Source: Kiritimatiellia bacterium (lineage in GTDB: Bacteria; Verrucomicrobiota; Kiritimatiellia; RFP12; UBA1067). From it: DNA of 64,000 bases. Shown one piece after another: positions 1-64,000 of this stretch (positions are counted from its first letter, which is position 1; every line of letters begins with the position of its first letter). The notes below the pieces were generated by a model that worked only from the letters and a program-made list of their open reading frames with translations, did no database searches and had not been told where the DNA came from. The position numbers were made by a program, and so were the translations under genes. The stretch is taken from positions 4,697 to 68,696 of the forward strand of contig JAZRWB010000075.1 in assembly GCA_045599445.1 (NCBI GenBank). Reading direction: 5' to 3'.

Positions 1-2
1 AC

Positions 3-1481
3 CCGAAGGGCAAGTACGCGTCGTACGCCGACTTTCACCGCGCTTCGCTGCTGGTGAAGTCGCCCGACGCCGCCGCGCGCCGGAAGGGCGTAGAGCTCCT
101 GCTGGGGCTCGCGTTCGGCAAGGACAAGACGTTCGCGGAGGAGGCGCTCTACCTCGCCGCCGTCCAGAGCTACAACGAAAAGCGGTACGGCGAAGCCGGA
201 TCGGTCTTCCGCCGTTACCTCAGGACTTATTCCGACGGGAAGCACGCGGCCGACGTGCGGACGATGTCCGCCTGGAGCGATTACCTCGCGGGGAAGTACG
301 CGGACGCCGTGGCGCTTTGCGGCGACGGGAAGACGGACGACTTCGCCTACCTGAAGGCCGCCTGCGCCTACGCGAGCGGCGATAACGCCGCGGCGGAGAA
401 GCTCTTCAAGGCCTATCTCGAGGACTATCCCCAGGGGAAGTACCGCGCGAACGCGGAACTGCCGTTGACGCGCATGGGGTTCGACGCCGCGGAGAAGAGC
501 GGCGACACGTCCAAGGTCATCGAGAACGCCAAGCGCGCCTATTCGATCTCCAAACAGTCCGGCGACGCCTTGCGCCTCGCCTGGGCCTATGAGACCAGCG
601 GCAAGACGGCGGAGGCCGAACAGCAGTATCTCGAGACGGCGAAGGCCTTTCCGAAGACGGATGACGCCGCCGAGGCGCTGTTCCGCAAGGCGATGATCGA
701 CGCGCGCGCGGGCAAGTGGTCCGCCTGCGATCTCGCGCTCACGGAGGCAATCGCGACCGGTAAGAACGCGAAGCGCGCCGCCGAGTCGCAGTACTGGCGC
801 GGCATCGCGGCCCTGCAGCTCGGACACGAGGCGGAAGGCGCGAACCTCCTCAAGGAGGCGCTCGCGAAGGGGATTTCGCTGGACCAGTCGCGTGAGGCGC
901 GGCTGGTGCTCGCCGACGTCGCGTATCGCGGCGGGCGGACCGAGGAGGCGAAGACGGAGTACGCGAAGCTCGTCAAGGAGGGCGCCTGCGAGCGGATGAA
1001 CGCGGCGAAGACGCTGACGGTCGGAAAACTCCTGGACGGCGAAGAGGCGAAGATCTGCGCCCGCGCGCTGATTCTCTCCGATTCGGCGGAATGGCGTCAG
1101 GCGGGCTACGCCCTCCTGGGTTCGGTCGAGGAGAAGGCGAGCGCGTTCTCGGCGGCGATCGAGGCGTACCGTCAGGCGATGGCGGAGAAGGCGACCGTGT
1201 CCGATCTTTCCGCGGCGTCCCTGGCGCTCGGCAAACTCGAGGCGAAGTCCGGCGAGCATGATCTGGCCGAGGCGACGCTGCGCCGGGCGGTGGAGCTTAA
1301 CGCGGCGGATGCGCGGGCGCGGGCGGAGGCCTATGTCGCGCTCGCCAAGAACGCCGAGGCGGCGGGACGCGTGAAGGACGCGGTGGCGTATGCGACCGTC
1401 ATCGTGTCGCTGTTTTCGGACGAGGCGCTCTGCGCCGAGGCGAAGAAGGTGCTGGACGCGCATCCGGAGGGCGGGAAATGA
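3..1481 (+). CDS. Tetratricopeptide-repeat (TPR) protein, 5' end cut by window edge
   Basis: The frame is open from base 3 (PKGKYASYADF...), so the GTG at 54 is probably internal. The protein is Ala/Leu/Tyr-rich with recurring TPR-like motifs ('YPQGKYRANA', 'AxxxYxxxGxxxEA'). The stop overlaps the next start (ATGA at 1478). Confidence 0.7.
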   Translation, partial: PKGKYASYADFHRASLLVKSPDAAARRKGVELLLGLAFGKDKTFAEEALYLAAVQSYNEKRYGEAGSVFRRYLRTYSDGKHAADVRTMSAWSDYLAGKYADAVALCGDGKTDDFAYLKAACAYASGDNAAAEKLFKAYLEDYPQGKYRANAELPLTRMGFDAAEKSGDTSKVIENAKRAYSISKQSGDALRLAWAYETSGKTAEAEQQYLETAKAFPKTDDAAEALFRKAMIDARAGKWSACDLALTEAIATGKNAKRAAESQYWRGIAALQLGHEAEGANLLKEALAKGISLDQSREARLVLADVAYRGGRTEEAKTEYAKLVKEGACERMNAAKTLTVGKLLDGEEAKICARALILSDSAEWRQAGYALLGSVEEKASAFSAAIEAYRQAMAEKATVSDLSAASLALGKLEAKSGEHDLAEATLRRAVELNAADARARAEAYVALAKNAEAAGRVKDAVAYATVIVSLFSDEALCAEAKKVLDAHPEGGK

Positions 1482-3097
1482 CGAAAGAGCGCAGACAGGA
1501 TCTGGTGGTGCTGGCGATCGTCGTCTCCGTGGCGTTGCACGTGGGGCTGATGTTCTACGTCCGCGCGAAGGTGATGACGCATGTGGCGAACGACGGACTT
1601 CGGAACGCGAAACACGACGTGATGCGGATCCGCGACTATACGCCGCCGGACGATCCGGTCCGCATGGAACGGATCAAGGACATCATGGCCGTCAAGGACG
1701 CGCCGAAGGCGGAGGCGGAGGAGGCGCTGCTGCCGTCGACCGAGCAGCTTCCTGACGATGCGAAGCAGCATTTCGACGACAAGGCGCTCGCGCCCGAAGC
1801 GCCGTCCGCCGCGGAAGTGCAGAACCTCGCGGAAACGCCGGCCGAATTCGACGCGACGCCGCTGGAGCTCTCGAAGACCGCGCCCGATCCGCTGCCGACG
1901 GTCGAGTTCGCCGTGCCGGCGGGCCAGACCCTCACCGCGCCCGAGGCGTTGGCCGGACCGGACCTGAAGATGCCGGCGGCTTTCGGCGCGCCGGAGGTCA
2001 AGGTCGACGTTCCGGTGCTCGGCGGAGATCTCGCGGGTCGCGAACGGATGTCGTCCGTCGCCCGGGCGAAGGTTTCGTTCACGCCGTCCGTCGAGGTGTT
2101 CAAGGAAGTGGACGAGAAGATCGTCGAAGCCGAGAAGGCGGCCGTGCGCGAGCTCATGTCCGAAGACGAGACCGCGGAGCTCGAACCGTTCGTCAATATG
2201 GCGACGGTGAAGGCCGAGGACGCGGGTTGGACGTATTTCAAGATGATGGTGACGCCGCGGACCTCGCTGGCGGTGGTGCCGAAGGACGTCGTCATCCTGT
2301 TGGACGCGTCCGGATCCATCGGCTCCGACCGTCTGGTCAGCTGCCGTCTCGCGGCGAAGGGCATCCTCCGTTCCGCGCTCAACACCGGGGACCGGTTCAA
2401 CCTCGTCGCGTTCCGCAACAGCTTCTCCTATGCGTTCAGGAGCTGGCAGGAGTGCAATACCGTGTCCTTCAACGCGGCGGACAAGTGGCTCTCGAGCCTG
2501 ACGGCGCACGGACGGACCGACGTCTTCTCGACCATCCGTTCGGTCCTGACCCTGCCGCGCGATCCGACGCGTCCGCTGATCGCGCTCGTGGTGACGGACG
2601 GCGATGCGAACGCGGGCGTGAGCGACACGGCGCAGATACTCTCGAAGTTCACGGACCTGAACGACGGACTCGTCTCGGTCTACATGTACGGCGTCCGGAG
2701 CAGCGCCAACCGCGAGCTCATCGACGTCCTGACGCACGGCAACCGCGGCGAGAGCTTCATCCACGGCGGCTCGCGCTGGAAGGCGGGCGACGGGATCGAT
2801 TCGCTTTCGACGCGCTTCCGCGATCCGGTCCTTTCCGACCTCCGGCTGGTCTTCACGACCGAGTCGCGTGTGACGGCGTATCCGCGGCTCTTGAAGAACC
2901 TGTACCGCGGCGACACGATCGAGGTGACCGGACGCGTGCCGCGCGGGGTGAACGAGGTGGCGTTTTCGCTGAAGGGCCTTCACGGGTCTGAGGTCTACGA
3001 GGGCTTTTTCAAAGTCGACCTTTCGAAGTGCGTGACCGATCCGTCCGTAGTGTCCGGCTGGGCCGAGGAGCACGCCATCGATCTCAAGTTGAGATGA
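1478..3097 (+). CDS. Membrane-anchored von Willebrand factor type A (vWA) domain protein
   Basis: It has an N-terminal TM helix (LVVLAIVVSVALHVGLMFYV) and an acidic/Pro-rich linker. The vWA fold follows, with MIDAS-type 'VVILLDASGSIG' and a later 'VVTDGDAN'. ATGA overlaps join it to both neighbours. Confidence 0.75.
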   Translation: MTKERRQDLVVLAIVVSVALHVGLMFYVRAKVMTHVANDGLRNAKHDVMRIRDYTPPDDPVRMERIKDIMAVKDAPKAEAEEALLPSTEQLPDDAKQHFDDKALAPEAPSAAEVQNLAETPAEFDATPLELSKTAPDPLPTVEFAVPAGQTLTAPEALAGPDLKMPAAFGAPEVKVDVPVLGGDLAGRERMSSVARAKVSFTPSVEVFKEVDEKIVEAEKAAVRELMSEDETAELEPFVNMATVKAEDAGWTYFKMMVTPRTSLAVVPKDVVILLDASGSIGSDRLVSCRLAAKGILRSALNTGDRFNLVAFRNSFSYAFRSWQECNTVSFNAADKWLSSLTAHGRTDVFSTIRSVLTLPRDPTRPLIALVVTDGDANAGVSDTAQILSKFTDLNDGLVSVYMYGVRSSANRELIDVLTHGNRGESFIHGGSRWKAGDGIDSLSTRFRDPVLSDLRLVFTTESRVTAYPRLLKNLYRGDTIEVTGRVPRGVNEVAFSLKGLHGSEVYEGFFKVDLSKCVTDPSVVSGWAEEHAIDLKLR

Positions 3098-4098
3098 CGG
3101 GAAGCGCGGTCGAGATCAGCGTCGTCATTCCGTGCTGGAACGTCAGCCCGTACTTGACGCGTTGCCTTGACAGCGTTTTCGCCGCGCTTCCCCGGTCCGC
3201 CGAGGTCCTGGCCGTCGACGACGGATCGACGGACGACACGCTGAAAATCCTCGAAGCGCGCGCGGCGTCCGATCCGCGCCTCCGCGTTCTCGCCGTTCCG
3301 CACCGCGGCGTTTCCGCCGCTCGCAACGCCGCGCTCGACGCCGCCGGCGGCCGGCTGGTGTTCTTCGTCGATCCGGACGACGTCGTCGAGGCGGATTACT
3401 TCACGGCGATGGCCTCCGCGCTCGATCGTGACGGCGCCGATGTCTGCGTCTGCGCCTATGCGGGTTCGGCGCTCAAGGGCGATTACCGTTTCCGGACGAA
3501 CGCGGAGGTCCGCGCGGGTTATCTGCCGCGGGTCTTCGGATATTCCGACGGAGACGTGCGCGCCTGGTACGCCGGGCGTCCGCTCTTCGCCGGACGGGAG
3601 ATGGCGGGCGTGTGGCGGATGGCGTTCCGGCGGGCCTTCCTCGAGGCGCGGCGCATTCGTTTCGACGAGCGCATCGAGCTTTACGAGGACGCGATGTTCG
3701 TTTCCGAATGCCTGCTTTCGGCGGCGTCGATGACCTGCGTGGACCGTCCGCTCTACCGGGTGACGGCGCGGGCGTCCGGCGCGATGCGCACGGTGCCGCG
3801 AGACGGCGCCAGGTTCTGCCGCAACAAGCTCGCGCTGCTCGCGAAGCGGCGGGAGCTCGACGCCCGCGAAGGCGGTGCGCTGGGTCCGCTCTATTCCGCC
3901 TCGTGCGTCTTCTCCGCGCTGGAGATACTCGCGTGCATACTGCGCCGTCGCGTCGCGTGGAGGGAGGGGCGCAGATGCCTCGCCGGTTACCTCGCCGATC
4001 CGTTCGTGCGCGCGTCGTTGCGGACCTTCCCCGTGTCCTGGAAACATCCGCTGCTCGCGACGGCGGTGCGTCTGTTGTGCTATACTATCGGGAGATGA
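3094..4098 (+). CDS. Family 2 glycosyltransferase (GT-A)
   Basis: GT2 signature with DxD: 'ISVVIPCWNVSPYLTRCLDSV ... VDDGSTDDT ... FVDPDD'. I moved the start to ATG 3094 (ATGA overlap with the upstream stop) rather than track start 3028. Confidence 0.85.
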   Translation: MTGSAVEISVVIPCWNVSPYLTRCLDSVFAALPRSAEVLAVDDGSTDDTLKILEARAASDPRLRVLAVPHRGVSAARNAALDAAGGRLVFFVDPDDVVEADYFTAMASALDRDGADVCVCAYAGSALKGDYRFRTNAEVRAGYLPRVFGYSDGDVRAWYAGRPLFAGREMAGVWRMAFRRAFLEARRIRFDERIELYEDAMFVSECLLSAASMTCVDRPLYRVTARASGAMRTVPRDGARFCRNKLALLAKRRELDAREGGALGPLYSASCVFSALEILACILRRRVAWREGRRCLAGYLADPFVRASLRTFPVSWKHPLLATAVRLLCYTIGR

Positions 4099-4322
4099 AG
4101 ATCGATTCACAGGAGTTCCTCGACCGGGTGGCGGGCGTCCTCGAAGTCCCGTCCGTGACGCCGGACTGCGATTTCCGCGCGGGTCCGCTCTGGGATTCGC
4201 TCACCGCCTTCGCCCTCCGGGTCATGATCGGACAGAAGTACGGCCGCACGCTGTCCGCGGCGGATCTCGAGTCCTGCCGGACGGTCGCGGATCTCATGAA
4301 GGCCGCGGGGGTGGACGCATGA
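4095..4322 (+). CDS. Acyl/peptidyl carrier protein (ACP-like)
   Basis: A 75-aa protein taken from the 3' part of track ORF 3612..4322. 'PLWDSLTAF' matches the DSL phosphopantetheine-attachment motif. ATG 4095 overlaps the GT2 stop. Confidence 0.65.
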   Translation: MKIDSQEFLDRVAGVLEVPSVTPDCDFRAGPLWDSLTAFALRVMIGQKYGRTLSAADLESCRTVADLMKAAGVDA

Positions 4323-4951
4323 AGCACCTGATCATCATCGGCGCGGGCGGATTCGGACGCGAGATGTTCGGCGCGGCGCGGGAATGCGTCGGCTTCGGCA
4401 CGGACTTCGACGTCAAGGGCTTTCTCGACGCGAGATCCGACGCGCTCTCCGGCTTCTCCGGCTATCCGCCGGTCGTCGGCTCGCCCGATGGCTACGTGCC
4501 GCAGACGGACGACGTCTTCATTTCCGCGCTCGGTTCGATTCCCGCCCGGCGGCGCTGTGTCGCGGCGATCGAGGCGAAGGGCGGCGTGTTCGTCTCCCTC
4601 GTCCACAGGTCCGCCTTCGTCGGTCCGAACGTCACGATCGGCGCGGGTTCGTTTCTCGCGCCGCACGTTTCGCTTACGGCGGACGTCGCGGTCGGACGGC
4701 ACGTTTCGGTCTTCCACTCGAGCTCGGTCGGTCACGATTCGCGGCTCGGCGACTGGTCCCACGTCTACGCCCAGTGCTCGCTCGGCGGCGGCGTGACGCT
4801 CGGAGAGGGCGCGGTCGTGTATCCGGGTTCCGTGGTCGTTCCGCGGCGGACGATCGGCGCGGGCGCGGTCGTGGGCGCGGGCAGTACGGTGTTCCTGGAC
4901 GTGGAGCCGGGAGTGACGGTGCTCGGGAATCCCGCCGCGCCGCTCGAATGA
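4319..4951 (+). CDS. NeuD/PglD-family sugar acyltransferase (hexapeptide-repeat)
   Basis: N-terminal 'HLIIIGAGGFGRE' nucleotide-binding-like segment plus C-terminal left-handed beta-helix hexapeptide repeats (IGAGSFLAPHVSLTADVAVGRHVSV...). ATG 4319 overlaps the ACP stop. Confidence 0.75.
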   Translation: MKHLIIIGAGGFGREMFGAARECVGFGTDFDVKGFLDARSDALSGFSGYPPVVGSPDGYVPQTDDVFISALGSIPARRRCVAAIEAKGGVFVSLVHRSAFVGPNVTIGAGSFLAPHVSLTADVAVGRHVSVFHSSSVGHDSRLGDWSHVYAQCSLGGGVTLGEGAVVYPGSVVVPRRTIGAGAVVGAGSTVFLDVEPGVTVLGNPAAPLE

Positions 4952-4975
4952 TCTTCAAAGGAAAGGTTCATAGAA

Positions 4976-5473
4976 ATGGCAAACGCAATCGTCGGTATCG
5001 TGATGGGCAGTGATTCGGACTGGCCGCTGGTGAAGAAGGCCTGCGACACGCTCGATAAGTTCGGCGTCGGTTACGAGACGCGCGTCATCTCCGCGCACCG
5101 TACGCCCGAAGTCGCGATCGAATACTCCAAGACCGCCGAGGAACGCGGACTCAAGGTCATCATCGCCGCGGCGGGCGGCGCGGCGCATCTCGGCGGCGTG
5201 CTCGCGGCGGCGACCGTCCTTCCGGTGATCGGCATTCCGGTCGCGGGCGGGGCCCTGAACGGACTCGACGCCCTCTACGCGACGGTCCAGATGCCGTCCG
5301 GCGTTCCGGTCGCGACCGTCGCGTGCGGCTCGGCCGGTCCGACGAACGCGGCGCTCCTCGCCATCCAGATCCTCGGCACGGCCGATGCGGACCTCCGCGC
5401 GAAATTCCACGCGCACAAGGAGGAGCTCAAGGCCAAGGTCGCCGTGGCGAACGAGAAGATCCACCAGGCATGA
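4976..5473 (+). CDS. purE: N5-carboxyaminoimidazole ribonucleotide mutase
   Basis: '[12 protein letters not shown] ... ISAHRTPE ... [17 protein letters not shown] ... PVIGIPV' is the canonical PurE sequence pattern; 165 aa. Confidence 0.93.
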
Positions 5474-6459
5474 AGGCTGCGCTTGTTACGGGCGGGGCGG
5501 GATTCCTCGGACGTCATCTCTGCCAGCGGCTGCTGGCGGACGGGTTCAAGGTCACGGCCCTGGACAACCTCTATACGGGGACGAAGGACAACATCGCGGA
5601 GTTCGCGTCCGATCCCGACTTCACGTTCGTCGAAGGCGACGTGACGGAGATCGGTGCGGAGGACGCGCGTCTGGCGGGTCCGTTCGACGAGATCTACAAC
5701 CTGGCGTGCCCGGCGAGCCCGATCCATTACCAGCGGTGTCCGATCGCGTCCACCAAGACCTCCGTTTTCGGAGTCCTCCTCTGTCTGGAACTCGCGATGC
5801 GGGACGGCGCGAAGCTGCTTCACTGCTCGACGAGCGAGATCTACGGTGACGCGCTGGTGCATCCGCAGGAGGAGCATTACTGGGGCAACGTCAACACGAT
5901 CGGGATCCGCAGCTGCTACGACGAAGGCAAGCGCGTGGCGGAGACGCTGATCGCGGACCACATCCGCGTCCACGACGTCGACGCGCGCATGGTGCGCATC
6001 TTCAACACGTACGGACCCTACATGCATCCGCAGGACGGACGCGTGATCTCGAATTTCATCATGCAGGCCCTCCGTGACGAGGACATCACGATCTACGGCA
6101 CGGGTTCGCAGACGCGCTCGTTCCAGTACTGCGAGGATCTGATCAACGCCTTCCGCAGGTACATGGAGCTGCCGAAGGAGACGGTGCGCGCGTTCGCCGC
6201 GAAGCACGCGCTTGGCGCGCCCGTCATCAACACCGGCAATCCCGGCGAATACACGATCCGCGAGCTCGCGGAGCTGACGCTCAGGATGATGCCGGAGTCC
6301 AGGTCGAAGCTGGTGACGCGTCCCCTGCCGGGCGACGATCCGAAGCAGCGGCGTCCGGACATCACGCTCGCGAAGGAGCTGCTCGGCTGGGAACCGCGCA
6401 TTCCGCTCGTCGAGGGCCTCGCCCGGACGATCGATTATTTCAGGAAGCGCGGGGCATGA
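5470..6459 (+). CDS. UDP-glucuronate decarboxylase (UDP-xylose synthase), SDR family
   Basis: 'VTGGAGFLG', '[33 protein letters not shown]', 'RIFNTYGP.M...[12 protein letters not shown]', 'G.GSQTRSF.Y'. ATG 5470 overlaps the purE stop. Confidence 0.88.
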
Positions 6460-8390
6460 GGTCCGTCCCGAGGTCCGCGGCGTTGCTTTTGCTGGCGATT
6501 TGCGCCTGTCGGAGCGCGCAGGACTATCGGGAGGAGGCCGATCGCACCGAGGAACTCTACCTGTCCGCCTATCAGCGTCAGGTGACGGGGCGGACCGAGG
6601 CGATCGAGATCGAAACCGCGGCGGACACGTTGCGCCGGCGGCTCATGCTCGATCAGAACCTGCTGGCGAACGATCCGGCGTCGTTCGGCATCCGCGACCT
6701 GCCGACCAACCGTTACTGGAACGCGGAGGAGCGGTTGCTGCCGGGCGGGGAGGATCCGTCCCTCGCCGTGTGGCAGGGCGGTACGAACGCGTTGGAGATC
6801 GGACTCATCGACGCGGTCCGCATCGCGGCGTGCAATTCGCGCGAATACCGGAGCCGGAAGGAATCGCTTTTCCAGGCGGCCCTCGCGATGGATCTTGCGG
6901 ACGACACGTTCCGGACCATCTTCAACGGCGTGTTGTCGTCCAACATGGGCGTGTATCGCGACGGGAACGAGCGGGACGCCGTCGCGAACCACGCCGTGAG
7001 CCACGACGAGGCGGTGAATCTCGGCGCGACGCGGAAGTTCCGTAACGGCGTGCGCATCACCGGTTCGATCATGGCGAATCTCGCGGGCATGCTCACGGGC
7101 AACCGGCGGACGGCGTGGGGCTCTTCCGCGGATCTGAGCGTGTCGATTCCGCTCCTGCGCGGCGCCGGCGAGTTCGTCAACACCGAGCCCCTGACGCAGG
7201 CGGAGCGGAACTTCGTCTACCACGTGCGGGACTTCGAACAGTACAAGCGGTCGTTCATCTGCCAGATCGAGAGCGCCTATCTCGCGCTTGTGCTCGCGAA
7301 GCGCCAGCAGCAGAACCAGGACGAGGCGTTCCGCCGCGTGATCCGCTCCACGCGCCGTTCCTACCGGATGGCCGAGGCGAGCCGCATGTCGCAATCCCAG
7401 TTCGAGCAGGCGCATCAGAGCGAACTGTCGTCGAAGGCGAGCTGGATCGCCTCCTGCCAGAGTTACGAGGCGTCGAAGGACTCGTTCAAGATGACGCTCG
7501 GGCTGCCGCCGGACGCCCGCATCGAGCCGCGCGAAAGCGATCTCGCGGAACTCGAGAAGTACGTCGGCCGTTACGCGCAGCTCGAGCTCGGTCCGTATGA
7601 CATGGGCGGAGAGAATCCGAACGAGATCACCCTCCAGCAGCCGGATTCCGTCGATGTCGGCGACTTGAAGCGCCGGACCGACGTGGCGATCGCGCTGGCG
7701 TTTTCCAACCGCCTCGATTTCGTCTCGTGCCGGGACCGCGTCGAGGACGCGCAGCGCGCGCTGCTCGTCGCCGAGGACAACCTCCGGGCGGAGGTGACGT
7801 TCGGAGCGTCCGTTTCGGGGTTCGCGGACACGGTCGGTCCGCAGTCGCGCCGCGAAGGCGTCGACCACGGCAGGCTCCATCCGCGGGACTGGACGGCGTC
7901 GCCGCTGCTCACGGTGGATCTGCCGATCGAACGTCGGGCCGAGCGCAACGCCTATCGCGCCGCGCTGATCGAGATGGAGGCCGCGGTCCGCGCCTACCAG
8001 GGTGAGGAGGACGCGCTCAAGGAGACCGTCCGTTCGGCGATGCGTTCGATGAACCAGACGAAGGACAATCTCCAGATCCAGTTCATCGCGATGAACCTGG
8101 CCGAACGCCGCGTCCGCAACCAGGAGATCCTGCTGCAGGCGGGTCGGGCGGACATGACGGTCATGCTCGAGGCGCAGGATTCGCTCGTCCAGGCGAAGAA
8201 CTCGCTCTATTCGGCGATGATCAGCTACAAGAACCAGGAACTGGCGCTGCAACGCGATCTCGGGCTGCTCGACGTGTCGGTGAACGGAACCTGGCGGGAG
8301 GCCGACCTCGTGTCGCTCGGCGTCCTGCCGGTGCCCAGGCCGGCGGCGAAGGACGCGGACGGGAATCGGGATACGACGGGGGAGACATGA
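6456..8390 (+). CDS. TolC-family outer-membrane efflux protein (cassette 1)
   Basis: Signal peptide with a Cys-containing end ([11 protein letters not shown]). The 644-aa body is a coiled-coil-rich, Q/E/A/L/R repetitive two-repeat sequence typical of OEP/TolC. It is first in a four-gene efflux operon with ATGA overlaps. Confidence 0.75.
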
Positions 8391-9865
8391 AGAAGAGATA
8401 CATGGCAATCGGCGTCGGCATCGCGGCGGCGGCGGCAGCCGTCCTGTTCGGACGCGGCAAGGCGCCTTCGGGCGAGACGGCGACGCTCTACGCGACCGTC
8501 CAGGAAGGACCGCTCGTCATCAACGTGGAGGAGTACGGGGAGATCGTGCCGAGCGAGCAGATCACGCTGAAGAGCGAGGTGCAGGGCCGCACGTCGATCA
8601 TCTCCCTCGTGCCGGAAGGCAGGATCGTCGAGAAGGGCGAGGTCCTCATCCAGCTCGACGTGTCGGCGAAGATCGACGAGAAGGACAGCCAGGAGATCAC
8701 GCTCCGCAACGCCGAGAGCGCGCTGGAGGTCGCGACGGCGGCGTTGGAAATCCAACGTAACCAGTCCGCCTCCGACATCGAGATCGCCGAGCAGAACTAC
8801 ATGTTCGCGAAGGAGGATCTCGACAAGTACGAGAACGGCGAGTATCCGACGAAGCTCATCGCCCAGAAGGGCCAGCTCGCGATCAGCGAGCAGCAGGTGA
8901 AGCAGGCGAAGGACAAGTACGAGTGGTCGAAGAAGCTCTTCGCCGAGGACTTCATCTCCGAGACCGAACTCGAGGGCGACGAGTTGAGCTGGAAGTCGAG
9001 TCAGCTGTCGTTCGAGTCCGCGAAGCGCGAGCTCGAGCTGCTCGAGACGTTCACGCACCGGCGCGAGCTCGCGAAGTACCGCAGCGACGTCAAGCAGATG
9101 GGCATGGCCCTCGAGCGGACGCGCAAGAGCGCGGCCTCGGCGATCGCCCAGGCCGAGAGCAACCTCCGCGCCCGCGAGAGCGAGTTCCGCAAGCAGCAGC
9201 AGCGCTACGAGAAGATCACCAACCAGATCGAACTGGCGACGATCCGCGCGCCGCGCGCCGGTCAGGTCGTGTACGCGACTTCGCGCATGGGCCGTGAACC
9301 GCTGCAGGAGGGGCAGGAGGTGTGGGAGCGTCAGGAACTGATCGTCCTGCCGACGGCCGAGAGCTTCGCCGCGAAGGTCAACATCCACGAAGCGAGCCTG
9401 AAGTCGATTTCGACCGGTATGCCGGTGCGCGTGCGGTGCGACGCGCTTCCGGACCGCGTTTTCGCCGGTGTCGTCGAGAAGATCGCGCCGATGCCCGACA
9501 ACGAGCGCAAGTGGATGAATCCGGACCTCAAGGAGTATCCGACGCGCGTGCTGATCCCCGACGGACAGGGCGAGCTCCGCAACGGCATGGGCTGCAAGGC
9601 CGAGATCATCGTCGCCCAGTACGACAACGTGCTCTACGTGCCGGTGCAGTGCGTCGTCCGCGTCGCGGGCGAATCGTACGTCTGGGTCAAGGGGGCGGTC
9701 GGCGACGAGCGCCGCAAGGTCGTGACCGGACTTGATAACAGCCGGTTCGTCCGCATCATTTCCGGACTTTCGGCCCGCGAGGAGGTTTCGCTTTCGCCGC
9801 CGCTCGGAGAGTCCGTCGCGGACGAAGACCTGAAGACGGTTCCGGAGACGGCGGAAACCAAATGA
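8387..9865 (+). CDS. HlyD/MacA-type periplasmic adaptor (membrane fusion protein)
   Basis: N-terminal anchor, long coiled-coil hairpin segment, and beta-barrel C-terminus ('ATIRAPRAGQVVY', 'GMPVRVRCDALPD..F.G.V..I'). Positioned between the TolC and ABC genes. Confidence 0.8.
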   Translation: MKKRYMAIGVGIAAAAAAVLFGRGKAPSGETATLYATVQEGPLVINVEEYGEIVPSEQITLKSEVQGRTSIISLVPEGRIVEKGEVLIQLDVSAKIDEKDSQEITLRNAESALEVATAALEIQRNQSASDIEIAEQNYMFAKEDLDKYENGEYPTKLIAQKGQLAISEQQVKQAKDKYEWSKKLFAEDFISETELEGDELSWKSSQLSFESAKRELELLETFTHRRELAKYRSDVKQMGMALERTRKSAASAIAQAESNLRARESEFRKQQQRYEKITNQIELATIRAPRAGQVVYATSRMGREPLQEGQEVWERQELIVLPTAESFAAKVNIHEASLKSISTGMPVRVRCDALPDRVFAGVVEKIAPMPDNERKWMNPDLKEYPTRVLIPDGQGELRNGMGCKAEIIVAQYDNVLYVPVQCVVRVAGESYVWVKGAVGDERRKVVTGLDNSRFVRIISGLSAREEVSLSPPLGESVADEDLKTVPETAETK

Positions 9866-10548
9866 ACGGAACGCCCTACGCCATCGAGATCGAAAACCTC
9901 ACCAAGGTCTATGACATGGGTGCGGAGAGGGTCCATGCCCTCAAGGGCGTTTCGGTGAAGGTCGAGCAGGGCGGTTTCTGGGCGATCATGGGCCACTCCG
10001 GCTCGGGCAAGTCGACGATGCTCCAGATCCTCGGCTGCCTCGACCGGCCGACTTCGGGGAACTACCTGCTGAACGGACGGGAGGTGTCGCGCCTCGGCGA
10101 CGACGAGCTGTCGGACGTCCGCCTCAAGTATCTCGGCTTCGTCTTCCAGAGCTTCAACCTCATCCCCCAGCTGACCGTCGCCGAGAACATCGCGCTGCCG
10201 CTCTACTATCAGGGCGTCGATGACGCGAAGAGCCGCCGCATCGCCGTGGAGTACGCCGAGTACGTCGGGCTCGCCGACCGGCTCGGTCACCGGCCGAACC
10301 AGCTTTCGGGCGGACAGCAGCAGCTCGTCGCGATCGCCCGTGCGCTCGCGACCGACCCGGTCGTGATCCTCGCCGACGAACCGACCGGCAATCTCGACAC
10401 CGCGATGAGCGTCGAGATCATGAACCTCTTCACCGACCTCCACAAGCGGGGCAAGACCATCGTGATGGTCACGCACGAGGACGATATCGCGGCCTACGCC
10501 GAGCACCGGCTGGTGATGTGCGACGGGCTCGTCAAGGAGGTCCGATGA
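9862..10548 (+). CDS. ABC transporter ATP-binding protein (MacB/LolD-type)
   Basis: Walker A 'GHSGSGKST', signature 'LSGGQQQ', Walker B '[11 protein letters not shown]', H-loop 'VMVTHE'. Confidence 0.92.
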
Positions 10549-11819
10549 GCCTGCCCCTCGCGAGACTCCGGCGCGACTTTTCGCTCGGCGTGAAGAACCT
10601 CCTCCTTCACAAGCTGCGGAGCTTCCTCACGATGCTCGGGCTCGTGTTCGGCGTCGGAAGCGTCATCGCCATGCTCGCCATCGGCGAGGGCGCCTCGCGC
10701 GAGGCCCTCGAACGCATCCGCAAGCTCGGCAGTCACAACGTCATGATCCTGTCGAAGAAGCCGCCCGAGCGTCCGAACACGCAGCAGAAGACGGCGTGGC
10801 TGTCGATCTACGGACTGCTGTACGCCGATGCGGACCGCATCGCCCGGACGATTCCGTCCGTCGGCAAGGTCGTCGCGTTCAAGTCGCTCGTCAAACCCGC
10901 GCGCTATCATGAACGCGCCGAGGATCTGCGGGTCATCTGCACGACGCACGAATGGTTCGAACTCGTCAAGCGCGAGGTCATCGCCGGTCGGGTCATGACG
11001 GCCGACGATATCCGCGATTTCGCGTCCGTCGCCGTCCTGACCGAATGGGGCGCGCGCAAGATCCTCGCCAACGAACACGCGCTCGGGGAGACGCTGACGA
11101 TCGACGGCAACACCTACCGCGTCATCGGCATCGTCAAGAGCGAAGACGGCGATACCGAGGCGTCCGACACGCCCGACCGGCGTTCGGACGTCTATATTCC
11201 GCTCGCGTCCGCCCGCCAGCGTTACGGCGACGTCTTCTTCCGCCGCACGAACGGCGCGTTCATCCGCGAGAAGGTCGAGCTCCACGGCATCATCGCTAAC
11301 GTCCGCGAGGAGAAGGACGTCGAGCCGACCGCCAAGGCGATCGAACGCGTGCTCGCGACTTCGCACAAGCAGAAGGACTACGCCATCAACGTGCCGCTGC
11401 AGCTCCTGCGCCAGGCCGAAGCGACGAAGCGGACGTTTTCGATCGTGCTCGGCGCGATCGCCGGCATCTCCCTGCTGGTGGGCGGCATCGGCATCATGAA
11501 CATCATGCTCGCGTCCGTCACGGAGCGGACGCGCGAAATCGGCATCCGCCGGGCCATCGGCGCGCGGCGCGGACAGATCGTCACGCAGTTCCTCATCGAG
11601 GCGCTCGTGCTGTCCGTCTTCGGCGGCGCGGTCGGCATGGCCCTCGGAGTCGCCATACCTTCCGTCGTCACGCTGATCGCCGGCATGCCCACCGTCGTCA
11701 CGCCCTGGAGCCTCGTGCTGTCGTTCGGCATCTCCGTCGGCATCGGCATCGGGTTCGGCATCTATCCCGCGCTCCGCGCCTCCCGGCTCGATCCCATCAT
11801 CGCGCTGCGCTACGAATAG
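10545..11819 (+). CDS. ABC transporter permease, MacB/FtsX type with periplasmic domain
   Basis: Starts 'LHKLRSFLTMLGLVFGVGSVIAM', has a large periplasmic insert, and ends in an FtsX domain ('GGIGIMNIMLASVTERTREIGIRRAIGA', terminal 'P..ALRYE'). Start set at ATG 10545 (ATGA overlap). Confidence 0.88.
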   Translation: MSLPLARLRRDFSLGVKNLLLHKLRSFLTMLGLVFGVGSVIAMLAIGEGASREALERIRKLGSHNVMILSKKPPERPNTQQKTAWLSIYGLLYADADRIARTIPSVGKVVAFKSLVKPARYHERAEDLRVICTTHEWFELVKREVIAGRVMTADDIRDFASVAVLTEWGARKILANEHALGETLTIDGNTYRVIGIVKSEDGDTEASDTPDRRSDVYIPLASARQRYGDVFFRRTNGAFIREKVELHGIIANVREEKDVEPTAKAIERVLATSHKQKDYAINVPLQLLRQAEATKRTFSIVLGAIAGISLLVGGIGIMNIMLASVTERTREIGIRRAIGARRGQIVTQFLIEALVLSVFGGAVGMALGVAIPSVVTLIAGMPTVVTPWSLVLSFGISVGIGIGFGIYPALRASRLDPIIALRYE

Positions 11820-11825
11820 CGGATT

Positions 11826-11834
11826 TGCTATAAT
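11826..11834 (+). promoter_or_regulatory. Extended -10 promoter element TGcTATAAT (purH C-half)
   Basis: Lies in the 40-bp gap after the permease gene, 25 nt upstream of ATG 11860, with an AAGGAG RBS in between. Confidence 0.5.
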
Positions 11835-11859
11835 ATCCCCAAGCACAAAGGAGTCCAAC

Positions 11860-13167
11860 ATGAAAGACCTCAAGGAAGCCTACAAGACGATCGAGGCGGA
11901 CCACTTCGCCCCGAAAATGGAAATCTCGTTCATCGACGGCGCGCAGCGTCAGACGTTCCAGTACGAGAAGGTGACGTGGAACATCGGCGGCGAGGAGAAG
12001 GGTCTCCGCTACGGCGAGAACCCGGGTCAGGAGGCCGCGCTCTACAAGCTCGTGAACGGCAACCTCGTGCTCGGCGACGTCGAGATGCTCCAGGCGGGCC
12101 AGTACCTCGCCTCGATCCCCGAGCTCCTCCAGAGCGGCAAGCATCCGGGCAAGACGAACGTGACGGATACGGACAACGCGCTCAACATCCTCCGGTATCT
12201 CATGGACAAGCCGTGCGCCGTCATCGTCAAGCACAACAACCCCTGCGGTGTCGCGACCGGCTCGACCCTCGCCGAGGCGTACTTCCGCGCGAACAAGGCG
12301 GACCGTCTCGCGGCCTTCGGCGGCGCGATCGCGCTGAACCGCGAGTGCGACCTGGAGACGGCGAAGCTCATCGTCGAGAACTACGCCGAGGTCGTCGTGG
12401 CTCCCGACTTCAAGCCGGGCGTGATGGATCTCTTCGCGACCAAGAAGAACCTCCGCGTCTTCCGCATCCGCAACATGCAGCGTCTCACCGATTTCGTCGC
12501 GAAGCACGTGATCGACTTCAAGTCCCTCATTGACGGCGGCATCGTCGCGCAGACCTCGTTCAGCGCGAACGCCCGCAAGCCCGAGGACTTCATGCCGGCC
12601 TACTGCAACCGCAAGATAAAGGTGAAGGTTGAAGGTGGAGGTGAAGAGATTCGGTGGGAAGAGCATAAGATCAACCGCCTTCCGACCGCGAAGGAATACG
12701 AGGACCTCGTGTTCGGCTGGCTCGTCGAAGCGGGCGTCACCTCGAATTCGGTCCTCTACGTGAAGGACGGCACCACGGTCGGCATCGGCACGGGCGAACA
12801 GGACCGCGTCGGCGTCGCCGAGATCGCGCGAGACAAGGCGTACACGAAGCACGCGGACTGGATCGCCTGGGAGAAGTACCAGAAGCCCTACAACGACCTC
12901 CGCCTCGTCTTCGGCGAAGAGGACGGAGCGAAGAAGCAGGCCGAGATCATGGAGCAGACGAAGTCCGAGAAGGGCGGGCTCCCCGGCTGCGCGATGGTCT
13001 CCGACGCGTTCTTCCCGTTCCGTGACGGACTCGAGGTCGGCCTCCGCGAAGGCATCACCTCGTGCGTCCAGCCCGGCGGTGCGATCCGCGACTGGGACGT
13101 GATCGACTGCGCCAATGACGCGGGCATCGCGATGGTGTTCACGGGTCAGCGCTCGTTCCGCCATTGA
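11860..13167 (+). CDS. purH: AICAR formyltransferase domain of PurH (stand-alone C-terminal half)
   Basis: 'LRYGENPGQEAALY', 'KHNNPCGVA', 'DRLAAFGGAIALN', 'SNSVLYVKDG.TVGIGTGEQDRV', 'SDAFFPFRDG...', 'QPGGAIRD'. There is no MGS/IMP-cyclohydrolase domain at the N-terminus. AAGGAG RBS and a TGcTATAAT promoter lie upstream. Confidence 0.88.
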   Translation: MKDLKEAYKTIEADHFAPKMEISFIDGAQRQTFQYEKVTWNIGGEEKGLRYGENPGQEAALYKLVNGNLVLGDVEMLQAGQYLASIPELLQSGKHPGKTNVTDTDNALNILRYLMDKPCAVIVKHNNPCGVATGSTLAEAYFRANKADRLAAFGGAIALNRECDLETAKLIVENYAEVVVAPDFKPGVMDLFATKKNLRVFRIRNMQRLTDFVAKHVIDFKSLIDGGIVAQTSFSANARKPEDFMPAYCNRKIKVKVEGGGEEIRWEEHKINRLPTAKEYEDLVFGWLVEAGVTSNSVLYVKDGTTVGIGTGEQDRVGVAEIARDKAYTKHADWIAWEKYQKPYNDLRLVFGEEDGAKKQAEIMEQTKSEKGGLPGCAMVSDAFFPFRDGLEVGLREGITSCVQPGGAIRDWDVIDCANDAGIAMVFTGQRSFRH

Positions 13168-14198
13168 TGAAGACGCTCGCGAGAGCGTTCGTGATCCTCG
13201 CGCTGGCCTTCAGCGCGGGGATCTGCGTTTTCTGCGGACGCCGCGGCGTTACGACGGGGATTTACGATCTCCTGAAGGGTGGGAAGCCGTCGCACCTCAC
13301 CGAGCTGGCGTACAAGACCTCGGGACAGGTCCGCATCCTCTGCGATGACGCGCTGTCCGCGCAGGAGTGCCGCGCCGTCGCGCCGCTGAAGGATCCGCCC
13401 GATCCGCAGGAGCTGTTCGAACTCGTCCGTACCCACGGCAAGGGCCTTCTGGGTCCGCGTCAGCGCGCGCTGCTGGAACAGGGCGAGACCAACCGGATCG
13501 CGAGGAGCGCGATGCGCCGCGACTATTCCGGGATCGGACTCTTCCCGAAGGCGGATGATCCGTACTATTTCCTGAACGACTTCGTGATGGAGCTGAAGAC
13601 GCTGCAGCCGAAGCTCGGCGAGGGACAGGTCCTGCTGATCGGCGAACTCGATCCCGAAGCTGATGCCGCGGCGATCTGCCGTCTGCTGGAAATCGCGCGC
13701 GCGAATCCCAAGGTCCATCTCTCCGGCGCGCCGTTCCATACGTATCTGGCGACGGCGGCCTCCAAACGCGAGATCAACCTGTTGGGCGGCGTTTCCCTCG
13801 TAGCCGTCTTCGTTCTCGGATTCCTCCTCTTCCGGAACGTCCGCTTCATTCTTCCGACGGCGCTCACGCTGGGCGCGGGATTCCTCGCCGGATCCGGCGC
13901 GGTGATGCTGCTGTCGCTCGTCTTCGGACGTCCCCACGCGCTGACGTTCCTGTTCGGGACGACGCTGATCGGACTCGGCGTGGACTATTGCTACCACGGA
14001 CTCGCCGCCTCGGCCGATGCGGCGGCGCGTCCCGTGTTCATCCGTAATCTCACCAGCGCGCTCGCGACGACCTGTCTCGCGTTCGTGCCGCTGCTCTTCT
14101 CGTCCCTCTCCATCCTCTGGCAGATGGCCGCGTTCATCATCGCGGGACTCGTCGCCGTGTATCTGATCGTCATCCTATGGTTCGGAAAATCCAGATAA
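13167..14198 (+). CDS. RND/MMPL-like predicted exporter, first half (1 TM + periplasmic domain + 5 TM)
   Basis: Topology by eye: N-terminal anchor, a soluble segment of about 170 aa, then a hydrophobic block ('LLGGVSLVAVFVLGFLLF...GLGVDYCYH'). It resembles the COG4258-type exporters of lipid/aryl-polyene loci. ATG 13167 overlaps the purH stop by 1 nt. Confidence 0.55.
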   Translation: MKTLARAFVILALAFSAGICVFCGRRGVTTGIYDLLKGGKPSHLTELAYKTSGQVRILCDDALSAQECRAVAPLKDPPDPQELFELVRTHGKGLLGPRQRALLEQGETNRIARSAMRRDYSGIGLFPKADDPYYFLNDFVMELKTLQPKLGEGQVLLIGELDPEADAAAICRLLEIARANPKVHLSGAPFHTYLATAASKREINLLGGVSLVAVFVLGFLLFRNVRFILPTALTLGAGFLAGSGAVMLLSLVFGRPHALTFLFGTTLIGLGVDYCYHGLAASADAAARPVFIRNLTSALATTCLAFVPLLFSSLSILWQMAAFIIAGLVAVYLIVILWFGKSR

Positions 14199-15910
14199 TC
14201 GCCTTCGTCCTGGCGTGTGCGGGTCTTTTCCGGATTCAGTTCGGAAACGACATCTCGCGTTTCCATCGGATGGATCCGCTCCTGGCCGACGGGGAGAAGG
14301 CGGTCGCCGCGGCGTTTGGCGAAAACGGCACGCGTTTCGCGGTCGTCGATCTCCGGCGGTGGCAGGAGGAGAACGCCGCGCTCAAGGCGAAGATGGGCGT
14401 CGAGATTCCCGGAGAGTTTCTGGAGGCGTCCGATCTGCCGGACGCGATGACACTGCACCTTCCCTGGTACGACGCGGTGATCCTGCCGGCCGCGTTCGGC
14501 ACGGATCCGATCGATCTCCGGCAGGAGTTGACGGACCTCTTCGACCGCTACGCGAAGGAGTCGTATCGATTGCTTGCCGAGTCGTTCGCCGTTCTTCTCG
14601 TGCTGCTGGTCCTGATCTTCCGCAAGCGGTTCTTCTCGTTTGTCGCGCCGATCGCCGCGGCGGTCCTGGCGACGGCCGGAATGCTCGGATGGATCGGCGA
14701 GCCGGTTAATTTCTTCCAGCTCCTTTGCTTCTTCGTCCTCGTTGGGCTCGGCATCGATTACACGATCTTCCACAAATCCGTCCGCCGTTCCGACACCTCC
14801 CGCGTCGTGCTCTTCAGCTTCCTGACGTCACTAGTCGGATTCGGCATGCTGGCCTTCACCAGCTTCCAGGTCACGCGTTCAATGGGCACCACCCTTGGCT
14901 TTGGGTTGCTATTTGCATATTTATTCTCACTTTCTCCTGAAAAACCGCAAGTCGATCGGGGCCTGTCCCCAAAAGGTTGGGCGGAACAGAAAGAGCAGTC
15001 CGCCGGAAAAATACGAATCTATCTTTTGTGGCTGATCTACCGCTATCTCGGTAAATCAGTCGCCAAAATCGTCACTTTTTTTGTTGTTCTTTTCGTTTAT
15101 CCTTTTGCCGCGGCGGGACGTGACGCGCTTCGCGCTAACCTGGAAAAGCTGGGGACAGGACCCAATAAGAGTAAAGGAAAAACGAGCATATTCCGCATTT
15201 TTCTCAACTTTGCGTGGTCGCTGCTGGATAAGCTGGATGCTTGTACGCTGAAGAAGAATCTGCCGAAGATGTCCGTTTCGGGTGATACGGACTGGATGCA
15301 GGGCGGCTGTTTTCTCCTGTCGACGCATATCGGCTGCATTGAAGTTCTTCCGGCCTTGCGGATGCAGAAGCAAATGATTTCCACCGCCACCTCGACCTCG
15401 ATCTCCACCTCGACCTCTATCTCCCCTAAGGTCCACGCCTTCCAGCAGATGGGACATGACGCGTTGTATACGGAACTCTTCACGCGTCATTTGGATCCGG
15501 AGCAGCTGACCTTGCATGCGGTGGAGGACATCGGGGTGGAGACGGCGGTGGAGATGAAGGAGGCGGTCGAGCGCGGCGAAATCGTGCTGATGGCGGGGGA
15601 CAGGCTTTCGGCACAGACGCCGAAAGCAGATAATAGGTTACAGGGAATAGAGAATAGGTCGCGGGAGTTCGTGCGTCCGCTCTTCGGACGCGACTGCCGG
15701 TGGCCGAAGGGCGTGTTCCGTTTCGCGAAGCTGATGGAGTGTCCGGTCTATGCGATCACCTGCGTCAGGACCGGGTGGAACGCGTACGAGGCGCGCGCGA
15801 AGCTTCTGGGCGGCGATCTGCTGGACGACTACATCGCCTTTTTGGAATCGGAGGTCCGTCGTCACCCTGAACAATGGTATCAATTTTACCGGTTTTTTGA
15901 TATACTATAA
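14177..15910 (+). CDS. Fusion protein: exporter second half + LpxL/LPLAT-family acyltransferase
   Basis: The N-terminal ~260 aa repeat the 1 TM + loop + 5 TM plan ('GLGIDYTIFH'). The C-terminal ~300 aa carry the acyltransferase H(x)4E box 'STHIGCIEV' and 'LMAGDR', and end 'HPEQWYQFYRFF' as in lipid A late acyltransferases. It overlaps the previous ORF by 22 nt in another frame. Confidence 0.6.
   Translation: MVRKIQIIAFVLACAGLFRIQFGNDISRFHRMDPLLADGEKAVAAAFGENGTRFAVVDLRRWQEENAALKAKMGVEIPGEFLEASDLPDAMTLHLPWYDAVILPAAFGTDPIDLRQELTDLFDRYAKESYRLLAESFAVLLVLLVLIFRKRFFSFVAPIAAAVLATAGMLGWIGEPVNFFQLLCFFVLVGLGIDYTIFHKSVRRSDTSRVVLFSFLTSLVGFGMLAFTSFQVTRSMGTTLGFGLLFAYLFSLSPEKPQVDRGLSPKGWAEQKEQSAGKIRIYLLWLIYRYLGKSVAKIVTFFVVLFVYPFAAAGRDALRANLEKLGTGPNKSKGKTSIFRIFLNFAWSLLDKLDACTLKKNLPKMSVSGDTDWMQGGCFLLSTHIGCIEVLPALRMQKQMISTATSTSISTSTSISPKVHAFQQMGHDALYTELFTRHLDPEQLTLHAVEDIGVETAVEMKEAVERGEIVLMAGDRLSAQTPKADNRLQGIENRSREFVRPLFGRDCRWPKGVFRFAKLMECPVYAITCVRTGWNAYEARAKLLGGDLLDDYIAFLESEVRRHPEQWYQFYRFFDIL
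15389..15424 (+). repeat. 18-bp in-frame tandem duplication (ACCTCGACCTC[G/T]ATCTCC x2)
   Basis: Encodes TSTSIS-TSTSIS inside the acyltransferase part of 14177..15910. There is one mismatch between the copies. Confidence 0.9.
15898..15906 (+). promoter_or_regulatory. Extended -10-like element TGaTATACT (hisI)
   Basis: Overlaps the last codons of the upstream gene, 30 nt before ATG 15937. Confidence 0.35.
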
Positions 15911-15936
15911 GCTCACATTTCAACATAGGATGGAAC

Positions 15937-16383
15937 ATGGGACAACTGGAAGAATCATCGGAACTGACGCTTGATTTCACCAAGCTGGAGAAGGTCGGCA
16001 AACAGGTTTCCGCGACCCGCGAATCGGGTGCGGCGAATTGCGATCCCGGAGTGATTCCGGTCGCGGTGCAGAACGCGGACACGAAGGAAGTGATCCTCGT
16101 CGCGTACACGAACGAGTTCGCGATGAAGGAGTCGTTCGCGAAGAGGAAGCTCATCCTCTGGTCCACGAGCCGCAACAAGCTCTGGTTCAAGGGCGAGACT
16201 TCGGGCGAGATGTTCGATCTGCTCGAGGCGTACGTCAACTGCGAGCAGAATTCGCTTCTCTACATCGTGCGTCCCTGCCGCGGCGGCATCTGCCACACGA
16301 AGAACCAGGCGGGCGCTCCGCGCAACTGCTATTACCGCAAGATCGACTTCGAGACGCTCAAGCTCACGTTCGTCGATCCGTAA
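15937..16383 (+). CDS. hisI: Phosphoribosyl-AMP cyclohydrolase
   Basis: 'IPVAVQNADTKEVILVAYTNEFA ... LWSTSRNKLWFKGETSGEMFDL ... NCEQNSLLYIV ... GICHT' matches the HisI core (W.KGETSG, C..D/E..L, CH). Confidence 0.85.
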   Translation: MGQLEESSELTLDFTKLEKVGKQVSATRESGAANCDPGVIPVAVQNADTKEVILVAYTNEFAMKESFAKRKLILWSTSRNKLWFKGETSGEMFDLLEAYVNCEQNSLLYIVRPCRGGICHTKNQAGAPRNCYYRKIDFETLKLTFVDP

Positions 16384-16428
16384 AGGCGGACAGCGGATTT
16401 TCAGATCTTAACAGTAAAGGAATAAAAA

Positions 16429-16647
16429 ATGGATGTAATACTTCAGGGTCTGGTGCTGATGGGTTTCGGCATGGGCTTCGTTTTCGCGTTTCTCGCGCTC
16501 CTGATCGTCGTCACGAAGGTTTCGATGAAGGGCGTCGCGAAGTTCGATTCGATCATACCCCAGGAGGCGCCGAAGAAGAAGCCGGCGGCGAAGGCGGCGA
16601 ATGACGATGCGGACATCGCGCTCGCGTTCGCGGTGGCGCTCGGGTAA
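16429..16647 (+). CDS. oadG: Oxaloacetate decarboxylase gamma subunit (OadG-like)
   Basis: A 72-aa single-TM peptide ('GLVLMGFGMGFVFAFLALLIVV') with a Lys/Ala/Pro-rich tail, immediately upstream of oadA/oadB. Confidence 0.75.
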   Translation: MDVILQGLVLMGFGMGFVFAFLALLIVVTKVSMKGVAKFDSIIPQEAPKKKPAAKAANDDADIALAFAVALG

Positions 16648-16677
16648 TCAATTTAAAATTCATAAGGGAAAATAAAA

Positions 16678-18501
16678 ATGGCCAAGAAAAACGTCAAGTT
16701 CATGCTCACTGCGTTCCGTGACGGGTTCCAGTCCGTCGTCGGTGCGCGCGTTCTCTCCAAGGACTTCCTCCCCTGCGTCGAAGAGGCGTATGCGGCGGGT
16801 GTCCGCTGGTTCGAAGCGGGTGGCGGCGCGCGTTTCCAGAGCTGCTACTTCTACTGCCAGGAAGACGCGTTCGACGTGATGGACAAGTTCCGCAAGGCCG
16901 CTCCCGAAGCGGACCTTCAGACGCTTTCGCGCGGCGTGAACGTCGTCGGTCTCGAGTCGCAGAGCTCCGATATGATCAAGCTTCACGCGCAGATGTTCAA
17001 GAAGCACGGCATGAGCTCGATCCGCAACTTCGACGCGCTCAACGACGTCAACAACCTCAAGTGGTCCGGCCAGTGCATCCACGACGCGGGCCTCAAGCAC
17101 GAGGTGGTCGTGACGATGATGGGCCTGCCGCCCGGGATCGACAACAAGGGGACGCACACGCCGGAGTTCTACCGCGACACCCTGAAGAAGATCATGGACG
17201 CGGGGATTCCCTTCGACCGCGTGGCGTTCAAGGACGCGTCCGGCACTTCGACGCCGACCACCGTCTACAACACGATGAAGCTCTGCCGTCAGCTCCTCGG
17301 CAAGGACGTGCACATCCAGTTCCACTCGCATGAGCCGGCCGGCAACGGCGTCGCGTGCTATCTCGCGGCGCTCAAGGGCGGCGCGGACGGTCTGGACCTC
17401 TCGATGGCCCCGATGTCCGGCGGTACCTGCCAGCCCGATATCATCACGATGTGGCACTGCCTCGACGGCGATCCCGACTTCGGCTTCGACTTCGACATCA
17501 ACAAGATCAAGAAGGCCGAGGACTCCTTCAAGAACGCGATGAAGAAGTACTTCCTCCCGCCGGAAGCCATGAACGTCAATCCGCAGATCGTCTGGTCGCC
17601 GATGCCCGGCGGTGCGCTCACCGCGAACACCCAGATGCTTCGCGACAACAACATGATGGACAAGTACGACGACATGATCGCCGAAATGTACGACTGCGTG
17701 CGGCTCGGCGGTTTCGGTACATCCGTTACCCCGGTTTCGCAGTTCTACGCCCAGCAGGCGATTCAGAACGTCATGTTCGGCAAGTTCAAGAAGTTCGCGC
17801 CGGGCTACGCGAAGATGGTTCTTGGATACTTCGGCAAGACTCCCGTTCCGCCGGATCCGGAAATCGTCAAGAAGGCGAGCGAGTTCATGGCGTCGAGCGA
17901 TCTCAATAAGGCGTATTCGACTCCCACGACCAAGACCGTGCTCGAGATGAACGACGCCGATCCCAAGAAGGGCGGCAAGGTCGCGAAGAAGATGCTCGAG
18001 GACGCGGGGCTTCCGATTACCGACGAGAATATCTTCATCGCCGCGAGCTGCAAGGAGAAGGGCATTCTCTTCCTCAAGGATCCTTCCAAGGCGCCGATGG
18101 GCTGCCGTTTCGCGGAGGATGCACCCAAGGTCGGCGGATCGAAGGACGGCGTTACCGTCACGATCGGCGGCAAGGCCTACGGCGTCAAGATCACCGGCGA
18201 GGGCAAGGCGCTCGTCAACGGCAAGGAAGTCGCGTTCAAGTCCGAAGCCGGCCTGAAGGCCGCTCCGGCGGCGGCCGCCGCGCCTGCCGGCGGACAGGAA
18301 GTCAAGGCGCCGGTGCCGGGTACGGTTCTGCGCGTTACCGCCTCGAACGGTCAGAAAGTCGCCAAGGGCGACGAGATTCTCGTCATGGACGTCATGAAGA
18401 TGGAGACTCCGGTCGCCGCGCCTTGCGACGGCACGGTTACCGTCACAGTCAACGCGACCGACAAGGTCGCGACTGGCGATACGCTCGCGGTCATCGCGTA
18501 A
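16678..18501 (+). CDS. oadA: Oxaloacetate decarboxylase alpha subunit (carboxyltransferase + biotin carrier)
   Basis: 'LTAFRDGFQS' carboxyltransferase TIM-barrel start, 'HSHE.AGNGVA', an Ala/Pro linker, and a C-terminal biotinyl domain with 'VMDVMKMETPV' (MKM biotinyl-lysine). Confidence 0.9.
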   Translation: MAKKNVKFMLTAFRDGFQSVVGARVLSKDFLPCVEEAYAAGVRWFEAGGGARFQSCYFYCQEDAFDVMDKFRKAAPEADLQTLSRGVNVVGLESQSSDMIKLHAQMFKKHGMSSIRNFDALNDVNNLKWSGQCIHDAGLKHEVVVTMMGLPPGIDNKGTHTPEFYRDTLKKIMDAGIPFDRVAFKDASGTSTPTTVYNTMKLCRQLLGKDVHIQFHSHEPAGNGVACYLAALKGGADGLDLSMAPMSGGTCQPDIITMWHCLDGDPDFGFDFDINKIKKAEDSFKNAMKKYFLPPEAMNVNPQIVWSPMPGGALTANTQMLRDNNMMDKYDDMIAEMYDCVRLGGFGTSVTPVSQFYAQQAIQNVMFGKFKKFAPGYAKMVLGYFGKTPVPPDPEIVKKASEFMASSDLNKAYSTPTTKTVLEMNDADPKKGGKVAKKMLEDAGLPITDENIFIAASCKEKGILFLKDPSKAPMGCRFAEDAPKVGGSKDGVTVTIGGKAYGVKITGEGKALVNGKEVAFKSEAGLKAAPAAAAAPAGGQEVKAPVPGTVLRVTASNGQKVAKGDEILVMDVMKMETPVAAPCDGTVTVTVNATDKVATGDTLAVIA

Positions 18502-18516
18502 ACGAGGTTGACGAAG

Positions 18517-20025
18517 ATGAAAAAACTTCTGATGGCAATTGTTCTCGTGGCGGGCGTGGCAACGTCCTTCGCGAGCGACTGCGGCGAAAAGGCGCCGTGG
18601 AAAACGACGTTCGACAAGGCGGCGGGTCTCCGTAACGACACGGGAATCGCGGGCTTTATGGCGAAGAGCGCGCCCGCCTATTTGACCGGCGAGTTCGACG
18701 AGGCGGATCGTCCGGCGAAGAAACCCTTCGCGGCCAACCGCAACGGATATTACGACGGCAAGGGCGAGTGGCACGGCGGCTACTTCGACGACGTCGGTAA
18801 CTTCGTCGCCGGTCACGAGGTCAAGGTTTTGGGCGGGCTTCCCTACGGCATCGGCCAGCTCATCATGATTCCGATTTGCCTCGTCCTTCTGTATCTCGCG
18901 ATTGTGAAGGGCTTCGAGCCGCTACTGCTCTTGCCGATCGGTTTCGGCGGACTTTTGGCGAACTGCCCGCTCGCCGGCGTTACCGCGCCCGCGATGATGC
19001 ACGACGGAGTCATTACCTTCCTCGCGAGCGGAGTTCCGGTAATGACGGGCGGAATCGTCGAACCCGGCGGCTTCCTCCACTACTTCTTCAAGTTCGGCAT
19101 CGATACGGGAGTATTCCCGATCATGATTTTCATGGGCGTCGGCGCGATGACCGACTTCGGTCCCTTGATCGCGAACCCGAAGAGCGCGCTTTTGGGCGCG
19201 GCCGCGCAGTTCGGCATCTTCTTCGCGCTTTTCGGCGCGCTCGGACTCGCCGCGATCTTCGGCAACGACTTCTTCGGTTGCAATCCGATTTCGGCGGCGG
19301 CCTCGATCGGCATCATCGGCGGCGCGGACGGCCCGACGGCGATTTGGCTCACTTCGCGTCTCGCCCCGAATCTCTTGGGCGCGATTGCGGTCGCGGCGTA
19401 TAGCTATATGGCGCTCGTGCCGATCATCCAGCCGCCGATTATGAAGGCGCTCACTACCGCGTCCGAGCGTGCGATCAAGATGCCGCAGCTTCGCGAGGTC
19501 AAGAAGATCGAGAAGATCTGCTTCCCGCTGATCGTGCTTCTTCTTTGCGCGATTCTCCTGCCGTCGGCGGTGCCGCTCATCGGCGCGTTGATGCTCGGCA
19601 ATCTCGCGAAGGAAGTCGGGCCTTCGGTTTCGCGCATCGCCGATACGATGTCGAACGCGCTCATCAACATCGTCACCATCATGCTCGGCCTTTCGGTCGG
19701 CTCGAAGCTCGCTTGCGAGAAGTTCCTTTCGGGAACGACGCTCGCGATTCTGGCGCTTGGGCTTTGCGCGTTCTGCGTGGGCACGGCGGGCGGCGTTTTG
19801 ATGGCGAAGCTCATGAACGTCTTCTCGTCGAAGGACAACAAGGTGAATCCGCTCATCGGCTCGGCCGGCGTTTCGGCGGTGCCGATGGCGGCGCGCGTCT
19901 CCAACAAGGTTTCGCTTTCCGAGAATCCGACGAACTTCATTCTCATGCAGGCGATGGGTCCGAACGTCTCGGGCGTCATCGGTTCGGCGGTCGTCGCCGG
20001 CATCCTCTACACGCTTTGCCGCTGA
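18517..20025 (+). CDS. oadB: Na+-translocating decarboxylase beta subunit (OadB) with N-terminal extension
   Basis: '[19 protein letters not shown]', '[18 protein letters not shown]', '[13 protein letters not shown]', '[17 protein letters not shown]', '[19 protein letters not shown]'. I preferred ATG 18517 (GAGG about 10 nt upstream) to the TTG at 18508. An internal start that removes the ~90-aa extension cannot be excluded. Confidence 0.85.
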
Positions 20026-20027
20026 AG

Positions 20028-21041
20028 ATGCCGGAATACCCGATTGGCAGAATCGTATTCGGAAGCGGCGCGTCGATTGACGCGGCGTATTCCGCTTTTC
20101 GCGATCAGCCGATCGACGAGACGCGACTTGCCGAGGGCGAGGCGTTTCCCGCGCGTCGGCGGACGATTGCGAGCGAGGCGCCGATTGCGGGCATCGGAAC
20201 TTTTTGCGGTCGCGCCAAGCAGACGTTGACCTTCGCGCCGAGCGAAAAGCCGGGTTGGTGGATTCGGCGCATGGACCAGCCCGAGCAGCTCGACACCGCA
20301 GTCGATATTTCGAATCTCTGGACGAGCGCGCAAAATCTCGTTTTGCGGAGCGGCTCGCCCCACAATTACCTCAGAATGGTGGAGCACATCATCGCGCTCA
20401 AGTGCGGGCTCGGAGTGGACGACGTTCTTTTGAAGGTCAACAGCGGCGATCCGCCGCTTTTCGACCAGTCGTCGCTGCCGCTCGTGAAGGCGATGGAACA
20501 CGCGAAGATCGTCGAACGCGAGGCGGACGCCGCTTACGTTACGGTCAAGGAGCCGGTGGCGTTCGGCGGCGGAAGGGGAGATTTCCTCTTGTTCCTGCCG
20601 GCGGAGAAGGGCGAACGCAAGCTGCGCATCGACTGCGCGATTTCGTGGAATACGATAATCGGCGACGAGCGGATTCTCTTCGACGTCACGCCCGAGACCT
20701 TCCGCTACGCCTCGCTCGCGCGCACCAACGCGACGCGCAAGCAGTACGTCCTCGCGAAGACGGTCGGCAAGCTCTTCGCCTCGACTCGCAACTGGGGCTA
20801 CAACGAGCGGAACATCCTCATCCACGGCAAGCGGAGATTCTACACCAAGCCGCGTTTTCCGGTTCAGGGGAAGTTTCTGGAACCGGTGTGGCATCGCGCG
20901 ACGCTCGACCTCATGGCGGCGATAGCGCTTGTCGGAAACCGCCGTTTTTGCGGCACGGTTGTTTCGTATCGCGCGGGTCACACGCTCGACTGCAACGCGA
21001 TTCGCGCGCTGGTGCGCAACGATTTGCTGGTCGGCGCGTGA
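20028..21041 (+). CDS. LpxC-family deacetylase (divergent UDP-3-O-acyl-GlcNAc deacetylase homologue)
   Basis: Aligns by eye to E. coli LpxC blocks: 'RMVEHIIALKCGLGVDDVLLKVNSGDPPLFDQSS' (cf. TVEHL.AALAGLGIDN...EIPIMDGS), 'SLARTNA' (cf. SRARTFG), 'WHRATLDLMAAIAL' (cf. RHKMLDAIGDL) and 'SYRAGHTLD' (cf. AYKSGHALN). Zn/catalytic E-H, H..D and H are all present. The start is in the 3' part of track ORF 19545..21041. Confidence 0.6.
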   Translation: MPEYPIGRIVFGSGASIDAAYSAFRDQPIDETRLAEGEAFPARRRTIASEAPIAGIGTFCGRAKQTLTFAPSEKPGWWIRRMDQPEQLDTAVDISNLWTSAQNLVLRSGSPHNYLRMVEHIIALKCGLGVDDVLLKVNSGDPPLFDQSSLPLVKAMEHAKIVEREADAAYVTVKEPVAFGGGRGDFLLFLPAEKGERKLRIDCAISWNTIIGDERILFDVTPETFRYASLARTNATRKQYVLAKTVGKLFASTRNWGYNERNILIHGKRRFYTKPRFPVQGKFLEPVWHRATLDLMAAIALVGNRRFCGTVVSYRAGHTLDCNAIRALVRNDLLVGA

Positions 21042-21062
21042 GTTCACAAGCCGGAGAATTTT

Positions 21063-21071
21063 TGATATAAT
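21063..21071 (+). promoter_or_regulatory. Extended -10 promoter element TGaTATAAT (efp-metG operon)
   Basis: Lies in the 70-bp intergenic gap, 40 nt upstream of ATG 21112. Confidence 0.5.
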
Positions 21072-21111
21072 CGACACAAATCAATCAAAGCAGAAAGAAA
21101 GCGAGCACACA

Positions 21112-21687
21112 ATGGGCGAAGTAATCGGCGCGGGCGAACTCCACAAGGGCGTGAAACTCCTGATCGACGGAGAGCCGTGGGAAATCACGGAATTCGACTT
21201 TTCGAAGCCCGGCAAGGGACAGGCGATTTACAACTGCAAGCTCCGCAACATGATGACCGGCGGCGGCATGTCGAAGAGCTATCGCTCGGGCGACAAGTTC
21301 GAGAAGCCGGAGCTGTTGCAGATGAGCGTGACCTATTCCTACGACGACGGTCAGGCGTTCGTCTTCACCGACGAGAATTTCGAGGAAATCCGCGTTTCCT
21401 ACGACGTCATGGGCGACAAGAAGTACTTCCTTATGGACGAGATGGAAGTCAAGGCGCTCTTCTTCAACGACAAGGTGATTGGCGTCGATCTGCCGCAGCT
21501 CGTCGAGCGTAAGGTCACCAAGGTCGAGCCCGGCGTCAAGGGCAATACCGCTTCGGGCAAGGTCACGAAGCCGGCGACGGTCGAGGGCGGTTACACGCTC
21601 GCGGTGCCGCTCTTCATCAACGAGGGCGACGTCATCCGCATCAACACCGAGACCGGCGAGTACAACGACCGCACCTCTACCAAGTAG
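21112..21687 (+). CDS. efp: Elongation factor P
   Basis: 'LLIDGEPWEI.EFDFSKPGKGQAIY.CKLRN..TG', 'V.VKGNTASGKVTKPATVEGG..L.VPLFINEGD.I.I.T.TGEY..R'. ATG 21112 lies downstream of a TGaTATAAT promoter. Confidence 0.93.
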   Translation: MGEVIGAGELHKGVKLLIDGEPWEITEFDFSKPGKGQAIYNCKLRNMMTGGGMSKSYRSGDKFEKPELLQMSVTYSYDDGQAFVFTDENFEEIRVSYDVMGDKKYFLMDEMEVKALFFNDKVIGVDLPQLVERKVTKVEPGVKGNTASGKVTKPATVEGGYTLAVPLFINEGDVIRINTETGEYNDRTSTK

Positions 21688-21694
21688 GAGGGTC

Positions 21695-23740
21695 ATGGGC
21701 GACAAACGGAAAATCGTGGTTACGAGCGCTCTGCCGTACGCCAACGGGGACATTCACCTCGGGCATTTGGTGGAGTACGTCCAGACAGATTTTTGGGTGC
21801 GCTTCCAGAAGTTGCGCGGTAACGATTGCCTTTACATCTGCGCCGACGACACCCACGGTACGCCGATTATGATTCGCGCCCGCAAGGAGGGAATCACGCC
21901 CGAGGCGCTGATCGAGCGTTCGCACGCGCTGCACCTCAAGGACTTCACCGATTTCCAGATTGCCTTCGACAACTACTACACCACGAACTCGCCCGAAAAC
22001 CGTCGGCTTTCGGAGCGCATCTACTCCGAGGCGGAGAAAAAGGGCTACATTACGACGCGGACGACGCCCCAGCTTTATTGCGAGAAGTGCCGGATGTTCC
22101 TGCCCGACCGCTTCGTAAAGGGCGTTTGTCCGAAGTGCGGCGCGGAGGGGCAGTACGGCGACAGCTGCGACAAGTGCGGTGCGACCTACGGCGCGGAGGA
22201 ACTGGGCAGTCCCAAGTGCACGACTTGCGGCGGAACGCCGGTCGTGAAGGATTCCGAACACCTATATTTCGAGCTCGAGCCCCAGCACGACTACCTCGAA
22301 AAGTGGATTCCCGCGCACACGACGAGCGACGTTTCCAACAAGCTGCTCGAATGGTTCAAGGAGCCGCTTCGGGGTTGGTGCATTTCGCGCGACGCGCCGT
22401 ATTTCGGATTCGAGATTCCCGGCCACAAGGACAAGTTCTTCTATGTCTGGGTGGACGCGCCGATCGGTTACATCGCATCGTTGGAGAACTGGTGCGCCAA
22501 AAACGGCAAGGGCGACCTCTGGAACGACGAATCGGTCGAGCTTTACCACTTCATCGGCAAGGACATCATTCGCTTTCACTGCCTCTTCTGGCCGGGGATG
22601 CTTCACGCCGCGGGCTTCAAGGGCCCGAGCAAGGTCTTCGTGCACGGCTTTCTTACGGTCAACGGCGAGAAGATGTCGAAGTCCAAGGGGACGTTCGTCA
22701 ACGCCCGCACCTATTTGGATCATCTGCCGCCGGAGGCGCTTCGGTACTACTACGCCGCCAAACTCGGCGGCACGACCGACGATATGGATCTTAACCTCGT
22801 TGACTTCGTCCAACGGGTCAATTCCGATCTTGTCGGCAAGATCACCAACATCGCCTCGCGTGGCGCTCAGATGCTCGAGAAGAAGCTGGACGGCAAGCTC
22901 GGCGCGCTCGACGCGGAGGGCGCGGAGTTGGTGGAGAAGTGTCGGGCGGCGGGCGAGACGATCGCGAAGTTCTACGAGGATCGGCGCTTCAACCAGGTGG
23001 TCGTCGAGATTTGCAAACTCGCCGATTTGGCGAACGAGTATTTCGACCGTCGCGAGCCGTGGAAGACGGTGAAGAGCGACGCCGAGACGACTCGTACCAC
23101 GCTTACCGCCGCTTTGAACGCCTTCCGCGTAATTGCCATTTATCTGAAACCGATTCTGCCCGCCTACGCCGACAAGGCGATGCGGCTTTTCGGCGAAAGC
23201 GATTGGACGTGGGCGAGCGCGGGCGTTGCGCTCGAGAACCGCAAGCTCGGCGTCTACGAATATCTGGCCAATCGCATCGACGCGAAGCAAGTGGACGCGA
23301 TGATCGCCGCCGCCACGGTCAATCCCGGCGAGAGCGGCGAGGTGAGTCACGAAAGTCGCGCGTCGAAGAACAAGGACAAGCCGGTCGCGAAGGCGACGGC
23401 GCTTAAGCCGGAGATCGCCTTCGGGGATTTCGAAAAGCTCGATCTTCGGATCGGCGTCGTCGAGAGTTGCGAGATCGTGCCTAAAAGCTCGAAGCTTCTG
23501 AAGTTCACGCTGGACGCGGGATCGCTTGGCAAGCGCACGATTTTCTCGGGGATTCGTCAGGCCTATCCCGATCCGTCGGCGCTCGTCGGCAAAGAAGTCG
23601 TTTTCGTCGCCAATCTCGCTCCGCGCAAGATGTCGGTCGGGGTCTCCGAGGGGATGATTCTGTTCGCCGGCGATCCCGCGCTCGGCGGCGGAGCGCTCGC
23701 TCCGACCGCGGCGGCCGGAGCCGGCGCGACGGTAACCTGA
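21695..23740 (+). CDS. metG: Methionine--tRNA ligase (with C-terminal tRNA-binding domain)
   Basis: 'SALPYANGDIHLGHL' (HIGH), a Zn knuckle 'CPKCGAEGQYGDSCDKCG...CTTCG', 'KMSKSKG' (KMSKS), and a C-terminal Trbp111-like 'DLRIGVV..CE.VP.S.KLLKF.LD.G...RTIFSGI'. AGGAGG RBS upstream. Confidence 0.95.
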   Translation: MGDKRKIVVTSALPYANGDIHLGHLVEYVQTDFWVRFQKLRGNDCLYICADDTHGTPIMIRARKEGITPEALIERSHALHLKDFTDFQIAFDNYYTTNSPENRRLSERIYSEAEKKGYITTRTTPQLYCEKCRMFLPDRFVKGVCPKCGAEGQYGDSCDKCGATYGAEELGSPKCTTCGGTPVVKDSEHLYFELEPQHDYLEKWIPAHTTSDVSNKLLEWFKEPLRGWCISRDAPYFGFEIPGHKDKFFYVWVDAPIGYIASLENWCAKNGKGDLWNDESVELYHFIGKDIIRFHCLFWPGMLHAAGFKGPSKVFVHGFLTVNGEKMSKSKGTFVNARTYLDHLPPEALRYYYAAKLGGTTDDMDLNLVDFVQRVNSDLVGKITNIASRGAQMLEKKLDGKLGALDAEGAELVEKCRAAGETIAKFYEDRRFNQVVVEICKLADLANEYFDRREPWKTVKSDAETTRTTLTAALNAFRVIAIYLKPILPAYADKAMRLFGESDWTWASAGVALENRKLGVYEYLANRIDAKQVDAMIAAATVNPGESGEVSHESRASKNKDKPVAKATALKPEIAFGDFEKLDLRIGVVESCEIVPKSSKLLKFTLDAGSLGKRTIFSGIRQAYPDPSALVGKEVVFVANLAPRKMSVGVSEGMILFAGDPALGGGALAPTAAAGAGATVT

Positions 23741-24540
23741 TGGACTTTTTCGCGATAGCATCGCTTGCCTTGTGGGGACTCGCGTTCGCGGCTCTCGCCG
23801 GGTATTTCGCGAGCGTCGCCGGGGAAGTCACCTACGTCACGCTCGCCGACGGAAGACGTGCGGAGCGTTCGCTCCCCGTGATCGTCAAGGCGCTTTTGCC
23901 GCTCGCGCCGAATTTCTTTCCGCTGGTGCGTCGGCCGATTTTCCGCGGAACGGTCGAACGCGCCGAGTCGCTGCTCGTGCAGGGCGGCTTCGAGGGACTC
24001 GTTTCGGGCGAGGAATTCGTCGCGCTCAAACTGATGCTCCTTTGGGTGCTGCCGGACATTTGGCTTTATTCGGCGGTGAAGCGGCGCCATCTCGCGATTC
24101 AACGCGCTTTGCCGTTCGTGCTCGATTTGCTGACGCTCTCGGTCGAGGCGGGCATGGACTTCATCAACGCGCTTCAGCGCAACTGCAAATCGCGTCGGCT
24201 CGATCCGCTGAACGAGGAGCTTTTGCGGATGACGAAGGAGATTCAAGTCGGATCCTCGCGCAAGGAGGCGCTTAAGAATATGGCGGATCGGGTTCGCCAG
24301 GGCGACCTCAAATCGGTTGCCTTCGCGCTCATCCAGGCCGATGAACTGGGCGTTTCGATCGGCGCGATTTTGCGCATTCAGTCCGAGCAAATGCGTTCGC
24401 GGCGCTTCGACCGCGCCGAGAAGCTGGCGGCGGAGGCGCCGGTGAAGATGTTGGGGCCGTTGATGCTTTGCATCTTTCCGGCGGTTTTCATAATTTTGCT
24501 CGGGCCGGTATTGACGCAGGCGATGAAAGGAGTGTTCTAA
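23740..24540 (+). CDS. Type II secretion system F-domain protein (TadB/TadC-like, single domain)
   Basis: 'LPFVLDLLTLSVEAGMDFINAL', 'EALKNMADRV', 'ADELGVSIGAILRIQSEQMR..R...AEKLAAEAPVKML.PL..CIFP' matches the GspF/TadC family pattern. Its ATG shares 1 nt with the metG stop. Confidence 0.75.
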   Translation: MDFFAIASLALWGLAFAALAGYFASVAGEVTYVTLADGRRAERSLPVIVKALLPLAPNFFPLVRRPIFRGTVERAESLLVQGGFEGLVSGEEFVALKLMLLWVLPDIWLYSAVKRRHLAIQRALPFVLDLLTLSVEAGMDFINALQRNCKSRRLDPLNEELLRMTKEIQVGSSRKEALKNMADRVRQGDLKSVAFALIQADELGVSIGAILRIQSEQMRSRRFDRAEKLAAEAPVKMLGPLMLCIFPAVFIILLGPVLTQAMKGVF

Positions 24541-24541
24541 G

Positions 24542-25828
24542 ATGGGCGAACGGCTGGAGCTCCTGATTGTCGCCGGCGGACCGGTCGGTCGGCGTTTCGA
24601 AGTCGCCAAAGGCGGAATTCGCCTTGGGCGGTCTTCTTCCAACGACATCCACATTTCCGACGAGGAGCTTTCGCGCAACCACTGCCTTTTCGAGCCGGTC
24701 GACGAGCACGGAATCAGGGTAACCGATCTTGCGAGCGCGAACGGTACTTCGGTCAACGACGCCGACATCGGCGGCAAGCCGACGGATCTCAAGGCGGGCG
24801 ACGTAGTAAAGGCGGGCTCCGTGGAACTTAGGGTGGTGGAACCGGGATCGGACAAGGTCGATTTGGGCTTGGGCGCGAAGCGCGAGGAAGCGTCGGAGTC
24901 GGGCACGACGAAACGCCGTCGTTCGCCGTTCGCCAACGTGCTTTGGGCATTCGCCGTGCTGATTGTGGTTGCGGCGGTTTATCTCATCCTTTCTGCGCCG
25001 GTCAAGGTTTCCGAAAATCGCGCCTTGCCGCAACCCGTGTCTTCCGAGGTGAGGGAGATCGTCTACGAGCGGGTGCGCGCCGACGCGAACGGCATTTCGC
25101 GATACGCGCTTCAACTCGACGCGGACGGCGCGATGAAAGTTCGGGTCGACGAGGTGCCGGGCGAAAATCGCCACCACGCCGGCGGACGCGTTCTTTCCAA
25201 GGAGGCGCTCGGCAGACTCTTCGCCATCGTAGGGGAAAACCGCTTCCGCGATTTCGGACGCGACGACATCGGCTACGGAGAAAACCCGCAAGAGCTCAAA
25301 ACCCGTTCGCTCAAGGTCGTCTATTCCGATCGGGTACGCAAGTTCGCGGCGACCGACGAGAACGCGCCTAATGACTTCCGCGCGATTTGCGAGGAGCTGG
25401 AGACGTTTTCCAAGGACGAGTTCGGAATTTGGATGGTGGATTGTTCGCGCGAGGAACTGGAGCGGATGTTCGAGGAGGAACTCGCCAAGGGCGACGCGAA
25501 GTGGGAGGATCGTGACGTCAGTCACGGTAATCTCTACAACGCCATCGTCGCCTACCGCAACGCCGCCACCTACGCGGAGATGCTGCCGCGCGAAAACAAG
25601 GAACGCGCTCGCGCCCGGCTCGCGAAGGCGACGGCGAAACTCGACGAGGCCTACAATCGTCGACGGGTGGACGCGGATCTCGCGATCAACACCCGCAATT
25701 GGGAGAGGGCGCGAGAGGAGCTGAACGTTCTTTTGGAGATGATTCCCGACCGCGACGACGAGCGCCATCTGACGGCGTCGCGCAAGCTGATGGACGTCGA
25801 GAATCGACTGAAGAAGGGAGGGCGGTGA
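24542..25828 (+). CDS. FHA-domain membrane protein
   Basis: N-terminal FHA ('IRLGRSSSNDIHISDEELSRNHCLFEP....GIRVTDLASANGTSVN'), one TM ('VLWAFAVLIVVAAVYLILSA'), and a ~280-aa extracytoplasmic domain of unknown type. Confidence 0.8.
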   Translation: MGERLELLIVAGGPVGRRFEVAKGGIRLGRSSSNDIHISDEELSRNHCLFEPVDEHGIRVTDLASANGTSVNDADIGGKPTDLKAGDVVKAGSVELRVVEPGSDKVDLGLGAKREEASESGTTKRRRSPFANVLWAFAVLIVVAAVYLILSAPVKVSENRALPQPVSSEVREIVYERVRADANGISRYALQLDADGAMKVRVDEVPGENRHHAGGRVLSKEALGRLFAIVGENRFRDFGRDDIGYGENPQELKTRSLKVVYSDRVRKFAATDENAPNDFRAICEELETFSKDEFGIWMVDCSREELERMFEEELAKGDAKWEDRDVSHGNLYNAIVAYRNAATYAEMLPRENKERARARLAKATAKLDEAYNRRRVDADLAINTRNWERAREELNVLLEMIPDRDDERHLTASRKLMDVENRLKKGGR

Positions 25829-25829
25829 G

Positions 25830-27142
25830 ATGCGGCGGATTCTGCTTGCAATCGCGCTCGCGGCCGGCGCCGTTTTTGCGGACGAGGAACGGGTGCAGAC
25901 GCGCGTTCAGCTTACTAGCCAGCCCGTCGGCGCCTCGATTTGCGTGGACGGGGAAGTTCGCGGCGTAACTCCGAAGACGCTCTTCGATCTTTCCAAGGGA
26001 CGCCACCGCATCAAGTATTCGCTCGCCGGATACGTCGACGAGGACCGTTTCGTGAACGTGAACAACGAGTCGCTCGTCGAGGATCACGCCTGCCTCGCGG
26101 AAGAGAAGGGATTGCTCCTGCTCAAAACCGATCCCGAGGGTTGCAACATCTCCGTCGACGGCGTTTCGATCGGCGAAACGCCGATGCTGATTACCAGTCT
26201 TTCCGCCAAGGATCGCTATTCGGTGAAGCTCGCCAAAACCGGTTATCAGCCACTGGTCGTCGAGGTTCGGTTCGACGGGCGCAATCCGGTGGTGCGCGAG
26301 GAGAAGTTGATTCCTGATTCCGGCGCGATCGAGATCGTTTCCGAGCCGTCGGGCGCGAAGGTAATGGTGAACGGAATCGTGCGCGGCACGGCGCCGATCA
26401 AGGTAACCGGAATTCCGAAGGGTCGGGCGAAGGTGGAGTTGGCGCTGGACGGATTCAAGGGCGAAAGTCGCGAACTCGCAATCGCCGCCGGCGACGAACA
26501 GACGCTGGTAGTCGCCCTCAAGGCGCTGCCGGGAACGTTGCATCTGACGTCGGTTCCGTCGGGGGCGAGATTCTATCTCGGCGACGAGGCGCGGGGTACG
26601 GCTCCGCTTTCCATCGCTGGGCTCGAACCCGGCAGTTACGTCGTTCGTGCCGAGCTCGATGGATACGCGCCGCTTGTGAGAACGATCGAACTTGAAAACG
26701 GCGCGTCCGCGCGCGAGGAGTTCCGACTGGAGAACGTAATGGGGCGGCTGGAAGTTCGCACTTCGCCGTCGGAAGTCCAGCTGGTGATGGACGGCAAGGT
26801 CGTCGGCGTCACTAAGTCGAGCGATCCCGACGCCGAATTCAGCGACGTTTTCACAATCGAGAATTTGATGGAAGGCGAGCATTCGCTGGTGGCGCGCAAG
26901 GACGGCTACGCGGAGACGATTCGCCATCCCAAGATTCGTCAGGGCAAGACCTCCCAGCACAATCTGCGGCTGAAGCGGGTTTTCGTTCCGGATATCGAAA
27001 TCGTCACTTCGCGCGGCAACGTCTATCGGGGAATCATGAAGGGCACCACCGCCGAAACGCTGGAAGTGGAAATTTCCCTGGGAATCGTCCGCAGCTTTCC
27101 GCGCTCGGAGATTCGTGAAGTCAAGACGCTGACGAACGAAAA

Positions 27143-27146
<4 letters not shown>
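25830..27146 (+). CDS. PEGA-domain repeat protein, secreted
   Basis: Signal peptide MRRILLAIALAAGAVFA. About five repeats of the 'S.P.GA.V.V.G..RG.TP..I.GL..G.Y.V...L.GY' PEGA pattern. Confidence 0.8.
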
Positions 27147-27886
<740 letters not shown>

Positions 27887-27928
27887 TATTCACAGTATTT
27901 CGACACAATCAAACTAAGGAAACAAACA

Positions 27929-28621
27929 ATGGTATATTCGACTGAGGTACAGCACCAGTGCCCGCTCATGAAGGGGTGCAATCACGGTCCGGCCCCGATC
28001 CCCGAAGAGGGCAAGTGGGTTCAGGCTCGCGAAATCAAGGACATCTCCGGTTATACGCACGGCGTCGGCTGGTGCGCGCCGCAGCAGGGAGCGTGCAAGC
28101 TCTCGCTGAACGTCAAGAACGGCGTCATCGAAGAGGCGCTGGTCGAGACGATCGGCTGCTCGGGCATGACCCACTCGGCGGCGATGGCCTCGGAAATTCT
28201 CGTCGGCAAGACGCTTCTCGAGGCGCTCAACACCGACCTCGTGTGCGACGCGATCAACACGGCGATGCGCGAACTTTTCCTGCAGATCGTCTACGGCCGC
28301 ACTCAGAGCGCGTTTTCGGACGGCGGACTCGTCGTCGGAGCGGGGCTCGAGGATCTCGGCAAGGGTCTTCGCTCGATGGTCGGTACGATGTACGCGACCA
28401 AGGCGAAAGGTCCGCGCTACCTCGAAATGACCGAGGGCTACTGCACGCGCATGGCGCTCAACAAGCAGGGCGAGGTCATCGGCTACGAATTCGTTTCGCT
28501 CGGCAAGATGACCGATTTCATCAAGAAGGGGCTTTCCCCGAACGAGGCGTGGGAGAAGGCGAAGGGCCACTACGGCCAGTTCGAAGGCGCCGCCAAGTAC
28601 ATCGATCCTCGCAAGGAATAA
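27929..28621 (+). CDS. NifU/IscU-like Fe-S scaffold homologue (partner of GGGtGRT protein)
   Basis: Cys-rich N-terminus (CPLMKGC, GWCAPQQGAC) and 'ETIGCSGMTHSAAMASE', which resembles the IscU 'GCGSAIASS' block. I recall this gene type being paired with GGGtGRT genes. Confidence 0.55.
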   Translation: MVYSTEVQHQCPLMKGCNHGPAPIPEEGKWVQAREIKDISGYTHGVGWCAPQQGACKLSLNVKNGVIEEALVETIGCSGMTHSAAMASEILVGKTLLEALNTDLVCDAINTAMRELFLQIVYGRTQSAFSDGGLVVGAGLEDLGKGLRSMVGTMYATKAKGPRYLEMTEGYCTRMALNKQGEVIGYEFVSLGKMTDFIKKGLSPNEAWEKAKGHYGQFEGAAKYIDPRKE

Positions 28622-28638
28622 GGAAAGGAATTTAGGCA

Positions 28639-29673
28639 ATGGCTACGAAGAAAACCACCAAGAAGTCGGGCGAGAAGCTGTTCGAGGGTTTCGAGCGTCG
28701 CGAGGCGAAGATTCTCGCCGCGCTGAAGCCCTACGGCATCAAGTCGATCGAGGAATGCGCCGCGATCTGCAAGAAGGCGGGCATCGACCCCTACAAGATC
28801 GTCGAGGAAACCCAGCCGATTTGCTTCGAGAACGCGAAGTGGGCGTACACCGTCGGCGCGGCGATGGCGATTAAGAAGGGTTGCAAGAAGGCGAAGGACG
28901 CGGCGGCGGAAATCGGCGTCGGTCTCCAGGCGTTCTGCATTCCCGGCTCGGTCGCGGAGAATCGCCAGGTCGGCCGCGGTCACGGCAATCTCGGTGCGAT
29001 GCTGCTCGACGACGCGACCAAGTGCTTCGCGTTCCTCGCGGGTCACGAGTCGTTTGCGGCGGCGGAGGGCGCGATCAAGATCGCGCTCAACGCGAACAAG
29101 GTTCGCAAGACCAACCTCAAGGTCATCCTCAACGGTCTCGGCAAGGACGCGGCGTACATCATCAGCCGCATCAACGGCTTCACCTACGTGAAGACCTCGT
29201 TCGACAACAAGACCGAGAAGCTGAAAGTCGTCTCCCGCAAGGCGTTCTCCAAGGGCCCGCGCGCGGCGGTCGACTGCTACGGCGCGGACAACGTCCCCGA
29301 GGGCGTCGCGATTATGAAGTTCGAGAACGTCGGCGTTTCGATCACCGGCAACTCGACGAATCCCACGCGCTTCCAGCATCCGGTCGCCGGCACCTACAAG
29401 AAGTGGTGCTGGGAGAACGGACGCAAGTATTTCTCGGTCGCCTCGGGCGGCGGCACCGGCCGCACGCTCCATCCCGATAACATGGCCGCCGGTCCTTCGA
29501 GCTACGGCATGACCGACACCATGGGCCGGATGCATTCCGACGCGCAGTTCGCGGGGAGCTCCTCCGTGCCGGCGCACGTCGAGATGATGGGCCTCATCGG
29601 CATGGGCAACAACCCGATGGTCGGCGCCACGGTCGCCGTGGCGGTCGCGGTCGAGGAAAGCTTCAGGAAATAA
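28639..29673 (+). CDS. GGGtGRT family protein (function unknown)
   Basis: Contains the eponymous motif 'ASGGGTGRTLHPDNMAAGPSSYGMTD'. At 344 aa it is the typical family size. Confidence 0.8.
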   Translation: MATKKTTKKSGEKLFEGFERREAKILAALKPYGIKSIEECAAICKKAGIDPYKIVEETQPICFENAKWAYTVGAAMAIKKGCKKAKDAAAEIGVGLQAFCIPGSVAENRQVGRGHGNLGAMLLDDATKCFAFLAGHESFAAAEGAIKIALNANKVRKTNLKVILNGLGKDAAYIISRINGFTYVKTSFDNKTEKLKVVSRKAFSKGPRAAVDCYGADNVPEGVAIMKFENVGVSITGNSTNPTRFQHPVAGTYKKWCWENGRKYFSVASGGGTGRTLHPDNMAAGPSSYGMTDTMGRMHSDAQFAGSSSVPAHVEMMGLIGMGNNPMVGATVAVAVAVEESFRK

Positions 29674-29681
29674 GCTTAAAA

Positions 29682-29758
29682 GGACCCTTAGCTCAGTCGG
29701 TCAGAGCGGGAGACTCATAATCTCTTGGTCGTGGGTTCAAGTCCCGCAGGGTCCACCA
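29682..29758 (+). tRNA. tRNA with CAT anticodon (elongator tRNA-Met type; could be tRNA-Ile2 if lysidine-modified)
   Basis: Cloverleaf drawn by hand: acceptor GGACCCT/AGGGTCC, D stem GCTC/GAGC, anticodon arm GGAGA-CTCATAA-TCTCT, T arm GTGGG-TTCAAGT-CCCGC, discriminator A, encoded CCA. G1-C72 and the absence of a GGG/CCC anticodon stem argue against an initiator. Confidence 0.9.
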
Positions 29759-29770
29759 ACTTGAAAGGCG

Positions 29771-31210
29771 ATGGACTCTTTTCGATTGATTAGGGCGTTG
29801 GCGGTGGCGACTGCGGTCGCCATCGTCGGCTGTTCCACGATCATCGACGCTCGCGACGCGCAGGAAAGTGTGGCCGCCAAGAGCGCGGACGACGCCGCCT
29901 TGCCGGAGGATGGCGACGTCCGTCTCCACGGTTACACGCTCGAGGATCTCGTCGGTTACGCGCTCACCAACCGTCCGTCGATGGTCTCCGCCAAGCTGGC
30001 GGTGGACGACGCCCGGTTGGCGATGAAGGAGGTCGCCGCGGACGCGCCGGTTTTGAGCGACACGCCGTGGACTTCGCCGAAAGTTTCGCTTTCCGGCTCG
30101 TACTCCGAGTCGAGCAACGGCTCCAAATTGGAGGACGCCGATTGGCATTTGAACGGCGATTCGTCCGCCGCGGTTTCGCTGGATTTGCTGATTTGGGATT
30201 TTGGTCGCAACGATGCGCGAAAGGCGGCGCAGGCGGAGCGTACGGTGGCGGCCGAGCTGGAGTTGGTGAACGAGGGCTACGCGGTTTTTGCCGATGTTGC
30301 GAACGCCTATTTCACCTTGCTCGAAAAAGGCGCTCTGCTGGAAGTCGCCTGCACCAACGAATACGAATACTCGGTGCATCTCGACCGGGCCGAGCGGCGT
30401 TCGGAGAACGGCGAGGCGAAGCGGCTGGATGTTTTGAAGGCTCGGCTCGATTACGCGTCGGCGCGCGAGAAAACGATCAACGCCTCCAATGACGTGGTGA
30501 CCGCCGGCGCGGAGTTTTTGCGGTCGCTGGGCGTGGACGCCTCGAACGGCAGCCGTCGCGACGTCATCGATTTCGAGGGAAATGCGCTTACTTTCGCGAT
30601 GCGCGGGTTTCCGGAGTCGGATTACGACGTCGCCGGAGCGTTCGATTTTGCGCGTACCAATTCGCCGACGATGAAGATCGTCCGGGCGAAATTGCGCGCC
30701 GCGAGCGCCAACGTCGACTATGCGATCGCCGATTTAATGCCGTCGGTTTCAGTTTCCGGATCGTTCAGTTGGACGGATCCGCTGTGGTTTTTCAAATGGG
30801 GTGCTTCGGGAGTGCAGTCGATATTCCAGGGCTTTCGCAAGACCACTGCGGTCGATCGGGCGGTTGTCGCGATGGAACAGGCGGCGGCCGATGTCGACCG
30901 CGCCGAGCAACAGCTTTCGCTTGATCTCGAACTTGCGATTGCGGCGCGCGACAACGCTCGCGAGGCGCGAAGGACGGCGAGCGACGCGCTGAAGCAGGCG
31001 AAGGAGAATCTGGAAATGGTCAAGCGACAGTTTGACGTCGGCGAGGCGAGCCGAGTGGATTTCACCAGCGCCGTCGCCTCCTGCATCAAGGAGCTCGGAA
31101 ATCGCATCGGCGCGTTTTACCAGGGACAACGCGCGGAAGCGGCGATTTTCGCGCTCGTGGGACGGTATCCGGTTTACGAGGAAAAGGTGCTTACAGAGGA
31201 GGATGAATGA
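29771..31210 (+). CDS. TolC-family outer-membrane efflux lipoprotein (cassette 2)
   Basis: Lipobox 'AIVGCST'. Two-repeat coiled-coil OEP-like sequence. First gene of the second four-gene efflux operon. Confidence 0.75.
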   Translation: MDSFRLIRALAVATAVAIVGCSTIIDARDAQESVAAKSADDAALPEDGDVRLHGYTLEDLVGYALTNRPSMVSAKLAVDDARLAMKEVAADAPVLSDTPWTSPKVSLSGSYSESSNGSKLEDADWHLNGDSSAAVSLDLLIWDFGRNDARKAAQAERTVAAELELVNEGYAVFADVANAYFTLLEKGALLEVACTNEYEYSVHLDRAERRSENGEAKRLDVLKARLDYASAREKTINASNDVVTAGAEFLRSLGVDASNGSRRDVIDFEGNALTFAMRGFPESDYDVAGAFDFARTNSPTMKIVRAKLRAASANVDYAIADLMPSVSVSGSFSWTDPLWFFKWGASGVQSIFQGFRKTTAVDRAVVAMEQAAADVDRAEQQLSLDLELAIAARDNAREARRTASDALKQAKENLEMVKRQFDVGEASRVDFTSAVASCIKELGNRIGAFYQGQRAEAAIFALVGRYPVYEEKVLTEEDE

Positions 31211-32439
31211 AAATAACGTATCCGCTATTGGCGCTCGCGTTGCTCGTTTCCGGCTGCGACGGCGATTCCGCGACGGAAGCCAAGATTGCGCGAAAGTTTC
31301 GCTTCGCGCCGATTACGCGCGCCGACGTCGTGCGCACGGTGGAGGCCACGGGAACGGTTACGCCGCGCAATACTTCGAACGGAATTCCGGTCGGGGCGCA
31401 GGTTACCGGCAAGGTAGTGAAGCTTTTCGTGGACTACAATTCCGTCGTTACCAACGGCCAGATCGTCGCGCTCATCGATCCGTTGGTGTACGAAGCGGCC
31501 TACAAGAGCGCGGTCGCGCAACTGCACGTCAATCAGGCGAATTTGCGGCAATGCGAAGTTGCGCTGGTTCTGGCGGAAAAGACCCTGAAGCGCAAGCAAC
31601 ACCTCTTCGAGCGTCAGCTTTGCTCCGAGGCCGATCTCGACTCGGCGATCGAGAATCGGGATATTGCGGCCGCCAAGGTGGAAAGCGCCAAGGCGTCGGT
31701 CGAGCAGAGCGAGGCGTCCGCCAGTCGCGCCGAAGCGGATCTCAGCTATTGCACGATTCGCTCGCCGGTCAACGGCATCGTAATCGACCGCAAGGTGGAG
31801 GAGGGCGAAACCGTGGTTTCGTCGATGAACGCGACGCCGGTATTGACGATCGCCGAGGATCTCAAGGTGATTTGGATCGAGGCGACCGTACCCGAGGCGG
31901 ACGTCGGCAATCTCAAGGTCGGGCAGGAGGTTTCCTTCACCGCCGACGCCTATCGCAAGCGATTTAGGGGAACGGTTAAGCAAATTCGGCTCGCCCACAC
32001 GACGACCAACAACGTGGTAACCTATCCGATTATCATCGAGGCGGAGAACCCCGGCGAAATGCTGTTTCCGGGGATGACTGCGACGTTGACGATCGAAACC
32101 GCTCGCGTCGAGAACGTGCTTTGCGTGGCGGCGGCGGCGTTTCGGTTTCGTCCGAAGGACGCGGATCTGGACGGAATCGAAGAAGTGCCCAGAGGTCGCA
32201 AGTTGTGGTTCGTCGGCGATGCGGGCGAGTTGAGCCCGGTGGTCGTCGAAGAGGGCATCTCCAACGACTCCTTTACCGAAATTCTCGGAGCCGACGAGGC
32301 GCTTGAAGGCAAGGAGGCGATCATCGGTTACCAGACGGCGTCGACGCTCGTACCCGCGAGCGACGTTTCCAATCCGTTTATGCCCAAAATGCCTGGACGC
32401 GGCAAGAACAAGGGCACGGCTCCGGAACCGCGCAAGTAA
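31207..32439 (+). CDS. HlyD/MacA-type periplasmic adaptor lipoprotein
   Basis: Lipobox 'LLVSGCDG', 'GTV.P.....V.AQV.G.V..L.VD.N..V..GQ..A.ID', a coiled-coil hairpin, and 'YCTIRSPVNGIVI.R.V..G'. Confidence 0.82.
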   Translation: MKITYPLLALALLVSGCDGDSATEAKIARKFRFAPITRADVVRTVEATGTVTPRNTSNGIPVGAQVTGKVVKLFVDYNSVVTNGQIVALIDPLVYEAAYKSAVAQLHVNQANLRQCEVALVLAEKTLKRKQHLFERQLCSEADLDSAIENRDIAAAKVESAKASVEQSEASASRAEADLSYCTIRSPVNGIVIDRKVEEGETVVSSMNATPVLTIAEDLKVIWIEATVPEADVGNLKVGQEVSFTADAYRKRFRGTVKQIRLAHTTTNNVVTYPIIIEAENPGEMLFPGMTATLTIETARVENVLCVAAAAFRFRPKDADLDGIEEVPRGRKLWFVGDAGELSPVVVEEGISNDSFTEILGADEALEGKEAIIGYQTASTLVPASDVSNPFMPKMPGRGKNKGTAPEPRK

Positions 32440-33125
32440 TGGAACATCTGATCGAGGTCTCCGATTTGCGCAAGACGTATTGCATCGGCGACGAACCGGT
32501 GCATGCGCTGGACGGAGTCTCGCTTACCGTGGACAATGGCGAATTCGTGGCGATTATGGGGTCTTCGGGTTCCGGCAAGTCCACGATGCTCAACATCCTC
32601 GGTTGTCTCGACACCCCGACTTCCGGCTCGTACAAGCTCGACGGGCTGGAGGTCTCCAAGCGCTCGGCGACGGAACTGGCGCGAATTCGCAATCGCAAGC
32701 TCGGATTCGTATTCCAGAATTTCAACTTGTTGCCGCGCACGCGGGCGGTCGAACAGGTGGAGCTGCCGGATCTTTACATGGGCAGACTGACATGGATCAA
32801 GCGGCGGCGTCGGGCGCTGGAGTTGTTGCGGCGCGTCGGATTGGGCGGACGCACCGGACACACCCCGGCGCAACTCTCCGGCGGCCAACAGCAGCGGGTG
32901 GCGATTGCGCGGGCGCTGATGAACGAGCCGCCGGTGCTGTTCGCCGACGAGCCGACGGGCAATCTCGACACCAAAAGCTCGATTGAAATCATGAACCTCT
33001 TTACCGAGCTTTCCAACGAGGGAATCACCATCGTCATGGTTACGCACGAAGACGACATCGCCGCGTACGCCAAACGTCGAATCGTGATGCGCGACGGACG
33101 GATGATCAAGGACGAGCGACAATGA
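32439..33125 (+). CDS. ABC transporter ATP-binding protein (MacB/LolD-type), paralogue of 9862..10548
   Basis: 'GSSGSGKST', 'LSGGQQQRVAIARAL', '[11 protein letters not shown]', '[14 protein letters not shown]' (the last block is identical to cassette 1). Confidence 0.92.
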   Translation: MEHLIEVSDLRKTYCIGDEPVHALDGVSLTVDNGEFVAIMGSSGSGKSTMLNILGCLDTPTSGSYKLDGLEVSKRSATELARIRNRKLGFVFQNFNLLPRTRAVEQVELPDLYMGRLTWIKRRRRALELLRRVGLGGRTGHTPAQLSGGQQQRVAIARALMNEPPVLFADEPTGNLDTKSSIEIMNLFTELSNEGITIVMVTHEDDIAAYAKRRIVMRDGRMIKDERQ

Positions 33126-34348
33126 ACTTCTGGATGATCTTCAAGGTCGCGATACTGGCGATTCTCCGCAACAAGACGCGGAGCTTGCTTACCTGCCTCG
33201 GCATCATCGTCGGCATCGCCGCGGTCATCGCGGTAATGGCGATCGGCAAGGGCGCGCAGACGATGATGGTTCGGCAAATTTCCGCGATGGGCAACAACCT
33301 GGTGATGGTTTTTCCCGAGCGCTCGGGTCGAGGCGCGGTTTCGATCGGCATGGGTCAGGGTCAGACGATGACCGCGGCCGACGCCGAGGCGATCAAGCGC
33401 GAATTGCCCCACCTCGTACAGGGCGTGAGCCCGCAAGTGCGAGCGCAGTGCCAAATGATGTATGGATCGAAGAACTGGTCGGGTAGCGTGCAAGGCGTCT
33501 CCACCGACATCACTATGATCGGCAATTGGACGGTGACCGACGGGCGGTTCTTCTCCGAGGACGAGGAGCGGCGGTGCGCCCGCGTTTGCGTAATCGGCAC
33601 CACGGTCAAGGCGAATCTCTTTTCCGACGACGATCCGGTCGGCAAGACCATTCGGCTCGGGGCGATGACCTACAAGGTAATCGGCGTCCTCGGCTCGAAG
33701 GGCGCAAACAACTTCGGCCAGGATCAGGACGACGTCATCATGGCGCCGTACACCTCGGTTCAGCGTTACCTTCAGCGCTCGAAGTTCCGCACCATCAACA
33801 TGATGAACATTTCGCTCATAACGATGGACGACTTGGAGGAGGCCAAACGCGAAATCGGCGCGCTTTTGCGGCAACGCCACCATCTCGCGGATTATCAAGA
33901 CAACGACTTCGAGACTCGCGACACGACCGAAATCATGAACACCATTGGCTCGGTTACTGGTTTGATGACCGTATTGCTGACGGCGGTGGCGGCGATTTCG
34001 CTTCTAGTCGGCGGCATCGGCATCATGAACATTATGCTGGTTTCGGTTACCGAACGCATCAAGGAAATCGGCCTGCGCATGGCCATTGGCGCGACGCCGG
34101 CGAACATTCTCGTGCAATTTCTTCTGGAGGCGGTGGTGCTTTCCACGGTCGGCGGCGCAATTGGAATCGTGGTCGGCATCGTCGGCGCACAAACAATCGG
34201 AGCGGTTAAGGACTGGCCAATCGAAATTGAGGCGGCGAGCGCGATTTGCTCGTTTCTCTTCTCGGCGATGGTCGGCATGTTCTTCGGTTTTTATCCGGCG
34301 TATCGGGCGTCCAAGCTCAACCCGATCGACTGTCTTCGCTACGAATAA
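33122..34348 (+). CDS. ABC transporter permease, MacB/FtsX type, paralogue of 10545..11819
   Basis: 'LRNKTRSLLTCLGIIVGIAAVIAV', a periplasmic insert, 'GGIGIMNIMLVSVTERIKEIGLRMAIGA', and terminal 'NPIDCLRYE'. Confidence 0.88.
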   Translation: MNFWMIFKVAILAILRNKTRSLLTCLGIIVGIAAVIAVMAIGKGAQTMMVRQISAMGNNLVMVFPERSGRGAVSIGMGQGQTMTAADAEAIKRELPHLVQGVSPQVRAQCQMMYGSKNWSGSVQGVSTDITMIGNWTVTDGRFFSEDEERRCARVCVIGTTVKANLFSDDDPVGKTIRLGAMTYKVIGVLGSKGANNFGQDQDDVIMAPYTSVQRYLQRSKFRTINMMNISLITMDDLEEAKREIGALLRQRHHLADYQDNDFETRDTTEIMNTIGSVTGLMTVLLTAVAAISLLVGGIGIMNIMLVSVTERIKEIGLRMAIGATPANILVQFLLEAVVLSTVGGAIGIVVGIVGAQTIGAVKDWPIEIEAASAICSFLFSAMVGMFFGFYPAYRASKLNPIDCLRYE

Positions 34349-34349
34349 A

Positions 34350-34358
34350 TGGTATAAT
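34350..34358 (+). promoter_or_regulatory. Extended -10 promoter element TGgTATAAT (purH N-half)
   Basis: Lies 2 nt after the permease stop and 25 nt upstream of ATG 34384, with an AAGGAG RBS in between. Confidence 0.5.
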
Positions 34359-34383
34359 ACGCGAAAGTAAAGGAGTTCCGAAA

Positions 34384-35064
34384 ATGTCCCTCAATATCGT
34401 AAGTGAAATCGACAATCGCATCGCCATCCGTAACGTGCTTATGTCCGTGTCCGACAAGACCGGGCTCGAGACGTTCGTGCCCGCGCTCGTCAAGGCGTGC
34501 CCCGGCGTGAAAATATATTCGACCGGCGGAACTTACGCGAAGGTGAAGGAGATTCTCGGCGCCGACTTCGGAAAGACGCTGGTCGCGGTTTCGGATTACA
34601 CGGGCCAGCCGGAAATGCAGGGCGGACTCGTGAAGACGCTGGATTTCAAGATTTATCTGGGGCTTTTGTCGGAGAAGTACAACGACGCCCATCAGGCCGA
34701 CCTCAAGCGGCTGGCGGCGAACCCGATCGACATGGTGGTGGTGAATCTCTATCCGTTCCGCGAAACGGTCGCCAAGCCGGGCGTGACTCCGGAGATGGCT
34801 CGTACCAACATCGACATCGGCGGGCCTTGCATGGTTCGCGCGTCGGCGAAAAACTATTTGCGCGTCGCGTCGGTTACCGATCCGCTGGATTACGCCAACA
34901 TCGCGAGCGAACTCGCGGCACATGACGGAACGCTGGGGCTTTCCACGCGCTTCAAGCTCATGAAAAAGGCCTTTGCCCATACCGCGGAATACGACGGCGC
35001 GATTTCCAAGTTCTTCACCACTCGCACTTGGGAAGAAGTCGATAAGACTTACAACCAGCACTAA
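34384..35064 (+). CDS. purH: IMP cyclohydrolase / MGS-like domain of PurH (stand-alone N-terminal half)
   Basis: 'IRNVLMSVSDKTGLE.F...L......KIYSTGGTY..V......V.AVSDYTG.PEM.GG.VKTL..KIY.GLL....N..H..DL......IDMVVVNLYPF' is the PurH N-terminal domain pattern. The protein ends after about 226 aa. ATG 34384 has an AAGGAG RBS and a TGgTATAAT promoter. Confidence 0.85.
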   Translation: MSLNIVSEIDNRIAIRNVLMSVSDKTGLETFVPALVKACPGVKIYSTGGTYAKVKEILGADFGKTLVAVSDYTGQPEMQGGLVKTLDFKIYLGLLSEKYNDAHQADLKRLAANPIDMVVVNLYPFRETVAKPGVTPEMARTNIDIGGPCMVRASAKNYLRVASVTDPLDYANIASELAAHDGTLGLSTRFKLMKKAFAHTAEYDGAISKFFTTRTWEEVDKTYNQH

Positions 35065-36074
35065 TGAAGGTCGTCCACCTCGTTCCGGCGATGGAACAGG
35101 GCGGCGTCGAGCGCGTCGTCTGCGACTTGTGTCGCGCCCTCGTCGAGCACGGGGTGGAGAGTACGGTGGTCTCCAAGGGCGGTCGTTTGGTCGCCGGACT
35201 TGTCGAGGCGGGCGCCCGTCACGTCGAATTGGACGTGAAGTCCAAAAATCCGCTTACCTGCCTTTGGCGGGCGAGGAAGTTGCGGAAGTTGCTTGAATCC
35301 GAAAGACCCGATCTCGTTTGTGCGCATTCCCGGGTTCCCGCGTGGTTGTTTGTGCTGGCGAATCGTGCCTTGCATCTCAAATGGATAACCTACGCCCATG
35401 GCGCGAATTCGGTGTCGGCGTATTCCGCGGTGATGACCAAGGGCGATTTGATCGTAGCGCCGTCTCGTTTTCTCGCCGGTTTTCTCAAGGAAAACTACGG
35501 CATCGGCGACGAGCGGATTCGGGTTGTGCATCCCGCCGTGGATACGGAGAGATTCAATCCCGACCGAGTGGATCGCGAATTCGTCGCCGAGCGGCGTAAA
35601 GCTTGGGGAATAAAGGACGGCGATTACGTGGTGATGGCGGTGGGGCGCATCACGCCGCTTAAGGGTTACGAGGAGTTGATTCGCGGTTTTTCGACGACGG
35701 AAAAAAAGCTGGTAATCGTCGGAGAGGCGGACAAGCGCCACTTAAGTTATCTTCAGCGTTTGAAGGGTATCGCCGGCGCGAACGTCGTGTTCGCCGGTTA
35801 CGAGAGCGATATTCCGGGATGTCTGGCGATTGCCGACGAGGTCGTTTCGGCCAATTCCTCGAAACCGGAATCGTTCGGGCTTTCGGTCGCCGAGGCGTAT
35901 GCGATGAACAAACGGGTTTCGGCCAAACGGTTCGGCGGCGTCGGGGAGATCATGGACGAAGTCGAATCTAGCGGAAAGCCGTCGACGCGGGAGGCGGTGG
36001 AAGAGCTTTACGGATTTGCGCGAATGGCGCGCGAAACCAAAGTCGTTTACGATTCGCTGATCGGGCGAATATGA
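35064..36074 (+). CDS. Family 4 (GT-B) glycosyltransferase
   Basis: 'KVVHLVPAMEQGGVERVV' N-terminus and C-terminal 'PESFGLSVAEAYAM' (E-x7-E region), typical of GT4/WaaG-like enzymes. Confidence 0.8.
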   Translation: MKVVHLVPAMEQGGVERVVCDLCRALVEHGVESTVVSKGGRLVAGLVEAGARHVELDVKSKNPLTCLWRARKLRKLLESERPDLVCAHSRVPAWLFVLANRALHLKWITYAHGANSVSAYSAVMTKGDLIVAPSRFLAGFLKENYGIGDERIRVVHPAVDTERFNPDRVDREFVAERRKAWGIKDGDYVVMAVGRITPLKGYEELIRGFSTTEKKLVIVGEADKRHLSYLQRLKGIAGANVVFAGYESDIPGCLAIADEVVSANSSKPESFGLSVAEAYAMNKRVSAKRFGGVGEIMDEVESSGKPSTREAVEELYGFARMARETKVVYDSLIGRI

Positions 36075-36080
36075 TATAAT
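36072..36080 (+). promoter_or_regulatory. Extended -10 promoter element TGaTATAAT (membrane protein/wecE operon)
   Basis: Overlaps the GT4 stop. The ATG at 36090 is 9 nt downstream, which implies a leaderless or near-leaderless mRNA. Confidence 0.45.
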
Positions 36081-36089
36081 AGAGCCGAT

Positions 36090-36824
36090 ATGGACATCAT
36101 TTCTTCGAAGCATTCCTGGCTACTTGCGCCGATGGTCTTTTTGATCGGCGTGTTGGCGTTGACGGCGGTTTGGGCGGTGATGGAGCCGCAAGAGTTGATA
36201 ACGGCGTTCGACAATGACGGGTGTTCGCCGGTGGAGTTGATGACCTTGCCGCTTTTTGCGTTGATCGTGCCGCTGGTGTGGCTTTGCCCGCCGGTCGCCG
36301 GTACCGCCCGTCGTCAGGCGTTTTGGTCGTCGATTTGGTCGCTGCTCGGCGTAGTCGCGATTATTCGCGAAACCGATTTGCACAAGTCGCTGTTCGCGAA
36401 GATTTGGCCGGAAGTGGCGGACACCTTCCCGGGTACGGTCTACAAGATGAATTTTCTCAAGGCCGACGGAGTTCCGCTGATGCCCAAGTTGTTCGTGCTT
36501 TGCTTTTTCATTCTGTTTTTCGCGGTGGTGTTGTTGCCGCTCATACGATATTTGCCGGCGTTGATCAGGGGATTCTTTTCGCTCAAGCCAGTGGCGTGGT
36601 CGGCGGCGACGTTCGGCGTAGTCTCGGTTATGGTTATGGTCGTCGATCGGCTTCCGGCCAATTTGCGCGAATGGGGCGTGAAGGGACTGAACGACTCGAG
36701 CGCGTGGCTATCGCTGATGAAGGCTTTCGAGGAAGGCGGAGAAATGCTGATGGCGCTATTGGCGCTTTTGGCGCTGTTGCAGTCGCATCTCGTTTTCGTT
36801 CGTAATCGGGGAGTTGCGCAATGA
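36090..36824 (+). CDS. Polytopic membrane protein, unknown function
   Basis: About 6 hydrophobic segments and no recognisable motif. Sits between the GT4 and wecE-like genes, with a TGaTATAAT element 9 nt upstream of its ATG. Confidence 0.5.
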   Translation: MDIISSKHSWLLAPMVFLIGVLALTAVWAVMEPQELITAFDNDGCSPVELMTLPLFALIVPLVWLCPPVAGTARRQAFWSSIWSLLGVVAIIRETDLHKSLFAKIWPEVADTFPGTVYKMNFLKADGVPLMPKLFVLCFFILFFAVVLLPLIRYLPALIRGFFSLKPVAWSAATFGVVSVMVMVVDRLPANLREWGVKGLNDSSAWLSLMKAFEEGGEMLMALLALLALLQSHLVFVRNRGVAQ

Positions 36825-37954
36825 TTCATTTCAACCGACCCTATATGACCGGCAAGGAGACGGATTACATCCGTCAGGCGGTTTTGGACGGCAAAATCTC
36901 CGGCAACGGCGAATTCACGAAGAAGTGCCAGGCGTTTTTCGAAGAGCGCTACGGCTTCAAGAAGTGCCTGCTTACGACTTCCTGCACGGATGCGTTGGAG
37001 ATGGCGGCGATTCTTACCGGCGTCGGACCCGGCGACGAGGTCATCGTTCCCTCGTACACCTTCGTTTCCACCGCGCTGGCGTTCGTGCGCACGGGCGCGA
37101 AAATCGTTTTTGCCGACAGTCGTCCGGACGAGCCCAACCTCGACGCGACCAAGCTGGAGGCGCTGATAACGCCGGCGACCAAGGTGATTGTGCCGGTGCA
37201 TTACGCGGGTTGCGCTTGCGACATGGACGCGATTATGGCGATTGCGAAAAGACACTCGCTGATGGTGGTCGAGGACGCGGCCCAGGCGATCGATTCGTTT
37301 TACGTCGGCAAGGACGGCGTCAAACGAGCCTTGGGCTCGATTGGCGATATGGGCTGCTTTTCGTTCCACGAAACGAAGAACATCATCTCCGGCGAAGGCG
37401 GCATGCTCGCCATCAACGACGAGCGCCTCGTCCGGCGCGCGGAGATTATCTGGGAGAAGGGTACCAATCGCGCGGAGTTCTATCGCGGCGAGGTGAATAA
37501 ATACGGATGGGTGGACACCGGCTCGTCGTTCCTGCCGACCGAAATCGTCTCCGCCTTCCTTTGGGCGCAGCTCGAGCACCTCGACGAAATCCAAACCGAA
37601 CGCAAGCGGTTGTGGAACGTGTATCTCGAATTCATGGGCAAGTTCGGCGACCGAGTGAAATTGCCGAAAGTTCCCGAGTATGCGACCAACAACGCCCATA
37701 TGTTCTATTTGCTTTTCCCGGATCTCGCCAAGCGAACGGATTTCATCGCGAAGATGAAAGCGCGTGACGTATTGACGGTGTTCCATTATCTGCCGCTACA
37801 TTCCTCGGAATTCTATCGCGCTCGCCACGACGGCCGCCAGTTGCCCAATTGCGATCGTTACGCCGACACCTTGGTGCGACTGCCGCTTTATTGCGGGCTC
37901 AAGCCCGATCAGGACAAGGTATTGTCGGCGATCGAGGAGTCGCTCGGCTCGTGA
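36821..37954 (+). CDS. wecE: dTDP-4-amino-4,6-dideoxy-sugar transaminase (WecE/DegT family)
   Basis: Near-colinear with E. coli WecE by eye: 'IHFNRPYMTGKE.DYI', 'LLTTSCTDALEMAA', 'PSYTFVSTA.AFV..GAKIVF.D', 'VPVHYAG..CDMD.IM', 'FSFHETKN' (PLP Lys), 'EKGTNR..F.RG.V.KY.W.D.GSS', 'NAHMFY', 'VFHY.PLH'. Confidence 0.88.
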   Translation: MIHFNRPYMTGKETDYIRQAVLDGKISGNGEFTKKCQAFFEERYGFKKCLLTTSCTDALEMAAILTGVGPGDEVIVPSYTFVSTALAFVRTGAKIVFADSRPDEPNLDATKLEALITPATKVIVPVHYAGCACDMDAIMAIAKRHSLMVVEDAAQAIDSFYVGKDGVKRALGSIGDMGCFSFHETKNIISGEGGMLAINDERLVRRAEIIWEKGTNRAEFYRGEVNKYGWVDTGSSFLPTEIVSAFLWAQLEHLDEIQTERKRLWNVYLEFMGKFGDRVKLPKVPEYATNNAHMFYLLFPDLAKRTDFIAKMKARDVLTVFHYLPLHSSEFYRARHDGRQLPNCDRYADTLVRLPLYCGLKPDQDKVLSAIEESLGS

Positions 37955-39891
37955 ACGACGTCGCGTTCAGTTGCGACGACAACGGCGCGAAATTCCTCCG
38001 CGTGGCGGTGTATTCGCTGCTTGCGCATTATCGCGGCTCGGAGCGGTTGCGCATCAACGTCTTCGAGGGCTACGGCGGACATTCCGCGGAGAACAAGCAC
38101 TCGCTGGCGGAGGTCGTCGGTCGCTTCCCGTTCGCCGAGGTACGCTATCACGACGTAGAGCCGGTGTTGAAGCCGTACATCGAGCTCATCGGGCGGCGCG
38201 ACGGTTCGCGTTGGAACGTCTTCACCTGGACTCCGGTGTTCACCCCGGCGATTATCGCCGATGCGACCGGTAACGTAATCCACTTCGACATCGACATGCT
38301 ATTCAACGCCGACGTTTCGCCACTTTTCGAGCTCGACTTGGGCGATGATCTGATCGCGACGACCTACGAGTACCATCGTTGTTCGGGCAAGGTCGAAAGC
38401 GTGATTTGGGAAAAGGGGATTCTGTCCGAATCGGTCGAGCGCTATTTCAATACCGGCGTACTGGTGTTCAACTACGCCAAGTGTCGCGAAGAGCGGACTT
38501 GGGAGAAGATCGTCGAGTGGTATCGCGAGAATTACACGGTCGCCGACCGCATCGAGCAGGACGCGTGGAACGCGCTTTACTGGAATCGTAATCGCGCCTT
38601 GCCGGTTGAATGGAATTTTCACGATCGCAACATGAAGGGCTACGCCAAGTGGTCGATTGCCGACAAGTACTGGCTCGGCAATCCTCCGCGCGAGTGTTTG
38701 GCGGCGGCGCTTGAACCCAAGATCCTCCATTTTTGGGGTCCCAAAAAGCCGTGGAAGCCGTCGCATCGTCCGTATCGCAAGCTGTATCACGCGGCGATGC
38801 GGGCAGTCGGGATGGAAGCGCCGCGCGAGCAATTGCTATCGCCGTACTACAATTTAATCAACGGCTGGCATTTCCGGCGCATCCGTCTTCGCCTGCGCGG
38901 GTCGAGGCCAATTAACTGGGTGTACAAGCTTAAAAGCCTCAAGCGTTCGTTGCGCGCGCCGTTCGAATGGATGGGGATTGCGCTCGGGGTCGCGATCATG
39001 AGTTCGCTTTCGCACCGCGCGCTTTTCGGATTTTGCGATTTTCTTTCGTGGATCGTCTACCATTGCGATCGGCGGGGTCGCCGGAGGGCGTTGGAGACCT
39101 TGCGAATAGTATTCAATCGTTGCACCGGGCTCGAGGGCGATCAAGTTCGCTTCGATCCCGACGTCGAGCCCTACAATCCAACTCGCGCCGAGGATCGGAT
39201 AATTCGCCGGTCGTATCGCAATATGGCGCGGACAATCGGGCATATTTTCTGGACTTGTCGCAAGGCGAAGGAGCGGGCGGCGGAAATCGGGGAAATGAGC
39301 GACGAGTGTCGTAATTTTCTTCAAACCCACAAGCCGGCGGTTACGGTTTCGGCGCACATCGGATGTTGGGAGATACTTTCGCAATTGGCGTTTCTTGAAG
39401 GTCATGTGATGATGTCGGTCGCCAAGAAAATCGGTACGCGCGGGTTGACGAAATTTCTGATGAAAGCGCGGATGTCCATCGGGCAGGAGATAATCCCCGT
39501 GGAAGGGGCGATGAAGACGCTATTGAGGGGCATAGAGAGCGGAAAGTCGCTTGGATTATTGGTCGATCAGAGTGTTAATCCATGGAATGGTGGAATTTGG
39601 ATTAGGTTCTTTGGACGCCCAATTTCGGTCTCGGCGGCGCCCGCGTTCTTCGCCGCCAAGGCCAAGGTGCCGATTGCGGTCGCCTGGTCGCGCCCGCTTA
39701 AAAACGGGCATTATCGGTGCGAATTGATCGATGTGATTACGCCGGCGGAAGCGCGAGATATTCGCGGGACTACCCAACGCTGCGCACACGATTTCGAAAA
39801 AATCATCCGTCGGCATCCGTCGTGCTGGGTGATGAATTACAACTTCTACAGCAACATTCCGTCCGCGAAGGACATTGAGTCATTGCCATGA
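37951..39891 (+). CDS. Fusion protein: GT8 glycosyltransferase + LpxL/HtrB-type (LPLAT) acyltransferase
   Basis: The N-terminal half carries 'HFDIDMLF' (DxD), 'YFNTGVLVFN', 'EQDAWN' and 'ILHFWGPKKPW' = GT8. The C-terminal half carries 'VSAHIGCWEIL' (H-x4-E acyltransferase box), 'LLVDQS' and 'FFGRP...S..PA.FA.KAKVPI', as in lipid A late acyltransferases. The GTG 37951 start (GTGA overlap) is inferred; the track ORF begins at 37849. Confidence 0.7.
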   Translation: MNDVAFSCDDNGAKFLRVAVYSLLAHYRGSERLRINVFEGYGGHSAENKHSLAEVVGRFPFAEVRYHDVEPVLKPYIELIGRRDGSRWNVFTWTPVFTPAIIADATGNVIHFDIDMLFNADVSPLFELDLGDDLIATTYEYHRCSGKVESVIWEKGILSESVERYFNTGVLVFNYAKCREERTWEKIVEWYRENYTVADRIEQDAWNALYWNRNRALPVEWNFHDRNMKGYAKWSIADKYWLGNPPRECLAAALEPKILHFWGPKKPWKPSHRPYRKLYHAAMRAVGMEAPREQLLSPYYNLINGWHFRRIRLRLRGSRPINWVYKLKSLKRSLRAPFEWMGIALGVAIMSSLSHRALFGFCDFLSWIVYHCDRRGRRRALETLRIVFNRCTGLEGDQVRFDPDVEPYNPTRAEDRIIRRSYRNMARTIGHIFWTCRKAKERAAEIGEMSDECRNFLQTHKPAVTVSAHIGCWEILSQLAFLEGHVMMSVAKKIGTRGLTKFLMKARMSIGQEIIPVEGAMKTLLRGIESGKSLGLLVDQSVNPWNGGIWIRFFGRPISVSAAPAFFAAKAKVPIAVAWSRPLKNGHYRCELIDVITPAEARDIRGTTQRCAHDFEKIIRRHPSCWVMNYNFYSNIPSAKDIESLP

Positions 39892-41492
39892 AAAAATCGG
39901 TTTCGTTGATAATTGCCGCGTCGTTAGGTCTGTTTCTTGGCGTTATTTTGCCGTTACAGACGTACCTCGCCAACAGTTCGCTTTATCCGTTCTCCGTTTG
40001 GCGATTGGTTGGCGAGAGCTTGGTTTTGGCGATTGCGCTTGCCAGTGCGGTGTTCGTCGTTTTGCTTGCGAGCTCTCGTTTGGGCGGTTATGTACACGCG
40101 ATTTTTACTGCGCTCTTGGTTTGCGTATATCTGGAGTCGGCGTTTCTTTCCGCGAATCTCCCCGAAATCAACGGCGGCTTCATCAAGGAACTCGCTTCGG
40201 TCGGCCGGGGAATTTTCGATCTCGGGGTTTGGGCGCTCGTCCTCGTTGTTTTGGTTGTGTTTACTCGTTTTTTGAGGCCGTACTTTCACATTATCGCTCT
40301 CGCTGTTCTACTGATGGGCATCGCCTCGCTGTTCGACGTGAAAACGGATGAGGATGCATCGCCGTCGGCGGACGCGGGCTCGTCATCCTTGAGTTCGGGT
40401 TTTGAATGGCAGAACGACGTCATCCGAGATGTACGATTTTCGGCGAAGCGCAATGTTCTTGTATTTATTCTCGATTCGCTTCCCGCCAATATGGCGGAAA
40501 ACGCTTTAAACGAAGATCCCGCGCTCAAGGCGAAGTTCGTCGGTTTCACCGCTTACTCCGACAACATCGGGATGCACGATTGCACCAAGCGTGGCCTGCC
40601 GGGAATCATGACCGGCAAGTACTTCGAACCGGGAGTTACCTCGTCCGCCGAGTACCCGATGTCCATGTACGGAGAGGATTCGATTCTCGTCCCCTATGTG
40701 AAGGCAGGGGCGGCGGTGAGTTTTTCACCCGATTTAATGCCTTACGGATACACCAATTCGAAAATCGTCGAGCGTCAGCAGGTAGTCGGCAAGCAGAAGC
40801 GCGGCTGGACGGTACTTTTGAAGCGTTCCACGGAAGTGCCGTATCTCAGTGTCCTTGATGTCGTGGTTTTCAAGCTCGCGCCGTTTCTCGCCAAGGCGCC
40901 GTTCCTCTACGCCAAGATTCGCCACGATCCGATGTTCGAGAAGGCGGAATCGGTTTTTTGGCATGAGCACGTCATGTACCCTCTGTTGGCGGCGTCGCCG
41001 ATTGATCCGAATGTTTCGCTCTCGCTTGGCGTATTCCACAGCTGGGGCGCGCATCCTCCGCTTAAGTTCGATCTTGAAGGAAATCGTATTGATGGCGATG
41101 CCATGGGCGTTGAGAAGTCGATTAATCTCGAAATCCGCAATGCGTTGATTCATCTTTCGCGGCTTTTTGACTCGCTTAAGGCGAGGGGACTTTACGACAA
41201 TTCGACGATCGTCGTTACCGCCGACCATGGGATTGGTCTTGCGCCTTGCGCCGACGCCACGCCACCTAGGAAGTCGGCGGTGTTGTGGGTGAAGCCGGAA
41301 GGGGCGAGTAGCCCGTTCGTCTCGAGCCCGCTAAAAACCTCGCACGTCAAAATCGCCCCGCTCGTCAAGGCAGCTTGTGAACGAGCGCCGACCGCTGCGG
41401 AGATCGACGGTATTCTACATACCGAAAGGCGACTATATCGTGATCAAGACAAATCCACCAGAACTGGCTATCGGGATTGGTGGATCGATTAA
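39888..41492 (+). CDS. Membrane protein of the alkaline-phosphatase/sulfatase superfamily (phospho-substituent transferase-like: EptA/LtaS/OpgB type)
   Basis: About 5 N-terminal TM helices, then 'NVLVFILDSLPANM' and 'STIVVTADHG', the metal/nucleophile blocks of the superfamily. Confidence 0.55.
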   Translation: MKKSVSLIIAASLGLFLGVILPLQTYLANSSLYPFSVWRLVGESLVLAIALASAVFVVLLASSRLGGYVHAIFTALLVCVYLESAFLSANLPEINGGFIKELASVGRGIFDLGVWALVLVVLVVFTRFLRPYFHIIALAVLLMGIASLFDVKTDEDASPSADAGSSSLSSGFEWQNDVIRDVRFSAKRNVLVFILDSLPANMAENALNEDPALKAKFVGFTAYSDNIGMHDCTKRGLPGIMTGKYFEPGVTSSAEYPMSMYGEDSILVPYVKAGAAVSFSPDLMPYGYTNSKIVERQQVVGKQKRGWTVLLKRSTEVPYLSVLDVVVFKLAPFLAKAPFLYAKIRHDPMFEKAESVFWHEHVMYPLLAASPIDPNVSLSLGVFHSWGAHPPLKFDLEGNRIDGDAMGVEKSINLEIRNALIHLSRLFDSLKARGLYDNSTIVVTADHGIGLAPCADATPPRKSAVLWVKPEGASSPFVSSPLKTSHVKIAPLVKAACERAPTAAEIDGILHTERRLYRDQDKSTRTGYRDWWID

Positions 41493-41513
41493 TCGTATTG
41501 GAAGGCAAAGGCG

Positions 41514-42458
41514 ATGAAAATTGCGGTTCTCGTTCCGGTTTACAACGCCGAGCGCTATCTTCGCGAATGCCTCGACTCGATCTTGGCGCAACGCGGAGCA
41601 GAGATTTCGGTTTTCTGTTGTAATGACGGATCCACCGACGGCTCCGAGGCGATTTTGCGCGAATACGCGAATCGATATTCCAACGTCGCGTTCGTTTCGC
41701 AACCGAACGCCGGCGTGGTGGCGACGCGCAATCGTCTGCTCGACGGGCTTTCCGCCGAGTTCGACGCTTTCGCTTTCGTCGATTCCGACGATTATATTGC
41801 GCCGAATATGTATGCGCGTCTCGCGAAGGCGATGGAGGAGAGCGGCGCGGATGTCGCCGAGTGCGGAGCGGGAGCGGACCTAACAATCGACGATATGTCG
41901 GTTTTCGTATTGCGAAAAACCGCTCCCGGCGGGTGGATCAACGTCATCAACAAGCTTTATCGGCGCTCGTCGGTCGGCGAATTTCGTTTTCGCAAAGGTC
42001 TTTCGTTCGAAGAGGATTTCTTTTACAACTATGAAATTAACGCCGCCATTAAACGCAAGGTATTGGTTGCGGAGAACTTCTATACCTATCGCACGAACCC
42101 GGATTCGGCTACCAGTGTGTTGAATTTGCGGAAGTACTTCGATTCCGCTTTCGAGCGAATTCGACTTTCGAGCGAAGTGTTTCTCAACGCCGGGCGCATT
42201 CCCAAGGATAAGGAAGTGGCGTTTCGCGCCGAGCTTGCGAAAGACGCCTATCGGATGATGATTCGAAAGAACTTGAAGAAGAACCAAAACGCCGAGGAGC
42301 GCAAGGAGCTTTTTTTGGCGGCGAGTGATTATTTTGACAAGCTTGAGCGAGAGTATGACTTTAAGGCGGTTGGACTTAATTCGATTCAACATTTGCTTTA
42401 TTGGTGCTGCCGGAAGCGCTATTATTCGCTCGCGCGAATCGTAGTCGCATTTACTTGA
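41514..42458 (+). CDS. Family 2 glycosyltransferase
   Basis: 'KIAVLVPVYNAERYLRECLDSILAQ', 'NDGSTDGS', 'FVDSDDYI'. Confidence 0.85.
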   Translation: MKIAVLVPVYNAERYLRECLDSILAQRGAEISVFCCNDGSTDGSEAILREYANRYSNVAFVSQPNAGVVATRNRLLDGLSAEFDAFAFVDSDDYIAPNMYARLAKAMEESGADVAECGAGADLTIDDMSVFVLRKTAPGGWINVINKLYRRSSVGEFRFRKGLSFEEDFFYNYEINAAIKRKVLVAENFYTYRTNPDSATSVLNLRKYFDSAFERIRLSSEVFLNAGRIPKDKEVAFRAELAKDAYRMMIRKNLKKNQNAEERKELFLAASDYFDKLEREYDFKAVGLNSIQHLLYWCCRKRYYSLARIVVAFT

Positions 42459-42477
42459 GTAGGTATAAGTAAAGTAA

Positions 42478-42497
42478 TCATTCATTATAATGAATGA
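42478..42497. promoter_or_regulatory. Perfect 20-bp palindrome, putative HipB operator 1
   Basis: TCATTCATTA|TAATGAATGA, checked base by base. It contains ATTCAT-N4-ATGAAT and lies just upstream of the -35 of the hip promoter. Confidence 0.55.
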
Positions 42498-42512
42498 ATC
42501 ATCGTTATACGC

Positions 42513-42542
42513 TTGACCGTAGTCATATATTTATGATATTAT
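42513..42542 (+). promoter_or_regulatory. Sigma-70-type promoter of the hipBST-like operon
   Basis: TTGACC (42513-18), an 18-nt spacer, then TGaTATTAT (42534-42). The ATG at 42551 is only 8 nt past the -10, so the mRNA is near-leaderless. Confidence 0.55.
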
Positions 42543-42558
42543 TCATTTAAATGAATAA
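42539..42558. promoter_or_regulatory. Perfect 20-bp palindrome, putative HipB operator 2
   Basis: TTATTCATTT|AAATGAATAA has the same ATTCAT-N4-ATGAAT core as operator 1. It overlaps the -10, the TSS region and the hipB-like start codon. Centre-to-centre distance to operator 1 is 61 bp. Confidence 0.55.
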
Positions 42559-42748
42559 GGAGTCTATAGGTAAATATATATCTGAGCGACGCGAGGCGTT
42601 GAAGGTGTCACAGTATTATTTGGCCAAACTTTCCAATATTTCTGTGCATACGCTATCTAATTTGGAAACTGGTAACGGGAATGTGACTTTGAATACACTG
42701 ATAAAAGTTTGCGAGGTTTTGGGACTAAAAGTGAAAGTTGGAGTATGA
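42551..42748 (+). CDS. hipB: XRE-family helix-turn-helix protein (HipB-like)
   Basis: A 65-aa protein. 'IGKYISERREALKVSQYYLAKLSNISVHTLSNLETGNGNVTLNTLIKVCEVLGL' is a classic Cro/C1 HTH. ATGA overlap with the next gene. Confidence 0.85.
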   Translation: MNKESIGKYISERREALKVSQYYLAKLSNISVHTLSNLETGNGNVTLNTLIKVCEVLGLKVKVGV

Positions 42749-43059
42749 AGGTCGCCAAGGTTCATTATCGGGATATAATCGCGGGATCGCTTGTTCAAGA
42801 TTCCAACGGTTACGTTTTTCGTTATGATCCCAATTATCTTGCGAACTCTTCGCTACCGGACATTTCCGCTACCCTGCCGAAGTCGTCGGCGGAATATCGT
42901 TCGCCATACTTGTTTTCGTTTTTCGCCGGGTTGCTCGCCGAAGGCGTGCAGAAGGAGCGTCAATGTCGAGAGTTGAAGATTGACGAGCATGACGATTTTA
43001 CCCGACTCGTCGAAACCAGTGCTTACGGAGCAATAGGAGCGGTGTATGTTACAGCTTAA
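42745..43059 (+). CDS. hipS: HipA N-terminal-subdomain protein (HipS-like)
   Basis: A 104-aa protein. 'V.YRD..AG.L.....GY.F.YD..YL......P.S..LP' plus 'FSFFAGLLAEG' plus 'GAIGAVYV' parallel E. coli HipA residues 1-105 ('FNFFDNLLPDS', 'DSVGAVTL'). Confidence 0.75.
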   Translation: MKVAKVHYRDIIAGSLVQDSNGYVFRYDPNYLANSSLPDISATLPKSSAEYRSPYLFSFFAGLLAEGVQKERQCRELKIDEHDDFTRLVETSAYGAIGAVYVTA

Positions 43060-43936
43060 TTTTAATTACGGCGATCTTGGATTGCCGGAGTTGAGAGCGA
43101 AAGCCAGTCGCGCATCGATCTCCGGAGTGCAGGAAAAGGTGCAACTCAAGCGGGTGCGTGGAGGATTTGCGGTAGTGGAGACGGGTGGCGACTTTATCTT
43201 GAAGCCGGCGCCACGCAATACGGCGGCGGAGCATTCAGGGGACATACCGCTAAACGAATGGACAACGATGCAAATCGCCAAGCGAATTTTTTCCATCAAT
43301 ACCGCCGAGCACGACTTGGTCGCATTCGCCGATGGTGAACTCGCTTACGTTACCCGACGCTTTGATTATCGCAACGGGGTGAAGATTCGCCAAGAGGATT
43401 TTTGCCAGCTTTCGAATCGTACCGAGGCGAAAGACGGGCCGAATTACAAATACGATGCGAGCTATGAAGAACTCGCCGAATTGATGCGCAAGTACTGCGC
43501 TTCCGCTTTAGTGGACAACCCCAAGGTTTTCAAAATAATTCTTTTTAATTACGTTTTTGCCAATGGAGACGCGCACCTCAAGAATTTTTCGCTGTTGGAT
43601 AGCCCGCAGGGCGACTATATTTTGAGCCCGGCGTACGATTTGCTGAATACCGCCGTCCATTTCCGAAATGAACCGAGCGCCACCGGACTGGATTTCTTCG
43701 CGGACGGACATTTTACCGCGCGCTACGAGGAATTGGGCTTTTACTCATCGGTCGACTTCATCGAACTTGGTAAGTGCTTTTCGGTCGGCGAAGTAGATGT
43801 TCGAGCTATGATTGACGATTTTATCGCCAAGCGTGACGCGGTCTGGGAGTTGATTGGCTCGTCACCACTTTCCGCAGAGGTAAAGCGAATTTATCTAACG
43901 CGCTTCAACGACAGATTGAAGGCAATTTCGTTGTGA
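43046..43936 (+). CDS. hipT: HipA-family Ser/Thr kinase core (HipT-like toxin)
   Basis: 'SISGVQEKV' (cf. SLAGAQEK), 'ILKP', 'NEW..MQIAK', 'YVTRRFDY', 'RQEDFCQL', and catalytic 'NGDAHLKNFSLL' ... 'LSPAYDLLNT'. It overlaps the previous gene by 14 nt. Confidence 0.85.
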   Translation: MLQLNFNYGDLGLPELRAKASRASISGVQEKVQLKRVRGGFAVVETGGDFILKPAPRNTAAEHSGDIPLNEWTTMQIAKRIFSINTAEHDLVAFADGELAYVTRRFDYRNGVKIRQEDFCQLSNRTEAKDGPNYKYDASYEELAELMRKYCASALVDNPKVFKIILFNYVFANGDAHLKNFSLLDSPQGDYILSPAYDLLNTAVHFRNEPSATGLDFFADGHFTARYEELGFYSSVDFIELGKCFSVGEVDVRAMIDDFIAKRDAVWELIGSSPLSAEVKRIYLTRFNDRLKAISL

Positions 43937-43963
43937 TAATATGGTAAAGGTAAAATATTCATT

Positions 43964-44665
43964 ATGATAAACGCAATTAAAACTTATTTGATTAACCTTG
44001 ATCGCAATCCCGAACGGCTTAAGCACATGCAAGCGGTTCTTGGCGGTTTGGGGATTGAGTACGAGCGAATTGCTGGAGTTGACGGCAGGTTGCTTTCGGC
44101 TGAAGAAAAGGCGAAGTCATTTAATGCCAGGCGCTCCTACATTGCGAATAAAGGCGGTATGAGTGATGGTGAAATCGGTTGTGCGCTTTCACATGTTAAA
44201 GTGTATAGAGCAATGGTTGAAGCTGCCGTTGAAGTGGCGCTAATATTGGAGGATGATATTAAGTTGTCTCCTGACATTGGTGAAGCACTTGTCGAAATTA
44301 AAGGTTTAATTGATGTTAAAAAGCCCCAAGTGGTATCGTTGTCGTGTTTATACAATAATGATAAATGCGCTGGCGCCAAGGGATTGGTTTCGCAAAAATC
44401 AATGTGCAGTACGGATGGGTATGTAATTACCCTTCCTGCTGCCAAGGCAATTATTAAAGAAAATTATCCTGTTAAAGTTCCGTCGGATAAGTGGCGAAGG
44501 TTTAGCAAATATGCAGGGGTTAAACTTTTCCGTTTTTTCCCGCCTAAAGTGGCGCAAGTAGGTTTTGCAAGCACAATCATCAATCGCCATGAAAGTTTAT
44601 CAGGGGTGAAAAAGCGTTGGTTGTATTTAGAAGATTGGTTTTTGTCAAGAATTCTTGGTAGATAG
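43964..44665 (+). CDS. Family 25 glycosyltransferase (LOS/LPS beta-1,4-galactosyltransferase-like)
   Basis: 'KTYLINLDRNPERLKHM...L...GIEYERI.GVDG', 'GEIGCALSH..VY', 'ILEDDI' = Glyco_transf_25 pattern (Lic2B/LgtB type). Confidence 0.8.
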   Translation: MINAIKTYLINLDRNPERLKHMQAVLGGLGIEYERIAGVDGRLLSAEEKAKSFNARRSYIANKGGMSDGEIGCALSHVKVYRAMVEAAVEVALILEDDIKLSPDIGEALVEIKGLIDVKKPQVVSLSCLYNNDKCAGAKGLVSQKSMCSTDGYVITLPAAKAIIKENYPVKVPSDKWRRFSKYAGVKLFRFFPPKVAQVGFASTIINRHESLSGVKKRWLYLEDWFLSRILGR

Positions 44666-44686
44666 GCAATAATTTCTTGGCAAATA

Positions 44687-44695
44687 TGATATAAT
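44687..44695 (+). promoter_or_regulatory. Extended -10 promoter element TGaTATAAT (rfbC)
   Basis: ATG 44703 begins 7 nt after the -10, at the expected TSS position (leaderless). Confidence 0.45.
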
Positions 44696-44702
44696 GCGTC
44701 GT

Positions 44703-45248
44703 ATGAAGGTAGTGGATACGATGGTTGTTGGCGTGAAGATTCTTGAGCCGGAAATGCATCGGGATTCTCGCGGGTATTTTTGCGAAACGTACAATCGCGA
44801 TCGCTATTGCGCGCTCGGCATTACCGACGTATTTGTGCAGGACAACGAGAGCTTGTCGATGAAAGGCGTGGTGCGCGGGCTCCATTGGCAGGCGGGCGAA
44901 CACGCGCAGGCGAAGCTACTGCGGGTTATCAGCGGATCGGTTTGGGACGTGGTCGTCGACATTCGCAAGGGTTCGCCGACTTTCGGGAGACACATCTCGG
45001 CGGTGCTTTCGGCGGAGAACGGCCATCAGCTTTACGTTCCGCGTGGCTTCGCCCATGGCTTTATCGTTCTCGAAGATAACACGCTTTTCAGCTACAAATG
45101 CGATAATGGCTATTGCCCTGCGGCCGAGCGGGGAATGCGGTTCGATGATCCGGAACTCAAGATAGAGTGGCCGGATATTGGAGTGAAACTTGTTTTGTCG
45201 GAGAAAGATCGTAAACATCCGTCCCTTGCGGAGATTGAACCGTGGTAA
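44703..45248 (+). CDS. rfbC: dTDP-4-dehydrorhamnose 3,5-epimerase
   Basis: 'GVKILEPE.H.DSRGYF.E.YN', 'Q.N.S.S.KGV.RGLH.Q....AQAKL.RV..G.V.DV.VD.R..SPTFG', 'LYVP.GFAHGF' = RmlC cupin. The track start ATG 44694 sits inside a TGaTATAAT -10 box, so ATG 44703 (MKVVDT...) is preferred. Confidence 0.88.
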   Translation: MKVVDTMVVGVKILEPEMHRDSRGYFCETYNRDRYCALGITDVFVQDNESLSMKGVVRGLHWQAGEHAQAKLLRVISGSVWDVVVDIRKGSPTFGRHISAVLSAENGHQLYVPRGFAHGFIVLEDNTLFSYKCDNGYCPAAERGMRFDDPELKIEWPDIGVKLVLSEKDRKHPSLAEIEPW

Positions 45249-46018
45249 ACATACTTACACTTAAATGGGGCAAGATGTACGATGCGGGCTATGTGAACCG
45301 CATCTATCGTGGCGTCAAGCGGTCGCTTCACCAGCCGTTTCGCTTTGTTTGCGTAACCGACGATCCAACTGGTCTCGAAGAAGGAATCGACGCGCAGCCG
45401 TTCCCAGAAAAGCCCGACTGGCTGAAGCTTAATTGGCGCTATCCCGCGTGGCCGAATATCTACGTTAAGTTGCTCGTTTTCGAGCAGGGCTTCGCCGCGC
45501 TCGAAGGGCCGACGCTCTTCCTTGATATCGATCAGATTATTACCGGAGATCTCGATCCGTTCTTCGAATATAAAAAAGGCGAGTTCTGCATCATCCGCAA
45601 TTGGGTCGCCTTCAGAAAGCGCATCCTCCGGCCGGTGCCGTTTTGCGGAAATTCCTCGTGCTTCCGGTTTGACGCTGGCGAGAAGAGCGACTATATCTTC
45701 CAAAAGTTCAAAGCGGAGATCGATACCGCGCTCGATCCCGAAGTTTACGGTACCGAGCAGGAATACATGACTCACGCCGTCGGGTTTGAGAAGGTGAATT
45801 TTTGGCCGGATAATTTCGTTCGTTCCTTTAAGCGCGCTTGCACTTGGCCTTGGCCGCTCAATCACTTTTTAGTGCCGAGACTGAAGAAGGATACGCACAT
45901 TCTTTGTTTTCACGGCTTCCCGACGCCGGAGCAGGCGATTGCCGGGTTCAAGGGCTCCAAGCACATCGACGGTTGGACTCGCCCCGCGCCGTGGATAAAG
46001 GAGCTTTGGGATAAGTGA
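45242..46018 (+). CDS. Putative nucleotide-sugar-dependent glycosyltransferase (unclassified)
   Basis: 'ILTLKWGKMYDAGYVNRIYRGV....H.PFRFVCVTDD' and a DxD-like 'FLDIDQIITGDLD'. Trp-rich, real-looking composition. The family is not recognised with certainty. Confidence 0.4.
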   Translation: MVNILTLKWGKMYDAGYVNRIYRGVKRSLHQPFRFVCVTDDPTGLEEGIDAQPFPEKPDWLKLNWRYPAWPNIYVKLLVFEQGFAALEGPTLFLDIDQIITGDLDPFFEYKKGEFCIIRNWVAFRKRILRPVPFCGNSSCFRFDAGEKSDYIFQKFKAEIDTALDPEVYGTEQEYMTHAVGFEKVNFWPDNFVRSFKRACTWPWPLNHFLVPRLKKDTHILCFHGFPTPEQAIAGFKGSKHIDGWTRPAPWIKELWDK

Positions 46019-47757
46019 AGACATTTATGAAGGCACTAAAGCCGATAGTTACCGATACATACGATTTTCCGACGCTTATTCGGGATGGAAATGTTTACGT
46101 TGATAAAACGGCGCTTTTACATCGATTGATCTCAAGAGTTGATGGATCGCTATTTTTTATGTCTCGCCCGCGTCGATTTGGTAAGTCGCTAATGATTTCG
46201 ACCTTGGAGCAAATATTTAAGGGGAACAAGGCGCTTTTCAGAGGCCTTGCGATTGCCAAGACAAATTACGATTGGAAATCTTATCCAGTACTTCGCCTTG
46301 ATATGTCACGCTTCGACAATTCATCGGGGGTTGTTGCATTTCAGAATCAGTTAATTGCGAGCTTGGGAGATGGCTTGACGGCCGCTGAGGCATTGGAGCA
46401 TCGCATCACGGAATTGTCTAAGAAATCATCTTTTGGAAAGATAGTTGTGCTTGTTGATGAATACGATAGCCCAATTTCCGGTTTATTAGATCGCCCAGAA
46501 GAAATGGAGCGGATGCGTGAATTATTGCAGTCATTTTATCGTGTTTTAAAGAGTAATGTAGGGCGACTGCATTTTCTAATGATGACTGGCGTGAGTAAAT
46601 TCACGAAGCTATCGGTTTTTTCAGGGATGAATAATTTAACTGACATTTCAATGTCTGAAAATTATGCATCACTTTTGGGTTATACTCGTGAAGAGATTGA
46701 ATGTGTTTTTAGACCGCACATTAAGGCGTTTGCTGATAAGTTGGATAAAACGCCTACGGATATTATAGAGGATTTGCTTGCGTGGTATGATAGTTATCGT
46801 TTCTCTCCTGAAAATGATGTACATGTCAGTAACCCCGTGTCGATTGGTAGAGCATTGCAAGAGCGACGCTTTTATGGGTTTTGGGATGCTACTGGTAGTG
46901 CCACATTGATTGTTGAGAGATTGCGTAAATTAGGGCGCCTTCCGGATGAGATTGAGGGAATTAAGGTTTTCCCTAAAAAATTAGATATTTGCGATGCTAA
47001 AACTTTGCCATTTGCGGCTTTAATGTATCAAGGCGGGTATTTAACTATTAAAGACGTCGATCCGAGTGGTGAGCTTGTGTTGGGCATCCCAAATCGCGAA
47101 GTACGTTTGGCGATTTACGACGGACTGGTCGATTATTTGTTGAAAGATTCTGCAGACGCGTTTACTTCGATGGCAGTTAGCTTAAAAAAACAGTTGGATG
47201 ATGATGAATCTGGCACACAACTAAGACGGGTTTTACAATCGATATTTGCCATGATTCCACACGAGTGGAAATTGAAGAGCGAAGCCGAGGCAAAACGATA
47301 TTTCTTATTGTTCATGAAGATGGCCGGTGCAACCATCAATGCTGAAATTGAATCGGCGAATGGTCGCGCAGATGCAATCCTTGAAACCGAGAAGTGCGTT
47401 TTCATTTTTGAATTTAAATACGGTAAGTCGGCAAATGTGGCGCTCAAGCAATGTCACGCGCGCAAATACGCTCAGCCATACGCTACTGATAAGCGACGTA
47501 TCGTTTATGTCGGGGTTAACTATGACACCCTAAAGCGGGGGATTGACACCCTAAATGACACCCTAAATGACACCCTAAATGACACCCTAAATTCACGCCT
47601 TTTGGCGTTGATTCGTCGGCGTCCTGGTCTGCGTAGACCGGATCTTATGATGTCTTTGGGAGTTTCCGAAAGCTCGGTGGCACGGAGTCTGCGCGAACAA
47701 AAGGATGAAATTGAATTTAGAGGAGCGCCAAAGACAGGCGGATATTTTATCAAGTGA
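46015..47757 (+). CDS. AAA-ATPase-like protein with PD-(D/E)XK nuclease-like domain (PF09820/PF08011 type) plus C-terminal winged-HTH tail
   Basis: 'DFPTLIRDGNVYVDKTALL', 'FFMSRPRRFGKSL' (P-loop-like), 'VLVDEYD', later 'GRADAILETEKCVFIFEFKYGKS' (PD-ExK core). After a (DTLN)4 repeat comes 'LALIRRRPGLRRPDLMMSLGVSESSVARSLREQ'. The start could be ATG 46027 instead of GTG 46015. Confidence 0.7.
   Translation: MKTFMKALKPIVTDTYDFPTLIRDGNVYVDKTALLHRLISRVDGSLFFMSRPRRFGKSLMISTLEQIFKGNKALFRGLAIAKTNYDWKSYPVLRLDMSRFDNSSGVVAFQNQLIASLGDGLTAAEALEHRITELSKKSSFGKIVVLVDEYDSPISGLLDRPEEMERMRELLQSFYRVLKSNVGRLHFLMMTGVSKFTKLSVFSGMNNLTDISMSENYASLLGYTREEIECVFRPHIKAFADKLDKTPTDIIEDLLAWYDSYRFSPENDVHVSNPVSIGRALQERRFYGFWDATGSATLIVERLRKLGRLPDEIEGIKVFPKKLDICDAKTLPFAALMYQGGYLTIKDVDPSGELVLGIPNREVRLAIYDGLVDYLLKDSADAFTSMAVSLKKQLDDDESGTQLRRVLQSIFAMIPHEWKLKSEAEAKRYFLLFMKMAGATINAEIESANGRADAILETEKCVFIFEFKYGKSANVALKQCHARKYAQPYATDKRRIVYVGVNYDTLKRGIDTLNDTLNDTLNDTLNSRLLALIRRRPGLRRPDLMMSLGVSESSVARSLREQKDEIEFRGAPKTGGYFIK
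47524..47592 (+). repeat. 12-bp in-frame tandem repeat GACACCCTAAAT x4 (+1 degenerate copy)
   Basis: Perfect units at 47545-56, 47557-68, 47569-80 and 47581-92, with a degenerate unit GACACCCTAAAG at 47524-35. They encode (DTLN)n between the nuclease-like core and the wHTH tail. Confidence 0.95.
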
Positions 47758-48707
47758 AAAAGATTAAGGTAAAGTTTATCGACTACTACGGGCTAGACCC
47801 GAAGGGTTTGCTGATTTACCAAATCTTGACGAAATTCTACGAAGTCGAGCTTTCGGAGAAGCCCGACTATGTAATCGATGGTGGACTGGGGCGCGAATAC
47901 GTTAATTACGATTGCGTGAAGCTGATTGTAATCGGCGAAAGTTATGTTCCCGATTTCAACGAGTTCGATTATGCCATAGGTTTCGACCATTTGCAGTTCG
48001 GAGACCGATATTTGCGTTTTCCGCTATACGCAATGTACGGCCAATATCGTCAGCTCGCCGAAACTCCGTTGTCGGGCGTCGACCCCAAGCTCCTGCTCAA
48101 TCGTGGATTTTGCAGCTTCGTCGTGTCCAATGACGAGGGCGATCCGATGCGAGTAGAGTTTTTCAAACGGCTCTCCAAGTATAGGCCAGTCGCCTCGGGC
48201 GGCAAGCTTTTCAATAATGTCGGTGGGCGAGTGCCCGACAAGATGGCGTTTATCGCTAAATATAAGTTCAATATTGCCTTCGAAAACTCGTGCGTCCCCG
48301 GATACACGACTGAAAAGGTGATGGAGCCGATGGCGGCGCGTAGCTTACCGATTTACTACGGTAACCCGCTTATTGCCGAGGACTTTAATCCATCGGCGAT
48401 GGTGCACGTCGCTTCGCGCGACGATATGGAGAGGGCGATCGAAGAGATTGTCGCGCTCGACAAGGACGACGACGCCTACTTGAAGCGGCTTTCCGCGCCG
48501 GCGATTGTCCATCCGTACGCATGGCACGAGGCGCGATTGACGGAGTTTTTGCGCCACATCTTCGATCAGCCGCTCGAAAAGGCGAAGCGGCTCAATGACT
48601 ATGGCTATCAAATAAACATTCGACGTCGGCTTCATCGACTCTGGAATATGTACGAGTGGACGAGCCCAGCGAGGATTATCAAACGCATAAAGCGGAAATT
48701 TAAGTGA
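47754..48707 (+). CDS. Family 10 glycosyltransferase (alpha-1,3/4-fucosyltransferase-like)
   Basis: 'KYKFNIAFENSCVPGYTTEKVMEPMAARSLPIYYGNPLIAEDFNP.AMV' closely parallels the H. pylori FutA/FucT core ('YKFNLCFENS...GYVTEK..DAYF..TIPIYWG.P.V..DFNP'). GTG start in a GTGA overlap. Confidence 0.85.
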   Translation: MKKIKVKFIDYYGLDPKGLLIYQILTKFYEVELSEKPDYVIDGGLGREYVNYDCVKLIVIGESYVPDFNEFDYAIGFDHLQFGDRYLRFPLYAMYGQYRQLAETPLSGVDPKLLLNRGFCSFVVSNDEGDPMRVEFFKRLSKYRPVASGGKLFNNVGGRVPDKMAFIAKYKFNIAFENSCVPGYTTEKVMEPMAARSLPIYYGNPLIAEDFNPSAMVHVASRDDMERAIEEIVALDKDDDAYLKRLSAPAIVHPYAWHEARLTEFLRHIFDQPLEKAKRLNDYGYQINIRRRLHRLWNMYEWTSPARIIKRIKRKFK

Positions 48708-49627
48708 AAGTATCGATAATAATTCCCGTTTATAATGTCGAGCGATATCTCGCCCGGTGTTTGGATTCGGTTATCGACGCTTCCCGAAAATTGCTTATTC
48801 GGGACGCCAAGTATTCGGTCGAGATAATTTGTGTTAACGATGGCTCGACCGACGGCTCAACAAAGATTCTTTCTAAGTATGCCGATAAAGTTAAAATCAT
48901 TGAAAAACCTAATGGCGGGCTTGGTTCGGCGCGTAATGCGGGGCTGGACATTGCAACTGGCGACTACATAATGTTTGTCGATTCCGACGACTTTATTGCG
49001 CGCGATGCGCTTGTTAAGTTTGTGGTTGCTGCAGAGTCATCCAATGCGCCGATAGTGGTTTCGACTTCATTCGCGAAAGATACGCTCGACAGTAGGCGTG
49101 GCCGCTTGCCGGTCGGAGATTGGAAACTTCGCCCTGCGAAATGGATTGCCGGAAAGAAGGTGCAGTATTCGGCATGGAATAAGCTTTATAAGGCAGAACT
49201 TTTTAAAGCTCGTCGTTATCCAACGACAATCTACGAGGATTTCCCTGTTACTACTGGGATTTTCTGTGATATTAATTATTTTGCGGCGATTGACGAGCCG
49301 CTTTATATTTATTGTACCAACGATGGCGCCTCATCTCTCGTGCGTTCTCCGCTAACCAAACGTAAAGTCACCGACTCGCTTACCGTAATTCGTATGGTAC
49401 TTGAGTATGTAGAGGGTATGAGTATGCAAAAGCTCAAGTTTGCTCGTCATCAAGCAGCCGATGGGCTTTCATCAACCATTGGTCAGGTTTATAAAGCAAA
49501 GAATGTCGAACTTACAAAGTATTTCCTCGGCGAGCTCGAAAAATTCTTTGACCAATATCCCGAAATGCATAATTTGATTTCACTCAAGGCCAAAGTTCGA
49601 CTTTGGATAATGGCTCGAGACTCTTGA
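48704..49627 (+). CDS. Family 2 glycosyltransferase
   Basis: 'KVSIIIPVYNVERYLARCLDSV', 'NDGSTDGS', 'FVDSDDFI'. Confidence 0.85.
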   Translation: MKVSIIIPVYNVERYLARCLDSVIDASRKLLIRDAKYSVEIICVNDGSTDGSTKILSKYADKVKIIEKPNGGLGSARNAGLDIATGDYIMFVDSDDFIARDALVKFVVAAESSNAPIVVSTSFAKDTLDSRRGRLPVGDWKLRPAKWIAGKKVQYSAWNKLYKAELFKARRYPTTIYEDFPVTTGIFCDINYFAAIDEPLYIYCTNDGASSLVRSPLTKRKVTDSLTVIRMVLEYVEGMSMQKLKFARHQAADGLSSTIGQVYKAKNVELTKYFLGELEKFFDQYPEMHNLISLKAKVRLWIMARDS

Positions 49628-49685
49628 AAAGGTGCGGTAAACGATATTGCGAGACTCTTGAAAAGGTGCGATGGTAAATGATATA
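49616..49685 (+). repeat. About 34-bp tandem duplication spanning the GT2 stop codon and the next promoter
   Basis: CGAGACTCTTGAAAAGGTGCG occurs at 49616-49636 and again at 49650-49670. Each copy is followed by GGTAAA(C/T)GATAT. Only the second copy ends in an intact TGaTATAAT. Confidence 0.9.
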
Positions 49686-49687
49686 AT
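49679..49687 (+). promoter_or_regulatory. Extended -10 promoter element TGaTATAAT (DUF4143 ATPase gene)
   Basis: ATG 49694 begins 6 nt after the -10 (leaderless). It lies in the second copy of the 34-bp duplication. Confidence 0.45.
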
Positions 49688-49693
49688 TCAAAT

Positions 49694-51061
49694 ATGAAAC
49701 GCAAAATATATGAAAAACTTTTACAATGGAAAAACACCAGTAATGGTGAAACGGCACTTTTAATTGATGGAGCACGGCGAGTTGGCAAGAGTTATATTGT
49801 GGAAGAATTTGCAAGAAATGAGTATAAGAGTTATGTAATTGTCGATTTTAGTAAGGTTCAATCAGAATTAAAGCGAGTTTTTAATGAATATTTAAATGAT
49901 ATTGATACATTTTTCTTTTATTTTGAACGTTTGACGAAAGCTAAACTTATACGAGGCAATGCGTTAGTTGTATTTGATGAAGTTCAAAAATTCCCTCGAG
50001 CACGTGAGGCAATTAAGCATCTTGTTAAAGATGGACGTTACCATTATATTGAAACTGGCTCACTGATTTCAATTAATAAAAATGTGAAGGATATTCTAAT
50101 TCCAAGTGAAGAACGTAGGATTCAGATGTATCCTATGGATTTTGAGGAATTTCTCTGGGCTCTTGGAGATGAAGCGACTATGCCACTTTTGCGTGATTGT
50201 TTTACCAAGCATCGTCCGTTGGAAGCGAAAACGCATCGCCAAATTATGGATATTTTTAGGCAATATATGGTTATTGGAGGGATGCCACAAGCGGTAGAGA
50301 AGTTTGTTGCGACGCACAGTCTTGAGTTGGTTGATGCAATAAAGCGTGATATTATTTCGCTTTATCGTGCAGATATTCTTAAGTATTCTGGCGTGCTTAA
50401 GCATAAGGTATTGTCAGTATTTAATGCAATCCCATCTCAACTTTCTAAGCATGAGAAGAAAGTGACTTTATCAGAAATTCGGCGCAACGCAAAAATGCGA
50501 GATTTTGACTCTACGTTTGAGTGGTTAGATGCAGCGATGACGGTTAATGTGTGCTATAATACTACTGAACCAAATATTGGGCTTGAGCTCAATGTGGATC
50601 GTAGTTCATTAAAATGTTATATGGGTGATACTGGATTGCTTGTTAGTCTTGCATTTGGCGAGAGTGAATTGGCAACAAAATCAATTCATGATCGCCTTTT
50701 GACAGGCGATATTGAACTTAATGAAGGTATGATAGTGGAGAATGTTGTTGCTCAGATGATTCGTGCGGCTGGGCATAAATTGTATTTTTACTCAAAATCA
50801 AGCCGCGACGAGGTCAAGGATAGAATGGAAATAGATTTTCTGCTATCAAAATCTATTACTGAACGCACAAATAATATTTCACCAATTGAAGTAAAGAGCG
50901 GACGATCGTATTCAACTCAATCGTTAACGAAGTTTAAAACCAAGTTTGACCGATATCTTGATCATTCGTATGTTCTTCATGTGAAGGATCTTAGGGTTGG
51001 TGATGATGGAACTATGTGTCTTCCGCTTTATATGGCACCGCTTTTAGTTGAACGTATATGA
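49694..51061 (+). CDS. AAA-family ATPase with DUF4143-type C-terminal domain (AAA_14/DUF4143 architecture)
   Basis: 'ALLIDGARRVGKSY' Walker A, 'VVFDEVQ' Walker B, and the typical 'IETGS' block. The C-terminal region has 'YFY' ... 'EIDFLL' ... 'IEVK', a restriction-endonuclease-like pattern. Very low GC. Confidence 0.75.
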   Translation: MKRKIYEKLLQWKNTSNGETALLIDGARRVGKSYIVEEFARNEYKSYVIVDFSKVQSELKRVFNEYLNDIDTFFFYFERLTKAKLIRGNALVVFDEVQKFPRAREAIKHLVKDGRYHYIETGSLISINKNVKDILIPSEERRIQMYPMDFEEFLWALGDEATMPLLRDCFTKHRPLEAKTHRQIMDIFRQYMVIGGMPQAVEKFVATHSLELVDAIKRDIISLYRADILKYSGVLKHKVLSVFNAIPSQLSKHEKKVTLSEIRRNAKMRDFDSTFEWLDAAMTVNVCYNTTEPNIGLELNVDRSSLKCYMGDTGLLVSLAFGESELATKSIHDRLLTGDIELNEGMIVENVVAQMIRAAGHKLYFYSKSSRDEVKDRMEIDFLLSKSITERTNNISPIEVKSGRSYSTQSLTKFKTKFDRYLDHSYVLHVKDLRVGDDGTMCLPLYMAPLLVERI

Positions 51062-52065
51062 CAATTCCTATCGTTCATTGCTTCGATCATAATTACGTTT
51101 TACCAGCGGCGGTTGCGTTTCAGACGCTACTCGAAAACGCCAAGACGCCGAATGCGAGCTACGAGCTTTACGTCATCGGCTCTGGAATTACCGATGCGGA
51201 CAAGGCGCTGCTTTCCAAGGTCGTAGCCAAGTTCCCCAACGGAAGATTGACGTTTCGCGAGCCGCCGAAGAATCCCGTTCCCGAAGGCGGGATATCCAAG
51301 AAGGGCCATTATTCCGCAGATTTGTACTACAAGTTGATGCTGCCAGATTTATTCCTGGAATTGGACAAAGCGATTGTTGCGGATGTGGATGTGGTTTACG
51401 AGGATGACATTGCCAAGGCGCTTGAGCTCTTTGAGGCGGATGGGAAGGCACTGGTCGGCGGCGTGTGGGATCTTGGATATGCGGCATACCACAAGGCGGG
51501 ATTGTTTCCGACTGGCAAGCCGCTTATCAAGAGGTATCTTCGCAAATATTCACCAAGCGAGGTGGATGCGCTGAGGATTGGCGCGGGATTGCTCGTTTAC
51601 GATATGCGCCGATTGCGGGAGGATGGTATGGCCCGCGAATGGATGAATTTTGCCGTTAAAAATTCGTATCGGGCGATATTGCCCGAACAGGAGGCGATAA
51701 ATCTCGTTTGTGGTGATAAGCTTATGATGCTTCCGCTTAACTTTATGGCAATTGCCGAGCATGCGGCGGCTTTTGATGAAATGACTGAGGATGAGCGCAG
51801 ACGTAATTCTGCATGGAATGAAATGTATGCGCGACCAGTTCAAATGCACTACGCTTCCGCGACCAAACCGTGGAAAGACCCCGGATCGTCGCGCGCCGAT
51901 TTATGGTTTGCCGCCTGTGCGCGTGCTGGGCTTATTGAAGAATGGAGAGCGTGGTATGCAAAGTACTCGCGTCCCATCGTCGAGTTGATGGAAGCAAAAC
52001 GATTGCTAAGTATCTCTTGCTCTATCGGCAAGCGCATTTTCAATTTGCAATTGACGAAGCGATGA
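51058..52065 (+). CDS. Family 8 glycosyltransferase
   Basis: 'IPIVHCFDHNYVLPAAVAFQTLL', 'ADVDVV' (DxD), 'GAGLLVYDM', 'PEQEAINL', 'HYASATKPW'. Confidence 0.8.
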   Translation: MTIPIVHCFDHNYVLPAAVAFQTLLENAKTPNASYELYVIGSGITDADKALLSKVVAKFPNGRLTFREPPKNPVPEGGISKKGHYSADLYYKLMLPDLFLELDKAIVADVDVVYEDDIAKALELFEADGKALVGGVWDLGYAAYHKAGLFPTGKPLIKRYLRKYSPSEVDALRIGAGLLVYDMRRLREDGMAREWMNFAVKNSYRAILPEQEAINLVCGDKLMMLPLNFMAIAEHAAAFDEMTEDERRRNSAWNEMYARPVQMHYASATKPWKDPGSSRADLWFAACARAGLIEEWRAWYAKYSRPIVELMEAKRLLSISCSIGKRIFNLQLTKR

Positions 52066-52991
52066 TACCCAAGGTCACTATTGCCACGGCCGCTTATAAT
52101 GTACTTTCAAGTTGTGGCTTGGAGGCGATGGAAGAGAGCGTGCGAAGCGTTGCCGCGTTGCCAGTTGAGCATGAGCATATTATTTATGATGGCGCTTCGA
52201 CGGATGGAACGCTTGAGGCGCTACGCAAGTTGGGGAAAGAGATTTCTACTTTAAGGATAGTATCGGAAAAGGATTCGGGAATTTATGATGCGTTAAATAA
52301 GTGCCTACGTGATGCGCGGGGCGATTATTTTTATGTACTAGGGATGGATGATCGGATTATTGATGGTGAAGCGTTTTGTGAATGTGTGACCAAGGCGCTT
52401 AGGAACAAGGCGGACATGTTGATTGCAAAAGTCGTGATGCAAGATAAGCGTGATGTTCGCCCGGCGACCATGTTTGGAAGCTATCGCCACGCACGGATGC
52501 ACAGCTACAGTCATCAAGGAGTGATGGTGAGGACGGCTTTGCTGAAGGAATATCCTTTTGATCAGAGTTATCGCATTACGGCGGACTATAAGCAACTGCT
52601 TACCCTTAATTGGAATGGGGTAAGAGTTCGTATGCTTAATAAGAAGATCGCATATTGTTCTCAAGCCGGTGTATCGTCTATGGTAACTGAAAGGTGCGCT
52701 GAAGAGACCATTAGGGTGCAAAAAGAAGTATATTCATTAACCGATATAGAGATAAAGAAGTTTTTGGATAGTGGATTTTTGCCATTCAGGGTAGTTGCGC
52801 ATCTTTTGTTTGTCGGCGGTGTTTTTTCGCTTTTCATGGGATTGTCCATATTGGGTTCCTATATTTGGCGTAAGCATAAGACGAATTTGCATAGTAAATA
52901 TTATTTATTTAATTTGTTGATTTATCAACATTTGAAGAAGTCAGCTCGTGCTGATAAAACGAAAGGGAAACTGTGTCAAAATATTGGTTAG
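52062..52991 (+). CDS. Family 2 glycosyltransferase with C-terminal TM segment
   Basis: 'VTIATAAYNV', 'IIYDGASTDGT', 'LGMDDRI', and a hydrophobic tail 'VVAHLLFVGGVFSLFMGLSILG'. ATG 52062 is in an ATGA overlap. Confidence 0.7.
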   Translation: MIPKVTIATAAYNVLSSCGLEAMEESVRSVAALPVEHEHIIYDGASTDGTLEALRKLGKEISTLRIVSEKDSGIYDALNKCLRDARGDYFYVLGMDDRIIDGEAFCECVTKALRNKADMLIAKVVMQDKRDVRPATMFGSYRHARMHSYSHQGVMVRTALLKEYPFDQSYRITADYKQLLTLNWNGVRVRMLNKKIAYCSQAGVSSMVTERCAEETIRVQKEVYSLTDIEIKKFLDSGFLPFRVVAHLLFVGGVFSLFMGLSILGSYIWRKHKTNLHSKYYLFNLLIYQHLKKSARADKTKGKLCQNIG

Positions 52992-53977
52992 TATCATTTG
53001 CTGATTCTCGGATGCAAGGCGCATTAAATCGGCTAAGAGCTCAAGCCGATGGGGTTAATATATTTGGAGATAGGATTTGCTTATTTACTGAGAACGATTT
53101 AGACCCACAATTTAAAAAACAAATGGCCAATCGCCTTATTCTTGGTTCGCGTGGGTATGGTTATTGGTGCTGGCGTCCACAAATTATACTGCAGATGTTT
53201 GAGAAGATGGACGATGGCGACGTTTTATTATTTGTAGATGCTGGGTGTCACATTAGAAAGGAAGGAGCTACTCGTATACGTCAGTATCTTGAGTTTGCAG
53301 CGAAATATGGGATTTTAGCATTTTCGTATAAGCCATTGGATGAAACGGAGGCAAAGGATATATCAACGCATTTTTTTGTTGAAGGTGAATGGTGTAAAGG
53401 AGATGTCTTAGATTATTTTGGTGTACGAAATCGTGAGGATATAGTTCAAAGTGGGCAAACTTGCGGTGGTGTTTTTTGCGCGAAAAAAGATGTTTCGGTT
53501 ATTGATTTTTTTAAGCGAATTAAAAACATTGCGGTCAATCATTATAATCTTATCGACGATAGTCCATCTATTTCTGCTAATTTGCCTATATTCAAAGCAC
53601 ATAGGAATGATCAATCAATCTTCTCTATTATGGTGAAATTGGCTGGATACCCAACTATTTCTGCAGGAGAAACTGATCGTATAGGAATATGTGCCAATCG
53701 AGAAGGGAATGATTGGCCGAAGACATGGGATGATGTGATTAACTTGCCAGTTAACCCTGGAATACTGGCAAAAAGAGATCTTGGTGTTTATAAGTTATTT
53801 TTTAGGAAGAAGGTTCGCCTTTTTAAAACAATAATATTTTTTAAGTTTAAATTATATGGCGAGAGAGGATGGAAGTGTGATGAAAAACAGTTGCTTTCGG
53901 TATGGTGTAGCCCGATTGTACATTTTCGTAGGCGCAATACTTTATATGTTTTTGGTAAAGAAATTGAGACAAGATAG
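52973..53977 (+). CDS. Hypothetical protein, possibly a glycosyltransferase
   Basis: 'YWLVSFADSR', 'GYGYWCWRPQIIL', 'LLFVDAGC' is reminiscent of small nucleotide-sugar transferases, but I cannot name the family. The sequence is AT-rich and the start is GTG. Confidence 0.35.
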   Translation: MSKYWLVSFADSRMQGALNRLRAQADGVNIFGDRICLFTENDLDPQFKKQMANRLILGSRGYGYWCWRPQIILQMFEKMDDGDVLLFVDAGCHIRKEGATRIRQYLEFAAKYGILAFSYKPLDETEAKDISTHFFVEGEWCKGDVLDYFGVRNREDIVQSGQTCGGVFCAKKDVSVIDFFKRIKNIAVNHYNLIDDSPSISANLPIFKAHRNDQSIFSIMVKLAGYPTISAGETDRIGICANREGNDWPKTWDDVINLPVNPGILAKRDLGVYKLFFRKKVRLFKTIIFFKFKLYGERGWKCDEKQLLSVWCSPIVHFRRRNTLYVFGKEIETR

Positions 53978-53987
53978 GAAGTATAAT

Positions 53988-54641
53988 ATGAACGTATTTG
54001 AAAAAATTAGAGATGGTGATAAGCGTATAGTGAAGATGTTTGGATTCACCATAATGTCTTACACTCATCGCGAATCGAGCGTTCCGATTTTTATGTCACG
54101 TTCAAATAATGAATTAATTAATATTCCTCGTGGATGTAGAATTGAGATATTTGGAGAGCGCAATCGTGTTGTTTTTAGAGGAAAGGGTGGCGGTACTTTT
54201 TCGGGAACAATTTATATTGGGGATTCAAATTGTTCAACTAATGATTGTTTTGTTGAGATTGGTGATGGCACTGCGGCAAACGGGTGCATAATACGCCTAA
54301 TGGAAGATAATACTAAGCTTGTCATGGGCAATGATTGCATGCTATCGGATAATATACATATATGGGCTTCTGATACTCATACCATTACTGATGCAAGTGG
54401 AAAAATAATTAATTGGGGGAAGTTTGTTGAGATAGGAAGCCATGTATGGATTGGGACTGGTGTTACAATACTCAAAAACACTAAAATCCCATCCGGAACA
54501 ATAGTTGGCGCGCATAGTGTTGTGTCCGGATGTAAAATAAAGGAAGAAAATTGTATTATTGCCGGCAGCCCAGCTAAAGTCGTCAAGACTAATGTAACAT
54601 GGCATCGCGAGCGTCCAAAGCAATATTTACGCGAAGGATAA
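53988..54641 (+). CDS. Hexapeptide-repeat (left-handed beta-helix) acetyltransferase
   Basis: 'VMGNDCMLSDNIHIWASDTHTI', 'VEIGSHVWIGTGVTILKNTKIPSGTIVGAHSVVSG'. I preferred ATG 53988 to the track start 53856, which would overlap the previous gene. Confidence 0.75.
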   Translation: MNVFEKIRDGDKRIVKMFGFTIMSYTHRESSVPIFMSRSNNELINIPRGCRIEIFGERNRVVFRGKGGGTFSGTIYIGDSNCSTNDCFVEIGDGTAANGCIIRLMEDNTKLVMGNDCMLSDNIHIWASDTHTITDASGKIINWGKFVEIGSHVWIGTGVTILKNTKIPSGTIVGAHSVVSGCKIKEENCIIAGSPAKVVKTNVTWHRERPKQYLREG

Positions 54642-54662
54642 ATTAAATGGAGAAATATAGAT

Positions 54663-55694
54663 ATGGAAATTTCAGTCATAATGCCAGTATACAAGGTGGA
54701 GAAATATCTTCGCCAAGCAATTGATTCGGTTTTAGCGCAAACCTTTAAGGATTTTGAGCTAATTATTGTTGATGATGGCTCTCCTGATGGTTGCCCAGCA
54801 ATTTGCGATGAATATGCCAAAAAGGACTCAAGGATTAAAGTTATCCATAAAGAAAATGGAGGATCATCTTCAGCACGTAATGCAGGACTTGATATTGCTA
54901 AGGGTAAGTGGATTGCGTTTATTGATAGTGATGATCAGTATAGGCCCGAGATGCTTATGAAGATGTGGACATTGGGTGGGCAAGATGATGAAATCGATTA
55001 TGTGCATTGTAGTATCGAAATGGTATCTAATGGTTTTCCTATAACAAAAGAAGATATAGAGTACAATACTCAACCATTTGATGACATTCGTTCATTAACA
55101 AACGAGATAATTTTATCATCCGATTGCTCTACATGTAATAAATTGTTTCGCGCAGATATAGTTAATTCATTTAAATTGCGTTTTCCTGAAGGTTTGCGAT
55201 TTGAGGACTTTTTCTTTTATAATGCATTTACAATAATTGCTCGCAAAGTTGGATTTATATCTGATAGGCTGTATGTGTACAGGCGACGCCCGAATGCAAA
55301 TGTGACGCAGATGATGGGCAATGATGTTAATGTTTCGCATATATTTGATCCTATTATCATATGGCGCACATTGGTGGATTTCTTGAAAAGGTGTGAAAGA
55401 TTGCAAGGACAGCAACATGTGGTGTTTCAATTACTTATGCAGTGTATTAGTATTTCAAATCTTGATGTTCCAAAAGCAGTAGGAATTTGTGCAGCAAAAG
55501 GGTTGCTTTCGTATGCTAATCTTAATCCGCGAGATTTTACATTTGGTGAAAAAGCTAATCTGTTTTGGTGGCGTCATGGTAAGCCAGGTGGTGGATCCAT
55601 TAAATATCTTGGCGGATTAATTAAATTACAATTGAGAGAGCGAAAGATTAATGTACGGCTTTTTGGCATCAGAATTTTTACAGTTAATATTTGA
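54663..55694 (+). CDS. Family 2 glycosyltransferase
   Basis: 'ISVIMPVYKVEKYLRQAIDSVLAQTFKDFELIIVDDGSPDG', 'RNAGL', 'FIDSDDQ'. Confidence 0.88.
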   Translation: MEISVIMPVYKVEKYLRQAIDSVLAQTFKDFELIIVDDGSPDGCPAICDEYAKKDSRIKVIHKENGGSSSARNAGLDIAKGKWIAFIDSDDQYRPEMLMKMWTLGGQDDEIDYVHCSIEMVSNGFPITKEDIEYNTQPFDDIRSLTNEIILSSDCSTCNKLFRADIVNSFKLRFPEGLRFEDFFFYNAFTIIARKVGFISDRLYVYRRRPNANVTQMMGNDVNVSHIFDPIIIWRTLVDFLKRCERLQGQQHVVFQLLMQCISISNLDVPKAVGICAAKGLLSYANLNPRDFTFGEKANLFWWRHGKPGGGSIKYLGGLIKLQLRERKINVRLFGIRIFTVNI

Positions 55695-55699
55695 TTAAG

Positions 55700-57481
55700 A
55701 TGAAGTATATGAAAACTTTTTTCTGGATTTCTATCTCGGCGTTAGCTTACATATTGCTTACGGTGCTAGTTTGGTATCCGTTGATGATTTTTTCATTGGA
55801 ATGTGATTTATTTGATACATCGGTTAATGCAATTTTTTGGAGTGGAATACTTTATGCCGCATTGGTAATTGGTATATTTACTCTTTGTTGGTGGTTTTTA
55901 TTGCGTAACCGTGCATCGGTTTGGATTGCATCATTTCTTTGCTTTTGCGGTATTATTGTGTATTTTTATCTTTTTATCTGCCCTGTAAATACTGGTACTT
56001 TGCAAGGCGCTGAATTAATGAATGCTGATGCAATTAGTCGTAGTGTACTGGAGAAAATCGTTGAGATAGCATTACTGGCTGGATTGTTTTGTATTTGTAG
56101 ATTGTTAATAAATAGATTTAGCTTTTGGTGTTTTGTTGCCGCTTTTTCTGTACTTAATTTGTTAGCTGCGATTCAAGCAATAGCTGCGATTGCCAATCAA
56201 CATAGATGCGATGATTGCGAGACAGTATCTGTTAATGATGTTGATTTAACAAAAGAAGGAATTAAACTATCTACGGTACATAACAATGTGTTTGTGTTTT
56301 TATTAGATATGGTCCAAGGCGCGTCATTTAGAAATATATTTGACGACAAAAGTATTGCTTCAGAATTGGATGGTTTTGTTTGGTATTCTAACTGTGCATC
56401 AGTTGCAAACATGACAATACCATCAACATTATCAATTTATGGTGGATATAAATATTCTCCAGGAGAAATTGGACGTCTACCTGGCTCTATAGATGACAAA
56501 TGTGCGCAAGCAATGGGTGAACTGGTGAATGACACTTCATCACTTGGATATGATTTTTCGTATTATTATCGCCGAGCTAATTTGGAATTTAAGAATAAAT
56601 GGATGACATCGTCACCGCTGTTCTCGCAAGAGTTATTGTCTAGGCTATTAGATCAAGAGATATGTACAATAGGGAAATTAAAACTTGATATTTTGCGCTG
56701 TTTTTCTTTGTTTCGCGCAGCTCCACTATTGCTCAAAAAATGGATATATCATCGTGGGTTTTGGAGGTTTTGTGATGAGCCAGATGGATGTGTTTCTTTT
56801 GGACAGGAGCATTCATTTTGTAGAGCGTTACCAATACTTTCCGTGGCACATAGTGGGGGGCGAGGTAATGTCAATTTTTTCCATACGGATATTACCCATA
56901 ACCCATGGGGTGTCCCAGAAAATGGACATTTAGAAAAATGTGATAATGTTAAGATATTATCTTGGACTATGCGACAACTGTGTGCATATTTTAAGTGGAT
57001 GAAGGCAAATGGAGTTTATGATAATACGCGAATTATTATTTGTTCAGATCATGGACTATGTAATATGAAGAATGATGATTTTAATCCTGATACCGATCCT
57101 ATGTTGCATCGAGAGCTTTGGGAACAATTAATAAGTGGGGTAAAAGATAGTAGTTGGCTGGAGGAGCAGAGGATTCAGTCACTTAATGCACTTTTATGTG
57201 TGAAAGATTTTGGTGTAAGATCGTCAATTCGTGAATCTAAAAAATTAATAAGTAATGGTGATATTAGAGAACTGGTGACATGTGACAATGTACAATCATC
57301 GGTTGGTAATATGCCATCGACGCGTAGGGCATATATTTGCGAGCCTCCAAAAGATGGTTCTTGGTTTCATGGTGAACAAAATCACAATCTTAATGCTTTA
57401 GTTGGGTTTGAGATTAGAGATAACATTTATGATTTGAGGAATTGGGTGCGCATTCCAACCTTGGATAGCATAGGAAAGTAA
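55700..57481 (+). CDS. Membrane protein of the alkaline-phosphatase/sulfatase superfamily (second, AT-rich paralogue type)
   Basis: About 5 N-terminal TM helices, then 'NVFVFLLDMVQG' and 'IIICSDHG'. The architecture matches 39888..41492. I preferred ATG 55700 to TTG 55691. Confidence 0.5.
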   Translation: MKYMKTFFWISISALAYILLTVLVWYPLMIFSLECDLFDTSVNAIFWSGILYAALVIGIFTLCWWFLLRNRASVWIASFLCFCGIIVYFYLFICPVNTGTLQGAELMNADAISRSVLEKIVEIALLAGLFCICRLLINRFSFWCFVAAFSVLNLLAAIQAIAAIANQHRCDDCETVSVNDVDLTKEGIKLSTVHNNVFVFLLDMVQGASFRNIFDDKSIASELDGFVWYSNCASVANMTIPSTLSIYGGYKYSPGEIGRLPGSIDDKCAQAMGELVNDTSSLGYDFSYYYRRANLEFKNKWMTSSPLFSQELLSRLLDQEICTIGKLKLDILRCFSLFRAAPLLLKKWIYHRGFWRFCDEPDGCVSFGQEHSFCRALPILSVAHSGGRGNVNFFHTDITHNPWGVPENGHLEKCDNVKILSWTMRQLCAYFKWMKANGVYDNTRIIICSDHGLCNMKNDDFNPDTDPMLHRELWEQLISGVKDSSWLEEQRIQSLNALLCVKDFGVRSSIRESKKLISNGDIRELVTCDNVQSSVGNMPSTRRAYICEPPKDGSWFHGEQNHNLNALVGFEIRDNIYDLRNWVRIPTLDSIGK

Positions 57482-57490
57482 GATGTTAAA

Positions 57491-57595
57491 ATGATTAAGG
57501 TTTATACATACTTTTGTACTTCGTCAATTCACAAGGGCCATCTCAATATTATCAACGAAGCTTGCAAACTCGGTGAGCGTCGATTGAAAAAGTAA
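57491..57595 (+). pseudogene. 34-codon remnant of a cytidylyltransferase (HxGH nucleotidyltransferase N-terminus only)
   Basis: MIKVYTYFCTSSIHKGHLNIINEACKLGERRLKK*. 'IHKGHLNIINEA.KLGE' matches the H-x-G-H block of TagD/phosphonate-pathway cytidylyltransferases ('LIHPGHLNIIKEA.KLGE'). No continuation is found in any frame. Confidence 0.5.
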
Positions 57596-57829
57596 ACGAA
57601 AGTTTATGGTATTGAACAGGCCTCGGCGGCGTTTTGCGTTGTCGAGGTTTTGTTTACTTTTGCAAAGATGGCGAAATTCGTAGAAATTATCAGAGTCGAA
57701 GATGAAGTCGAAGTCGAACAAAGGAGGGTAGAATTCCTCTGTTCACCCTCAACTTCAACTATCTCTTCAAGCGAAAGTCGTATCTACGACTTGGAAGTTG
57801 CGTAGGCCCAGGGTATTTACAAATTGCGC

Positions 57830-57859
57830 TTGCCGTTGATGAGAATAGTGTGGTATAAT
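57830..57859 (+). promoter_or_regulatory. Promoter of the non-coding transcript
   Basis: TTGCCG (57830-35), an 18-nt spacer, then TGgTATAAT (57851-59). It matches the extended -10 consensus that recurs upstream of operons in this window. Confidence 0.6.
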
Positions 57860-57865
57860 AGACAT

Positions 57866-58262
57866 ACATTGATCTTTGACATCGGCGGGTGGCAGTTGCG
57901 CCCGCTATCGGGCTGAAGCGAGAAATCGTCGAGGCCAGAACCTCAAAATCGGAGTCCACAACGAGCCGAGGAGAGGAGTTGGGAACTCCCAAAAGGATCT
58001 TGACAGCGTACGCAGCTTGCGTACTGAGCTTTATCTGAAAACCGCTAATTTCCAGAGAACTAAAGCGAGGTATGTGAGTGCGTCACGTGGCAAGTTCCAT
58101 GTGGCGTGCTTTCTGATCGTGTTTTAGTTCGGGCTCTTAGCGGTGCCTCTTGTAAGACAAGATTCGGAGGGTGCGCCACACTATTTCCACGCAAAAGAAA
58201 CGCGAGAGAACAAGCGGCACATTCAACCTGAGCGACAGATGTGAATGTGCCGCTCTTCTTTT
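57866..58262 (+). ncRNA. Candidate ~400-nt structured non-coding RNA (family unknown), or long structured leader
   Basis: Bounded by the promoter above and an intrinsic terminator, with no credible ORF. G+C is about 52% by hand count against roughly one-third in the flanks. It has multiple hairpins, including a 13-bp stem (58078-58109) with four G.U pairs that are only possible on the + strand. Confidence 0.5.
58213..58262 (+). terminator. Rho-independent terminator
   Basis: 13-bp perfect stem AGCGGCACATTCA / TGAATGTGCCGCT (58213-25 / 58242-54), a 16-nt loop, then CTTCTTTT. Confidence 0.8.
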
Positions 58263-58319
58263 ACCCGGGCGGGGAGGGTGGTGCAAGGTATGGGGCGCGG
58301 GAAAAGAAAGGGAGCTTAA

Positions 58320-58694
58320 ATGAATGCTGAAGAAATAATGAAAATTCTATATTCAACTTCGAAGGAAGATTGGATTGTGTCCCCTGATACAGATTCATAC
58401 ACTTACAGAGCAGATGTTTTATTGAGGATACAAAAACATCCTGTTGATTATTCCATTACGTTTGAGGGTGAGGATTGGGCTGTGGATCATAATGACCCTA
58501 ATGCATACAAGGTCATTTACGGTGTTTACTATGGGGATTCCTTTATAATAGAGAAAACCCTTGTTGCCGTTGATGGTTGTCGCGCAATTTTACCCATGCC
58601 CCGAAAGGGTACGACTGAAATCTCACTCGAAGACTACAAGTTCGCGAAGATCGTTGCTCCTAATTCGTTGGATGAATACATAGCTCGTTCGTGA
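58320..58694 (+). CDS. Hypothetical 124-aa protein
   Basis: GGGAG RBS 6-10 nt upstream. Soluble, acidic/aromatic composition (MNAEEIMKILYSTSKEDWIV...). No motif recognised. Confidence 0.55.
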   Translation: MNAEEIMKILYSTSKEDWIVSPDTDSYTYRADVLLRIQKHPVDYSITFEGEDWAVDHNDPNAYKVIYGVYYGDSFIIEKTLVAVDGCRAILPMPRKGTTEISLEDYKFAKIVAPNSLDEYIARS

Positions 58695-58764
58695 TTAAAT
58701 GTAGCTGAGGCTAATTGATAGCTATTGCCTTTACGCGATGAATTACATTAGTAAGGAGAACGAT

Positions 58765-59676
58765 ATGATTAAAGATAAAAATACCCTTGACAAGTGGTTT
58801 GCGAATAATTATCAAGGTTATGGCGAGGTTGAGAATCTTTATCATTATACGTCTATTGAGGCATTGGAAAGTCTGACGCGAGGAGAGGGCGATCTTCGAC
58901 TCACACATTACAAATTCTTAAACGATAGAAGCGAGTTCGACATTGGAAGGCAAACTATAATTGAAATTCTTCAAAGCCTAAATCTTGAGCATAAAGAAAA
59001 GTATCTTCAAGAAATTCAAGGGAATGACCTTGATACGCAATTCCTTCAGAAGCAGTATCAGATGCCTTGGATCGCGTCGTTCTCTGCCGAACGTGATTCT
59101 TTATATCAATGGATTGCATACACGCCTCGTGACAAGGGCGGTATCGCATTGTCACTGAATACCCGAGAATTGTTGCAGAAGGTGCAAACAGCAAATGCTT
59201 CTTATGGAAGGTTTGATTGTGACACGGGATTAGTGCCTTGCATTTATCTTGTGCCGTGTTTCTATAAAAATAAAGACACGGACCGATTAAGTGAGTTTGT
59301 CGATTTTCTATTCGGAACGTATTTGCCCGATGTTCAATCACGATGCAAAAAGGAAGAGGGGCGTAGGACTGCTTTCTATGAGGTTGTGATGATCGGTTCG
59401 TCGCTGATTAAGCATGATGCATTCCGCTTTGAAAGGGAATGGAGGATTGTGTTTCTTCCGAATCAAGAGGAGCAGATGAAGGTCGTTATGCCGTATGGGA
59501 ATAAGTTAGCATCTGGACTTTGGGATGCCCAACACCCCTTTGGGCAGGATGTAAAAGAGGTTATGCTTTCGCCACATGGGAACCTCGAGGCTCTTTCAAA
59601 GAAGGTAAACTGGATAAAGGAAATGCGGTCGTTGCCGTTTAAGCTGTCGCCAAGTGACATACCGTATGTAGGTTGA
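58765..59676 (+). CDS. DUF2971-family protein
   Basis: 'NLYHYTSIEALESL.......LRLTHYKFLNDRSEF' matches the DUF2971 N-terminal signature (YHYTS...L...NDP.E). ATG 58765 has AAGGAG 6 nt upstream; the track start is 58738. Confidence 0.65.
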   Translation: MIKDKNTLDKWFANNYQGYGEVENLYHYTSIEALESLTRGEGDLRLTHYKFLNDRSEFDIGRQTIIEILQSLNLEHKEKYLQEIQGNDLDTQFLQKQYQMPWIASFSAERDSLYQWIAYTPRDKGGIALSLNTRELLQKVQTANASYGRFDCDTGLVPCIYLVPCFYKNKDTDRLSEFVDFLFGTYLPDVQSRCKKEEGRRTAFYEVVMIGSSLIKHDAFRFEREWRIVFLPNQEEQMKVVMPYGNKLASGLWDAQHPFGQDVKEVMLSPHGNLEALSKKVNWIKEMRSLPFKLSPSDIPYVG

Positions 59677-59742
59677 AAGCGGAAGAAAATATAAGCAGGT
59701 TCAAGAAGAATTTGCGGAATTTAGCAAGGAAGGAAAGAAAAA

Positions 59743-61914
59743 ATGAAAAAGATGATTGGTGCGCTGTGCTGTGTATTGCTGTCATTGTCTCTATTTTCCG
59801 ACATCAAAGTTTCGGATGTGAAGGTATTTTCGGGTTATCCGTGGCATGAGGTGGCTATCGGATACACGATTACCGGCACTGCGGATGAAACCTTTGGATT
59901 GCAGATTTCCGCTACGGATAATGTGAGTGGTAATAGTTACGAATGTAAAACGCTTGATGGTGTGAGTTTGACAGAAGGTAACCATATTGTAAAGTGGAAT
60001 GCTTCTGCGGATGGAGCAAAGTTTAAATCAAGTAGTGTGGTTTTTACTGTTAAAGTCGGAAAACTCCAATATTGTGTAGTCGACCTTTCGGGCGGAACGA
60101 TGGCTACAAGCTACCCTGTAACGGAACTGATAGACGTTCCGTGCGGCGGTTGGACAGATGAGTACAAGACGACAAAGCTCGTATTACGGCGCATAGAGGC
60201 GGGATCGTTTATCATGGGAGACGACCAGGCGAACGAAGTGCATCGTGTGACACTAACATGCCCGTTCTATATGGGTGTCTTTGAAGTGACACAAAAACAG
60301 TGGTCTCTTGTGATGGGGACGGTTCCTTGGTCGAGTACTAGATACGGAAAGGGCGAAGATTATCCAGCGCATTACATTTCGTATGATATGATTCGAGGTA
60401 ATGTAAAGGGTGCCCTTTGGCCGATTTCGTCGGAGGTAGATCTAGACAGTTTTATGGGAAAACTTCAATTGAAGACTGGGCTCGTTTTCGATTTACCGAC
60501 TGCGGCTCAATGGGAGTATGCCTGTCGTGCGGGATCAACAACGACCTACTATTGGGGTAATGTTATACATGGCGATTTTGCGTGGTATTCTTCCAATTCA
60601 AATGGTAAGGCACATCCTGTCGGAACAAAGACACCAAATGCCTGGGGACTTTATGATATGAGTGGTAACATGTGGGAAAGATGTAGGGATTGGGCTGGAT
60701 CGTTGGTGTATGGAATGGATCCTCAAGGTGTGTACTTTGACGTTGGACGAGAGGATCGTGGTGGTTCGTTTGACAATTCGGAAGGGAGTCTTGTGTCATC
60801 CTTGCGTCACAGTCAAAGTCCGGAAGTCCCGGACGATGACTTTGGATTTCGCGTTTCTAGAACTCTTGTTGCTAATTGTTCAGTCGTATTTAACGCTACC
60901 GGTGGAGCGGTGGGAATGGCATCACGAGTAATCAATTGTGGTACACCTCTCGGTGTACTTGAGACCCCCGTACGAGAAGGGTTCGAGTTTTTGGGTTGGT
61001 ACACGGCTGAAACGGGCGGGACTCGTTTCGACGAGTCAGCGATTGTGCGTGGCGATTTGACGCTTTATGCGCGATGGGTGCCGATAGATGAAACTGAACT
61101 GTATTGTGTCGTTGATCTTTCGGGGGGGACAAGCGTGACTAACTATTCAGTATCGTATATGAACGCTGTTCCTGAGGGAGGTTGGACGGATGAGTATAAG
61201 ACAACAAAACTCGTATTGCGCCGTTTGAATGCGGGCACGTATGTCATGGGGAATGATCAAATGGATGAGACGCATCGAGTGACGCTCACGAAATCGTTCT
61301 ATGTGGGTGTCTTCGAAGTGACGCAGAAACAATGGTCTCTTGTGATGGGGACGAATCCCTGTGCCAACACTTCTTACGGGAAAGGGGATGATTATCCTGT
61401 TCATTATGTCTCATATAATATGATTCGTGGCAGTTTGGAGGGGGCTCAATGGCCGACATCATCGACCGTTGATACGATGAGCTTTGTCGGTCAATTGAGA
61501 ACGAAGACAGGACTTGATTTTGATCTGCCGACTGAAATACAGTGGGAATATGCGTGTCGTGCGCATTCTGTGACCGGATATTATTGGGGTAATTCTATGA
61601 ATGATGATTACGCATGGTATGATTCAAATTCTGGTGGCAAAACACATCCGGTTGGAAGGAAACGACCGAATGCTTGGGGGCTGTACGACATGTGTGGCAA
61701 TGTGTGCGAATGGAATCTTGACTGGTATGACTCGACCCTGCCGTACGGTACAGAACCAAGGGGGCCTTCTTCTTCGGGGGTGGGGCGGGTGTTTCATGGT
61801 GGTGGCTGGTTTGCTAATGCGAACAGCTGCACGTCATCCTATCGGGGCGGTTGTCCTCCGGTGGGTGCCAACAATGACAGCGGTTTTCGCCTAGTCAGAA
61901 CTCTGTCCAAGTAA
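59743..61914 (+). CDS. Secreted protein with Ig-like N-domain and two FGE-sulfatase (SUMF1/C-type-lectin-fold) domains separated by a Listeria-Bacteroides repeat
   Basis: Signal peptide MKKMIGALCCVLLSLSLFS. Two copies of 'GGWTDEYKTTKLVLRR...G.FEVTQKQWSLVMGT...YP.HY.SY.MIRG...WEYACRA......YYWGN....DYAWY..NS.GK.HPVG.K.PNAWGLYDM.GN..E'. Between them lies 'FNATGG...REGFEFLGWYT...G.RFDE' (Flg_new-type repeat). Confidence 0.75.
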   Translation: MKKMIGALCCVLLSLSLFSDIKVSDVKVFSGYPWHEVAIGYTITGTADETFGLQISATDNVSGNSYECKTLDGVSLTEGNHIVKWNASADGAKFKSSSVVFTVKVGKLQYCVVDLSGGTMATSYPVTELIDVPCGGWTDEYKTTKLVLRRIEAGSFIMGDDQANEVHRVTLTCPFYMGVFEVTQKQWSLVMGTVPWSSTRYGKGEDYPAHYISYDMIRGNVKGALWPISSEVDLDSFMGKLQLKTGLVFDLPTAAQWEYACRAGSTTTYYWGNVIHGDFAWYSSNSNGKAHPVGTKTPNAWGLYDMSGNMWERCRDWAGSLVYGMDPQGVYFDVGREDRGGSFDNSEGSLVSSLRHSQSPEVPDDDFGFRVSRTLVANCSVVFNATGGAVGMASRVINCGTPLGVLETPVREGFEFLGWYTAETGGTRFDESAIVRGDLTLYARWVPIDETELYCVVDLSGGTSVTNYSVSYMNAVPEGGWTDEYKTTKLVLRRLNAGTYVMGNDQMDETHRVTLTKSFYVGVFEVTQKQWSLVMGTNPCANTSYGKGDDYPVHYVSYNMIRGSLEGAQWPTSSTVDTMSFVGQLRTKTGLDFDLPTEIQWEYACRAHSVTGYYWGNSMNDDYAWYDSNSGGKTHPVGRKRPNAWGLYDMCGNVCEWNLDWYDSTLPYGTEPRGPSSSGVGRVFHGGGWFANANSCTSSYRGGCPPVGANNDSGFRLVRTLSK

Positions 61915-62005
61915 TTATATGGCAAAAGGAATCGGGTACGTGTGTTAGGTTCGGCAGTACCCTTCCGTGGGCCGATGAAGAAAAGAATGCGAAATGGATA
62001 GGTTG

Positions 62006-62143
62006 ATGAAAATGAAGAAAATTGTGTTGCTGGCTGCTCTGACGTTTTCAGTTATGTATTCTGCTGGGGCCGAGGTCTATGCTGAGGCGAGCTCGGTTGC
62101 AGTAACTGTTGACACGATGTCTGTCGAGGGGGGGGGATGTTGA
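62006..62143 (+). other. Orphan signal-peptide leader ORF (45 codons), out of frame with the downstream large ORF
   Basis: MKMKKIVLLAALTFSVMYSAGAEVYAEASS... ends at a TGA 5 nt after the G9 tract. It fuses in frame to ORF 62109..63857 if the tract is G8. Confidence 0.75.
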
Positions 62144-63857
62144 GGCGCCTGTTTCGATCGCCTACGGGAGCGTAGGCCCTTTTGATTGTACACTTTCCTT
62201 AGATGGCGTTGAATTGATGTCGTCTACGGAAAATGGAATCTATCGGTGGTGCCCGAATTCACTTGGAGAACATACGCTCGTGTGGTCTTCCGGGAATATG
62301 GCGATGACGACGACGGTGAATGTCGTGTCGCTGGTGATGCCTACTCCGGAAATTACGCCTGTGGACGGTACGGTGATTGGCGATTCACAATCAGTCATGA
62401 TTTCAAGTGTTGTGAATGATGCGCAAATCTACTACACAATAGATGGCAGTGAGCCGACGAGTTCGTCGGCGGCCTATCAGAAGCGCTTCCGCGTGTCGGG
62501 TAAGACGACCGTCAAGGCGATTGCAATGCGTGAGGGGTGGACCGATAGCGTGGTCGCAGTTGCCCATTACGCGCTCGGGCAGTGCCCTGATCCAGTGATC
62601 GTTTCGGCGGGCGGGGAGACTTTCCTGCACAATGGCAATCAGGTTTCGATTGACTGGAATTGCGCGGATGGCGTTCTGCGGTATACGACGGACGGCAGCG
62701 ATGTGACGGAGACGAGTCCGGCGTATGCGGGTGCGTTTACGATTGACGACACGACCGTGATCAAGGCGAAGGCGTTTGGTGAAACGTACTTCGACAGCGT
62801 GCAGGTAGAATTGACGGTGACGCGCGAGTGGGAACCGGTTGCGATGCCGGTGATCGCCGCGCCGGAAACGTTCAGCGGCGGCAAGACAACGGTGACAATC
62901 TCGTGTACGACCGAGGGGGCGCTCATTCGCTATACGACGGATGGTAGCGAACCCAACTCGCATTCGCGCCGCTATTCGGGTCCGTTCGAGGTGAGCGAGA
63001 CTATGGTTGTGAAGGCGTTTGCGAGTTTGGCAGACTACACCAATTCTGCAATCGCCACGAAATTGATCACGAAGGTGTGGGCGATTGGCGATTCCGTGGG
63101 GTTGCCCGACCACTCGTTTACGACGGAGGGTGGCGCCGGCTGGGTCGACGAGGGCGGAGTCGCGATGAGGTCCGGCGCGATTGCGGACGAACAGGTGTCG
63201 ACCCTGAAGTCGACCTTCGTCGGCAAGGGACGCCTGACATTCGACCTCAAGACCTCGTGCGAAGAGGACGATCCGGTCTTCATGGAATACGACCATGCCG
63301 AGATATGGATCGACGGCGTTCGCAAGGTGAAGCGCGACGGCGTGCACGACTGGTCGACGTTTGTCTACGATCTTGGCGAGGGACCGCATGTTGTCGAATG
63401 GAAGTATGTGAAGGACGACCTCGACGAGGTCCGATACCCGGGCGAAGATTGCATTTGGGTGAGGAATGTCGTCTGGCTCCCCGAATCTACCTGTACGACG
63501 GAAGTACCGGTTCCGCTTTCCTGGATTAGGGAGAAGTTCGGCGATCTCGGTACCTACTACTACGATTACGAGGAGAAGGCCAACGGGGTTGCCGCGAACG
63601 GGCATAGGGTCTGGGAATGCTACGTCGCCGGCGAAGACCCGACGGACGCCACTTCGAAGCTTACGGCGCTCATTGAAATGTCCAATGGCGTGCCGTTGGT
63701 TTCCTGGACGCCGGATTTGAATGAAGGTGCGGGTAAGGTCGGTACGAGAATCTACACCATCATGGGCTCGAACGATTTGAAGAATTGGTCGGCCGTTCCC
63801 GATGGACAGGAAGTGAACTTCAAGTTCTTCAAGGTCGTGGTGGAAATACCGCGTTGA
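62109..63857 (+). CDS. Large surface/secreted protein with three chitobiase/hexosaminidase-C-like (Fn3-associated) repeats; currently frameshifted from its signal peptide
   Basis: Three repeats of the type 'I.YT.DGSEP...S..Y.G.F.V...T.VKA.A......S.....'. The ~250-aa C-terminal domain ends 'NWSAV......FFKVVVE'. The TTG start in the track is probably artefactual; see the G9 tract. Confidence 0.65.
   Translation: MTRCLSRGGDVEAPVSIAYGSVGPFDCTLSLDGVELMSSTENGIYRWCPNSLGEHTLVWSSGNMAMTTTVNVVSLVMPTPEITPVDGTVIGDSQSVMISSVVNDAQIYYTIDGSEPTSSSAAYQKRFRVSGKTTVKAIAMREGWTDSVVAVAHYALGQCPDPVIVSAGGETFLHNGNQVSIDWNCADGVLRYTTDGSDVTETSPAYAGAFTIDDTTVIKAKAFGETYFDSVQVELTVTREWEPVAMPVIAAPETFSGGKTTVTISCTTEGALIRYTTDGSEPNSHSRRYSGPFEVSETMVVKAFASLADYTNSAIATKLITKVWAIGDSVGLPDHSFTTEGGAGWVDEGGVAMRSGAIADEQVSTLKSTFVGKGRLTFDLKTSCEEDDPVFMEYDHAEIWIDGVRKVKRDGVHDWSTFVYDLGEGPHVVEWKYVKDDLDEVRYPGEDCIWVRNVVWLPESTCTTEVPVPLSWIREKFGDLGTYYYDYEEKANGVAANGHRVWECYVAGEDPTDATSKLTALIEMSNGVPLVSWTPDLNEGAGKVGTRIYTIMGSNDLKNWSAVPDGQEVNFKFFKVVVEIPR
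62128..62136 (+). repeat. Homopolymeric G9 tract (putative slipped-strand phase-variation site)
   Basis: Counted directly: nine consecutive G at 62128-62136, lying between the signal-peptide frame and the body frame. Confidence 0.95.
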
Positions 63858-63926
63858 GGCAAGGGATAACCGTCCCGATCGTCCGTCCTTAGGAACCCGT
63901 TGGGGGCAGACCGCGAAGTACAGCGC

Positions 63927-63983
63927 CTCCGCGTTCTCCGCGCTCTCTGCGTGAGGAAGATGTCTCACGCGGAGAACGCCGAG
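63927..63983. repeat. Imperfect inverted repeat / long hairpin downstream of the last gene
   Basis: CTCCGCGTTCTCCGCG (63927-42) pairs with CGCGGAGAACGCCGAG (63968-83): 15 of 16 positions, with one C/C mismatch. No T-tract follows. It is close to the window edge. Confidence 0.4.
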
Positions 63984-64000
63984 TACACAGAGGCTTTTCA

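Follow-up and report, generated by a model that had tools for sequence, protein, structure and literature searches.

DUF2971 is the domain of Aristaios, a tested single-gene anti-phage system from lactococcal plasmids with a size of 316 aa (PMC11381338), and has been predicted to represent a DarT/AbiGi-like ADP-ribosyltransferase (PMC12522546). In the 64,000-nt stretch of Kiritimatiellia DNA analyzed here (the window), a 303-aa DUF2971 protein is encoded that shares Pfam family PF11185 and H-Y-E-type residues with these systems and whose model has DarT as its best, though weak, fold match. In contrast to Aristaios, however, the gene sits behind a structured leader RNA and a second small gene, ORF124, and the window locus lacks a macrodomain or any other DarG-like antitoxin. 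ORF124 has its own connection to described systems. Auxiliary domains of NADase-type defense proteins sense phage triggers (PMC13174449), and the ORF124 domain occupies the C-terminal auxiliary position in proteins of the bSEFIR, Swarozyc/Evangelion (DUF4062), TIR and SIR2 types, whereas ORF124 itself lacks the N-terminal SEFIR, DUF4062 or TIR effector domain of the bSEFIR, Swarozyc and TIR NADase defenses. The RNA, finally, resembles attenuators and riboswitch-type leaders (terminator/antiterminator switches, T-box, ribosomal-protein leaders) in being located between promoter and gene and in possessing mutually exclusive helices backed by covariation, but it is large, has a lineage-variable 5′ domain and is followed by an extra downstream terminator. 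Features indicating a ligand, tRNA binding or a leader peptide were not recognized in it. ToxIN/AbiF-like systems and retrons likewise have defense-type genes directly preceded by a non-coding RNA that possesses a promoter and a terminator of its own. However, Tandem Repeats Finder detected no tandem array in the RNA that could correspond to ToxIN-like antitoxin repeats, nor is there a direct-repeat family within it, and an endoribonuclease-type toxin as in type III toxin-antitoxin systems was not recognized at the window locus. Similarly, according to the ORF list, no reverse transcriptase, Cas or nuclease partner gene adjoins the RNA. An RNA-guided or RNA-antitoxin layout is not supported by the features tested.

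From the ORF list and Pfam, the genes between 55.7 and 64 kb encode a membrane phosphotransferase-like protein, ORF124, the DUF2971 protein, an FGE-sulfatase/Flg_new protein and a CHB_HEX_C protein. ORF124 and the DUF2971 gene lie on the same strand with a gap of 70 nt, in which the terminator scan found no terminator, while the promoter scan showed no promoter-like site between the terminator ending at 58262 and ORF124. Judged by spacing and strand only, RNA, ORF124 and DUF2971 gene would be co-transcribed. The original prediction for this region, made from the nucleotide sequence, had listed a strong promoter, a structured RNA, a terminator, a G-rich spacer, a small ORF and a DUF2971 protein, and these individual elements were recovered (Table 1).

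Table 1. Position and properties of the elements of the leader RNA-ORF124-DUF2971 region. Numbering refers to the window.
Element	Position	Strand	Characteristics or evidence
34-codon ORF with HxGH-like block	57491-57595	+	carries IHKGHLNIINEACKLGE
Terminator-like hairpin closing the glycan gene run	57618-57650	+	terminator scan: 15 pairs, then TGTTTACTTT
Promoter of the RNA, TTGCCG-18-TATAAT, TG-extended	57830-57859	+	10/12 matches, TG present
Leader RNA, whole	about 57866-58192, extra terminator to 58262	+	fold, covariance model
Leader RNA, 5′ domain with several hairpins	57866-58036	+	conserved only with L001
Leader RNA, conserved core (long hairpin)	58037-58149	+	covariance model, pair counts
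Alternative helix, span	58103-58177	+	58103-58115 GGCGTGCTTTCTG pairs with 58165-58177 CGGAGGGTGCGCC
Intrinsic terminator	58213-58262	+	perfect 13-bp stem (58213-58254), 16-nt loop, then CTCTTCTTTT; inverted repeat I7
G-rich spacer and RBS GGGAG before ORF124	58263-58319	+	sequence
ORF124	58320-58694	+	free-standing domain copy; seven homologues
DUF2971 protein, 303 aa	58765-59676	+	PF11185 match; RBS AAGGAG at 58753-58758

The segment 57864-58266 folds at -160.9 kcal/mol (z = -5.8), a stability not reached by any of 100 shuffled sequences. When applying the Rfam 15 gathering score, tRNA-Met is the only match in the window, and even at E values up to 10 nothing meaningful was obtained across 57400-58800. 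Likewise, Rfam gave no match in eight related loci and ARAGORN nothing for the leader RNA, which is a previously undescribed folded RNA outside every Rfam family. G-U pairs, promoter and U tracts agree in assigning it to the plus strand. A TGnTATAAT element is present 360-470 nt 5′ of the ORF124 homologue in the loci L001, L002 and L006; 15 other loci lack it. Copies of the RNA are between 230 and 400 nt long, with the 5′ domain varying between lineages. Local alignment of the 5′ domain from the window with that of L001 results in a score of 78 versus 19.2 ± 2.2 in shuffles, and compensatory pairs are seen in the pairwise consensus fold. Gaps of one, two and three bases along this alignment disfavor a conserved reading frame in the 5′ domain. 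In a MAFFT alignment, group C loci (L008 and L012) also seemed to resemble the 5′ domain, but when tested against shuffles this similarity did not exceed chance.

The conserved core is characterized by the helices S2 (58041-58048 with 58137-58144) and S3 (58058-58064 with 58123-58129), a conserved loop CGGGCTC at 58130-58136 and a GCC following S2′. A covariance model was built from group B only and then searched against the window, L033 and L001. Its best match in the window is the core position, at 11.8 bits and an E value of 1.1 that is not significant alone, and at the equivalent position the model recovers L033 (E 5.5e-8) and L001 (E 0.014), all these matches being located directly 5′ of an ORF124 homologue. 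In an alignment fitted to the covariance model, 91.6% of the cells are paired versus 73.0 ± 2.6 in shuffled versions (as high in 0 of 500), and 24 pairs are changed on both sides versus 9.4 in shuffles, while slid controls gave 36-48% paired cells. In S2, compensatory changes affect seven of the eight pairs. Covariance model and pair counts thus show that the folded RNA postulated in the original prediction is real and linked to ORF124. Leader RNA and ORF124 have been kept together as a pair in four or more lineages of Kiritimatiellae-like bacteria, the sample comprising about five distinct full RNA sequences from four lineages. When run with filters off on 13 other ORF124 loci, the covariance model gave no hit where the RNA would be expected, L009 scoring just 7.8 bits at 5830-5958. 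Since it is absent from most ORF124 loci, the RNA is not needed by the ORF124 family in general. Scanning viral contigs for the pattern GGGCTCTNNNNGGNGCCTC returned 71 chance-like matches, and a strict descriptor found 21 S2-type pairings, none of them with full context.

As modeled, the core can adopt two conserved, mutually exclusive folds, either the long hairpin S1-S3 or a helix of 11-13 bp. This alternative helix joins the apical region of the long hairpin to the segment just 3′ of the hairpin and was found, with differing sequence, at the corresponding position of each of the six sequences folded. Constrained folding places the two states 4-22 kcal/mol apart. In L001, L002, L005, L006 and L033, the alternative helix is followed by a U-rich tail, which argues for its function as a terminator arm. 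In the window, this tail is poor and a separate strong terminator lies downstream of the helix. With two conserved exclusive helices, one of them U-tailed, between promoter and gene, the RNA shows the anatomy of an attenuator, and it may well act as such at the level of transcription. Under this assumption, the leader promoter would be constitutively active, and the amount of transcript reaching ORF124 and the genes behind it would depend on whether the hairpin or the terminator forms. Conceivable inputs are a metabolite, an infection-induced change and ORF124 itself.

Due to the poor U tract and the second strong terminator, however, the window RNA could also just end as a stable transcript. 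Instead of acting in cis as a leader, it would then be a stable small RNA in its own right that might form an RNA-protein complex with ORF124, the latter being expressed separately. Such a role is compatible with the strong promoter and the clean 13-bp terminator in the window, with the linkage of RNA and ORF124 in four lineages and with the invariant loop motifs GGGCUC and GCC in the hairpin core, which appear to resemble protein-binding sites. But no promoter-like site was found from the terminator to ORF124 that could drive separate expression, most ORF124 relatives are without such an RNA, and a switch accounts best for the conserved alternative helix with its U tract. Taken together, we consider the independent small RNA to be a possible, albeit rather unlikely, alternative to the attenuator.

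Pfam does not detect a domain in the 124 residues of ORF124. Its seven homologues are 47-69% identical and belong to a wider family of 734 representative clusters sharing a domain of about 130 residues. This domain is C-terminal in fusions with TIR_2/SEFIR, DUF4062, SIR2_2 and nSTAND3, and fusions with Pkinase exist as well. The fusion proteins match the defense profiles bSEFIR (E about 1e-70), Avs4, PD-T4-6 and, among the SIR2 profiles, LmuA and ThsA. In protein P0057, for example, the N-terminal 176 residues match KpSwz (E 1e-26) and the ORF124 domain forms the C-terminus; no match was obtained between the ORF124 profile and the auxiliary domain of KpSwz. ORF124 itself hits the PADLOC profile PDC-S50 at an E value of 6e-4. 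The AlphaFold model (pLDDT 86) predicts a fold of a helix, a beta sheet and two helices, for which searches against PDB and viral models gave nothing below E 0.08, and comparison of the ORF124 profile with PDB sequences resulted in noise (Cap12, E 0.48). An exact-protein look-up returned no entry for ORF124 or for the DUF2971 protein of the window. The last approximately eight codons of ORF124 have probably been lost to a nonsense change, and the window copy may be decaying.

Relatives of ORF124 are often encoded directly 5′ of varied effector-type genes. In L022 and L025, an FRG gene overlaps the stop codon of the ORF124 relative and in L024 it follows 7 nt after the stop, while an ADP-ribosylglycohydrolase gene is located 5 nt 3′ of an ORF124 relative. 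Besides, TIR-like, GmrSD and nuclease-like genes are found beside members of the family. These neighbors and the domain fusions point to ORF124 as a free-standing trigger-sensing or adaptor domain, a role deduced from domain position and neighborhood because a fold match was not obtained. The domain is a recurrent, unnamed one that is found in sensor position in TIR, SEFIR, DUF4062, SIR2 and STAND proteins and also as free-standing copies beside swappable effectors, which makes it a candidate for trigger-recognition studies.

The DUF2971 protein matches PF11185 with 29 bits (cut-off 22, E 2.8e-6), phrog_1762 with an E value of 4e-13 and PADLOC PDC-S31 with 2.6e-5, and its sequence places it in the Aristaios family. 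In an alignment of 17 DUF2971 homologues, the residues Y26, H27, Y28, T29, S30 and Y119 are invariant, and E223, E225 and R227, including the ExE motif, are kept in 90% or more of these sequences. The protein retains modified H-Y-E catalytic motifs including ExE, of the kind described in PMC12522546. For the structural model (pLDDT 87), the top PDB match is DarT (7omv), albeit a weak one (E 0.03, probability 0.80, TM 0.33/0.44), and Tpt1 ranks fourth among the fold matches. The DUF2971 protein is a candidate DarT-like ADP-ribosyltransferase that would act by aborting infection. The original prediction had considered neither of the two proteins to have a known function, which has to be corrected, as DUF2971 is the Aristaios domain and no longer an orphan family, and the ORF124 domain recurs in defense proteins. 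Its assignment of the locus to defense, by contrast, gains support from the Aristaios domain, from the occurrence of the ORF124 domain in proteins matching defense profiles and from the FRG, TIR-like, GmrSD and nuclease-like neighbors.

Concerning the connection of both genes, DUF2971 is found beside an ORF124 homologue in none of about 22 other loci. In L026, the locus with the closest ORF124 relative, ORF124 leads straight into the FGE-sulfatase gene without DUF2971. The corresponding FGE-sulfatase gene of the window is located 3′ of DUF2971, and this common order indicates that ORF124 goes with the right flank and is not an insert. Window and L026 also have the G-rich spacer and the 3′ part of the terminator in common. 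In L030, representing the closest DUF2971 relative, the same spacer directly precedes DUF2971 and ORF124 is missing, while in L027 and L029 the genes preceding the DUF2971 homologue are unrelated ones. Comparing the intergenic sequences around DUF2971 with L026 and L030 did not reveal alignable insertion scars. Hence, the region is not the self-contained three-part unit originally proposed but consists of two separable things, the RNA with ORF124 and the DUF2971 gene; of the co-occurrence expected across genomes, the part linking RNA and ORF124 stands, whereas DUF2971 does not travel with them. The best explanation of the whole, to which we give about even confidence, is a unit of attenuator RNA and ORF124 with a separate DUF2971 effector. 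The latter gene would have been added downstream of ORF124 in this genome, probably shares the leader transcript, and its product could act either with ORF124 or independently of it.

A closer relationship is assumed when interpreting ORF124 and the DUF2971 protein as a toxin-antitoxin or sensor-effector pair, in which ORF124 neutralizes or licenses the transferase and the RNA is a mere promoter-proximal leader. The arrangement of the two genes on one strand, with a short gap free of terminators, would suit such a pair, as would the frequent abutting of ORF124 relatives on effector genes, such as the FRG gene over the stop codon and the nearby ADP-ribosylglycohydrolase gene. Nevertheless, neither the missing adjacency in the other loci nor the presence of one gene without the other in L026 and L030 nor the unrelated genes preceding DUF2971 in L027 and L029 are in line with this, and Aristaios acts as a single gene (PMC11381338), making the pair a decidedly improbable reading. 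Largely refuted by synteny, and very improbable, is the mobile RNA-guided or RNA-antitoxin module replacing the body of a cytidylyltransferase gene, for which the truncated HxGH-bearing ORF directly to the left, the location of all parts on one strand with their own promoter and the L030 spacer, implying that both genes can use the leader, might be adduced, but the trio is not together in any other locus, L026 shares the order of ORF124 and FGE-sulfatase, the atypically low GC belongs to the glycan run instead, the RNA is missing at most ORF124 loci, ToxI-like repeats and the partner genes mentioned above were not found, and the cytidylyltransferase match is below threshold.

The silencing of toxic anti-phage effectors until they are needed is partly understood, and the known controls are mostly proteins. 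Under the preferred reading of an attenuator preceding ORF124, with DUF2971 added downstream, a two-state leader backed by covariation before a sensor-like protein and an ADP-ribosyltransferase would provide a testable case of immunity gating at the RNA level in a poorly studied phylum. It is conceivable, though on balance unlikely, that the leader represents a new regulatory RNA class in which an infection-linked cue flips the terminator to readthrough, switching on an abortive-infection ADP-ribosyltransferase. As cue, an NAD-derived or nucleotide metabolite, a phage factor or trigger-loaded ORF124 could serve. If true, the PVC superphylum would possess an anti-phage system gated by RNA.

Locus comparison shows a different left flank in every relative examined, and the atypically low GC in this part is that of the glycan gene run on the left. 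The 34-codon ORF is present and, as originally stated, no other frame continues it. Its identity as a cytidylyltransferase, however, was not confirmed. The match to Pfam CTP_transf_like (PF01467) is below the cut-off (15.5 bits versus 21, E 0.021), the best solved cytidylyltransferase is 5x3d with an E value of 0.16, and ankyrin repeats match the HxGH block equally well. The motif HKGH is present, and a weak TagD-like similarity is found in frame past the stop to about 57720 (FVEIIRVEDEV versus ILETIRYVDEV). When the in-frame translation past the stop was included, a search of solved structures lent the putative remnant no further support. Possibly, the ORF is the remnant of a cytidylyltransferase gene ending the low-GC glycan run; the claim that the body of this gene was replaced by the module is based on the sub-threshold match, and nothing shows a replacement. 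In any case, the ORF is outside the unit of RNA and ORF124 and belongs to the variable glycan run. The sole repeat reported by Tandem Repeats Finder, a 6-nt unit in four copies at 57694-57718, is also located outside the RNA. As a side observation, HipBA adjoins the RNA in L002, which might hint at shared synteny with HipBST of the window; the proteins are only 29-42% identical, though, with 13.5 kb of glycan genes lying in between.

Every feature that the original prediction had listed for 57.4–59.8 kb of the window is present in the sequence, and its observation was largely right. The structured stretch ahead of ORF124, which encodes a 124-aa protein, shows a G+C content of 0.51 versus about 0.38–0.42 in the flanks, and the segment 57864–58266 folds at -160.9 kcal/mol, far better than shuffled sequences (z = -5.8). 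Besides, AGTCGA is repeated four times in tandem at 57694–57718, between the terminator of the glycan gene run and the RNA promoter.

Features of the RNA, ORF124, and DUF2971 region
Feature	Position	Strand	Basis
34-codon ORF	57491–57595	+	ORF reading of window sequence
Terminator-like hairpin	57618–57650	+	window sequence
Promoter TTGCCG-18-TATAAT, TG extension	57830–57859	+	promoter scan
Perfect 13-bp hairpin, then CTCTTCTTTT	58213–58254	+	inverted-repeat search
Strong separate terminator	58213–58262	+	13-bp stem plus tail
G-rich spacer	between 13-bp hairpin and ORF124	+	sequence
ORF124	58320–58694	+	ORF list
DUF2971 protein, 303 aa	58765–59676	+	Pfam

The most interesting element of the locus is the leader RNA, an undescribed, covariation-supported, two-state family that precedes a defence-associated, sensor-like protein. 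It was recognized neither by Rfam nor by ARAGORN, and among the related loci compared (designated L) only the RNA of L001 can be aligned with it by sequence (score 78 versus 19 ± 2 in shuffles), an alignment whose gaps, 1, 2, and 3 bases long, disfavor a conserved reading frame. A TG-extended -10 element 360–470 nt upstream of the ORF is present only in the window, L001, L002, and L006. Read side by side, however much their sequence changes, the RNAs retain the paired helices of a long hairpin. A covariance model trained on only three sequences of one set of loci, group B, returned three matches, all directly upstream of an ORF124 homologue: L033, representing a new lineage (40.9 bits, E 5.5e-8), L001 (E 0.014), and the window, whose best match, at 58037–58149, reached just 11.8 bits (E 1.1). 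In four lineages only, and in an alignment that had been fitted to the covariance model, 91.6% of cells are paired versus 73.0 ± 2.6% in shuffles and 36–48% in slid controls, while 24 pairs are changed on both sides versus 9.4 and at most 6, respectively; none of 500 shuffles reached the observed pairing values. Compensatory changes account for 7 of the 8 pairs in helix S2. The structured RNA is genuine and conserved, and within one clade it is linked to ORF124. At 13 other ORF124 loci, the covariance model with filters off found no RNA in the expected place, and our own descriptor search had the same outcome; upstream of ORF124 homologues, these loci carry an XRE-type regulator gene (L022, L025), a short promoter region (L024), or other sequence. 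In group D, the ORF124 homologues are preceded, at a distance of about 120–200 nt, by a conserved hairpin with a 16-bp stem, GGCTGCGTTTYCGGTG / CACCGGAAACGCAGCC, and a ~40-nt loop (L017, 4800–4880; L019, 2133–2213); its sequence bears no relation to that of the window RNA.

Helix variants of the leader RNA
Helix	Source	5' strand	3' strand
S1	L001	CGTGAGA	TCTCACG
S1	L005, L006	GCGTCACGTGA	TCACGTGATGC
S1	L002	GCGTCGGATGG	TCATCCGATGC
S2	window, L001	ACCGCTAA	TTAGCGGT
S2	L002, L005, L006	GCCTGAGA	TCTCAGGC
S2	L033	CGTGATAA	TTATCACG
S3	window	AACTAAA	TTTAGTT
S3	L001	ATACAGGA	TCCTGTAT
S3	L002, L006	CCGGAAAGA	TCTTTCCGG
Alternative	window	GGCGTGCTTTCTG	CGGAGGGTGCGCC
Alternative	L001	GGCGCATTCTC	GAGGGTGCGCC
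Alternative	group B	CCTCCTTCGGTG	CACCGGAGGAGG
Alternative	L033	CCTCTCTTTGTAT	ATACAAAGGGAGG

In every lineage, the 11–13 nt that immediately follow the hairpin can pair with the 3' half of its apical region. This alternative helix crosses S1–S3 almost without a linker and, on the basis of established pseudoknot geometry, we infer that it and the long hairpin are mutually exclusive. Constrained folding places the two states 4–22 kcal/mol apart, with five sequences preferring the hairpin and the window preferring the alternative helix. Conservation of this helix suggests a switch, and with two exclusive helices and the U-rich tract following the alternative helix in L001, L002, L005, L006, and L033, the RNA is alike in anatomy to terminator/antiterminator leaders and may act as an attenuator; an RNA-guided or antitoxin layout, as originally proposed, was judged wrong. 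Since this U tract is poor in the window, where a strong terminator of its own lies further downstream, the RNA could instead be a discrete stable transcript, although this is the less likely reading.

ORF124 belongs to no family of Pfam, NCBIfam, or PHROG, and matches weakly but consistently residues ~175–285 of the PADLOC candidate defence profile PDC-S50. The structural modeling originally recommended gave a confident model (pLDDT 86) but no match among solved and viral folds. Among 1.84 billion representatives, a search with its profile yielded 734 clusters, many of them free-standing proteins of about 130 aa and many others larger proteins bearing the domain C-terminally, joined to TIR_2/SEFIR, DUF4062, SIR2_2, or an nSTAND3-type NTPase; in one fusion, it is N-terminal to a protein kinase. 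Such fusions match bSEFIR (E ~1e-70), Avs4, PD-T4-6/PDC-S65, and the SIR2 profiles LmuA and ThsA. In the fusion P0057, which carries an ORF124-type domain at the C-terminus, the N-terminal 176 residues match the Swarozyc defence protein KpSwz (10wc_A, E 1e-26). Binding of the phage portal by the auxiliary domain of Swarozyc activates its NADase (PMC13174449), and defence by Evangelion requires an auxiliary region. Directly downstream of free-standing relatives, an effector-type gene is frequently found: an FRG/PDC-S15 gene (E ~1e-48) overlaps the stop codon in L022 (1680–2564) and L025 (2552–3454) and starts 7 nt after it in L024 (5397–6245), while others are TIR-like (L010), PD-(D/E)XK-like (L009), GmrSD (L012), or ADP-ribosylglycohydrolase (L014) genes. 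From these sequence associations, we infer that ORF124 serves defence systems as a trigger-sensing or adaptor domain. An XRE-type regulator, the ORF124 homologue, and the FRG gene of L022 and L025 make up a three-gene cassette, seemingly a defence system not yet described. Window ORF124 is 8 codons shorter at the C-terminus than its family; its TGA looks like a nonsense change (region 58692–58718), and the codons LNVAEAN between it and the next stop match the tail RSGLTV kept by all homologues. Downstream of the homologue in L031 (557–1964), a radical SAM/SPASM gene and two genes for ~53-aa peptides (..LDYxRMDNE..MEEASVLSAGAW..) constitute a predicted RiPP-like cluster.

A single inserted module of RNA, ORF124, and DUF2971 gene, as originally proposed, is contradicted by the related loci. 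ORF124 homologues occur at about 22 distinct loci, throughout from the PVC superphylum (records labeled Kiritimatiellae, Lentisphaerae, Victivallales, Planctomycetes, and Phycisphaeraceae), and blastp of all ORFs revealed a DUF2971 gene beside none of them; co-occurrence holds for RNA and ORF124 in one clade but not for DUF2971. In L026, encoding the closest homologue (69% identity), an FGE-sulfatase gene follows directly that is 42% identical to window 59743–61914, located after the DUF2971 gene, so that this gene order is kept without DUF2971. The DUF2971 homologues of L027 and L029 (~52% identity) have unrelated genes upstream. The 81% identical gene of L030 is preceded directly, without ORF124, by the same G-rich spacer as ORF124 in L026 and the window; hence, ORF124 and the DUF2971 gene can each follow the same leader, and each is found without the other. 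Moreover, the left flank differs in each relative (the window has glycan genes there, L001 a GH127 gene and repeats, and L002 HipB and HipA). Separable genes and a variable flank disfavor a three-part insert and argue for a resident RNA–ORF124 pair bordered by variable DNA. In L030 (1–1107), the DUF2971 gene is followed by a fragment similar to the C-terminal end of window 62109–63857, so that L030 lacks the FGE-sulfatase gene and the greater part of the gene behind it; this looks like a rearrangement hot spot. Contig CAVJWR010000012.1 (L007), labeled Limosilactobacillus gorillae, has a PVC-type RNA/ORF124 locus at a G+C content of 0.58 and is probably mis-binned.

DUF2971, originally regarded as lacking a known function, is no longer an orphan family, since Aristaios, a 316-aa member with an ADP-ribosyltransferase-like structure model, acts as a one-gene defence of lactococci against phage (PMC11381338) and the family has been placed in the H-Y-E clade of ADP-ribosyltransferases, similar to DarT and AbiGi (PMC12522546). 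In the window protein, H27, Y28, and Y119 are invariant among aligned homologues, at least 90% of which also share E223-x-E225 and R227. Its model (pLDDT 87) has DarT as top, albeit weak, fold match (E 0.03, probability 0.80) and Tpt1 as fourth. With an Aristaios-type DUF2971 protein and an ORF124 domain in bSEFIR-, Avs4-, and PD-T4-6-matching fusions, the original interpretation was partly right, namely in its defence-related reading, and partly wrong regarding insertion, RNA mechanism, and gene replacement.

The last of these, replacement of a cytidylyltransferase gene body, is not proven by the 34-codon ORF, which scores 15.5 bits against Pfam CTP_transf_like (cut-off 21). In solved structures, its best cytidylyltransferase domain is 5x3d (E 0.16), and ankyrin repeats score at least equally well on the same GHLxIIxxxxxLG block. 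With a TagD query, tblastn in a tiny search space indicated in-frame similarity that runs beyond the stop codon as far as ~57720 (FVEIIRVEDEV versus ILETIRYVDEV); the read-through translation gained no support for this extension from the structure database. Possibly, the ORF is a gene remnant closing the low-GC glycan run. The G+C content of 0.33–0.41 across 52.7–57.6 kb, comprising the last glycan genes, versus 0.5–0.6 right of 60 kb suggests that the glycan block (52700–57600), rather than the RNA/ORF124 locus, is recently acquired DNA. The glycan run also includes a HipB/HipS/HipT-like trio (42551–43936), and the HipB and full-length HipA directly left of the RNA in L002 (3946–5417) are only 29–42% identical to the window's Hip proteins. 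Among the glycan genes, the product of 46015–47757 (580 aa) has both an AAA-ATPase_like and a PDDEXK_9 domain and is probably the orphan ATPase/nuclease of the original prediction.

Follow-up and report, generated by a model that had tools for sequence, protein, structure and literature searches.

The plus-strand segment 57866-58262 of the window, by which the whole 64,000-nucleotide stretch of Kiritimatiellia DNA is meant, is probably, if far from certainly, the 5' leader of the operon that begins at 58320, and it would represent an undescribed RNA family that acts in cis as a two-state switch. The window RNA is no orphan but one copy of a widespread, multi-phylum and apparently undescribed family of structured 5' leaders. 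The preliminary description of this DNA had recognised a novel structured plus-strand RNA, which the homologues bear out, and had described it as a non-coding transcript running from promoter to terminator, a view that is refined here to a cis-acting leader and single member of a larger family.

The RNA lies in an AT-rich glycosyltransferase island, which occupies approximately 42-62 kb of the window. In 200-nt windows, the G+C content is 49-55% across 57800-58300, in agreement with the value of about 52% counted previously. The flanks have 36-42%, more than the 30-33% given in the preliminary description, and the genome outside the island has 60-68%. The absence of a credible ORF between the cytidylyltransferase remnant and position 58320 was also borne out. 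The interval 57481-58320 contains only a TTG-initiated frame of 83 aa (57876-58127), an antisense frame of 77 aa (57759-57992) and shorter frames, and none of these has a match in Pfam. The frames of the window are closed in the nearest relatives, including L088 and L034 (loci of the family are numbered with the prefix L), and among the homologues neither a reading frame nor protein similarity is conserved. A sigma-70-like promoter on the plus strand (57830-57859) consists of the -35 element TTGCCG (57830-57835), an 18-nt spacer and the extended -10 element TGgTATAAT (57851-57859). Its position predicts a transcription start near 57866, and it is identical in L088 and L034. This site had been singled out as the best promoter of the window. 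It is present as described, but in a scan of 55-61 kb it ties at a score of 10 out of 12 with two other sites, among which it is the sole one with the extended TG.

The first gene 3' of the leader is an ORF of 124 aa on the plus strand (58320-58694), to which no function was assigned and for which the protein collection contains only seven homologues. An exact-protein contig look-up for this ORF gave no match. Three of its homologues, P0006, P0002 and P0001, share 47-69% protein identity with it, and the RNA is found upstream in all of them. Its retention upstream of the homologues extends to copies so divergent that they score 25-34 bits. On the contig L001, which bears one homologue, nhmmer placed the RNA upstream of the gene with E = 1e-19. 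A retron or other reverse-transcriptase system was considered and rejected, since the downstream protein of 312 aa is a DUF2971 protein and not a reverse transcriptase. PADLOC reported only weak matches to PDC-S31 and PDC-S50.

An 18-mer conserved between the window and the L001 RNA (GGCTCTTAGCGGTGCCTC, window positions 58132-58149) served as search key, and its invariance among the members is an ascertainment effect of this search. With one genome scanned per GTDB species, the 18-mer was found at 82 loci, of which approximately 75 are homologous. About 70 of the 82 align to the window RNA in nhmmer, and a covariance model built from 73 loci scores 75 loci at 75-172 bits, with 133.8 bits for the window. 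The hosts are mostly Kiritimatiellia MAGs from gut and rumen. Further members occur in Verrucomicrobiota (including Methylacidimicrobium), in Lentisphaeria/Victivallaceae, and in Bacteroidota such as Kaistella, Chitinophagaceae, Prolixibacteraceae, Draconibacterium, Flavobacteriaceae and Sphingobacterium. Several MAGs contain two or three copies, the L036 locus has two that lie 3.3 kb apart, and the 64-kb window contains one. A pattern search of IMG/VR found no copy of the RNA, and BLAST found no match in the phage and plasmid collections.

The earlier statement that the RNA matches no known family was upheld. When the whole window was compared with Rfam 15 (4227 models), only a tRNA at 29682 reached the gathering threshold, and at E values of up to 10 the region 57300-58800 yielded only noise from snoRNA, miRNA and CRISPR-repeat models. 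Sixteen related loci gave only a tRNA, 14 loci searched at E values of up to 5 gave two unrelated matches, and none of these 30 loci matches any Rfam family at the RNA. Candidates rejected for want of an Rfam match at any threshold were tmRNA, RNase P, 6S, GOLLD, ROOL, HEARO/omega RNA, EAR, T-box and glmS. Literature searches by sequence and topic and a non-coding RNA survey of 50 genomes provided no description of the family, and the first 200 of the 408 supplement files of a human-microbiome RNA catalogue contained nothing on it. The family may nevertheless be listed, unnamed, in a large computational catalogue.

In the window, a structured non-coding RNA of approximately 320 nt extends on the plus strand over 57870-58190, between the promoter and the hairpin with its U-tract. 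The minimum free energy computed for the plus strand of 57861-58262 is -160.4 kcal/mol (z = -5.7), and the minus strand has z = -3.0. The family core of about 180 nt comprises a hairpin, P0, followed by a rod formed by the helices P1, P2, P3 and P4, with the internal loops GAAA and GCCUC around P2 and GGGCUC on the P3 side. RNAalifold applied to a core alignment of 73 sequences recovered P1-P4, and 20 of the 31 pairs show compensatory changes. In an alignment of 81 sequences, whose paired percentages are inflated by its being fitted to the covariance model, 97.1% of the cells hold standard pairs, compared with 73% after shuffling and 37-44% with slid partners. Changes on both sides, i.e. compensatory ones, occur in 29 of the 31 pairs of these sequences, and the covariation score is 0.652 as opposed to 0.196 (shuffled) and at most 0.11 (slid). 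MAFFT alignments give the same helices as the model-fitted alignment. The substitutions in homologues thus compensate for each other and do not disrupt the proposed helices, as the preliminary description had asked of a genuine structure. Across the family, G.U pairs outnumber A.C combinations by 287:32 in P1, P3 and P4 and by 96:2 in P5. Therefore it is the sense (plus) strand RNA that folds, which substantiates the strand specificity claimed earlier and rules out an antisense or template-strand structure at the DNA level. A structured plus-strand RNA is supported alike by the homologues, by covariation and by strand asymmetry.

All helices of the core lie on the plus strand. P0 (58008-58014/58018-58024) is 80% paired and occurs in all classes including the Bacteroidota, and its loop is of the GNRA type or AACA in other members. 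P1 (58030-58036/58150-58156) closes the core. Among 81 sequences it is 97.8% paired, with compensatory changes in all seven pairs, and in the window copy five of the seven pairs form and two are mismatched. P2 (ACCGCUAA/UUAGCGGU; 58041-58048/58137-58144) is bordered by the conserved loops GAAA, UUUYCA, GGGCUC and GCCUC. This helix looks invariant, but only because its 3' strand is the search key. In three divergent copies recovered by the covariance model both strands have changed together (CGACCAAA/UUUGGUCG in L036, GCCUGAGA/UCUCAGGC in L005 and L002), and in these copies the loops GAAA, GGGCUC and GCCUC are the same as elsewhere. P3 (GAACUAAA/UUUAGUUC; 58057-58064/58123-58130) is 95.3% paired, and all eight pairs show compensatory changes. 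The hairpin P4 (58078-58090/58097-58109) has 13 bp with four G.U pairs, exactly as described before. It is 92% paired with mostly one-sided changes, and its lower half varies on one side only. The long-range helix P5 (GUGGCGUGCUUUC/GAGGGUGCGCCAC; 58101-58113/58167-58179), also of 13 bp, is the putative terminator stem of the family and the best supported helix of all: it is 99.2% paired, contains five compensated pairs and forms at nearly every position in 46 of 46 class-1 sequences. It is also found in class 2 with a different sequence and, by eye, in Bacteroidota as well as in L029 and L060, two copies from Verrucomicrobiota.

Kiritimatiellia copies possess an additional 5' domain of approximately 140 nt, H1-H4, behind an invariant UCUUU motif. 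In the window this motif is part of UGAUCUUUGACAU (57870-57882, plus strand), which is common to class-1 and class-2 Kiritimatiellia copies and whose UCUUU is invariant in the full-length alignment. The domain itself is restricted to one Kiritimatiellia class, and among 19 full-length sequences its helices are 86-96% paired with compensatory changes. On the plus strand, it consists of H1 (57884-57891/57899-57906; 86-93% of cells paired, seven of eight pairs compensatory), H2 (57911-57914/57933-57936 and 57918-57920/57927-57929; 93-96%, six of seven pairs), the CCUC/GAGG helix H3 (57941-57944/57973-57976; 88%), which is preceded by the conserved CAGAACCU, and H4 (57978-57984/57998-58004) with an inner UCC-CAAAA-GGA hairpin (57987-57989/57995-57997). 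H4 and this hairpin together are 91% paired, with compensatory changes in eight of ten pairs. An inner helix of H3 (H3b, 57949-57952/57966-57969) was dropped at 51% pairing. Three of the six hairpins listed in the preliminary description recur here as conserved and covarying elements (H1 at 57884-57906, P0 at about 58008-58024 and P4 at 58078-58109). A fourth, 58028-58066, does exist and is 69% paired, but it competes with the far better supported P1 and P3. The remaining two, 57975-57989 and 58148-58162, are specific to the window, and in place of the former the family supports 57978-57984/57998-58004. The long-range helices P1, P2, P3 and P5 had been missed. An all-against-all scan for column covariation was too noisy for use. 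Pairing between the UCUUU motif and the purine tracts, and the loop contacts GGCUC/GAGCC and GCCUC/GAGGC, found no support, their partners being either invariant or not conserved.

The position of the RNA relative to genes is equally regular. A promoter-like site with a score of at least 9 lies 12-94 nt upstream of the 5' motif at 42 of 58 loci, and nearly all of these sites have a TG-extended -10 element close to TATAAT. The RNA is always located upstream of, and co-oriented with, the downstream ORF. The start codon follows the 18-mer at a median distance of 114.5 nt (quartiles 107-146), approximately 45-50 nt past the U-tract. This fixed, co-oriented position and the competition between a terminator stem and an internal helix argue for a cis-acting 5' leader and not for a free-standing non-coding RNA gene. 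The genes behind the leader are highly diverse. The 52 downstream proteins contain 53 Pfam families, none of which occurs in more than three proteins. They include BspA-type LRR, Sel1, sulfatase, FGE-sulfatase and zinc ribbon proteins, as well as EcoRI-type and type I methyltransferases, MmeI, Mrr, SNF2/ResIII helicases and RadC; class-2 copies precede methyltransferases, RadC and helicases. Searches of the genes downstream of Bacteroidota copies against NCBIfam and Pfam were uninformative. Clustering of 439 neighbouring ORFs produced a single recurrent group, large surface proteins at 11 loci including the window, and no conserved partner gene such as a NusG paralogue was found within 4 kb. 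The downstream genes thus do not point to one ligand or pathway, as those behind metabolite riboswitches usually do, and with no pathway in common they provide no hint of a ligand.

The 3' strand of P4 (58097-58109) overlaps the 5' strand of P5 (58101-58113), so that only one of the two helices can form completely at a time. When the window core is folded under constraints, the two states are nearly isoenergetic, with -73.5 to -74.2 kcal/mol for P4 and -71.1 to -76.9 kcal/mol for P5, i.e. approximately 3 kcal/mol apart. In 69 of 73 members, at least five of the nine nucleotides after P5 are U (median 7), so that P5, like the second hairpin of the window discussed below, has the appearance of an intrinsic terminator, in which a U-tract comes immediately after a G+C-rich stem. 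The purine tract that bears the Shine-Dalgarno (SD) sequence or start codon can, in many Kiritimatiellia members, pair with the U-tract and with the G+C clamp behind it. The corresponding pairing in the window is 58256-58265 with 58299-58308 (plus strand), next to the SD sequence GGGAG at 58310-58314. As in riboswitches, a covarying structured domain is located in the 5' UTR, and a pair of helices predicted to be mutually exclusive, P4 and P5, overlaps this domain. Judged by its sequence, the arrangement of P4, P5 and U-tract resembles the anatomy of a riboswitch-like attenuator, from which we infer termination, switching and any ligand. In one state, P4 would hold its 3' strand and RNA polymerase would read on. 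In the other, the same strand would instead engage the tail, so that P5 would arise immediately ahead of the U-tract and transcription would stop. The pairing of the U-tract with the SD purine tract might add a translational layer. Which state is adopted could depend on a small ligand, an ion, a protein or an RNA that binds to the conserved loops. The P0 region offers an alternative partner for the 5' strand of P4 (approximately 91% paired, with hardly any variation), and by analogy with classical attenuators a relay of alternative pairings is possible. The evidence for the antiterminator pairing is weaker than that for P5, because one-sided changes are all that the lower half of P4 shows. Alternatively, P5 and P1-P3 could form at the same time, as a pseudoknot, and the U-tract would then merely mark the end of a stable RNA.

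The window copy is atypical in its 3' part. The U-tract of the family has decayed at 58180-58189 (plus strand), where the nine nucleotides after P5 (58180-58188, ACUAUUUCC) contain four U, and the window is one of the four exceptions among the 73 members. A second terminator hairpin, with a perfect 13-bp stem at 58213-58225/58242-58254 followed by CTTCTTTT, extends through 58262 and has the U-tract CUUCUUUU; its 3' strand, GUGCCGCUCUUCUUUU, resembles the normal tail of the family. This stem, noted before as the only convincing terminator of the window, is real, but the scan of 55-61 kb revealed another one, a 15-bp hairpin with a T-run at 57618-57650, which ends the upstream island. The perfect hairpin and its new U-tract form an extra module (58190-58303) that the window has in common only with L079, which is approximately 80% identical over 58020-58303 and then continues into an unrelated gene. 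In the closest copies, L088, L034 and L085 from one MAG, about 85% identity extends from 57798-57822 to 58185-58187, and homology to L006 begins at 58229 and continues through the ORF. The boundaries of homology in the window, at approximately 57798, 58187, 58229 and 58303, are thus mosaic and place the leader at recombination joints, as if it had been exchanged as a module before different cargo genes. With its decayed U-tract and a second terminator that looks constitutive, the window copy may be regulated differently or may have lost regulation.

Several other explanations have to be weighed against a cis-acting switch. A decayed protein gene or a chance structure, for which the 83-aa TTG frame of the window might speak, has a negligible probability: the frame has no Pfam match and does not stay open in L088, L034 and further relatives, substitutions in helices are compensatory and z is -5.7, so that the decayed-gene reading is excluded. 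More serious, if still unlikely, is a free-standing small RNA gene, either a trans regulator or a 6S-like protein-binding rod with a central bubble, with a downstream gene that is incidental or read through. Its transcript would begin at its own promoter and end at P5 or at the second terminator. Such a gene would account for the RNA's own promoter and terminator-like end, its rod-like architecture with large internal loops, the high conservation of loop sequences across phyla and the several copies per genome. It would leave unexplained why a start codon in the same orientation always follows the RNA, about 45-50 nt past the U-tract, why the U-tract pairs with the SD region, and why the linkage to one small-protein family outlasts sequence divergence. 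Although 6S RNA is likewise an irregular rod of approximately 180 nt with large internal loops, the family matches neither 6S nor any other Rfam model, is multi-copy, always forms a 5' leader and, unlike 6S, has conserved loop sequences. Processive antitermination by a leader of the EAR, put or LoaP kind, alone or with a NusG-type factor, which would render polymerase insensitive to terminators in horizontally acquired surface and defence operons, is quite unlikely. The leader family does share with these systems that it consists of structured RNAs acting in cis in front of accessory operons (surface proteins, the edge of a polysaccharide island, restriction-modification), with terminators just downstream, and no ligand-related theme is visible among the genes behind the family. 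However, it is much larger, it is matched neither by EAR nor by related Rfam models, a NusG paralogue or other conserved partner gene is lacking within 4 kb, and the terminator stem P5 is made from the element itself and is not located downstream of it.

The multiple copies, the mosaic boundaries near 57798, 58187, 58229 and 58303, the location in an AT-rich island and the position of class-2 copies before genes that mobile elements typically carry (methyltransferases, RadC and helicases) could also indicate a mobile promoter or leader cassette or a DNA element (MITE-like, ssDNA promoter of a conjugative leading region or recombination site), whose inverted repeats would mimic RNA structure. 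We regard this as very unlikely, since the roughly 9-fold to 48-fold excess of G.U over A.C rules out a folded transferred template strand, the irregular loops are conserved, orientation and start-codon distance are fixed, neither terminal inverted repeats nor target duplications were seen, and IMG/VR and the phage and plasmid collections contain no match. In a Frpo-like ssDNA promoter the template strand should fold, and here the ratios of 287:32 and 96:2 place the structure on the sense strand. Copies within one MAG differ, and each is co-oriented with a gene. Conserved structures before DNA-handling genes (methyltransferases, RadC, anti-restriction) are also characteristic of the radC and STAXI RNA motifs. 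Class-2 copies of the leader have a similar gene context, but both motifs (Weinberg et al., 2010; PMC2864571) are represented by Rfam models, neither of which matches, most copies of the family precede surface proteins, and it is clearly the sense-strand RNA that folds. A self-cleaving or other catalytic RNA appears highly improbable. Small ribozymes typically have conserved loops between covarying helices, occur in multiple copies and lie next to unrelated genes, and all of this applies to the family with its diverse gene contexts; the short motifs GCCAGAAC and GCGGxUGCCUC presumably recall glmS, without support from Rfam. Against catalysis, the ribozyme models of Rfam including glmS do not match, and P4, P5 and the U-tract resemble an expression platform, which is not a ribozyme feature.

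The cis-acting switch has closer counterparts in riboswitch and attenuator leaders. These likewise form 5' UTRs behind a promoter, with a multi-helix domain containing invariant loop nucleotides and a terminator stem that shares a strand with a helix of the domain. The nearest analogy is the c-di-GMP-I (GEMM) riboswitch, which is also multi-copy and precedes very diverse, unrelated genes. The leader family differs from the known riboswitches in that no Rfam riboswitch matches it in sequence or structure, in that the shared strand is located far within the domain and the terminator is a long-range or pseudoknot-type helix enclosing approximately 53 nt, and in its phylum distribution, here the PVC group and Bacteroidota. 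T-box leaders, too, are long and have competing terminator and antiterminator structures, and UUAGCGGUGCC bears a faint resemblance to the T-box sequence that Rfam does not support. In contrast to T-boxes, however, the family has no Rfam match, its downstream genes are not aminoacyl-tRNA or amino-acid genes, and no specifier-loop architecture was identified. A bolder and rather doubtful extension is that the family constitutes a new riboswitch class of the PVC group and Bacteroidota, whose conserved core loops near P2 (GAAA, GGGCUC and GCCUC) would recognise a global signal, for example a second messenger or an ion, and would thereby gate transcription and translation of horizontally acquired surface-protein and defence genes.

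Few large and deeply conserved bacterial RNAs still await description. This family occurs in at least four phylum-level groups (Kiritimatiellia, Lentisphaeria, Verrucomicrobiota and Bacteroidota) of poorly studied and mostly uncultured organisms. The quality of its covariation is that of a validated RNA class, and its anatomy is that of a genetic switch. The leader precedes surface-protein and restriction-modification genes, which shape the interactions with hosts and phages in gut and rumen. Identification of a ligand or factor would reveal how accessory genes are controlled in these bacteria and would provide a portable regulatory part for use in organisms for which hardly any genetic tools exist. 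If the riboswitch reading is true, a single RNA sensor would be wired to dozens of unrelated accessory operons.

The leader RNA lies at the downstream edge of an AT-rich island (about 42000-62000; G+C 37-48%) that is embedded in a genome of 60-68% G+C and contains genes for glycosyltransferases and membrane proteins. Upstream of the leader, at 57494-57598, only 34 aa of a cytidylyltransferase N-terminus are left (MIKVYTYFCTSSIHKGHLNIINEACKLGERRLKK*). A 15-bp terminator hairpin with a T-run (57618-57650) follows this remnant and marks the end of the glycosyltransferase island. The only Rfam match in the 64-kb window is a tRNA gene at 29682-29755.

Downstream of the leader, the 124-aa ORF has a weak PADLOC match to PDC-S50 (E = 6e-4), and the DUF2971 protein encoded after it (58738-59676) weakly matches the candidate defence family PDC-S31. 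Further downstream, a 723-aa protein (59743-61914) combines a Flg_new repeat with a C-terminal FGE-sulfatase domain. Diversity-generating retroelements usually target the FGE-sulfatase (C-type lectin) fold. Within the gene of this protein, a segment of about 530 nt is duplicated: 60160-60728 and 61192-61725 both match one and the same stretch of loci L061 and L057.

Locus L036 carries two copies of the RNA, at 1854-2037 and 5121-5313, 3.3 kb apart; in the second copy helix P2 differs in sequence and is fully compensated (CGACCAAA/UUUGGUCG). The copy at L082:2031-2200 lacks the 5' strand of P2, retains the 3' half, P4 and the terminator stem P5, and looks decayed or rearranged. Kiritimatiellia-type RNA also occurs on contigs L042 (CAVJWR010000012), L041, L045, L047, and L087, which are labelled Limosilactobacillus gorillae, Oscillibacter, Clostridia, Bacteroides, and Bacteroidales. 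These are probably mis-binned contigs of metagenome-assembled genomes (MAGs) and not real transfers.

The homology of the region around the leader (57798-58696) to other loci is mosaic. Its 5' part, 57798-58187, matches L088, L034, and L085, three copies within one MAG; 58020-58303 matches L079, and 58229-58696, which includes the 124-aa ORF, matches L006. It looks as though the leader is exchanged as a modular unit ahead of different genes.

Follow-up and report, generated by a model that had tools for sequence, protein, structure and literature searches.

A gene for a secreted protein with Ig-like repeats (62006..63857, + strand; 616 aa in the frame of its homologues) is interrupted, in the 64,000 nt stretch of DNA analysed here (the window), by a homopolymer of nine G situated about 7% into the gene (62128..62136, + strand; codons 41-44 of 616). 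We propose that this candidate slippage tract probably constitutes a slipped-strand ON/OFF translational switch, assembled in the OFF state, that acts on a non-catalytic surface protein composed of Ig-like domains. As judged from sequence, the genomic and genus context favours such a slippage switch, because long G/C runs are in excess in a genome that avoids GGG-GGG, the body of the gene is under purifying selection, and other tracts of the genus lie at genes for exported proteins. The mechanism would be a textbook one, that of a classical translational poly-G switch.

The interrupted gene, its homologues and its product

Direct reading of the sequence and a script both gave exactly nine G at 62128-62136, on the + strand and with unique flanks (GTCGA-G9-ATGTTGAGG), bearing out the initial annotation in the position of the tract and in the existence of a 45-codon leader closed by a TGA at 62141-62143. 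This leader ORF (62006..62143, + strand), which corresponds to the OFF state as assembled, translates from ATG 62006 as MKMKKIVLLAALTFSVMYSAGAEVYAEASSVAVTVDTMSVEGGGC followed by the stop, and starts with a Sec-type signal peptide comprising an n-region (MKMKK), a hydrophobic core (IVLLAALTFSVMY) and a SAGA/EVYA cleavage region, after which there are some 20 mature residues before the TGA. The signal peptide was called by eye and by homology, those of the homologues being equivalent. The body frame, from DVEAPVSIAYG to its stop (62136..63857, + strand), contains no internal stops. It is part of a long ORF (62109..63857) in the +1 frame relative to the leader, which had been described as lacking an ATG start: its first codon is indeed TTG, but the body does contain in-frame ATGs. 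One of these was taken as the start of P0001, the public gene call, a 519-aa product that begins with MAMTTT and for this reason lacks a signal peptide.

Substitution of the tract in silico showed that G8 and G11 fuse the leader to the body ending at 63857, with products of 616 and 617 aa, respectively, and that G7, G9, G10 and G12 lead to peptides of only 55, 45, 56 and 46 aa; this matches the frames previously checked by hand, with G8 and G11 as ON and G9 and G10 as OFF lengths. In the G8 frame, the tract reads GAG GGG GGG GAT (E-G-G-D) and the fused reading includes the stretch SVEGGDVEAPVSIAYG. The switch-like anatomy that had been claimed for the locus, with an early intragenic G9 and a frame that is restored by G8 or G11, is therefore present. 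Under the proposed mechanism, slipped-strand mispairing during replication would add or remove G residues in the tract; lengths of 3n+2 (G8, G11) would yield the complete product of 616/617 aa, signal peptide included, which is the ON state, and any other length would lead to a stop 2-14 codons past the tract and to a leader peptide of 45-56 aa only, the OFF state, to which the G9 of the assembly consensus would belong. The Gly residues encoded by the tract fall between the first strand of the N-terminal domain (VAVTVD) and the following one (VEAPVSIAYG), and the extra Gly of a G11 allele should be tolerated between them. We infer that different tract lengths coexist at this position among the cells of the population, and switching might be useful to the organism, for instance against recognition by phages, the host or predators.

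A search of around 5.8 billion proteins retrieved full-length homologues of 620-634 aa, P0002, P0003 and P0006 (70, 67 and 64% identity, respectively), that span 100% of the fused reading, N-terminal signal peptide included. The alignment with P0002 crosses the tract uninterrupted in the G8 frame (VDTSFVEGADVGVP in P0002 versus VDTMSVEGGDVEAP here or, in a wider alignment, VSVDTSFVEGADVGVPFAIVYGS in P0002 and VTVDTMSVEGGDVEAPVSIAYGS in the window); since homology extends across the tract, leader and body are a single gene. At the site of the tract the homologues carry only G3 or G4 (GAA GGG GCA GAC in L003 and GAT GGG ACG AAT in L004), versus GAG GGG GGG GAT plus one extra G in the window, indicating that the long tract is lineage-specific and that it was built by three to four substitutions towards G, two of them synonymous relative to L003. 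The family is patchily distributed, with representatives in 18 of 117 genomes of the genus, and the genes of this family from the 17 other genus genomes contain no long intragenic tract.

The region orthologous to positions 61900-62500 was not found by a DNA search of 40 relatives; likewise, neither an exact 24-mer from the 5′ flank nor a protein-pattern scan with the N-terminal 203 aa produced any match in the metagenome or genome contig collections, and exact-product look-ups with the neighbour gene, P0001 and the DUF2971 gene retrieved no record. The assembly and protein searches found no ON allele. Besides the window protein, the 90% cluster comprises just P0121, which was evaluated as a second copy of the locus and rejected, as it has a different N-terminal module, which contains Flg_new, preceding a body that is more than 90% identical. 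The closest copy of the body is found in L006, a contig of GCA_045640385.1. In P0004 and P0005, in turn, the same body is fused to an FGE-sulfatase domain, as found in the neighbour gene of the window. Comparison of these sequences suggests that the family is modular, with N-terminal modules swapped on a conserved C-terminal body.

The body of the gene is under purifying selection and does not look like a decayed pseudogene. There is no further lesion or stop across its 582 codons, its dN/dS ratio is 0.20 (at a dS of 0.29) with respect to L006 and 0.16 with respect to L003, and the window gene keeps all of the 90+ columns that are invariant in the alignment of homologues. Any inactivation of the gene would have to be very recent, and the G9 tract would make it reversible.

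Pfam recognizes in the product three CHB_HEX_C_1/Fn3_assoc domains and nothing else, with 164.8 bits for PF13290 (CHB_HEX_C_1; gathering cut-off of 22) in three stretches and 132.4 bits for PF13287 (Fn3_assoc; gathering cut-off of 23), and a search of NCBIfam gave nothing meaningful. The AlphaFold model, made from a 40-sequence alignment, is confident (mean pLDDT of 86.6) and almost all beta, with an N-terminal Ig-like domain and then the three CHB_HEX_C_1 domains, followed by a jelly-roll-like beta domain, a few helical turns and, at the C-terminus, a small beta-sandwich. Foldseek matches were generic and limited to multi-Ig/Fn3 surface and adhesion proteins, including the GhpA grappling-hook filament, animal cell-adhesion molecules, a Bacteroides surface glycan-binding protein and accessory domains of Akkermansia glycosidases; a PDB profile search retrieved only accessory domains, from a beta-hexosaminidase and from an Akkermansia enzyme. 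With nothing meaningful from NCBIfam and only accessory-domain or generic matches from PDB and Foldseek, the assignment of a specific function was rejected. The description that suits the product best is that of an exported "beads-on-a-string" protein without catalytic function, either secreted or at the surface, and possibly glycan-binding. Separately, the C-terminal ~115 residues (63500-63857 in the window) recur, with 32-37% identity, at the end of other proteins from the same genome (C42:7895-8335, C43:17663-18031 and C61:8448-8816), and the motif RFFKVxVExP, at the very C-terminus, is invariant in the family; this C-terminal part may be a shared sorting or anchoring domain without a Pfam model.

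The upstream neighbour (59743..61914, + strand) encodes an exported protein of 723 aa in which two FGE-sulfatase-type domains accompany a Listeria-Bacteroides repeat. The G7 run noted in the initial annotation for this gene (61122-61128) is real and in frame; it sits in TCG GGG GGG, a GGG-GGG dicodon that codes for the Gly-Gly pair of YCVVDLSGGTSV. In relatives, the FGE-sulfatase module either adjoins the CHB_HEX body (L004) or is fused to it (P0004 and P0005). An intergenic gap of 91 nt (61915..62005, + strand) separates the neighbour from the leader ATG; a consensus scan found no match to a sigma-70-like promoter in it, and co-transcription with the upstream gene is possible. Downstream there is an unrelated gene for an AAA-type ATPase. 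Runs of G in the coding strand cluster around the locus, with G7, G9, G6 and G7 in approximately 5 kb (61122-61128, the G9 tract, C75:69546-69551 and C75:70591-70597), on a background of only 51 G/C runs of at least 6 nt in the 1.73-Mb genome. The stop codon of the gene is followed by a GC-rich inverted repeat (window 63880-64000; CTCCGCGTTCTCCGCG...CACGCGGAGAACGCCGAG...AGAGGCTTTTCAGACGCGGTCCG), with a related copy ~2 kb downstream (C75:70540-70600), which looks like a REP-like or terminator-like element. Another feature, at 62160-62177 and 17 nt past the premature TGA, is a hairpin whose 7-bp stem is perfect and whose tail is T-rich. We considered it as a terminator that would tighten the OFF state and rejected the idea, as it folds no better than shuffled sequences (z = -0.15), terminator-like sites show no enrichment (1 found versus 3.6 expected) and the hairpin is absent in homologues.

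Long G/C tracts in the genome and in the genus

The genome is a metagenome-assembled genome (MAG) of 1.73 Mb in 75 contigs, 81.6% complete, with 4.5% contamination and 88% coding. The number of A/T runs decays smoothly with length, whereas G/C runs drop steeply, from 5,352 of 4 nt to 651, 41 and 4 of 5, 6 and 7 nt, respectively, and then reappear, with one run of 8 nt, three of 9 nt, one of 10 nt and one of 13 nt. Expected counts were obtained by a generous extrapolation from the shorter runs, and six G/C runs of at least 8 nt were observed versus 0.36 expected (~17-fold excess, P ~2e-6), while five were of at least 9 nt versus 0.03 expected (P ~3e-10). Additionally, GGG is used less than any other Gly codon (15.8%), and GGG-GGG accounts for only 13 of 3,616 Gly-Gly pairs, some seven-fold under the value for independence. 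Intact ORFs include 38 of the 45 G/C runs of 6-7 nt versus one of the six runs of at least 8 nt, as well as 13 of the 21 A/T runs of at least 8 nt. Together, the excess of long runs and the avoidance of GGG-GGG make such tracts look retained rather than accidental.

The remaining long runs occur in diverse contexts. A G8 (C43:711-718) is found ~100 nt upstream of a minus-strand gene for an exported protein with signal peptide MRKILMVALGVVGAMVASA, and a G13 (C65:8036-8048) separates divergent genes, at ~170 nt upstream of one that encodes a CstA-like transporter. A G10 on the minus, coding strand (C45:35746-35755) is in frame within a 165-aa DUF3990-like ORF, located 215 nt upstream of a secreted giant gene of 3,815 aa (23740..35187). 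The other two G9 runs, both mid-ORF and coded I-GGG, belong to C49; that at C49:1323-1331 is in frame with a VEVYEL tail and that at C49:2182-2190 is out of frame with a LEIYERN tail. The region C49:1284-2260, which immediately follows a C5-DNA-methyltransferase-like ORF, is an array in which some six small paralogous ORFs with (V/I)YEL endings are repeated in tandem, and it also contains a G7 (1864) and a G6 (1621) on the same strand; this array may be a phase-variable mobile-element module.

Intact MutS and MutL were found both here and in the relatives, which led us to reject the loss of mismatch repair as the cause of the excess of tracts. Accordingly, slippage rates should be below those of the repair-deficient Campylobacter or Helicobacter.

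Tracts of G9 or longer occur in all 61 genomes of the genus searched, the longest being a G26 in G019. Many of them are located at genes for exported proteins, within signal-peptide codons (a G12 in L010, KKRLIALS[RGGGV]ICALSAIALALSISSARA, and a G10 in L068), just upstream of genes for lipoproteins or proteins with signal peptides (L026-L030 and L066), or in promoter spacers (L038, with TTGACA-N7-G8-TATAAT, and L047). The genome G019 (92% complete) contains three paralogous leaders with identical flanks, for ~40 nt on each side, that carry tracts of G13 (L061:689-701), G12 (L062:801-812) and G11 (L070:801-811). The layout of these leaders is TTGACA-17-TATTAT, ~35 nt, the G tract, a long inverted repeat and a gene for an exported protein (MKKLAYG...), so that the tracts lie in the transcribed leader and not in the promoter spacer. 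These paralogous leaders show directly that the tracts are unstable in length within the genus. Additionally, a G9 in G019:C18 (L063:801-809) is in frame in the middle of an ORF of 490+ aa, with the motif ELAKRKKQYEHYRDMLLNF[EGGG]; from its likeness to the conserved HsdS spacer, judged by eye, this ORF is a candidate phase-variable HsdS-like specificity gene.

The tracts also include tRNA 3′ ends, with the T-arm and acceptor stem (L014, L015, L022 and L069; GGTTCGAATC-C9-TCCGCCA); none of these runs, conserved from one species to another, is a switch, and genus-wide tract counts should exclude them. Three tRNA 3′ ends and several contig ends or low-complexity junk are found among the sampled genus tracts, and the tally of tracts beside genes for exported proteins is qualitative. 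On balance, and by a smaller step than for the switch itself, we lean towards the locus being one element of a genus-wide poly-G "phasome" in mismatch-repair-proficient Kiritimatiellia from the gut or rumen. Such a phasome would comprise dozens of tracts, from G8 to G26, distributed among signal-peptide codons, 5′ leaders and promoter spacers of genes for exported proteins, as well as in small mobile-element ORFs and the HsdS-like gene. In the literature searched, no paper tied Kiritimatiellae/Kiritimatiellota to phase variation or homopolymeric tracts.

Alternatives to the proposed slippage switch

The gene could have been lost only recently, with a chance G8 having slipped to G9 to leave an effectively dead pseudogene whose switching is non-adaptive. 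The OFF length of the consensus, the lack of an ON allele among the sequences searched and the existence of orthologues without the tract would all agree with such a loss, and the family is dispensable in view of its patchy distribution. We nevertheless regard it as unlikely, because the body shows no second lesion and a dN/dS of 0.20, and because long G/C runs are ~17-fold in excess in a genome where GGG-GGG is otherwise avoided; moreover, a G9 reverts readily, which makes the loss reversible until other mutations accumulate. Somewhat more doubtful still is that the true tract is an in-frame G8 and the additional G an artefact of assembly or consensus, the homopolymer sequencing error that had been offered as the alternative and that we also find less likely. 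Whatever the platform, indels are most frequent at homopolymers of at least 8 nt, the source is a MAG with the fragmentation, completeness and contamination indicated above, and the +1 is exactly the offset from the frame of the homologues. However, the genome holds uninterrupted ORFs of 4,422, 4,038 and 3,816 aa, which makes a general indel error unlikely, and most of its G/C runs of 6-7 nt and of its A/T runs of at least 8 nt are in intact ORFs. The same assembly also placed in frame the G10 from C45 and the G9 at C49:1323, and the poly-G artefacts of two-colour chemistry sit at the ends of reads or contigs (L012, L018) and not mid-contig. Even a true G8 would leave a slippage-prone tract in the gene.

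Recoding could also be the normal route of expression, by slippage of the RNA polymerase or by +1 slippage of tRNA-Gly on GGG GGG GGA. Homopolymer runs of approximately nine are known sites of RNA polymerase slippage, and the G run permits perfect re-pairing in the +1 frame; in spite of this, the frameshift is not conserved, since all full-length homologues are single-frame and have G3 or G4 at this point. In addition, the stop in the 0 frame comes two codons past the run and not at the slip site, and the search for a stimulatory element gave nothing beyond one nearby hairpin (62160-62177) with a z of -0.15. With single-frame homologues and no stimulatory structure, we consider recoding very improbable as the main route; at most, slippage of the RNA polymerase or of the ribosome could possibly make the OFF state of the switch leaky.

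Comparison with known systems and biological implications

The slippage switch that we propose resembles known systems from other bacteria. In Neisseria, pilC1 and pilC2 carry a poly-G early in the ORF, in or just after the signal-peptide region, where the gain or loss of a single G decides whether the complete protein or only a short leader peptide is made, in a mismatch-repair-proficient background. The locus described here shares with pilC the early poly-G in an ORF for an exported protein, the alternative between full protein and leader peptide, and the proficiency in repair, but its carrier is an uncultured PVC-group commensal from the gut, and its product is an unrelated Ig-like/CHB_HEX_C protein described here from sequence. 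Campylobacter jejuni also has poly-G contingency loci, and is not known to possess MutS/MutL-type mismatch repair. As in this species, the genome examined here avoids G runs in general and yet presents a genome-wide excess of G8-G13 tracts, which concentrate in surface-related genes; unlike in C. jejuni, MutS and MutL are both intact, which places it nearer to the repair-proficient Neisseria or Haemophilus than to Campylobacter.

A similar poly-G phase-variation gene of Neisseria is pgtA (PMC2193922). In Bifidobacterium breve UCC2003, bbr_0113 and bbr_1889 contain an intragenic G-tract replication-slippage switch in sortase-dependent pilus genes; these are out of frame in the reference sequence and regain expression through productive slippage, which is enriched in vivo, and the switch was shown by maximum-depth sequencing and phenotypes (PMC9187656). 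Both B. breve and the organism studied here are gut commensals with an intragenic G tract in a surface gene and an out-of-frame reference sequence, although B. breve is Gram-positive and its case concerns pilus subunits and has experimental proof. Within the PVC superphylum, 17 genes with tracts longer than 8 bp were found in Akkermansia muciniphila (e.g., G8 in Amuc_1413 and C10 in Amuc_2098), and phase variation at long G/C runs was proposed in 2011 from sequence only (PMC3048395). The two cases are similar in phylogeny, gut habitat and over-representation of long G/C runs at gene termini, and both are inferred from sequence, whereas the Akkermansia genes are for capsule biosynthesis. The genus examined here appears to carry more and longer tracts than Akkermansia, up to the G26 from G019.

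At the level of annotation, the public call is a 519-aa product that is truncated at the N-terminus and devoid of the signal peptide. A switch of this type would also matter for the reading of apparent pseudogenes in MAGs from this group and for strain-level microdiversity, for example under pressure from phages or the host. If the switch is true, an uncultured gut member of the Kiritimatiellia would vary its repertoire of surface proteins stochastically, by the same mechanism as Neisseria, Haemophilus, Campylobacter and B. breve. Likewise, if the phasome is true, an uncultured commensal lineage would possess a type of surface variation that has so far been documented mainly in pathogens.
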